From NCBI GenBank assembly GCA_002340085.1, contig DDKR01000153.1, positions 1-35,758 of the forward strand: a DNA stretch of 35,758 nt, in the 5' to 3' direction. The DNA comes from Candidatus Omnitrophica bacterium UBA2593 (GTDB lineage Bacteria > Omnitrophota > Gorgyraeia > Gygaellales > UBA2593). A model generated the notes under the pieces. That model was not told the origin of the DNA and did no database searches. It saw only the letters and a program-made list of their open reading frames with translations. This document shows positions 1-35,758 of the stretch, one piece after another (within the stretch, counting starts at the first letter, position 1; each line of letters opens with the position of its first letter). Position numbers and translations under genes: made by a program.

Positions 1-1
1 A

Positions 2-3000
2 GATAAAAATGATAAATTTACTTTCTTCGTCGCACCTACTTTGGATAAAGAGAGTAAGAAAGAGGGTAAAAAAGAAGGAATTACTCGGCCTGATTTTAGC
101 GGGGTTAAGATTAAAGTAGATAAAAACGGCAATGCAATCTGGCAAGGCCGAGCCTCTTTTTATCTTAGCAATTTCTCACCTTATTTTACAGGCTCAATTT
201 CTCAGGATTTAAGGGGTTATTCAGGTTCGGTTTCGGGTGGAAGAGCACCATGGGTGTTTATTTACAATGAGAAAAATGAAAAAATCGGTAATCATACTCT
301 TATGCCTGGTGAATTTGCCTTTGACAGGCAGGGAAATTTATCCAAAGGCGCTTACTACGATAGTCTTTGTAAGAAGGTAATTACTGCAGAGGAGTTAAGA
401 AGCAGGACCGCTGTTTCTCGGAAGGTGGATATCGGAAATTTGAAAAAAGGTGATAAGCTTACTACGACAGATGGTCAGGAACTCGTGGTAGTATTTATTG
501 AGGGTAAAATGACAGCCTTAAGAGACAAAGATAAAAATTACTATCTGTTCTTCAGGGACCGCCTTTATCCTTACAAGGAGGTAAAGAGACGTAGGGAGAT
601 AGCTAAGTTGATTGGAGAAAGAGTAGATATCTTTGACGATAAAAAATTTACAGAAACAGTTACCCGGGCTTTAGGCAAAGGAAAGATTTCTATTCTACCT
701 GACGGAAGCTTTGTTTCTACTAAAGAATTAATGCCGGGCGAGATACGCAGGCCGAATGAATTGTTAAAGCAATATGTAGATGATTTTAAGAAGGGCGCTA
801 TTAAGACAGAAGATAAAAATGTTGAGAAGGTTTATAAGACTATGGCGAAATTAGATGCAGAGCGTAAATTTTTTGGTCGGTGGGGAAACAAGCTCTCGTG
901 GGAGGAGTTAGCTAAAAATGTTGATCGAGAGTCACTAATTAAATTTATTGAACACCGAGGTTATCTGGAGACTTTAAAAGGTAAGGATAATAAGAAGAAT
1001 GCAAGTTTAGGGCCTTGTGTGAAGATACACGCCGAACTTGGTGAAGTTGCGAAAAAGTTAGGTATAGATTTAGAGATGGTTTATGTTGAGGGATTGGAGG
1101 AGCCTCATGTCGCCCTTTATGATCCTGAGAAAAGAAGGATAATCGATGTGACTTATCAGAAAGAATATCCAGATAATGCTATTATAAAATTTAGGGGTAA
1201 AGAGATTAGCTGGGGAGAATTTAAGAAGAATCATAAAGATAATTTTGAGGGATATAAACCTTCTGCTATTTATAGCCAACAACTAGCGCAATTTTATTTA
1301 AAGGTCGGTAATTTAGGAGAGGCAGCAAGATGGGCAGAGAAGGCCTATAGAGAGGATAAAAAGACTAAAGAGTTAGCAGATATCTTTAATAATTTAGGTA
1401 ATGCTTATGGCAGGAAAGAAGGACTTTTTGTTGAACCGAAAAGAGAATTTTTTCAGCTCTTACACTGTTATAAAAGAGCAAGGGAGTTATATAAGTTAGA
1501 GGGAGATAATGAGAGAGCTGCCAAACTTAGTGAGTTAATCAAATTTCTTGATGCACACAGCACAGTTCCTACTCTTCACTTTGACCACAAGAATGGCTGT
1601 TATGTGTCTCGGATAATAGAGGAAGAATATTCTCATAGGCCTCTGCCCAAAAAAGAGGAAGAAGGCTATCTAATTAGCCCTTTAATTAACAACTTAAAGA
1701 AAACACTTCCCGAAGGAGCAGAACTAGAACTTAATAGTAATGGTAATAGTAATGGTAAAGGAATGGAGGCATTCATTAGAAAAGAAGGAGAAAGATATAA
1801 GGTTCTTCCCGATTCTATAAAAGGAGCAGATGGTAAGGAGTATAGATTAGTTTGCAATGCGAAGAACGGAAAAGATATATATTTCTTTGATGGGGAGAAA
1901 AAGAAATTACTCCCAGAAGTTAAGGTAGGAGAGATAGGAGGAATGAACTTATGCTTAAAGACAGAAACTGATAGTAATGGTGTTGCAGGGATAGTAGAAG
2001 TCTTAGAAAGAGGAAGAGGCGAAAAGAAAGAAAGATTCAATGTTTTAGTTTCTATGAGGTCAGATGGAGGCAGCAATGCTGTATTAGTAGAAAATGAGAA
2101 AGGTAGGTATATTGTAAGCGAAGACGGAAGATTATCAAAGGTTAAGACTTATGCGGGAGGACTTATTATTGATGAGAAGGAAAGAATATGGAATTTAGAG
2201 GAGAAGAGGGAGGTTGTAAGAGAATTTGCAAGTCATAAGGCATCGGTGTTGCAAGTTATTAGTGAGTTGGTAGGGAAGGCAACTATGAAGGAGGATGGTC
2301 CTGTCGCTTCTCGCCGGCACGAAATTATCAGTAGATTAAATGAGCTAAGTGGCCTGGTGGGGAAGAGTAAGAGTAAAGAAGAATTTACTTCTGTAATACA
2401 GGAGATCCAGCTCTTTGAAAAAGTTCTTAATGCTGCAGATAAAGCACAAGAGAAGATGAAAGAGTCATGGGAGCGTACCTGTATGGAACGGGAGACAGGG
2501 ATTTCCTTAGAATCAGAGAGGTTAATGGAGGAAGGGGGAAGGCTTAATGTCTCTGCTATTGAGGCTATTTCATTCCTCTTAGAGAGAAAGTATTCAGAAG
2601 CTCAAAAGATAATGAACGATCCTCAGCTCCAGAAAGATTTGTGTGATACACCAATTAAAGTAGATTGGGATAAGAGTGGTGCTATCCAGCGGCTTAGAGT
2701 GGTACTTTGGGCTGCTCCTATATTATCAAAGGAGGGAGGTAATCTTCGTTCCCAAGCTATACAATTGAAAAAGGAAGCTATCCATTATTCGGTGGGAGGA
2801 TTTTTGGGGGTGCCAGTAGCTCTTGGTACCTATCTACCCGAAGGAGCGGCTAGTCTGGGTAGATGGTTTCGTCATCCGGTGAGATCAACACACGATGTAG
2901 TTGATGGTATTTATAACTTAGGCTCAGGGATATGGGGATTGGTTAAAAAAGAAGGTGTTGGTGGGGCTATTGGAGAGATAGCACGCCAGACCGAAGGGGC

Positions 3001-6000
3001 AATCAGGCAGGCAGATTCCTTAGATATGGCTCTCTTTGGTGCTGAACTATTGGGTGAGATTCTCGCTGCTAAGGGATTAGCCAAGGGATGTTCTATAATA
3101 GGGAATAGCGGCAAAGTAGAGAATTTTTTGGGAAGGGCAGGGAATTGGATAGTTAAGCCTATAGTTGAGTCTAGGAGAATACAGCAGATTTCGAGCACTA
3201 CACGTATACTTACTAATAAACGTATACTTACTAATAATAAAGTAGTTAATCTACTCCGTAATAAATTGCAAGTCGATAAGGTATCAAATGTACTAGGAAA
3301 AGCTGTAAAAGCTTCACCTGGGGTTCCTCAGGGAGTAATAAGGTGGATAGGCAGTACCTCTAATACTTACTCTTATATGCTTCCTTCTATGGTGGGAGTT
3401 GGTATTATCCATGACTGCTTCACGGGGAATATTTCTCTTAGCCAAGCAATATTCAAACAGTATGAGAATCTTCCCCAGACTAAAAGTCAGGCCTTAGGAT
3501 TTAGTGCGGCGTTTGCTTTAGGAGGAAAGATTTTTGGTCCTATTCATTCTAAGATTTCCTCTCTTTCTAAGATTTCCTCTCATACTTCTCAACTTTCTCC
3601 TACTGCTCAGTGTGCTGCTCAGCGTGTTGCTCAGCGTGTTGCTCAGTGGACGATCAAAACCACCTCTTTCTTGACGCTTAACCACGGCCTTCCTAATGCA
3701 GTTTCTCTACTTACTACCGGCCAACCGCTTTCCTTAGAGACAAATGCAGTGTTGTTAGTCTCCGGACTTATTGGTTGGGGTTTAGGTAAAGGAGTCTTTA
3801 TTAATTCTGCCAGTAAAATAACAGATATAGGGTTACTTCATAGCTTAGGAAGAGCAAGTCTTACTACCTTAGGAAATTTCTGTCTGCTCAATAGCATAGA
3901 TTATGCAGTCAATACAGTGATGCATAAGGTACAGACTGGCCAAGACTTGGGACTTGGAGGGCTAAAAGAAGTATGGTGGAGTAAACATACTTTGGGGAAT
4001 TTAGCTATTAGTGCAGGATTTGCTGGATTAGCTGAGATAGCTAGAGTATCTTATGTAGCAAAAGAAGTGCGCGAAGTTAAAAAGATAATAAAAGAATTTA
4101 ATATAATAAATCCAAAAGATTTTAAAGGTAATTTAGATAATTTGGTAACTGCTTTAGAAAAAGAAGGGATTTCTCCTCAGGTGCTAGAGAGGTTAGATAA
4201 GTTTAAGGTAGTACATGGAGGAAAGGAAAAGAGCTTATTAGATTTATTAGGGGAACAAGGAGTAGTTCCATTAAAAAAGTTAAGGATAGTAGGTACTGAA
4301 TATAGTGCTACAGATGCTCTCAGGACATTGAGGATTGACGAAAAGATATGGGGGGAATTAGTAAATAATCCCTCATTAAAAAGTGCTATAAACGCATTTC
4401 GGAACACCAAGGTAGCAGGAAACAATCTTTTTGATAGAGTAATGGGCTTTGTCAGAGATTCAGGAGCTTTACCTACTACACAAGCTTTAGAACTTGCTAT
4501 AAGAAATAAATTGAACTTGAAGTTTTTTGATTGGACAGCCAAAATATATTCTTCGAAATGGACAAGAGGAGGTGCGTATGTGTTGACAGGTACAGGAGTT
4601 AATCTAACCATAAAGACAGCAAGAAATTTCTTCTCTGAAGATTCTTCTACCAAAGGAGATCTCTTTAAATCTTTAAGAGAAGCTTTTACTCTGGGAAATC
4701 TAACTGAAGGAGCCTTCTTTGGTTTAGCCGCACTATATCCTCTTCAAAAATTCCAGGTCAAGATACCAACACTACCCGATGGGTCCCTAAAACCTGATTG
4801 GATAAGCCGGGTACTCGAAAAAGGAGCAAAGCTTACTCAGGATAAAGGAAGATTCGGACAACCTATTGCTCGTCTTTGTAAAGAAAAGTTATTAGCGAGA
4901 GATCTGGAGAAAATATTGAAGGCAGATAGTTATGTTTGGCGCATTTCTCAATGGGGATTTTTTAAGAAATTTTCCTATGGTGCAACAATAGGAGCCCTGG
5001 GAGAAGGTATTGGTTACACTATCGATGCTTATCGAAGAGGTGATTTCTCTTTATATGAGTTGCGTAACTCCTCAGCTAAAGGAGGTATTGCTGGAGGGCT
5101 CATTACCTGGTGGTTAGGAGGCCTTTTGGGGAGTCTTTCTTCTAACTTTTCAGCAATTACCGGAAGGAGAGAAGAAGAGATTATTGCCTTACATCGCTTC
5201 AAGTTAGGAGGTGGAGCCCATACTGGACCGAGTTGGCTCTATTACCAGTCCTTAGCCGGAGCATTAGACTGGCTTTTAGTCTCTCCTCTCTTTACTATTG
5301 GAGGAAGTTTTTATAATGGTTTACTTTCCCAATCAGGATGGGAATTTAAAGATGCTTCTGGTAAGCAAATTAAAGGTTGGTTGATTACTGGTGATGAACG
5401 CCAAGGTTTTCATCACTTAACTCCACAAGATTTAGTGCTCTCTTCTATCCAGGGACCTTCTTCTGGTAAATGGATGAAGCCACTCTTTCGTTTTACCGGG
5501 GTACAGAGCTACAGATATTCTTTTCAAGGAGGAATAGTAGAGAAATTAGATAGGTATAGAAGAGTAGTCAAAGAATATTTCTCAAAGGATTGGGGACGAG
5601 GATCCCAAGGAATTACTTGGTCAGAAGCAGTAGTAAAGCAAATCTTTGCCGGGATGGAACCTACTAAAGGGTTTGTTTCTTTTTTGCGTTGGTTTGATTC
5701 CTCAATACTTACAACACCTCTGGTAGTTAAGACCGCTGATTTCGGCTTAAAAGTTGCCGAGAAAACATTGCTTTCTCCTAAAGGAAGAGGTTTCTCTGAT
5801 TTTAGTCGGAATTGTCTCTCTTTTATCGTCCTCTTTGCTAGAAGCCATCCCTCCCACCAGGCAACGAAGGAATTGAGGGCTCTCTATCAACAGTACAAAG
5901 ATGCAGAGAGAAATATCCAGAAGAGTAATAACGCAATGGGTGAGAAATCTAAGGTTCTTGCTTTAACCGCACTCTCCAGAGATATGCGTATGCCTTTAGA

Positions 6001-9000
6001 GAAAATAATTGAGAATTCCCAAAGACAAAAAAATAACCAGGCTCTTAATAAGGCCTTTTTAGAATACGCCAGACCCCAGATTGAAAAGATTGAGCAGGTT
6101 TTACAACATTTACAATATGGACAATATGAAGGAGTAATAAATGCCTATAGAAAAACCGTAAGAAAAGGAAAAGTTTTTGCTTCTAAGGAAGACTTTATTA
6201 AGTTTGCAGAAGCAAGAGGCCTATCTCTATCTAAAGATAAGGCTAAAGAAGCATTCTATGCCTATAATTCTCGTTTGGTATTTGAGAGAGCTAAGGAGAT
6301 TGCTAAAGGAGAAAACCCAACCCCGAGAGATATAGAGAAAGCAATTAGACAACTAACGATCAGGAGTGAGGCAAGGGAGGCTTATCTAAAAAAACCTCTT
6401 CATGAGAGAATAAACGAAAGAGGCGAAGGTATCAAAAGAGGTACACGCACTACTATAAAGAATCAAGTAGAAGAGGTATTTATAGAGCAGGCAGCAAAGA
6501 TATTTGGAGAGAAATATTTTGGCACTAAGGATTTAACAAAAGTTGTAAATTCCATCAATGTAACCTACAATTTAAAGAATCACCTCTTAACAATGATTAA
6601 AGAGGGTGATTTTACTACTCCAGAACTTCTTTTTGGTGGTCAGGAATTAGCCAATGTAATAAGAGATAGTATTAGACCAGCTCTCTCTAAAAGACTACAG
6701 CGTCTCTATGATTTAGCTCTTGATATAGGAGGAGCAAAGGATATAAAGGGTTTGCTTAATCCTTATATAAAGGAAGAGGCTGAGAGGAGATTATCTAAGA
6801 TTGATCAAGAAGCACAAAGATTAGCAGGAAAAGGAGGAAGACTTCTGCCTAATCAGCAAGATTACGAAAAAGCAGTAAAAAACTTGTCAAAAGATTATTT
6901 GGGAGAAATTAAGCAAGAGGTTAGGCAGATGAGGGAAGAAAGAAAGTCTAAGGGGGAAATAAAACAAGCAATCCAACAAAAAAAGAAAGATATAAAGGAG
7001 ATGGGAATAGGTTCTCTAAGAGAACAATCTGAATTGGCAAAAGATATCCGGGAAGCTAATTTAGACTCAAAAGCCCTTTATCAAAGAAGAATGGATGGGC
7101 TTAGGAGAGAGATAAACCAAGAAGCAAAAGACATACATAAAAAAAGAACAGGCTGGAAGGCAAGATTCAGCTCGCCATCAGATGAAGATATTCAAAAAGC
7201 AACAAAGAGGGTCTTGGATAGGATACTACCTCAAAAATTACCAGGTGAGATTGATTTAGGAGAATTATATGATACAGCTTCTCAAAAGGTTTTTGGTGTG
7301 GGTTTATCTAAGATAAGAGATTTTCTTAAACAGAAGCCATCCCAGCTTAAAATTATACGTGGGAGAGCTGAAAATCGAGCAAAGCAGGCTTTAGCTAAAA
7401 AATATGGTTTTAAGAATTTTGAGGAGTTTAAAAAAAGCTTTGAAGCTCTTAAGGGTTCTACCGACGGAGTTGGAAAATCAATATCTCTTTTAGCTTATAA
7501 TGTTAAAGATTTGGCCTTCTGGTTTGAACCAATCTTACGCACCAAAGCAATTACTGAAGGCGATCTCTTAACTTTGGCTGAGAATATTTATAGTGAATCT
7601 TTGCTTATAGATTTACCATTAGATAAATTGAGTAATCTTCAGAAAAGAGTTGAGGAGAGAAAGAGACTTTTAGATAAACCAAGTCCTATAGAGGATAGGG
7701 ATTTTGCCTTTTTAAAGATAAATGACCTTATTCCCAGAGCTGCTAAATGTAAGGTCAGTTCTTTAAAACAAGCCATTGACAGAATCATTGAGTTTTATTA
7801 TCGTTCTCATCCCAAGGATGCGGCAGAAATTGAAGGTAAAAAAATAGGAGATACCATTAAGATATCTAAGGTGATAAATGGGAAGAGAAGAGATTTTAAT
7901 TTTATTCTTACCCAAGAAATCAAAGAGAAAGTAGGCACCTACTACAGTTACCTCGAAGGTCAAATTTTTGGGTTCCTTTATCAACGGCTTACTCCTTTTC
8001 AAAGAGATAGGTTAGAGAAAGAATTGCCTAAAGAGCCATCTAAAAAGATGATGAGTTTTGGTCAGGTTCTCCAAAAGGCAGGATTGAATAGAGAGATACT
8101 TCCTGCTTATTTTCAGGAGGTAATTGTTTCTTCAAGGTTTAGAGAAAGTTTCTCTCCTACTATTAAGGCAATGAGATTGATATGGGAATTGGGAAAAGAT
8201 AATGGAAAGATAAACAAGACAGAGGTTCTCAAGACAATAGAGAAGAATTTATCTAAGAAGGAACAAGGAGAGGTTAAGGATTTCTTAAATGAGTATATAG
8301 AGGTTATCTCAAAGATCAATATCTTAATCTCTACAGCGGGAGGTGAGAGAAGAGGTGAGATTGAAAGAAAGATTGCCCAGATAATCTTTAGTTCTCAAAC
8401 AAAAGATGCTAAGAAGATGGAATTCAATGTAAGGAGGGAAATCAGGAGGCATTTTGCAGATGAGAAACTCCAAGGCATAGAAAAGGATAGTAATTATAGA
8501 AAGAGGCGAGGAGAAATATGGAGAGAATTTAAAGAAGAATGGCAAGGCAAGGGAGGCATTAAAGAGCATTTAGAGAGCTTGAGTAGAAAAGCTGGAGCGA
8601 TTAAAGGTAAACATTCAGAATTTTCTGATTTAGCTACGCTTGGAGAGTTTACTGCTTTATATTCAGACATTAAGAGTTGGGGGAGTAAGATTAGTAGTCC
8701 TAAATCTGATAAGGTCTCAAAGATAGAAGCTAAAATTGCCCAAAAGAAATTAGATTTTGTTTTGGAAGGAAGGATTACGGAAGCCGAATTAGAGCGATCT
8801 TTAAAGAATTTAAGATTACAAAAAGAGGCTTATCAGGCTCAGGAAGAGGTGAAGTCGAAGGAGCGTGGATTTTTGATAAGTGAAGAATACCAACCTTCCA
8901 AAACTACTTTTAAAAAACTTAAGTCATTATTTATCAATGGGTTAAAAGGAGGAAGTTACAAGAAGCGACTAAAAAGATTTGCGCAGGCAAAGAAGGCACT

Positions 9001-12000
9001 GGAGCTGTCTTCAGACAAAGACATAGTTAAAAATTGGAAGAGGTATCAAGATAGTCTTTATTCTTTGAGCGAAAAGATAGAAGCACAATCCTTAATTGCA
9101 GAAAGAGAATTAAGACTAGTTGGAGAAAGGCCTTTGCCTAAGCCAGAATGGTTAGAGAAAATTGATAGGGTTTTAGAGACCTTAGAAAATCCCAGGAGAG
9201 AAAAGTCTTTAAAAACTTCTCTAATAGATGAGGCAACACGTAAAGAATTAAGAGATGTTTTGAAAAAGATCGAGGTTAAAAAAGACCAAGGTGAAGAATT
9301 TCAGGTAAAGATAAATGGAGAGGAGATTAGGTGCAGGATTGAATTCGAACATATAAAGAATGAAAAAGGTAAGGTTATAAAAGTTGTTAAGCCAGATACT
9401 TTTAGGATAATAAGTGGAGGAGAAAATTTAAACCAGTTTTTCAGAGATGCGATTTCTCTGCATAAAGGAGATCCTATACGAGTGGTAATGATAGTGAGAG
9501 GTGTTATTGGTAAGATTATTAGAGCAAGGGGAGGCAACCTTAAAGAATCGCAGTCTACAAGGAATATCCTTAAAGTCATCCGGGAAGCAAATATTGAAGA
9601 AGTGATGGCAAGTGGAAAGACGCTTTTGGGTACGATGGCTTTAATCTCTAACCGCTTTCTTAGTGACCGAGGAATATCTCTGTATCTTACCAAAAATACT
9701 CCTTTAGTAAAACAAGTCCTTTCAGAAAACCAGGGATGGGTGCAGTTATTTGGCTTAAAGCTTAAAGATGCAGATAGCTTGGTCTCTAATCCTTCTGTCC
9801 CTACCACTTTTATCCACCAAGCCTTCAAAGATAAAAATACTATCTTTGTGGGAAGTTATGAGCGTTTTCCTCATCTTTTAAATCGGCGTATAAATACAGA
9901 CTTCTTAAATCGCCAGAGAATAATCAAACTTCTCAACTTTTTGGCTAAGAGTAATAACTTAGTAGTAATCGATGAAGGACAGAATATCTTCCTAAATCAC
10001 TTAGAGGCGATTGTTGGTTCAGGCCATGAGAGTCTTTCTTCCTCTTATCCTAAGTATAAACTTGTATGGGAGAAGATAAGACCATTGATAAATAAAGATA
10101 TTCGAGAGATTACCCTCAAAGAGGCAAAAGAGACTACATTAAAAGAAGGAGTATCTTCAGGTCTAACCAGGGGTATAGATAAGGCAAAATTAGGCTTTGT
10201 GCGCTTCAAAGATGGTGTCTATCTTACCCCTGAAGCAGAGAAATTTATTCGTCAGAAATTAGGAGGAGAAAGATGGCTTTTATCTGGAGAGATAAGGAGT
10301 ATAGTGGAAGCAATCGTTACCGGTGGTAACCGTATTGGTTTTACTTTTGACAGAAGAGTAGTAGTTTCTTCTAAGACCGATGGCTTACAAGCAGATATGG
10401 TCTTACATAATAAATCATTGATGGTCGCTTCTGCTTTAGAAAAGGCAACTCGCGAAGGAATTAAACTATCCGAGATAAATTGGAGGCAATCCTATGCAGG
10501 AGGAAGTACTTTAGTTTCTTCCTCGGCATTTGAATTACTCACTGCTTTAGGAGGAAGAAAATCAGTTCTTTCTGGAACAATTACACCTTTAAAGTCTTTG
10601 ATAATGCTGATAAATAGCCGGCAGATAGAGACAAATACCCACTATGCCGATTTAGGTTTAGATCCTATAACCAAAACATTCTCTTATGGAATAAGGAAGA
10701 ATGGGGAATTTGAGCCAAGAACAAAGGTAAAACTCATTGATGTTGATGTGAAGAATCAGTCAATTTATTCTGCCCTTACAGAAAAACTAATAAGAAACAA
10801 AAATGATAATAAAACCAAGTTTATAATGGTAAGTGAGGAGGGAAAACCTGCCTTAGTGAGAACCCTTAGAGAAAAAGGGCTTAAAGTAGATATCTATGAT
10901 AACTCTGTAACTGAATCAAGGAAGAGAGAATTAGTCCGGAGAGTAAAACAAGGAAGAACGGGTAAGATAATTATTGGGACCTTAAACTTAGTAAAGGAAG
11001 GACTTAATTTTGGCGAAGGTATAGATATTTACTTTGCTGCGCCCATTGTTGAGTTATCCACTGCTCTCCAAGGATTCGCCCGTAACAATCGTATTAAGAA
11101 AGGGGATATGGTTTATTTCTTCTATTCCCCCAGAGAGTTGAAAAACTTCTTAATCCAGAACAAGGGAGTAAAAGAATATATTCGGCTAACAGGTGGAGAT
11201 TCTTTAGAGGGGCCTCTTCAGCGGATGCATAATCCTTCTTCTCTTTCTAAGGAAGATTTAGTAAGACTTGTATTTAAAGTTCAGGAAGCAATAAATCTCT
11301 CCCATACTGCTTTAGAGAATTTAAATAAAATATTAGAAATCACTTACTTAGTCCGGCCATTAGAACGAGTGATGAGAATGTATGCTCCTGAGACTAAGGA
11401 GTATGCTTTCTTAGTAAAGGTTTATCGCCAGGTAATCTTAGATAGGGATTCTGATTTCTATTCTACTTTTGCCTTTAAAGATATCGCTACTCCTCGTGAT
11501 ATGGCTTATCAGTCCTTATTGAGTATTTCTCATCGGGTAACTACCCTTCTGAATATCCTGAAAGGTGCTTCTAATCAGTTTATGCTCAAAGGTTCTAAAT
11601 CAGGTTATGAGCCAACTATCTCTAAATTAAAAGTTTTAGCCGATGAATCTCCTTTTATAAAGAATAAACCTAGCCAAAGGATAATGGAAAGTCTCTTTAA
11701 TGCCTGGGGATTTAGAGAAGATGTCTTAAAACACAAATTTAGTAAGAGTGGTGATGGCAATAAGTCTCCTCCTAAATTCAGTGATTTAAGGTCAGTAGAT
11801 GATGCAGTTTCCCTTGCCAAATATCTTGCTGAAAACCTTCTTCTTCCTACCATCAGAACCTCAGCCAATGTTTCAGAACCTTTAGTAAAAGCAAACAAAC
11901 AGATAACTGTAACTACCAGAGTCTTAGAGAGCGAGTTTGCCAAACAAGGAATCTCCCTATCTCCGCAACATAAGACAAAAATCGAGAGGGCCTTAGATGG

Positions 12001-15000
12001 TTATACTTCTTATACCTTTACTACCCAACGGCTCTTTACTACTATTGGAGAAATAGTCGGGGACTTAGAAAAGGAAGAAACTTATGCGAAAAATAACTTT
12101 TTAAAAGCACTAAATGCGATTTTGAATCCTTCTTCAAATTTTTCTTCACAATTAAATACTCAACTATCAGAGAAAAGTAGTCTTTTAACTGATGCTTCCA
12201 TTGTGGTTAAAGAAATAGATGAAGCTATCAGAGTAAATAAGATTGAGCTATCCTCTTCTCAAACCCAAGCTGTGCAAGATGTCTTAGCTTTAGCAGTTAA
12301 TCCCGTAGTAGACCTTGGTGATGACCATGAGCCTGTTTCATACGGATATAAGAGGTTACACCGGATTGCCCAAGGAAAGGCTTGGATTGAGTATCATCTC
12401 GGCTCTACGCAGAGTAAAGATTTCATCAGTAGGATGCCTTACTATGCTCAGGAATCGAGTGCTTGGATAGGAAGATACCTGGGAATAAATGAGAGTTGGA
12501 ATCCAGTTTTATTGAATCCGGTCTCCTGGATTCCAATCTCGAGAATAAGGAGATTTGTCCTTACCTATAAAGATCGGGGAGTAGAAAGTCTCTACAAACA
12601 AGCTTTAATAAATCCCGTAAAGTATGAGAGAAGCTTAAGAGATATTTCTCGGTTTATCTCTCCTGGACGACCTGATTACGCTTCTATTTTCTCCTCTCTT
12701 GTTCTTCCATCCGCATTTTTATCTTCCAAAGTACTTACTAGCTTAGGGTTAGGAGCAACCCTTTTAAGTTCTCCATTTATACTTGCACCTACAGCAGCTC
12801 TCTTAGGTTTAATTCCCGCTCATCTTTTAGCTAAATACTTAGCCGAACACTGGGGAAGAGATGATAATTTTGCCCGCATAAGTAAACAGTTAGATAATAT
12901 CACTGATAATAGGGAGTTAAGAGAATATCTCTTATCTTTGCGTTTAGCAGCCCAAAGAGCTCGGGAAGAAAATCTCAGCCAACTTTCTCAGTGGAAGAGG
13001 GTTCCTCAGTCTTTGCGTCCTCTTTCTCCTTTTGGTTCTTTCTATACTAAATTAGATAAGAGAGAGTCAGCAAAGAAGCCTTTTGAAGCCACAGTAGCTG
13101 AATACTATACTCCTGCTTCTTATGCTCCTCGATTATCTACTACTGAAAAGATAAAGAGAGTTCATGAGTTTTTTAAGGGAGTAGATAGCAAGAGAGCAGA
13201 GAAATTTAATTTAAAAGAACTTATTGAATATCTCCAACTTTCTCCCGGAGAAAAAATCCATAAATTCAATAAGTATTTTAAGCTTGATTTTACAGAGGAG
13301 TGGAAAGAGATCCAGGAAAAATCAGAGCAGAAAAGATCTTCCTTAGCTACAGTTAATCTAATAAAACAGGGACTCTTTAATGAAAAAGAGAGAAGGTTTT
13401 CTCTTCTACAGGTCCTCGCTGCCACAACTGAACCTATCAAGCAGGCAGATTTCAATTTTATTACAAAGAGTTTTCAGCTCCAAGGTAGACTTTCAGAATC
13501 TAGGCCTAAGAACGATAAGGAGATCCAAACCAACCAAGAGATCATTAACTCTGCTTTAGAAGAGATTGTTTCTTTAGCCGACAAACTTAGTTTCAAACAA
13601 AGAAGAGAAGAGTTGTTAAGAGAAGCAAACACAGGTGAAGTAATTAGGAGGATAAATAAGATTCTGGAGGGTAATGAAGATTTTGGGAAAAAACTCCAAG
13701 CCATATATGAACTTTCTGCAGATGAAATTTTCAATTCATCAGAGCGCCAAGAAGCTTTAGAATATTTGTTACCAAAGCAAGCCAACCAATTACCAAATCA
13801 AGCCAACCAAAAGGTAGATTTATCTTCTTTAGAGCAAGCCCTGAACTTTCTTAAACAAAGTCTAAGATATGCTCAAGAAGAAGCAGAGAAGAGTATAAGT
13901 GATGATATGGTAAAAGCAGTATGTGAAAAGATGCCGGGGAAAAAACTCAAAGATCTTAAAAAAGAGTTAGAAGGTGATTTAAGCTACTCTATCTATAGTA
14001 TTCTTACCTCACAAAGTTCATCTGAAAAACCATTCCTTAAGAAGATTTCTCAGATCGAAGCTTTAGCTGAAATTACTGCTTCTGATTGGATCTATCACTT
14101 AAGAGCAAAACAGGAGATCCATAACTCGCTTAGAGAGGCTTCGAAAGACAAAGAAAATACCACATTAAAAAATATCCCTCAAGAAGATTTCCTCAAGTCC
14201 CTCACTGAAAAATACTACATCTCTCCTCAGCAGATCTCTTCCTTACGCCAGCTCTTCAGGGATTTTAAACATCTGCTTGAGATGCAATTCAAAGCCAAAG
14301 ATGAGAAGGATAATATTAATCTCTCTTTCTATGAAAAAGGTTATTATGAGGTTAGCCTACCACTCATAGAAGAAGTATCTAAAGAAGTTACTGGTTTGCT
14401 TAAGGATTGGGTAGAAGGTAAGAATTTAGATAAAATTTGCTCTTCTTCTGAAAAATTAAAGGAATTTCCTTCTCTCATTGAGAAGACCGCAGTCTTAAAG
14501 GAAAATTTAGCTACCTATGAGAAAGAATTAGGTATTCCTCATCAAAGAGCAATAGATTTCTCTAAGCAACCTCAAGAAGCTTTTGAGCTTTTAGGAATAA
14601 GAGGAGTCGAGCTAAAAGTAGATGAAAAAGTAGAAACAAGAAAGCTTCTTTTAGATAAACTTAATACCGCAATCCCCTTACGTGCCCAAGGACTCCTTCC
14701 TTTTGGAATAAATCTTTTACAAGTTTCTACGCCCCAAGAAGACCCTATCCTTCAAGAGATAGAAAGAGATCTCAGCAGTCCTATTCAACAAGACATTCAA
14801 AATAAAGTCTATGAGACTATCCTTCAATTCCCCCAACTAAAAAAGTATCTAAAAGATAAAGTCGATGATCCTCTGAGTGTAGATAAAGCGATGGAGAAGG
14901 TCAAAGAATTGTTCTCTGAAGGCAAGATCTCTTTAAAACTTGCTTCTTCTCATATCGATACAGTAAAACTCATTGATCGGACTACAGAAGGTAAGGGTTA

Positions 15001-18000
15001 TGAAGTATGGGTTCCTTTGGAAAGATTTCAGATTACTTTAGGTGAAGGAGGCAGATTCGGATTTAAACTGAGAGATGTAGGAAGATTAGAGGCTCGACAC
15101 GAGATATTAGGACACTTATTCGCTAAATTTTTAGGCATACCCTTAGGAGAGTCCAGAGATGCAATCTGGGGGTATAATGCTACTGAACAGGTAGCCTTAA
15201 CCCTTACCTCTGTCGATGCTATAGAGTGGGCGAAAAAAGGAAGAAGATTAACTCCTGACCAGATATCCTATATCCATGCAGTTACAAAGATCAGTCCAGT
15301 AACTCGACCTTCAAGATTGAGGTTCTGGTTAGAGAAACGTAAAAATTGGGATAATGAAAAAGATGCTTATATGGATTCGATGCGGTTATTTTATTTTGCC
15401 CAGGCAAAAGGTGATGATTCTCTTGCTGAAATTCTTTCCCATAAACTGTTAAAAGGATTTGGGAAAAAAGTTTCTCGTTTACCTTCACTTTCTTTTATAA
15501 GAGAGTATATTAACAGAAGAACTTCTTTTCTACCTCGACAGGGTTATAAAGCCTTCTCCCAAGGAGCAAAGAATACACTTGGCAAAAATGAAGGTACTAC
15601 ACCTATCGATGGAGAATGGATGAAATTAGAACCTCCTTCTTTGGCAAGATACTACTCTCTAAATTACCTTTCTTCATTCCATCCCCAAAAATCTGAACCT
15701 CCTTCTCTATTAGGTCCAGAAGGAGAAGATTCTCTCTATAAGGATTCTCTCTACTTAAATCAAAAATTAGATGAGATAGTTAAAGAAAAAGGAATTATTG
15801 AAGAAGTACTCAATGATGAAAATTTTAAGAAAAGAGTAAGAGAGAAAGCAGGTTATTATAGCCCCACAACATCAGCCTATTATGTAGAAACAAAAGGCAC
15901 CATCTTATACCGCGAGGGAAGAAATGCTTGGATAAGATTACACGAGATAAAACATGCCTTAGATGACATAGATTCTCCATACGGAAAACCCTCCCAAAAA
16001 CTAATAAATTTTTACCGTGAACTAAAATCCTTTTCTTTTGCTTTTGGACAGGGTGGAGATTTAACCGAAATAGAGGAGTCTTTAAGAAAATACGATAACC
16101 CCTTAGAGGACCTATTAGATTCACTCCTCTGCGAAGGAAAAACAGAGATATTTAGAAAAGACTTGAGTATAATTTTGAGACGTGCTGAAAAAAACCCTTG
16201 GTTTGATCAGATTAAGATCAATGGGTTTAAACAGGAGATGGGTTGGTCGGAAGGGAAATCGTCTTGGTCTATAGAAGAACTAAATAAGCCAGAGATTTTA
16301 AACCTTTTTGACAAGAGCGAGTTTGGTATAGCCACAGAACTCACTGCCTACATGTTCAATGGAGTAATCGAAGGAGATAAGGAGATTATTAAGTTTACTG
16401 ACTTCTTCTTAACCTGGCCTGAAGGACAAAAATTATGGAGAGATCACCTTGAGAAAATTGGCTTAGGTAAGATTGCTCAACTCCACATCGATCAAGTCCA
16501 ACAGAGAAAGAAGAAAGAAACTTCCTCTTCACCTTTTGTTCAATTAGGTATCCTTCAACAAAATCCTACTATAGGTATAGATAAGAATGGTAATGTCTTT
16601 GGTGGTGGTTATCCAGTTTGGGGACCATTTTATAATGAGGTATTAGAGCGATTAGGACAAATAACTCCTAAAATAGATAGGTATAGATCTTCTTCTTCAT
16701 TGTGCGAGGGGAAAAGAGAGAAGATTTTACTTACGGCTTTGGCAGGGATGTCCCCAGAAAATTTTAGAATTAATCCTCAGGATGATAATGATTCGGTGGG
16801 AAGAATTAGCTCTCAAATACCCACATCTGCCTCTCCTGTAGCCTTTAATAGGATTCTTGATTTGTTTGGAAGATATATCAATTCTTTTAAAAATTCTTTA
16901 ACTCTACCTGGCTCTTTAGCTAAGAAGGTGTATGATAGGTATAGGTTGGGTAAAAATAATAATGTAGAGAATATACTGAAGCAAGTTTTTAACAATCAAT
17001 TCTGGAAAGGAAAAGTAGAAATTCCAGAAAATTTACAGCGCCCCATTCTTCCTAATTTTGAATTTACCAAGATAATTCCAAATTTCCAGGAGTTGAAATT
17101 ATTAAATCTTACAGAACAAATAGAACAGATGAACCAAGGATTACTGTCCCTTTTTTCCTCTGTAGAACAAATGAATCAAGGAGTACCGCCTCTTCTCTCT
17201 TTGCGAATAAACCCTGATTCATTAGCGCAAAAAATAGCAGAGCTCAACATAGCAGAACTTAACAGAATAGCAGAGCTCAACATAGCAGAGCTTAACAAAA
17301 TAGCATCGCAAATATCGCAACAGAAGCCTATCTTCTACAGGAATTATATATCTTTTGGAAAATCTCCTGAAGAGAATGATGAAGTTGATTTCTATTCATT
17401 ACTATCTCAAGATAGATATTTTGGTGAAGGGTCCATTATTTCTAAATCCAGCATTCCTAAATTCGAGACTCCCGAAAGACTCAGGTTAAATACTACTAAA
17501 AGACAACTCCTATTTCCTGATTTTTCCTCTGTTACTCTATCAGGTCCTTCTTCTGCACATCATCTCAGTATCTCTGAACCAAAAAGAGGAACTAATTGGG
17601 CAAAGAGGAGCATAATAATAGGTTTACTTTTACTCTCTTTACTCCCTCTGAAAGATACTCCTAATAATAAATCAAACCTTTCGCCTTCTCTACTAATGCC
17701 TCCTTCCGTTGCTGATACCATTAAGCCCGAAGATATTATTTATACTGTTAAACCCGGAGATAGTCTCTGGAAACTTGCTAAGGAGCATTTTGGAGATGGT
17801 AGTGATTGGCGGAAAATTTTAGAGCTCAATCCCCAATTAAACGGTCGCTTAGGTAACCAATTAACACTAACTGGTGAGGAAAGAATAATAATTCAACCTG
17901 AAGAGCCAATTAAAATGCCCTCTCCAATTGGAAAAAGCTCAGTAGGTGTGGCATTTGTTGCCTCCTCTACATACATAGAAGTATCATTTACAGAGCAGTT

Positions 18001-21000
18001 AATGAGATGGATTGGAAAGGTATTATCACTAGTACTTGGCTTTGCTCCATTTCCATTAGGAATTATTCTTCCATCAGTGAAAATGAAAGGGGAGAAGGAA
18101 AGAGGAGTAGAGTTTGTTTCTTCCTTCCTCCCAATCTTTAATGATTCTCTGCTGGTTATTATGCTCGAGGAGGGAGCTAAGAGGGCAGTACTTCCGCTTA
18201 TCACTGAAGCCACCCCTATTGATGGTCTATCTTATCTCTTAATCAATGAAAAGAAAGAGTTTAGAAGAACGCTTACTACCCCCAGATCAACAACAGAAAG
18301 ATTTGAAGGTGTTGCTTTGCCACCTTACTCTATTATTTCAATCCCTGCACTCTTTAATATGGTGGCATTATCTCTTCTGAACTTTATTCCTAAACATAAT
18401 ATCTTAGGCGTCAACAACCTTTCTGGTTTTCTCTTACCAGTATTAACTGCACAGAAGAGAGATCAACGTTCTCTATCAATGGAGCAGCAGCGACTTGGAG
18501 TCTTGGAAATGGCTTTAGGAGCCCTGTTGTTAGCTATGATGAAAGCCTCTTCTTCATTGACTAATAGGCTGCTGGTGGTGATGTTCAATAGAGATAGTTT
18601 GCCGACTCCTCAAGGAGATTCTCAACAGAACCAACGGTCACAACGGCCAATTGGAATGCCACCTACAGGATCATCATCAATAAATGTAGGTGCAGTGGTG
18701 GGGAGTAGGAGTCAATCGACACCAGCACCATCAGAAATTAGTACAAGTCCATTAGATCCCAGTAAATTGGCTCAGATTGAAGATATAATAAACACTCTGC
18801 GATCTTTCATTGGAATGATATTAATGCGTGCTGGACCCATAAGTTCTGCGACAGCGTCATCTTGCGCAGACGCTCAGTCGCAAATAATAGCGCAAAATTT
18901 AGCTGTAATAGCTGTAATAATATTAGCTATATTAGGGAAGTGGAATAGATGTGAAGGAACCGGGAATACCCAAGGTCTGCCTGTAGGTGCAGATAGTCGA
19001 GGTATAACTGGAGATTCCGGAAAGAACTCTAAAAACAGATTCCGAGGTTCCAGTAGTGCGATTTTAGGTGAGCGTATAGCGGATAGCGTAGAGGATAGAG
19101 CAAGTATAAATACGTCTTCATCTCTAAATAATAGACCTCAGAAAGATCTCGCAGGAAACCATAGTTCCCTTAGTCCGCCTATACAGAGAAATGGTTCTCA
19201 AAGCTTAGGTAAATGGTCTAAGTTAATTATTCCTGAACTTGTCAGTGGGTTTAAGCGTCTTATTAATATAATTCTATCCACTCTATCCACAGAACCCCAG
19301 CGCCATTTTTCCAATGTTCTATCTGCGGTGGCAGTTTCAGGATTAAAAGTTAATGAGAACCTATTTCAGGCTACCATTCCTCCAGGAATTTTTGGGGGAG
19401 TCTCTTTAGCTATCCTTGGTTTGTTATTCATAGCAACGCTTGTAGGAATTGCTTATATAATTTTCAGCGCCAAGCCCCCAGCACAAAGTATTGGGGGAAA
19501 TACTTCTCCGCCATCTACTCTGAAAACTCAAGGTGTATATGGATATTCAAGGAATCCTCTATATACACTCTATCTTCTCTTGGCGGCGATTCTTACTATA
19601 TTTGGAATAGATGGTTTTGCTGAAGGGAAAGCTTGGGAAGGAGCCATCCTTATAGGTGTTGCAGTCTTCCTTACTCTTCCTTCTCTATTTTACCTTCCAA
19701 AAGAAGAGGGTGAATTACTATCTAAGTTTGAAGAGGCGTATAAAGAGTATAAAGAAAAAGTTCCACGTTTTGTCTCAACAAAGGTAGCGATTTGCACCTG
19801 CTCCATTTTATTATTCTTACTCTTAGGAACACTTGGTTGGTTAGATAGATGGGTTGATTCCATTGTTGATTTTATTACTCTGACCGTGACATTATCCTTG
19901 TTCACCTTATTCCCGTTATTCCTGCCAAGAATAACCACATCCTCATCTACAAAATTAATGGAGAAGGACTCCAATCAGATTAATGACTCTCCTCGGGCAA
20001 ATTCACCACTTACTATCTCCAACCTTGCCAGAAATTCAGTTCATCATCTAATTTTTCAGTTTAAAAAGATTCTTTTTGTGATTGTGATATCGTTTAAATT
20101 GCTAGTATCCGGCTATAATTTTGCTGTTCCTAATGCATTCTCGTCTCCTCCATCTGTTCCACCCGCTCAAGTACAAGTAGTAGAACAATTTTCTATTTGT
20201 GAGGCTTTAGGAGAGATAAGACAACTTGAAGGAATAGAGGTAGTTTATCTTGATGAAAAGAGGGTTTGGATTTTGATTAAAGAGAAGGGAAATTTAGAAG
20301 AATTAAAGCCAAAGATAGAAACTTTACTTAATAAGACAGGGTTATTCTGGAGAGGAGAAGAAGAAATTAATCCTGTCCCATTCAGATACATCTTTACAGT
20401 ATATCCCAATGTAGAAAAGGAAGAATTAGAGGTAAAGATAAAACCAAGGAATAACACGGTGGTTATTATTCAAGGAGAGTGGGCAGTGACTAGTGCTACT
20501 GATGAAAATTACAAGTTAGCTACTTGGGGTCTTGGTTCGTGTATTGGTGTATTGATATACAATCCTACTACTAAGATTGCGGCCATCACCCATGTTGATT
20601 TCGAAAATGCAGTCTTTTCTACTGTAAAAGAGATGCTTCTTGCAATAAGGACTGAAGGAAAAGATGAGATTCAAATATGGTTCACCGATAATATAGGTGA
20701 AATGGAAAAAACAGTAATCATCAGTCAATATAATTTGGACTATCGAGGTGATTTGCCGCGATCATTCGTGTTTGATACCAGAAACAGCGGACTTAGAAAA
20801 CTTTCAGAAGAGGAGATTAAAAGACTTGCCAACGATGAAACTTTAGATAAAAGACTAGGTCAAATAACCGATAAAAGAATAAAGAATTCAATTACATCTT
20901 GTATAGAAAGGTATGATGGTACTTCGTCTCCAATAACAAAAGGAAGGAGAACTTCTAAATCCAGAGGTCCCCAAAACGAAAGAAATCTTTTGTCCAGCAG

Positions 21001-24000
21001 AGGAGGATCTTCTAGTGCGATTGAGGTTGGGAAGAAAGGGATAGAATCGCTGTTGAATGGTAGAAGCACGCTATTTTCTTATTCTAATGAGCAAAAGAAA
21101 TCTAACCAAAGAAGTTGTTCTCCTCTTCGCGGTCCACCCAAAATTGGTGGAATTGGTAGCCTCGTCTCAACAGTTCTCGCCACCATCCTATTACCCGCAT
21201 TAATACCCCTTGCAATCATTGCTGGATTATCTTCCATTATTTCTGGTCTAATAGTTCAAAAAGGAATAATCAGTCTACCATTTCTCTTTGGGCTCACCGT
21301 GGAAGTCTCAAGAGAGATGGTTTTTGTTGCAAATGGGGTGTCCGTAGGAGTCCTAACCTCCAGGATGGCCCCTTCTACGGACCCCATTGCAACTATTATA
21401 GGAGGTGCATTATGTGTCCTATCAAGTTTGATAAATTACAGTTTGACCATATTGTCGAGTTTACCAATGATAATACTATCTTTGCTGCAGCCCGCCAAAA
21501 CAGTAGTCATAACAGCAATGGCCACCTTAGGCTATTTCTTATTAACCAGTCCACTGGCAATGTTTATTGTCGCAATGGTTGTGCTGATTCTTGGGAACAG
21601 CTTAGAGGCTCTACCCGTGATACCGTTATTGCTCAACTCATCGCTGCTCGCAACAACCATATCCCAGTCTATAGAATTAACGGGGGAGGGCTTCAATCGG
21701 ATTGAAGCCCCTTCTCCAGTTCAACCTGCTCTTGAAACCACCTCCAGTTCGATACAAAAGGGATCCCAGTTGAGTTTGTTTAAGAAAATATCTTCTGTCA
21801 AGAAAGGGAAATCTTATCCTTTTATAATTGCAGTAATACTTCCCATTCTTACATTTTTCCCCATCGTCAATACTTACCAACAATATAAGGTTAGCTATCT
21901 AAGAGATAAGGAGGCAATAGAGAAACTATTAGAGGAGAAATCAGATTTGCTTCATTATTATCATTCACATTTATCTTTTTCTAACATCCGTAGGATTTTG
22001 AAAATATGGATCAATTCTCTTTATCAAAATTCTGAACAAAAGAGAGAATTTCTAAAACATCTTTATAGATGTAAGTCTGTTGAGGAGATCATAGCTAATG
22101 ATAAATTGCCTGCCTTGATAAGGCTTTATGTAGGAGGGTTTATTAAAGGCGATGTATATGGCAACCGCTATCAATTATATCCAATAGCAAAACAACTCTT
22201 AAAGGAGACAGAAGATGAGAATATGTGGAAGTTACTTGCTTATCATAATAAAGTTACATCTCTTGGGAAAGTTACATCTCTTGGGTATAAGAGTATATTG
22301 TGTGATGATATAGTAAGAACTTATAGTCTTGCAGTGTTATTAATAATCGACCAAGAAATTCTAACAATTACAGAAGAAAAATTCCTAACAGCTATGGAAT
22401 ACATAAGATCTGCTCAGGTGTGTGGAGAAGCTCAGTCTTATATAATCAGAGCAAATAGAGAGTTAGTATTTGGAGGCAAAGAAATAGAAAAAGATAGGAA
22501 TATTAAATTCTTCTCAGGAACGATTGCTCATGAGATAGCACATATAATTGCTTATTGGCCCATCGAGGTCAGAGAAGTCGATGAATTCTTCGCAGATTTA
22601 GTTATGTTTGTCTTCTTCGAAAAAATGGGTTGGAAAGAAGATATTTGGATGTCTCAGCAAATGGTAAATTATAAGGAGGCTGTAGAATACGCTAAAGATA
22701 ATGGATGGGTAGTAAATAAGAAAGAACCACATACTATTGCGCGCACACAATTAAAGGTTATAGAAGATGCTATTAGAGAATATGAGGGCGAGGTATCTTG
22801 GGAAGAGATTCTTAAAGCTGCTTTAGATCCACGTTGGACGGATAAAAATCGCAACCGGTCGATAAATAATGGCTTAAATCTTTTCAGAGGTAATTCTATT
22901 GGCGATCTGTTAAACTCGAACTTAAAAAAGAAAATAACAAAGCGAATAGCTCAGTCTTATCCAGAAAAAGACTCTCCTATTTGGATAATAGCTAACCATA
23001 TGCTGGATGAAATCCTGAAAGATAATCACAAAAAGGATAGTATTGGAGAAAGGACAGGATATGGTAAGGTTAGGATTTATCGACCTCGAAGTAGATATAA
23101 AATAACATATAAGCAGGAGAAGGACGCAACAGTAATAATAAAGACAGATAGAGTAACTGGTAGTAAGGTAATTTCCCGCTATCCTACTAAGCCTATTCAA
23201 TACAGGAAGTCAAAGAATAAACCCTTTAGCTCTTCTCCTGTCGATACTTGGGCTATCGCTATAGGTTATGAAGGATTAGCTGGATTGTTTAATGGAATAA
23301 TTGATCTATTAAACCAACTATCTCTCTTATGGCTTGCCGTGGAGGCCTTAGGAGAGATGGTTTTTGTTGCAAATGGGGTGTCCGTAGGAGTCCTAACCTC
23401 CAGGATGGCCCCTCCTACGGACCCCATTGCAATTGGAGGAGGTGCATTATGTGTTCTATCAAGTTTGATAAATTACAGTTTGACCATATTGTCGAGTTTA
23501 CTAATGATAATACCATCTTTGCTGCTGCTCGGCAAAATGGTGGGTATAACGGAAACGGGCATCTCAGACTATTTCTTATTAATCAATCCACTGGCAATGT
23601 TTATTGTCGCAATGGTTGTGCTGATTCTTGGGAGCAACTCACTGGTTCTACCCGTGATACCGTTATTGCTCATCTCATCGCTGCGAAGAACAACCACATC
23701 CCTGTCTACAGGATTAATGGAAAGAGCCAGCAGTAGTCTACAGACCCAATCTACTTCTTCGCCACTGCACATTTTAGTCTTTGGCCCAGAACATTTAGCC
23801 CCGCAAATAAAACGCAAGATTAAAGAGAGATTTAAACAGATTGAGATTACCACCGTCGGAAATTATAATAGCTTTTTAGTAGACTTCGGTAAAAATAGAT
23901 TTCAGTTACTTATTATCGACGGTGTTACATTAAGTGTTACATTAAGTGAAAAAGGAGAAGTATGGGAGGAACTCGAAAGATTAATTAAAAAAGTAGTTGA

Positions 24001-27000
24001 GAAAAAGAGCAGACCAAGGATTATTATTCTATGTAGTAAAGATCTTGAACAGAAGATAGAGAAACTTAAGGAAGAGCATTCTTTAAAGATTGTATTTGTG
24101 GAGGACTATCCAGCGGGGAGCAATGTAAAAGGGTTTCTTGAAAGAATAAGAGAAGAACTGCACTTAAAAAAAGTAAGTTCACCACTGGTTAAGAATGTTT
24201 CTATTCCGATAGATGTGCGGTTAACTAAGGAGAATAGAAGGGATAGAATAGAAGCAATTATGGGCTCGCTGGGAGGATCAATTTTAAGTTTAAGTTTTCT
24301 TTACCTTCCGTGGCCGGTGGTGAGAGGATTTTTCTTCTCAGCGGGCCTAAGAAAATATCTTGCTCTATTCACTAGGAGTCCATCTCTTACATTCGCTTGT
24401 TTAATAACTGCTTCCATCTTCCTCACTTCAATCATATTCTTAGTTCTCAATTCTCAACTATTAACTGGACTTTTAACCCCGCCACCTATCTTAAGAGCTA
24501 CCGTGGCAGTTGTCTTAGGATTGATGGCTTTTGTTGTAATTTGGGAGAGGTTGGCAGTCCTAAACCTCCAGGAGACGGCCCCTGTCAACCTCCCTATTAC
24601 AACTAATACAGGAGGTAAAGAAGGAATTCAAACTGAGACTCCCAATCTTATTACCTCCAATCATGCTACTTTATCAATTAAGTCTATTATCTCCAGTCCA
24701 GTGGCTTCGCCGCTCATTACCTCCAGCCCTACCATGACAGCCTATACTTTAAGAAAGGCAAATAATTTAAGGGAGGAAGATTCACCACTCACCACCCCCA
24801 ACCTTACCATTTCCAGCTCTGTTACCTCATTTGAGGAATTTCTTGCTGGTATAAAGAAGTTAGAGGAGTGTCTGAAGGTTTTAGAGGAGTATTTAAAAGG
24901 AGCCCTTATTCCTACTATAGAAAAGACTACGAGAGAGATAGTAGATATTTTCAATAATCCCTCCTTTAAAAAGACATTAAGCAAATTTTTAAACGAGGAA
25001 ATCACCCATGAAATAAAGGCTGACTTGACTATAGTATGTGGGTATTGCCAGTTACAGGCATCAGAAGAAGAGAAAGAGCGTTCTATAGAAAAGCTCAATT
25101 CAATAAAAGCGCGCTTGATTGAAGTTAAAATAAAAGAAATTCTTTCACATTTTTCTTCTAGAATGGGATGGAGTGTTTTGATTTTGGCAGAGAATACCCA
25201 GAGATTAGAAGAACTTAAGGCGACATTCTCAAAATTAGGTGAATCAGAGTTAGTAAGTAAGACAGAAGAAATAATAAGAATTTGTAGACAAGAAGTCACC
25301 CTTCAACAGAAAAGCGAGTCTTACCTCGAGGCTACAGAGATAATTAACTCCATCCAAGATAAGCTTTCACCCGAAGGAAGTCAAATTGAACCCTCCACAG
25401 CTCAGACAACTTCACCACTCAAGATTGCTTTTAGTCCAATGGGTTTGTTGTCAGTTAGAGTCAAAAGAGATATAATAGGAGCAATTGTGGGTCTGCTGGG
25501 AGGAATTTTAGGTTTTTTCTACCTCACGTGGCTGGTGGGGAGAAAATCTATCTTTCCAGCGGGCCTAGAAAAATATCTTGCTTTACTTATTCACAGTCCA
25601 CCTCTTACATTCAGCTGTTTAGTAGCTACTTTCATCCTTCTTAACTCAATAAACTCAATAGATCTATCTCTAATCCCATCCTCAATCTCCAATCCTCAAT
25701 TATTAATTGGATTCTTAACCCGGCCACCTATCTTAAGAGCTACCGTGACAGTTGTCTTAGGATTGATGGCTTTTGTTGTAATTTGGGAGAGGTTGGTAGC
25801 CTTAACCTCCAGGATGGCCCCTGCCAACCTCCCTATTACAACTGATGGAGGAGACAAAATTTCTTATTATTCCTTGAGGAATACTGTAGAGAGAGAGCTT
25901 AAAGAGAAAAGGCTTGATTGGTATTTTATCTTCAGGAGGATTAAAGACCAAGGTTTTTCAGCTGCTTCGCCTATCAGGATAAAGAATGTGGTAATAATAG
26001 GAGTTCTAATAGTAGCATCACTTTTTGGGTTGTTAAAGTGCAGGGATTTTTTAAGAAAGCAGGATGAAATGCTTGAGGCAATGGAGATTCTTCGGGAAGG
26101 AAGAGAATCCACTTTTGGTCCGAGTTTTGGCGTGCTTTCACCAGAAGCCTTAAAAGAATTGATAAACTCCAAAACCTCTTATTCTCATCCAAGGTCGGTT
26201 ATGGAGTTGGTAGATAAATTGGCTTCTCTCTTTGGTGTATCTCCTACTGATGAACAAAGGTATGATTGTTTACTGAAGATTCAGACGATGGAAGGAAAAA
26301 TCAACGGATACAAAGGTTATATTTCAGAATTAGAAAGACGCTTTGGTTTACCTTCTGGGATAATGGGTGCAATTATAAGAGCAGAGATGTTTGGCTTAGC
26401 ACCTTTTGAAGAATTCACTGATTCTATAGGAGGGGTACTTACAGGAAAGACTTCTATAGGTCCTACTCAGGTGAGGATAGATACTGTGCGGATGTTATAT
26501 CCAGAGTACAGAAAAGCTTCTAACTTCAGGATTACTCAACTTCTTCAGGATGATAAATTTGCCCTTGAAGCAGGAGCAAAATATATACAGTGGTTAGTTA
26601 AAAAGATGGGGTTAGATCTTAAGAATTCTGGAGATCGGTTAAGGCTTTGGGTTGCTTATACAGCAGGACATCAATCACCGGCTTTTAAAGAAATCAGAAA
26701 ACCTCCATTTAGAAGAAATTTTAAAAAGGAAGATTGGGTTGCCAATGAAGCATGGGCTTATGCCTATGTAGCGGAAGCATTTTGCCGATACTTATCTACA
26801 CGGGCTTCTTCTGAGGCCTCTTCATCTTCTGTGGCTGATGAGAAGAAATCTGTTTTCTTAAAAGGATGTCGTGCAGTTAGAATCACCAGTTTAGCATCAG
26901 CAATTTCATTTTTAGGAACAATTCCTTTATTTACTCCTTTGGTGTCTTTTGCTACGGTATTGGCGGTGGGGATAGCTGTTTATTATGGGATGAAGAAGAT

Positions 27001-30000
27001 TGTTGGGTTTGTTAAGGTTGGTTTGGTCTTTAATCCTCAGCAAAACTCAAGGAAAGATGAGCTTGACGAGACTGGAGTTGGAGCTGAGATTAAAGAATTA
27101 ATTGATAAGTTTGGGAGAGTGTTGGAGGAAGTTCTAATAGGGAGAGGAGATAAATATTCTGAAGATATTTTTGCTGAGCAGTCTGAGGTAGCTTTATTGG
27201 TTCAGTCTACAAAGCAAGTAGTAGAGATTGCTTGTTCTAAAGGTAAGACATATATCTTAGCTTTAGCAGCTCTAATCAAATACCGTACAACGGGTATTCC
27301 TTCCTTGGCCTTTGTTCCTGCTTTTGGTTTAGGTTTAGATGCCTTTGAGAAACACAGGATACATCAGATATTAGGTAAGGTTGATCCTAATTTTAAGGTG
27401 GGTTTGGTAGATTTTGCTGAGGGAAAGGGTAAAATCTATGATGGGGATGGCGAATGGAGAGAAGTTAGTATAGCTGAAGTTTATAGCAAGTGTGGTTTGG
27501 TCTATAGTACAGTAGAAGATACAGTGCATAATTATTTAAGCGAGCATCTATCCCGAGAAGATAGAGACTTAGCTTTAATTACTCGCAAATGGTGGGTATT
27601 CTTTGATGAAGTGCATTTGACTTTGTTGGGTGAGCGCTTAGGAAACCCATTTGTTATCTCTGAGATGACCAAGCAATATTCAGAAGTTGTAGAAGAAGCC
27701 AATGATATAGCAAGAGAACTTTATGAGTTAGTGGAAAAAAATGGGGCTCTTCTGAAGAGCGAATATCATAGGATAGATGAGAAGGATAGGAAGGTAAAAC
27801 TTACTAGAATAGGAAGTAAATTTGTAAAAGAAAGACTTAAAAAGACAAAGTTATTGAGAAATCGGGGTAATTGGAAAGACTTTGTAGATACTGCCTTATG
27901 TGCTTGGTTCTGTTATAAAGAAGGTAGAGATTATCTTCATAATCCTGGTTTACCAGAGGGAGAAGAGATTTCCATCATTAGAGAGAGTGGAGAGAGAGGA
28001 AAAGAATCTTACAGCCATGGTTTACATCAGGCAATTCGTGCTAAACACGGCTATAACCCATTCAGAGATGGAAAGACTATTGCCTCAATTATGTTAATGG
28101 GTTTCCTAAGTGATCTGGAAGTGGTAGAAGGTTACTCAGGAGTGAGCGGGACCATAGATAGAGAAATGGCAAATGCTTTAGGATTAGGGGTTCAGATTAT
28201 TGAAGAAAAAGAGAAGCCAAATATCGTTCAAGAAGGATTTATTCGGATGTCAGTAAAACCAGATATTCAAGGATTGGTAGAGATTGTAGTAGAAAAAGTT
28301 AAGAGAGGACAGCCGGTTTTAATAAGGGTAGAAGATATTTCTCGGGTTGAAAAGGTAAAGGAAGCTTTAAAGGTAGAAGGCCTGGAGATAGAAGTGAAGA
28401 GTTTAGATGCCAGGACTGAAGCTGGTGAGAGACAGAGAATCCTTGAGAGTGCAGGTAAACCAGGAGCAGTTACTGTTGTTACTGCTGCGGGCAATACAGG
28501 TATAGATATCAGTCTTATGGAAGAAGCGATTGAGAAAGGCGGTTTGACAGTTATAGCGTTTGGCCTCTTGGAAGACAGATTGCAAGAGATACAACTGATG
28601 CGACGGGCAGCAAGGAGGGGAGAACCGGGAGAGTTTATTGTTTTCGGTTCACTTGAAGATAGAGTAGTAAGGCTTTATGCTAAGGATTATATCCCGGTGG
28701 CTAAAGGAATTTTAGAGAGAGCAGCAAAAGGTGATAGAAAAGCTCAGATTAAAGTTAGAAAAGTGGTTATGCAATTGCGTAAGACAATTAAAGATGCGAG
28801 ACTTCAACAGATCAGAAGGAGAGTTAAGATAGAGCAAATGATTACCCAAGCTTGGCAGAGGCGTTGTAATTTGAGAGAGAACATTAAGAATGGTTTGCTG
28901 GTAGAGGCTGTGGCGAAACTGATCGGTGTAGAGTTGAATGAGGAGAAGAAAGAGCAATATCAACAAGCAGCTTTAGAATTACTAGATAGGTATTGGGTTG
29001 AGTTTATTGCACGGTGCGATGAAGCAAGATATCAGCTGCTCAATAGATTTGGTTATGATTACACAGAGTGTCAAGGTATTCTGCAATTTCCAGTTGATTC
29101 GCAGTATATGAAAGAGGTAGGTAGATACACCGACGAGTTTATGTATTATACAGAAGCTAATACTTTCCTCTATATGTTGAAAGAAGCAGGAAAGAGTTTA
29201 GATGATTTGAATCTTAAGAGATCCTTCATTTACTGGTTTAAGAGAGTAAGGAATTTTGTTGTCCAAAAAAGTCCAGTTGTTATAGCTGCTGTAATTTTAT
29301 CCTTTGTAGTCTATGGGTTATACCGTCTGAGTTTTGGTTTATTTGGGCTTATCTCAACTCCTACACAACCCTCTGGTTTTGCCCGGGTTTTGATTGATTT
29401 TATTGTTAGTCTGTCTGCTCTTAATCAGGTATCATTGGTTGCAATCATAGTGATTGCGATGGTCTTTCTCTTATTCATTAATCGCAACCTTATCTTTCCG
29501 GCTTTAGCTAAAGACAGAAGCGAAAACTCGTTATCCGATGCTCTGTTTGGAATAAAGACAGAAAACCAGAATTTGACTTCATTCTCCCTCGCAGTTTACA
29601 AGAAGGTCTATCCAGTTATTGCACAGATTAGTACAGGAGTATCTCTAGTTATATTCGGCTTGTCTATTTTCACTGGTAGTAATTTGCTACTGAGTACAGT
29701 AGCATTTATCTCTATCTTCGCTTTAGGACTAGCTTTAATTACTTTGAGTGATTCAGGGTTAAAGGCATATATAAGACAAAATAGGATTTCTCTGCCATCT
29801 ACCTTGTTTGGGAGTTACGCTTACTATTTTGCTTTTAGTATCTTGGTTTATCTGGGAGTAATCTTTGGATTAGGTTATTTTGGCATTACTCCTGTGGTTA
29901 TGGATATGAGTATCTATTTGAGTATAGTTATCTTAGGGGGTGGGCTCCTTGCTTATTTCATCTATATGATGAATCAGTATTTGGATAGACGGTTTAATGA

Positions 30001-33000
30001 TAAACCCAAGGAAGTAGAACGAGATGTCGCTTTTGCTGGCATATTAGGAAGTGGTGCTTTGGCGGGCTTACTTATACATCTCCAAGAGATGGAATTACTT
30101 ACCCCTAATACTATTTCTACTATTTACGCTTCAATTTGGCCGGCGGTTCAGTTAACTGTAATATTAATGTTTCCACTCGCCTTGGTTGTTTTAGGTAAAC
30201 TTATTTTTGGTATTACGCGTGCTCAGATGTTGGGTGAAAAGATAGTAGAAAATGACGGTGTGGTTTTGAAGAGAGGTTTTTCGGAGAGTGTAAGGGAAGT
30301 CTTAAGATTAAAGCATATCAAGACTTGTATTGGTGTGGTTTTACGGGCGTTGATAATAAACATTATTCCTACCAGTATTATTTTTGGTGGTCTGCTTTTC
30401 TTATGGAAGATCTATACTGATACAAATATCGCCTTGGGGCTATTAAATACAATTACTCCTTACTCTTTAATAATAGCAGGAGTTGTTTTGATTATAATTT
30501 TAGCAACTTTAGCATTTAGTCCTAAAAAGGTAAGTGTAGCAACTGGTACAGTGTTAGGTGTGGGTGCAGTAGGGGGTATGACTATGGTTCAACAACAGAC
30601 AGGGCAAATGATCGAATTTAAAGCCTATTGTGCTGAACTCTTCGGAATTTCTAGAGAAGAATTTAAAGATCCGCGGGTAAGGATAGCCGTAGAAGAAATG
30701 AGAAAAGAGATAGAAAGATTAAAATCAGCCACTAATGATTCTTCTAAGTCCGGAAGAACTACTACAGCTGGAGGTACGCAAGGTAATCAGACTACAAATG
30801 ATCCAGATAAGACTGAATCATCTAAAGTTAACTTACAAGAGCCTCCAAGAGGGGGAAAGATTGAACCACTGAAAGAAGGTCCAGGTAATACCTTCTCAAA
30901 AGAAAATCCTCACAATAAATCTCCACCAAAATCTCAAAGTAAATCCTTCCTACAAAAACTCACTTCTTCTCTCAAAGAGAGTTTGAATTCTTTGAGTAAT
31001 CTTTTCATACCTTCTCTTAATGCTGAAGAAATAGATAACTTCCACAGCACCAGAGTTTATACTGAGAATACCACCCCAGGAGTGGAAAGAGAAGATTGTC
31101 TTTCTTTACAAGAGCCAGTTAAATGGCATCTTCCAATTAAAGTTCCTTATACTCTAACCAATGAAGGTAAATTTGGTGCTTCCAGAGATAGAGATGAACT
31201 TAGTGAACCAGGTTACGGTAAGCCAGATGAGATACCTCATACTGGCCTTGACTTCTGTGTTCCAAAAGGAACGCCTATATATGCAGCTTTAGAAGGCGTG
31301 GTTATCTTTAGCGGTGAACTTAATGGCTATGGAAAGACAATAATCATCAAGCATTCAGAGGGATGTTATACCTTATATGCTCATAATCAGGAAAATTTAG
31401 CTAGAGAAGGAGAGAAAGTCTCTCAGGAGACAGTGATTGCTAAAGTCGGCCGGAGTGGTAATGCGGGACAAGTTGGAGAGATGCTTCATTTTGAAGTAAT
31501 AGAGTCAGAGGTTGAGCTAAGTAATTATCAGGGATTAAGAGAGACATTGGCTACGGGAAAAGCAAAATATCGCAATCCTGAGGAGGTATTGGGATTGACT
31601 ATTTCTGATCGGGTAGTGGAAAATGGTGATTTAACCTCAACATTAGAAGAAAAAGCGGAAAGCTTGAGGGAACTTTTGAATTCAGGAATAGAATATTACA
31701 ATCAAGGAGATTTTAAGACTGCTATAACGATTTTCAGTGAAGGCATTAATTTAAACCCTTCCTTCTCTGAGGGGTATTTTTGGCGAGGAGCTACTTATTA
31801 TCATTTAAAGCAGTATTATGAAATGATAGAGGATTTTAAAAGATCTGAAGAGGTTAAAGAGACCAAACGGGAAATAGTATCTTCTTACACAAAAGGAGAA
31901 ATTCTTATATATAATAGTGGTAGAGTTCTTGAGGGAGGAGATCTCCAAATCAAATCAGAAGAGTTATTTTCGAACTATTTATTTTCGAGTGTTTTAATTG
32001 AAGATGCTAAAAAATGGATAGAGAGACTAGAATCAGCTCGTCTTCAAAGTAATATTTCTAAACCAGAGGAGAAAGAAGGGCCGGTTATTTTCGTATTGGA
32101 TAAAGGTGTGAATGCAGATCTTGTTGGGGGTTCAATTAAAGGTATAGGGAATAAAGGAGATTTAATAACCTGGTTAAGTCATGGCACTTTTGTAGCAAAG
32201 GTTATTCGTGATCTGTCTTCAGCTGAGATTATATCTATTGACATAACGAGACAATCAAAGACAGGCCCCCTTTTCGTTACAGATACAAAGAAGATTTCCC
32301 AATCTCTGATTCAGATACTCGCCTATATGAAAGAGAATCCCAGGGTAAAGGTAATAGTAAATATTTCTTTCAGTGGATCTTTTGGAGACTTCAATGATCT
32401 TTTAGATGTAGTCTTAATGCAAGCTATTATCCAACAAGGTGGAGTTATTGTTGCAGGCGCAGGGAATGAGGGCACTTCTTTATCTCGAATATCCAGGTAT
32501 CCTGTTTGTTATCCGGGTGTTATTGGGGTAGGCGCGATTAAAAAATCAGGAAACAAGGCCGATTATAGCAATTGGTCTAATGGCCTTCTCGTTGCTCCTG
32601 GGTGGATTAATGGGAGTGAGGAATGGAAAAATTTAACCAAAGAAGAGTACGGATGCGATATTGAAGAAATATATGGTACTTCCTTTAGTGCTCCTTATGT
32701 TGCTGGTCTAATTGCTAAGATATGCGAAGAATTTGGGTTCACACCTCAGCAGGCATATAAGATTATTGAAGAGACTGCAGAGCCTTTAAAAGTTTTTGAT
32801 AATTCCCCGAATTATTTCTTGAAAAAAGTTGATCCTTTCCGAGCATTAAAAAGAGCAAGAGAAGAGAAATATTCCAAACCCGCATTGGAAAGGGTCGGAT
32901 CATTATTTAATTTTCTCTTTCCACCACCTCTTTATGCTACAGGAGTAGATAATTCAACTACTACAGAACAACCTAATCTTAATTTCAAACCCGTATCGGA

Positions 33001-35758
33001 AAAGGTTGGATTAATTTATGGAAAAGAAGGATTCTATGAGAGCGAGAAAGAAGGACTGATAAATGGTAAGAAATATAGAGTGATTGTCATAGAGCCTCTC
33101 AAGGAACAGCCGGTTACCCCGCAAGATGGTCAATTTAAGACAAGAGATGATTCTGGGAATCCCAAGGGTCTTAACAAATCTTCTTTAGATCTATTTGTTC
33201 AAAAGCAGGTCTCTAGAGTTTTAGATAAAAGCGCAATTTCTCACAAACCTTCTGGAATTGCTCCTAAAACCGGTCTTTCTCCACCAAAGGAAGAGACAAG
33301 AGGTATAAACCGCTACTTAAGTTCATTAGTTGAATCTATAGTTAATATAACCAAATCTCTACTCAATCCTTTTGTATCTTCTCTTTATGCTGAAGAAGAA
33401 ATTAGTTCCTTCCGAGACACTTCTGTGAAGACACAGCCCATGAGTAAGTCATACAGAAAAGATCAAAACCATCCTCCCACTCCGGGAGTGGAGAATAAAG
33501 GTTGTCCTCAAAATTCGGACAAAGAGCAAGCCATTATATCACCAGAAGAAAAGTTTACCAGTATTGAGGGAGCATTAAAGGCAATCGGTGGACCCTATAA
33601 TCTACAAGCAATGCACTTCTTAAAAGAGAATTTACCTAAATTAGATCCCAGTGATCCAGGAAGAGAAGCAGCTGTTGAGATGCTCATAACCTACATTGCT
33701 GAAGAGCAAACCATAAAAGCTCAGATAGAAAAACTTAGAGAAGAGTTAAGTTTAAAATATGAGGGAGAAGCAGTAAAGGCAGCTAAAAAGGGAGATTATC
33801 AAAAGGCATTTAAATTCTTTGATATAGCTCTGCAATTAGATTCAAAAAATAAATTTGTATATTATTATCGAGGAGAGATCTTGCGTTCTTTGGGTTGGTT
33901 TGAAGAAGGTCTCAGAGATCATCTAAAAGTAATTGAGATAGATCCTAGAGATCCAGAAGTATATCGCCATATTACTCAAACTTATAAAGCAATGAGAGAA
34001 TATGAAAAAGCTATTTTCTATTTAAAGAAGATGATGGAATTATTAGATTCTGAAGAGAACTTCGATTATAACCAGTATCTCTATACTGAGTATTATAGAG
34101 GAGAGCATCCTTTCGTAGATTGGTCAAATTCTATCAAAAGATTACAATTTATCGAGATGTGGAGAACATCTTTAGCTAATCTTTATGCATTGAAAGGTGA
34201 TTATGAGAAGGCAATTGAGGAATACAATAAAATACTTTCCAGATGGTCTGATTATTTTGAAGCTCTTAACGGAAGAGCTATAGTTTATTTTAAGATAGGT
34301 GAATATGAGAAAGGGTTAAGAGATTATGAAGAATTGAAGGAGAGGAGATTAGAGGTCTTTCCTGACTTGGATGAATCGGTCAGTAAGTACCTTAAAGAGA
34401 AAGGTTGGTATCGTCTCGAAAGAGAATTGATGAAAATTATTGAAGAGCCGCGAAGGTTCATCCAGAGTTTAATTCAAGTTTTAAAGGACAAGGTAGATGT
34501 AGTAATTATAGACAGTCTACAGAGATGGGTTGAGGTGTGTCAGGAAAAAGGAGTGAAATCACAAGCAGCATTCTATGACAACAGAGACAATAAGATATAC
34601 ATCTATGTGGGATATGTTCAGGCGGTTGTCTTGGCTCATGAAGTAGTCCACAGTCTCCAAGCCAAATACTTAGAAGGAGATGTAACTGTTGAAAATAATC
34701 CTATCATAGAGATTTTTAACAAGATTCATAATTTGGTTTATCAGACAGAAGATTCAGATTTGATAGCTGGATTAGATGCTATCATACATTATCTCTATTA
34801 TGATCATAACAATCCTCTTAAAGATATTTGGTATGCTTATCGGCAAGGCCATCTAACTTATGAACAGGCAACGGAATCTCTTTTGGAGTTGTTTGGAGGG
34901 AAGATAGAGGAAGAATCTATTAAGGAAATTTTAATGACTTCTGAGGAAGAAAAGATAAACCGGATGTTAGAGAAAAATTTTAAGTTATATATTTCGGCGA
35001 TTGATGAATTTCTTGCCTATGTATATAGCTCAGCTGTAAATTATGATGTACCACTTATCAACAGATTAAGTGGGGAGGAAGCCCAGAAGCTTGCGCAGAG
35101 TGGCTACATTCATCCTTCTTCTAAAAGAATTGATATCAATGCGGCAACAGTATGGTTTTTGAACAAAATTCAGCAGTATCCCGAGATTAAAGATACTTTA
35201 AGAGATTATTATGAGAAAATACTAGGCCTACCTCTTCCTTCCATAATTAGTCTAGAGCTGCTCTCCTCTACGATAGAGAGTCATTTACCTGGACCTGTGG
35301 CTTATGATATTTTCCCACTTTACCATCCTAAAGGGAATCTAGTCTCTCACCGGCTCAGTTCAATCCCAGATCAAATTCCTATTAGAAGCAACCTTCCAAC
35401 TTCTTTTGGCTTCTTTGATAATTCACCTAAGTATCAAACGATTAAAGAAGCAATTTCTCAAGCAGAGGAGATAATAACCGTACCAGAAGCTAGTAAGAGA
35501 TTACCTGTAGATGGTAAAGAGGTATCAGTAAGATACTTTGTTCTTCCTTTCTTAGGTAAAAGAGCACCTCCAGTATTTGTCCACGCAAAGTTTGAAGAAG
35601 ACATTTTAAAGATCTATTTTTCACGGGATACCTTCAAATTGTTCTCTGAACACTTTAAAGGAAAACCCCTGACTACTGTTCTCCTTGCAATTGCCCGCCA
35701 CGAATATGCAGAACTTGTAGAAGGAAAATCCCATCAAGAAGCAATCCAAGCACAGGAA
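2..35758 (+). CDS. Single uninterrupted giant ORF (frame 2), truncated by both window edges; 11,919 codons of a multi-domain, membrane-anchored giant protein
   Basis: Manual codon-by-codon translation of frame 2 over every line found only sense codons. The supplied ORF track (which accepts ATG/GTG/TTG starts) lists no frame-2 ORF, as expected if frame 2 never reaches a stop. Every recognisable protein motif in the window lies in this frame. Confidence 0.9.
980..1170 (+). other. Domain in giant ORF: possible transglutaminase-like / papain-fold cysteine peptidase core
   Basis: Peptide NASLGPCVKIHAELGEVAKKLGIDLEMVYVEGLEEPHVALYDPEKRRIIDVT. Cys codon 1016-1018, His 1106-1108 and Asp 1145-1147 have the order and spacing typical of transglutaminase-core proteins. 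Motif-level recognition only. Confidence 0.35.
1271..1550 (+). other. Domain in giant ORF: TPR-like helical repeats
   Basis: LAQFYLKVGNLGEAARWAEKAYREDKKTKELADIFNNLGNAYGRKEG ... LLHCYKRARELYKLEGDNERAAKLSELIKFL shows the small/large residue pattern of TPR hairpins. Confidence 0.45.
3203..3238 (+). repeat. In-frame 18-nt tandem duplication (RILTNK/RILTNN)
   Basis: cgtatacttactaataaa followed immediately by cgtatacttactaataat; 17 of 18 nt identical. Confidence 0.9.
3548..3583 (+). repeat. In-frame 18-nt tandem duplication (SKISSL/SKISSH)
   Basis: tctaagatttcctct occurs at 3548-3562 and again at 3566-3580, a period of 18 nt. Confidence 0.9.
3605..3649 (+). repeat. In-frame 12-nt tandem repeat, about 3.75 units (AQCA AQRV AQRV AQW)
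   Basis: gctcagtgtgct gctcagcgtgtt gctcagcgtgtt gctcagtgg read directly from the sequence. Confidence 0.9.
5880..9300 (+). other. Region in giant ORF: long Lys/Glu/Arg-rich, probably alpha-helical / coiled-coil spacer
   Basis: The translation is dominated by K, E, R, Q, L and A with heptad-like spacing (e.g. KQEVRQMREERKSKGEIKQAIQQKKKDIKEMG). No catalytic motifs were recognised. Confidence 0.4.
9560..11150 (+). other. Domain in giant ORF: SecA-like / DEAD-box-like ATPase motor, copy 1
   Basis: Walker A: VMASGKTLLGTMAL (SGKT 9611-9622). GISLYLTKNTPLVKQ...FGLKL parallels SecA GVHVVTVNDYLA...LGLSV. Walker B: LVVIDEGQNIFLN (DEGQ 9971-9982). Second RecA-like lobe: GKIIIGTLNLVKEGLNFGEGIDIY ... 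LQGFARNNRIKKGDMVYFFYSPREL, resembling SecA VTIATNMAGRGTDI ... [23 protein letters not shown]. Confidence 0.6.
15840..16100 (+). other. Domain in giant ORF: minimal zincin-like module with HExxH (HEIKH)
   Basis: YYSPTTSAYYVETKGTILYREGRNAWIRLHEIKHALDD. HEIKH is encoded at 15941-15955, preceded by a beta-strand-like stretch as in small HExxH metallopeptidases. Confidence 0.35.
17234..17299 (+). repeat. In-frame 15-nt tandem repeat x4 (IAELN), organised as a 33-nt super-repeat
   Basis: atagcagagctcaac / atagcagaacttaac / aga / atagcagagctcaac / atagcagagcttaac. Confidence 0.9.
17735..17900 (+). other. Domain in giant ORF: LysM peptidoglycan-binding domain
   Basis: IYTVKPGDSLWKLAKEHFGDGSDWRKILELNPQL...LTGEERIIIQP matches the LysM consensus YtVk.GDtLw.IA...yGdg..w..I...N. 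A hydrophobic helix (SIIIGLLLLSLLPL, ~17610-17650) precedes it. Confidence 0.7.
17990..20120 (+). other. Region in giant ORF: membrane-embedded block with at least 8 hydrophobic helices
   Basis: Helix-length hydrophobic runs include WIGKVLSLVLGFAPFPLGIILP, YSIISIPALFNMVALSLLNFI, LGVLEMALGALLLAMM, IIAQNLAVIAVIILAILG, IFGGVSLAILGLLFIATLVGIAYIIF, VAICTCSILLFLLLGTLGWL, IVDFITLTVTLSLFTLFPLFL and ILFVIVISFKLLV. Confidence 0.6.
19380..19775 (+). other. Domain in giant ORF: isoprenylcysteine carboxyl / phospholipid methyltransferase-like (ICMT/PEMT family) C-terminal core
   Basis: LKTQGVYGYSRNPLYTLYLLLAAIL ... LPKEEGELLSKFEEAYKEYKEKVPRFV matches the family signature G.Y...R(H/N)P.Y ... EE..L...FG..Y..Y...V.R..P, and sits inside transmembrane helices. 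Confidence 0.55.
20459..20740 (+). other. Domain in giant ORF: CheD-like (chemoreceptor glutamine deamidase fold) Cys/His module
   Basis: VVIIQGEWAVTSATDENYKLATWGLGSCIGVLIYNPTTKIAAITHVDF parallels the CheD N-terminus IGIGEYAV...TLGLGSCVAVC..D...K.G..AHVMLP. The candidate catalytic Cys codon is 20540-20542. Confidence 0.55.
21130..21300 (+). other. Region in giant ORF: hydrophobic helical hairpin preceding hairpin-element copy 1
   Basis: IGGIGSLVSTVLATILLPALIPLAIIAGLSSIISGLIV ... ISLPFLFGL. Confidence 0.5.
21326..21393 (+). promoter_or_regulatory. Conserved intragenic RNA hairpin, copy 1 (22 bp, 21-nt loop containing ACCUCC)
   Basis: Pairs: 21326-32 with 21387-93; 21334-37 with 21383-86 (A21333 bulged); 21340-50 with 21372-82 (G21338 and U21339 bulged). 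Loop is uccuaaccuccaggauggccc. GGAGGU at 21401-21406 is complementary to loop ACCUCC at 21356-21361. Confidence 0.6.
21412..21705 (+). CDS. Nested 97-aa ORF in the -1 frame (window frame 1), fully overlapping the giant ORF; unknown function
   Basis: Listed in the ORF track. GGAGGU lies 5 nt upstream of the ATG. A paralogue at 23449-23736 differs mostly at third codon positions of this frame (24 synonymous versus 8 replacement codons in the first 91). The globular-looking sequence MCPIKFDKLQFDHIVEFTNDNTIFAAARQN...VYCRNGCADSWEQL...IPVYRING has no family I can name. Confidence 0.6.
   Translation: MCPIKFDKLQFDHIVEFTNDNTIFAAARQNSSHNSNGHLRLFLINQSTGNVYCRNGCADSWEQLRGSTRDTVIAQLIAARNNHIPVYRINGGGLQSD
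22250..22285 (+). repeat. Perfect in-frame 18-nt tandem duplication (KVTSLG x2)
   Basis: aaagttacatctcttggg occurs at 22250-22267 and is repeated exactly at 22268-22285. Confidence 0.95.
22380..22700 (+). other. Domain in giant ORF: minimal zincin-like module with HExxH (HEIAH)
   Basis: IIRANRELVFGGKEIEKDRNIKFFSGTIAHEIAHIIAYWPIEVREVDEFFADL. HEIAH is encoded at 22529-22543. Confidence 0.4.
23366..23433 (+). promoter_or_regulatory. Conserved intragenic RNA hairpin, copy 2
   Basis: Same fold as copy 1, exactly 2040 nt (680 codons) downstream. The only internal substitution (U21374 to C23414) turns a G.U wobble into a G-C pair. GGAGGU at 23438-23443 follows the hairpin. Confidence 0.6.
23449..23736 (+). 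CDS. Nested 95-aa ORF in the -1 frame, paralogue of 21412-21705; unknown function
   Basis: This is the inner part of track ORF 23329-23736. The ATG at 23449 is homologous to the copy-1 start and keeps the same GGAGGUGCAUU-AUG context. The ORF ends at TAG 23734-23736, and the giant frame 2 remains open throughout. Confidence 0.6.
   Translation: MCSIKFDKLQFDHIVEFTNDNTIFAAARQNGGYNGNGHLRLFLINQSTGNVYCRNGCADSWEQLTGSTRDTVIAHLIAAKNNHIPVYRINGKSQQ
23770..24120 (+). other. Domain in giant ORF: possible degenerate receiver/flavodoxin-like fold
   Basis: The alternating strand/helix pattern HILVFGPEH ... FQLLIIDG ... RPRIIILCSKD ... KIVFVED resembles CheY-like receivers, but the acidic pocket is not evident. 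Confidence 0.25.
23924..23947 (+). repeat. Perfect in-frame 12-nt tandem duplication (VTLS x2)
   Basis: gttacattaagt occurs at 23924-23935 and is repeated at 23936-23947. Confidence 0.95.
24250..24620 (+). repeat. About 125-aa transmembrane module, copy A (paralogue of 25480-25860)
   Basis: MGSLGGSILSLSFLYLPWPVVRGFFFSAGLRKYLALFTRSPSLTFACL...PPILRATVAVVLGLMAFVVIWERLAVLNLQETAPVNLPITT aligns with copy B along its whole length. Confidence 0.8.
24533..24603 (+). promoter_or_regulatory. Conserved intragenic RNA hairpin, copy 3
   Basis: Pairs: 24533-40 with 24596-603; 24543-47 with 24590-94; 24550-57 with 24582-89. Loop is uccuaaaccuccaggagacggccc. GGAGGU lies at 24611-24616. The -1-frame stop UAA (24604-24606) abuts the 3' end. 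Confidence 0.55.
25480..25860 (+). repeat. About 125-aa transmembrane module, copy B
   Basis: IVGLLGGILGFFYLTWLVGRKSIFPAGLEKYLALLIHSPPLTFSCL...PPILRATVTVVLGLMAFVVIWERLVALTSRMAPANLPITT. The last ~115 nt are nearly identical to copy A, while the first part is clearly more diverged. Confidence 0.8.
25775..25842 (+). promoter_or_regulatory. Conserved intragenic RNA hairpin, copy 4
   Basis: Pairs: 25775-82 with 25835-42; 25785-89 with 25829-33; 25792-99 with 25821-28. Loop is ccuuaaccuccaggauggccc. GGAGGA lies at 25847-25852. The -1-frame stop UGA (25843-25845) abuts the 3' end. Confidence 0.55.
26340..26680 (+). other. Domain in giant ORF: lytic transglycosylase (SLT / goose-type lysozyme-like)
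   Basis: GLPSGIMGAIIRAEMFG (candidate catalytic Glu codon 26384-26386) ... TSIGPTQVRIDT ... DDKFALEAGAKYIQWLVKKMG ... RLWVAYTAGH follows the SLT pattern ES ... GLMQ ... N...G..YL ... AYNAG. Confidence 0.65.
27170..28680 (+). other. Domain in giant ORF: SecA-like ATPase motor, copy 2
   Basis: VEIACSKGKTYILALAAL (GKT 27242-27250). FFDEVHLTLLGERLGNPFVIS (DEVH 27605-27616) resembles SecA [33 protein letters not shown] (28019-28036) resembles SecA GLHQAIEAKEG. GQPVLIRVEDISRVEKV...LDARTEAGERQRILESAGKPGAVTVVTAAGNTGIDISL resembles GQPVLVGT.SIE.SE...LNAK....EA.IIA.AG..GAVTIATNMAGRGTDI.L. GGLTVIAFGLLEDRLQEIQLMRRAARRGEPGEFIVFGSLEDRVVRLY resembles [47 protein letters not shown]. Confidence 0.8.
29275..30590 (+). 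other. Region in giant ORF: polytopic membrane domain with about 10-11 transmembrane helices
   Basis: Consecutive ~20-residue hydrophobic runs include VIAAVILSFVVYGLY, LVAIIVIAMVFLLFI, GVSLVIFGLSIFTG, VAFISIFALGLALITL, YYFAFSILVYLGVIFGLGYF, IYLSIVILGGGLLAYFIYMM, FAGILGSGALAGLLI, VQLTVILMFPLALVVLGKLIFGI, ALIINIIPTSIIFGGLLFLW, LIIAGVVLIIILATLAF and TVLGVGAVGGMTMV. Confidence 0.7.
31120..31600 (+). other. Domain in giant ORF: M23 (LytM/lysostaphin-type) metallo-endopeptidase
   Basis: IPHTGLDFCVPKGTPIYAALEGVVIFSGELNGYGKTIIIKHSEGCYTLYAHNQENLAREGEKVSQETVIAKVGRSGNAGQVGEMLHFEVIE. The HxxxD motif starts with His codon 31238-31240, and the LHFE motif contains His codon 31487-31489. Classic M23 order and spacing. 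Confidence 0.85.
31650..31850 (+). other. Domain in giant ORF: TPR repeats
   Basis: LLNSGIEYYNQGDFKTAITIFSEGINLNPSFSEGYFWRGATYYHLKQYYEMIEDFKRS. Confidence 0.65.
32080..32790 (+). other. Domain in giant ORF: S8 subtilisin-like serine peptidase
   Basis: Asp in VIFVLDKGVN (32099-32101), His in SHGTFVAKVI (32180-32182), oxyanion Asn in VAGAGNEG, and Ser in YGTSFSAPYVAGLIAK (32681-32683). This is the canonical D-H-N-S order. Confidence 0.8.
33740..34340 (+). other. Domain in giant ORF: TPR repeat array (about 5-6 repeats)
   Basis: GEAVKAAKKGDYQKAFKFFDIALQLDSKNKFVYYYRGEILRSLGWFEEGLRDHLKVIEIDPRDPEVYRHITQTYKAMREYEKAIFYLKKM ... LANLYALKGDYEKAIEEYNKILS ... ALNGRAIVYFKIGEYEKGLRDYEEL. Confidence 0.75.
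34540..34900 (+). other. Domain in giant ORF: minimal zincin-like module with HExxH (HEVVH)
   Basis: AAFYDNRDNKIYIYVGYVQAVVLAHEVVHSLQAKY. HEVVH is encoded at 34637-34651, in the same strand-then-HExxH layout as the modules at 15.9 and 22.5 kb. Confidence 0.4.

Follow-up and report, generated by a model that had tools for sequence, protein, structure and literature searches.

The window analysed here, a contig of 35,758 nucleotides from Candidatus Omnitrophica bacterium UBA2593, is best explained as part of one giant protein, in which modules directed at the cell wall are strung along a chain that passes through the cytoplasmic membrane. Frame 2 runs without a stop from base 2 to base 35758 (11,919 codons; ORF analysis of the window), and because the window is the entire contig (C114), all modules share one reading frame. 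The frame is one piece of a giant gene of the Omnitrophota type: it is very long, encodes many helices and a divergent SecA-like domain, and comes from an Omnitrophota genome in which six further contigs are likewise open from end to end in one frame. A preliminary description of this DNA had placed an SLT lytic transglycosylase, an M23 endopeptidase and an S8 protease in one polypeptide, separated by membrane blocks and TPR arrays and preceded by a LysM domain at 17.7 kb. The single polypeptide and its layout were borne out, as hydrophobic blocks flank the modules and Pfam finds the TPRs (Table 1). LysM, M23, TPR and S8 all exceed their Pfam thresholds in the places described, but the SLT does not. 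Our preferred reading, to which we give a probability of roughly 0.4, is that the modules are used against foreign cell walls.

Table 1. Positions of the modules and membrane segments in the window
Feature	Position (nt)	Strand	Basis or remark
Single contig-filling open frame, 11,919 aa, both ends open	2..35758	+	no stop
LysM peptidoglycan-binding domain, aa 5914-5948	17741..17845	+	PF01476, E 8.5e-7
Signal-anchor-like helix IKNVVIIGVLIVASLFGLL, aa 8660-8678, ASPIRIK just before	25979..26035	+	
Predicted Tse3-family (SLT-fold) muramidase domain	26294..26821	+	profile searches; catalytic Glu aa 8795 (nt 26384-26386)
Hydrophobic stretch, 36 aa (aa 8962-8997)	26885..26992	+	one long helix or hairpin
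SecA-like ATPase: DEAD-like, preprotein-binding and P-loop domains	27242..29221	+	Pfam
Ten firm membrane helices, aa 9752-10173	29255..30520	+	loops alternate K/R-rich and K/R-poor
Marginal eleventh hydrophobic segment VATGTVLGVGAVGGMTMV, after loop PKKVS	30536..30589	+	
Low-complexity Ser/Thr/Asn/Pro/Lys linker, terminating in junction motif 1 LNSLSNLFIPSLNAEE	30590..31036	+	
M23 (LytM-type) domain	31121..31600	+	PF01551 match at nt 31235-31510
TPR repeats in the M23-S8 interval	31667..31867	+	Pfam TPR_11/TPR_17
S8 subtilase	32078..32791	+	PF00082 match at nt 32081-32788
Junction motif 2 GSLFNFLFPPPLYAT, directly after S8	32897..32941	+	

On its own, the score of the "SLT" region (26340-26680) against Pfam SLT (PF01464) is not significant: it reaches 14.3-15.1 bits and matches profile positions 57-100 only. 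The curated cut-off of that family, the family-1 lytic transglycosylases, is 21.3 bits. Judged by its profile matches, the region nevertheless has a genuine SLT fold and belongs with the Tse3 muramidases. A profile of 10 sequences (A1) finds Tse3 structures at E 2.2e-25 and MltC/MltE at only ~2e-3 to 5e-3, a profile of the window and its three nearest relatives (A2) gives 2.8e-14 for Tse3 structures versus 0.12 for MltE, and pairwise BLASTP against Tse3 gives 3e-7. The Pfam profile for the Tse3 catalytic domain (PF22115; cut-off 27 bits) does not match the window at E<=10; it matches eight of ten family members at E<=1, and P0003, the closest of the large relatives, reaches 27.3 bits at full length. 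Relatives are few, only 9 among 1.84 billion representative proteins (E 4e-7 to 6e-4). The nearest are partial proteins from Candidatus Omnitrophica/Omnitrophota MAGs, and one is an Rhs-core protein that has the domain as its C-terminal toxin. The SLT fold in the preliminary description stands, but its lytic transglycosylase label is unsupported, as Tse3 acts on glycan by hydrolysis (PMC3792639); the domain may likewise use muramidase rather than transglycosylase chemistry.

The residues whose roles are established for Tse3 (PMC3792639) are largely kept. The catalytic Glu that SLT-family enzymes carry where their first helix ends is present as E8795, within AIIRAE; it aligns with Tse3 Glu250 and is invariant in alignment A1. 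Tse3 motif residues Ile246, Glu250, Gly276 (the motif-2 Gly, as numbered in PMC3792639), Gln280 and Tyr376 correspond to I8791, E8795, G8820, Q8823 and Y8886, and the invariant columns of the family match Tse3 E250, E258, D262, Q280, Y376 and the motif-2 Gly. Four of the six Ca1/Ca2 ligands (Asp253, Gln254, Glu258, Asp262, Ser275, Gln280) are present as E8803, D8807, S8818 and Q8823, the S275 equivalent being at least 90% conserved across the family; D253 and Q254 are replaced by Gly and Leu. With Tse3, a muramidase that Pseudomonas aeruginosa uses as a type VI secretion effector (PDB 4M5E, 4N7S, 3WA5, 4LUQ), the window shares an SLT-fold catalytic domain. It lacks the Tse3 N-terminal domain, and where Tse3 is a 400-aa secreted effector, the domain here sits inside a giant protein threaded through the membrane. 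A type VI sheath gene (VipB/TssC) was not found in the genome, which is 86% complete, and no Tsi3-like immunity gene is visible, the giant frame being all that this contig contains. The evidence supports the view that the family of this glycan-cutting domain is otherwise seen as antibacterial effectors (Tse3 and the Rhs C-terminal toxin).

The M23 domain is secure (PF01551, 95.1 bits against a cut-off of 28.7, E 2.9e-27) and keeps all three zinc ligands, H10413 and D10417 of HxxxD and H10496, the second His of HxH, as well as H10461, the equivalent of LytM His260. The first His of HxH, equivalent to LytM His291, is instead Met 10494 (nt 31481-31483). LytM, lysostaphin, LasA and Ale-1 all become inactive when either catalytic His is changed to Ala (PMC4594094). 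The catalytic-residue check named in the preliminary description therefore goes against it here: domain and zinc site are as claimed for an endopeptidase, but one catalytic residue is absent. The S8 domain (PF00082, 70.8 bits against 21.8, E 1.6e-19) has its triad and oxyanion Asn intact (D10700, H10727, N10822, S10894); N10822 and S10894 were aligned to subtilisin BPN' by HMMER and all four residues by MAFFT. The LysM domain was also found where it had been described, at 29.3 and 35.3 bits against a cut-off of 20.9 (PF01476), flanked by two hydrophobic segments. Further TPRs occur at aa 11390-11444 (Pfam), and the pairing of TPR with S8 is kept in a relative, G061:C6. Three junction motifs border the peptidase modules, the third copy at nt 33353-33397.

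Among 70 other genomes of the order, 6 have the Tse3-like domain, in every case within a frame of 6.5-38.7 thousand aa. Those frames hold other wall enzymes as well (M23 with LysM, canonical SLT, Peptidase_M15), and giant frames from this phylum also contain homologous modules. A sample of 40 other genomes, each at least 90% complete, yielded canonical SLT in 12.

The main rival to foreign-wall use, which we consider rather unlikely, is that the modules locally open the producer's own peptidoglycan to let the giant protein, or its partner pili and secretins, pass through the wall. PrgK, VirB1, FlgJ and EtgA open the cell's own wall for secretion machines and flagella. An inner-membrane-anchored protein reaches only its own wall and periplasm unless its modules are released, and here they are tethered at the inner membrane next to the SecA-like motor and the multi-helix block. 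In the assembled genome, 86% complete, five secretins but no canonical SLT, MltG or Amidase_3 were found. PrgK, which belongs to the type IV secretion system of pCF10 in Enterococcus faecalis (bioRxiv 10.1101/2024.02.15.580431), resembles the window in its architecture: both combine, in one anchored polypeptide associated with a transport machine, a LytM domain of incomplete active site with an SLT-fold domain, which in PrgK is a muramidase whose activity the LytM domain damps. However, PrgK is a Gram-positive protein of <900 aa that carries CHAP rather than S8, and its LytM domain is without metal, whereas the window's M23 has a full set of zinc ligands. Own-wall opening also fits poorly with the sporadic distribution of the Tse3-like domain beside the far wider spread of giant genes and SecA-like blocks, with the effectors that otherwise make up its family, and with the known gateway hydrolases, which lack an intact subtilase or LysM. 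The preliminary description's choice of predation or lysis over housekeeping is partly supported: the effector family and the accessory modules speak for it, the M23 residue and the PrgK precedent for own-wall opening against it.

The missing residues bear on a second, less probable alternative, in which M23, and perhaps the Tse3-like domain, would be non-catalytic peptidoglycan-binding or regulatory modules beside LysM and TPR, with only S8 enzymatic and acting in self-processing. Classical degenerate LytM domains have lost the metal site. Here, by contrast, the three zinc ligands and the second catalytic His persist at 43-60% identity. Among eight giant-gene M23 domains sampled in the order, the first HxH His is Met in six, Thr in one and His in one. 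Five of 12 small M23 genes of the same order also lack this His, each with a complete zinc site, so the position may be tolerant to replacement in this lineage. Likewise, the loss of two calcium ligands from the Tse3-like domain is to be set against a catalytic Glu, motif-2 Gly and Gln and motif-3 Tyr that are invariant in the family and a motif-1 Ile that is kept in the window. Degenerate LytM regulators such as EnvC, NlpD and PrgK are well known (PMC9662197), and S8 and C39 domains have been proposed to cut giant proteins into pieces (West-Roberts 2023), which would suit the junction motifs around the peptidase modules. The replaced M23 His and the two lost calcium ligands also count against use on foreign walls, as do the lack of a PF22115 match in the window and of a type VI sheath gene in the 86%-complete genome.

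Action on any wall depends on which side of the membrane the modules face. The SecA-like ATPase, whose domains also exceed their Pfam thresholds (PF21090 5.9e-17, PF01043 1.7e-10, PF07517 4.4e-7) and which has Walker A (GKT) and DEVH motifs, is presumed cytoplasmic, and the loops of the ten-helix block that follows hold 34 K+R on the ATPase side versus 3 on the opposite side. With exactly ten helices M23-TPR-S8 would be cytoplasmic; if the eleventh segment is real, they would be outside. The ten-helix block is homologous to blocks in four other genomes (G065, G368, G353, G317), and a weak eleventh segment after a short K/R loop is conserved in three homologous blocks. Equivalent weak segments close those of L026 and L028; in L029 a Pro/Thr-rich linker comes after a signal-like helix. 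In relatives, M23 always begins a long helix-free stretch behind a helix cluster, which in G265 also contains LysM. On the other flank, the signal-anchor-like helix lies ~100 aa upstream of the Tse3-like domain, and in two relatives, P0003 and P0008, a Tat-like RRxFLK signal takes its place; whether the 36-aa stretch after the domain is one helix or a hairpin decides the side that the domain faces. Charge distribution and homologues together suggest that the hydrolases face outward. An outward M23-TPR-S8 is favoured, although the eleventh helix is marginal and the stretch after the Tse3-like domain ambiguous. That the hydrolases are instead cytoplasmic, as inert cargo or with cytoplasmic substrates and no contact with peptidoglycan, is improbable: LysM, M23 and muramidase domains are not known to have cytoplasmic substrates, and the Tat-like signals, the conserved weak segment and the exported-type linker behind it all oppose the even count of ten firm helices and the hairpin-like K/R on both flanks of aa 8962-8997. 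A 2026 Omnitrophota preprint, which predicts 46% of long proteins to be membrane-anchored without a signal peptide and with their bulk cytoplasmic, gives this arrangement some backing.

The closest known proteins are the Omnitrophota giant proteins ("Archaeovorin" and Dockerin types) of West-Roberts 2023 (bioRxiv 10.1101/2023.11.21.568195), which share with the window a frame of tens of kb, many helices, S8 peptidase domains and a divergent SecA DEAD/preprotein-binding domain that lacks SecA's scaffold and wing parts. Wall binding and degradation by Omnitrophota giant genes were proposed there too and, because SLT, S8 and SecA-like domains are reported in such genes, the idea of wall degradation is not new and the link that the preliminary description drew to earlier giant-gene proposals is correct. 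The window differs in that its glycan cutter is specifically of Tse3 type (SLT being occasional in those proteins), its S8 is not near the N-terminus, the gene is a fragment only, and M23 and LysM, which the main text of that study does not mention, are both present. The preliminary description had also called the combination phage-like. Of the proteins that an M23-S8 query brought up, the only one of similar length to bear a name was a 2,818-aa Caudoviricetes "peptidase" with M23 and SLT (PF01551 and PF01464). It fits that remark, but the similarity is weak (E 6e-8, 25% query coverage), this virion-type protein has neither SecA-like block nor S8, and the window has no phage context.

Use against foreign walls would proceed as follows. 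The parts follow one another as signal-anchor helix, Tse3-family muramidase, membrane segment, SecA-like ATPase (presumably on the cytoplasmic side), 10-11 helices, low-complexity linker, M23/LytM, TPR and intact S8 subtilase. The muramidase and the M23-TPR-S8 cassette would lie outside the cytoplasmic membrane. There the Tse3-like domain would hydrolyse the MurNAc-GlcNAc backbone of peptidoglycan while M23 would bind, and perhaps cut, the peptide cross-links. The subtilase could trim proteins of the target envelope or, alternatively, cleave the giant chain itself wherever the junction motif recurs and so release the modules. After release or surface display, the most likely target would be another cell's wall, that of a host or of prey. 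Within the order, these wall modules are accessory rather than core, and are shuffled among its giant genes.

Pfam confirmed the M23, S8, LysM and TPR modules that the preliminary description had placed, together with an SLT lytic transglycosylase, in one polypeptide, and M23 and S8 score far above their cut-offs (table below). The segment taken for SLT stayed below threshold in Pfam (14-15 bits vs a cut-off of 21.3), had no match in the PDB as a single sequence and was not matched by Pfam T6SS_Tse3_cat (PF22115) run directly on the window, but profile searches place it in the family of Tse3, the type VI muramidase effector of Pseudomonas aeruginosa. Because single-sequence and direct Pfam searches were insufficient, this identification required an exhaustive HMMER search of 1.84 billion representative proteins, which returned only nine relatives for aa 8690-8950 (E 4e-7 to 6e-4), and profiles built from them. 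The ten-sequence profile matches six Tse3 entries in the PDB (E 2.2e-25), with MltC/MltE at ~2e-3 to 5e-3 and goose-type lysozymes at 0.05; a profile of the window and its three nearest relatives gives 2.8e-14 for Tse3 vs 0.12 for MltE. Compared pairwise by BLASTP, the window domain matches Tse3 residues 225-384 at E 3e-7, and T6SS_Tse3_cat matches 8 of the 10 family members.

Modules and motifs of the window
Feature	Position (nt)	Strand	Basis
LysM	17741-17845	+	Pfam
Tse3-like domain	26294-26821		Profile searches
SecA-like ATPase (DEAD-like, preprotein-binding and P-loop domains)	Between Tse3-like domain and large helix block	+	Pfam
Junction motif, copy 1	30983-31030	+	Motif search
M23	31235-31510	+	Pfam, 95 bits vs cut-off 28.7
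TPR repeats	Between M23 and S8	+	Pfam
S8	32081-32788	+	Pfam, 70.8 bits vs cut-off 21.8
Junction motif, copy 2	32897-32941	+	Motif search
Junction motif, copy 3	33353-33397	+	Motif search

Tse3 has the SLT fold but is a muramidase rather than a lytic transglycosylase; it acts through Glu250, has conserved Ile246, Gly276, Gln280 and Tyr376, and holds two calcium ions near its active site through Asp253, Gln254, Glu258, Asp262, Ser275 and Gln280 (PMC3792639). The window keeps equivalents of Ile246, Glu250 (aa 8795), the motif-2 Gly, Gln280, Tyr376, Glu258, Asp262 and Ser275, but has Gly and Leu at the positions of Asp253 and Gln254. The window domain and its relatives have seven residues in common without exception, E, E, D, T, G, Q and Y, and one family member is an Rhs-core protein carrying the domain as its C-terminal toxin. 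Given the profile matches, the kept residues and this toxin relative, the window domain is, by sequence, a divergent member of a family that otherwise serves as antibacterial effectors. An AlphaFold2 model of the domain, run with no alignment, was unusable (mean pLDDT 48).

The preliminary description named missing catalytic residues as a refutation, and by that measure M23 fails in part. HMMER alignments to solved M23 enzymes show that the M23 domain keeps both zinc ligands in HTGLD and the YAH motif, but its GEMLHFEV, vs the consensus G-P-H-L-H-F-E, has Met 10494 where HxH has its first His. This residue does not bind the zinc but is thought to activate the water nucleophile; its mutation to Ala abolished activity in LytM, lysostaphin, LasA and Ale-1 (PMC4594094, PMC9662197). 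A second giant-gene M23 of the source genome (contig C3, 43% identical) reads GNMLHFEI, and Met recurs in the giant-frame M23 of four other Omnitrophota genomes (G057, G265, G224 and G189), the exceptions being Thr in G155 and His in G416. These alignments indicate that the Met is not an accident of the window sequence, since it recurs in most giant-frame M23 domains sampled. The small M23 gene of the source genome has PHLHFEV. In a set of 12 small M23 genes from the same order whose zinc site is complete (163-222 aa, from loci L035-L059), the first HxH residue is His in seven, Leu in four and Ile in one; a separate class of 220-260 aa is fully degenerate (N/G, N, R, Y, H). The lineage thus appears to tolerate loss of the first His with the zinc site retained. 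At one locus (L064, G224:C5) the M23-bearing giant frame (+0, aa 3130-3325) stops ~80 codons past M23 and a 2,752-codon frame continues in phase +2; this could be a genuine boundary between genes, or else result from a frameshift or a sequencing error.

In the S8 domain, alignment with subtilisin places the triad at Asp 10700, His 10727 and Ser 10894 and the oxyanion residue at Asn 10822. Its best NCBIfam similarity, far below cut-off, is to the mycosins, which are membrane-anchored, secretion-associated proteases. A motif, L.N.F...(S/P)L(N/Y)A with EE or TG after it, occurs in three copies that flank the M23-TPR-S8 cassette and the module beyond it, and these copies could be processing sites for the adjacent subtilase. 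The motif was absent from the other giant fragments of the source genome and from beside M23 in G057 and G265, and the idea that it is a general giant-gene feature was dropped, all three occurrences being in the window. After a second TPR array, the unannotated C-terminal region (aa 11460-11919) had no match in Pfam or PDB; it carries an HExxH motif, VLAHEVVHSL (nt 34628-34657, aa 11543-11552), and may be another, unrecognised metallopeptidase module. A second motif, HEYAE, lies at the extreme end of the window.

The source genome is metagenome-assembled (1.30 Mb, 162 contigs, 86% complete). The window (G+C ~37%) makes up the entire contig C114. Its frame 2 has no stop codon between base 2 and the final base (11,919 codons), and this single frame fills the contig, leaving no flanking genes. 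Contigs C155, C38, C3, C24, C78 and C30 are likewise open end to end in a single frame each (codon counts 8,071; 4,997; 3,584; 2,612; 2,398; 1,860), so the window is one fragment of one or several giant genes. Counted with the window, these contigs hold ~35,400 codons, and the full length of the gene or genes may therefore be above 100 kb; C155 bears a LysM and C3 the second Met-variant M23. The closest relatives of the window's rarest domain are partial proteins named Candidatus Omnitrophica/Omnitrophota, and other genomes from the phylum carry modules homologous to the window's, in open frames ranging from 6,500 to 43,000 codons. The source genome has five secretins, one of which (C29:22144-22626, minus strand) is directly downstream of a 2,862-codon open frame (C29:22662-31247, minus strand); canonical SLT, MltG and Amidase_3 were not found in this 86%-complete assembly.

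The whole Tse3/SecA/TM/M23/TPR/S8 arrangement occurs in none of 400 genomes of the phylum, and a colinear copy elsewhere was dropped as a candidate, being absent from these genomes and from targeted loci. A homologue search with the M23-S8 region gave four matches and no colinear relative, and a single-protein search of genome contigs for related loci returned nothing. Out of 70 other genomes in the order, 6 have the Tse3-like domain, every time in giant frames, where its companions are LysM and M23 (G189), canonical SLT (G095), Peptidase_M15 (G233) or RelA/SpoT (G157), interleaved with cytoplasmic signalling domains. The TPR and S8 pairing is also present in G061. In G353 (L028, contig C36) an S8 domain 35% identical to the window's (frame aa 387-529) precedes the SecA-like ATPase with its helix block (888-1701), the reverse of the window's order. 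Canonical SLT gave 13 matches in 12 of 40 other sampled genomes of the order (all at least 90% complete), four of them in frames of 1,344 to 17,444 codons. Because their occurrence is so sporadic and reshuffled, the wall-active modules of these giant genes are accessory and combinatorial.

The preliminary description had favoured predatory, epibiotic or phage-like lysis. Our best reading, to which we give a probability of about 0.42, is an extracytoplasmic, wall-directed cassette of effector ancestry that would be used on foreign walls once released or displayed at the surface; the subtilase is a candidate releasing enzyme, and distribution and family ancestry favour use on foreign walls. In the main rival, somewhat less likely but favoured by the membrane tether and the incomplete M23, the modules open the producer's own wall locally for the giant protein or partner machines. 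This has a precedent in PrgK, the type IV secretion hydrolase of Enterococcus faecalis pCF10, which like the window joins a LytM domain and an SLT-fold muramidase within one anchored protein (bioRxiv 10.1101/2024.02.15.580431), but whose LytM is metal-less whereas the window M23 keeps its zinc ligands. It is improbable that M23, and perhaps the Tse3-like domain too, are binding or regulatory modules. More doubtful still is a giant polyprotein with built-in export that deploys an antibacterial-effector-type muramidase without a type VI system, no sheath gene of which was detectable in the source genome. Here the SecA-like ATPase, the 10-11-helix block and the trailing signal-like segment would form an export unit driving the downstream M23-TPR-S8 cassette through the membrane, the subtilase would then cut the cassette loose at the copies of the junction motif, the muramidase upstream would leave via its own signal-anchor, and M23 would be a previously unnoticed subfamily (HxxxD...H...MxH) specific to giant genes.

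As to topology, Walker A (GKT) and DEVH motifs in the SecA-like domain imply that it should sit on the ATP side. Ten firm helices follow (aa 9752-10173), with Lys+Arg counts of 9, 6, 3, 5, 9 and 2 in the loops on the ATPase side and 2, 0, 0, 0 and 1 on the opposite side, in strict alternation. Ten passes would bring the chain back to the cytoplasm, but a weak Gly/Ala-rich hydrophobic segment (aa 10179-10196) comes after a short loop, PKKVS, equivalent segments close the homologous blocks of two other genomes, a third such block ends in a signal-like helix and then a Pro/Thr-rich linker, and the M23 of four relatives begins a long helix-free stretch a few hundred residues past a helix cluster. 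In G265 this stretch also holds LysM. The M23-TPR-S8 cassette thus probably faces outward; a reading of the hydrolase domains as cytoplasmic is very unlikely. The Tse3-like domain is preceded by a signal-anchor-like helix (aa 8660-8678) and followed by a hydrophobic stretch of 36 residues, which may form a single pass or else a hairpin, and a Tat-like RRxFLK signal ~100 residues before the domain in two Omnitrophota relatives favours its export. Such signals, S/T-R-R-x-F-L/I-K/R plus a hydrophobic run, lie in relatives P0003 (aa ~315-340) and P0008 (aa ~80-100) and in L020 (G157:C8, frame aa 1330), deep within giant frames and often right after an 'SSSPI' motif. Their internal position is a hint that a giant protein may be a polyprotein whose modules are exported one by one. 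That RRxF(L/I)(K/R) signals are common inside the source genome's giant fragments was dropped; they were found in relatives only.

SecA-like, S8, C39 and, now and then, SLT domains have already been described in the giant genes of Omnitrophota, with wall degradation proposed (West-Roberts et al. 2023, bioRxiv 10.1101/2023.11.21.568195), and topology statistics for the long proteins are given in a 2026 preprint. The present analysis adds that the glycan-cutting domain belongs to the Tse3 family and that giant-gene M23 domains have a conserved Met variant, together with the evidence of accessory, shuffled modules. The result sharpens the published hypothesis and does not overturn current thinking. 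Giant genes make up a large share of tiny Omnitrophota genomes, and their role can now be approached through a small domain of a bacteria-killing family whose catalytic Glu is defined, a peptidase-like domain in which one catalytic position bears a conserved natural substitution, and an intact subtilase adjoining repeated junction motifs that are possible cleavage sites. At stake is whether the giant proteins serve as weapons, provide gateways through the producer's own wall or are polyproteins.
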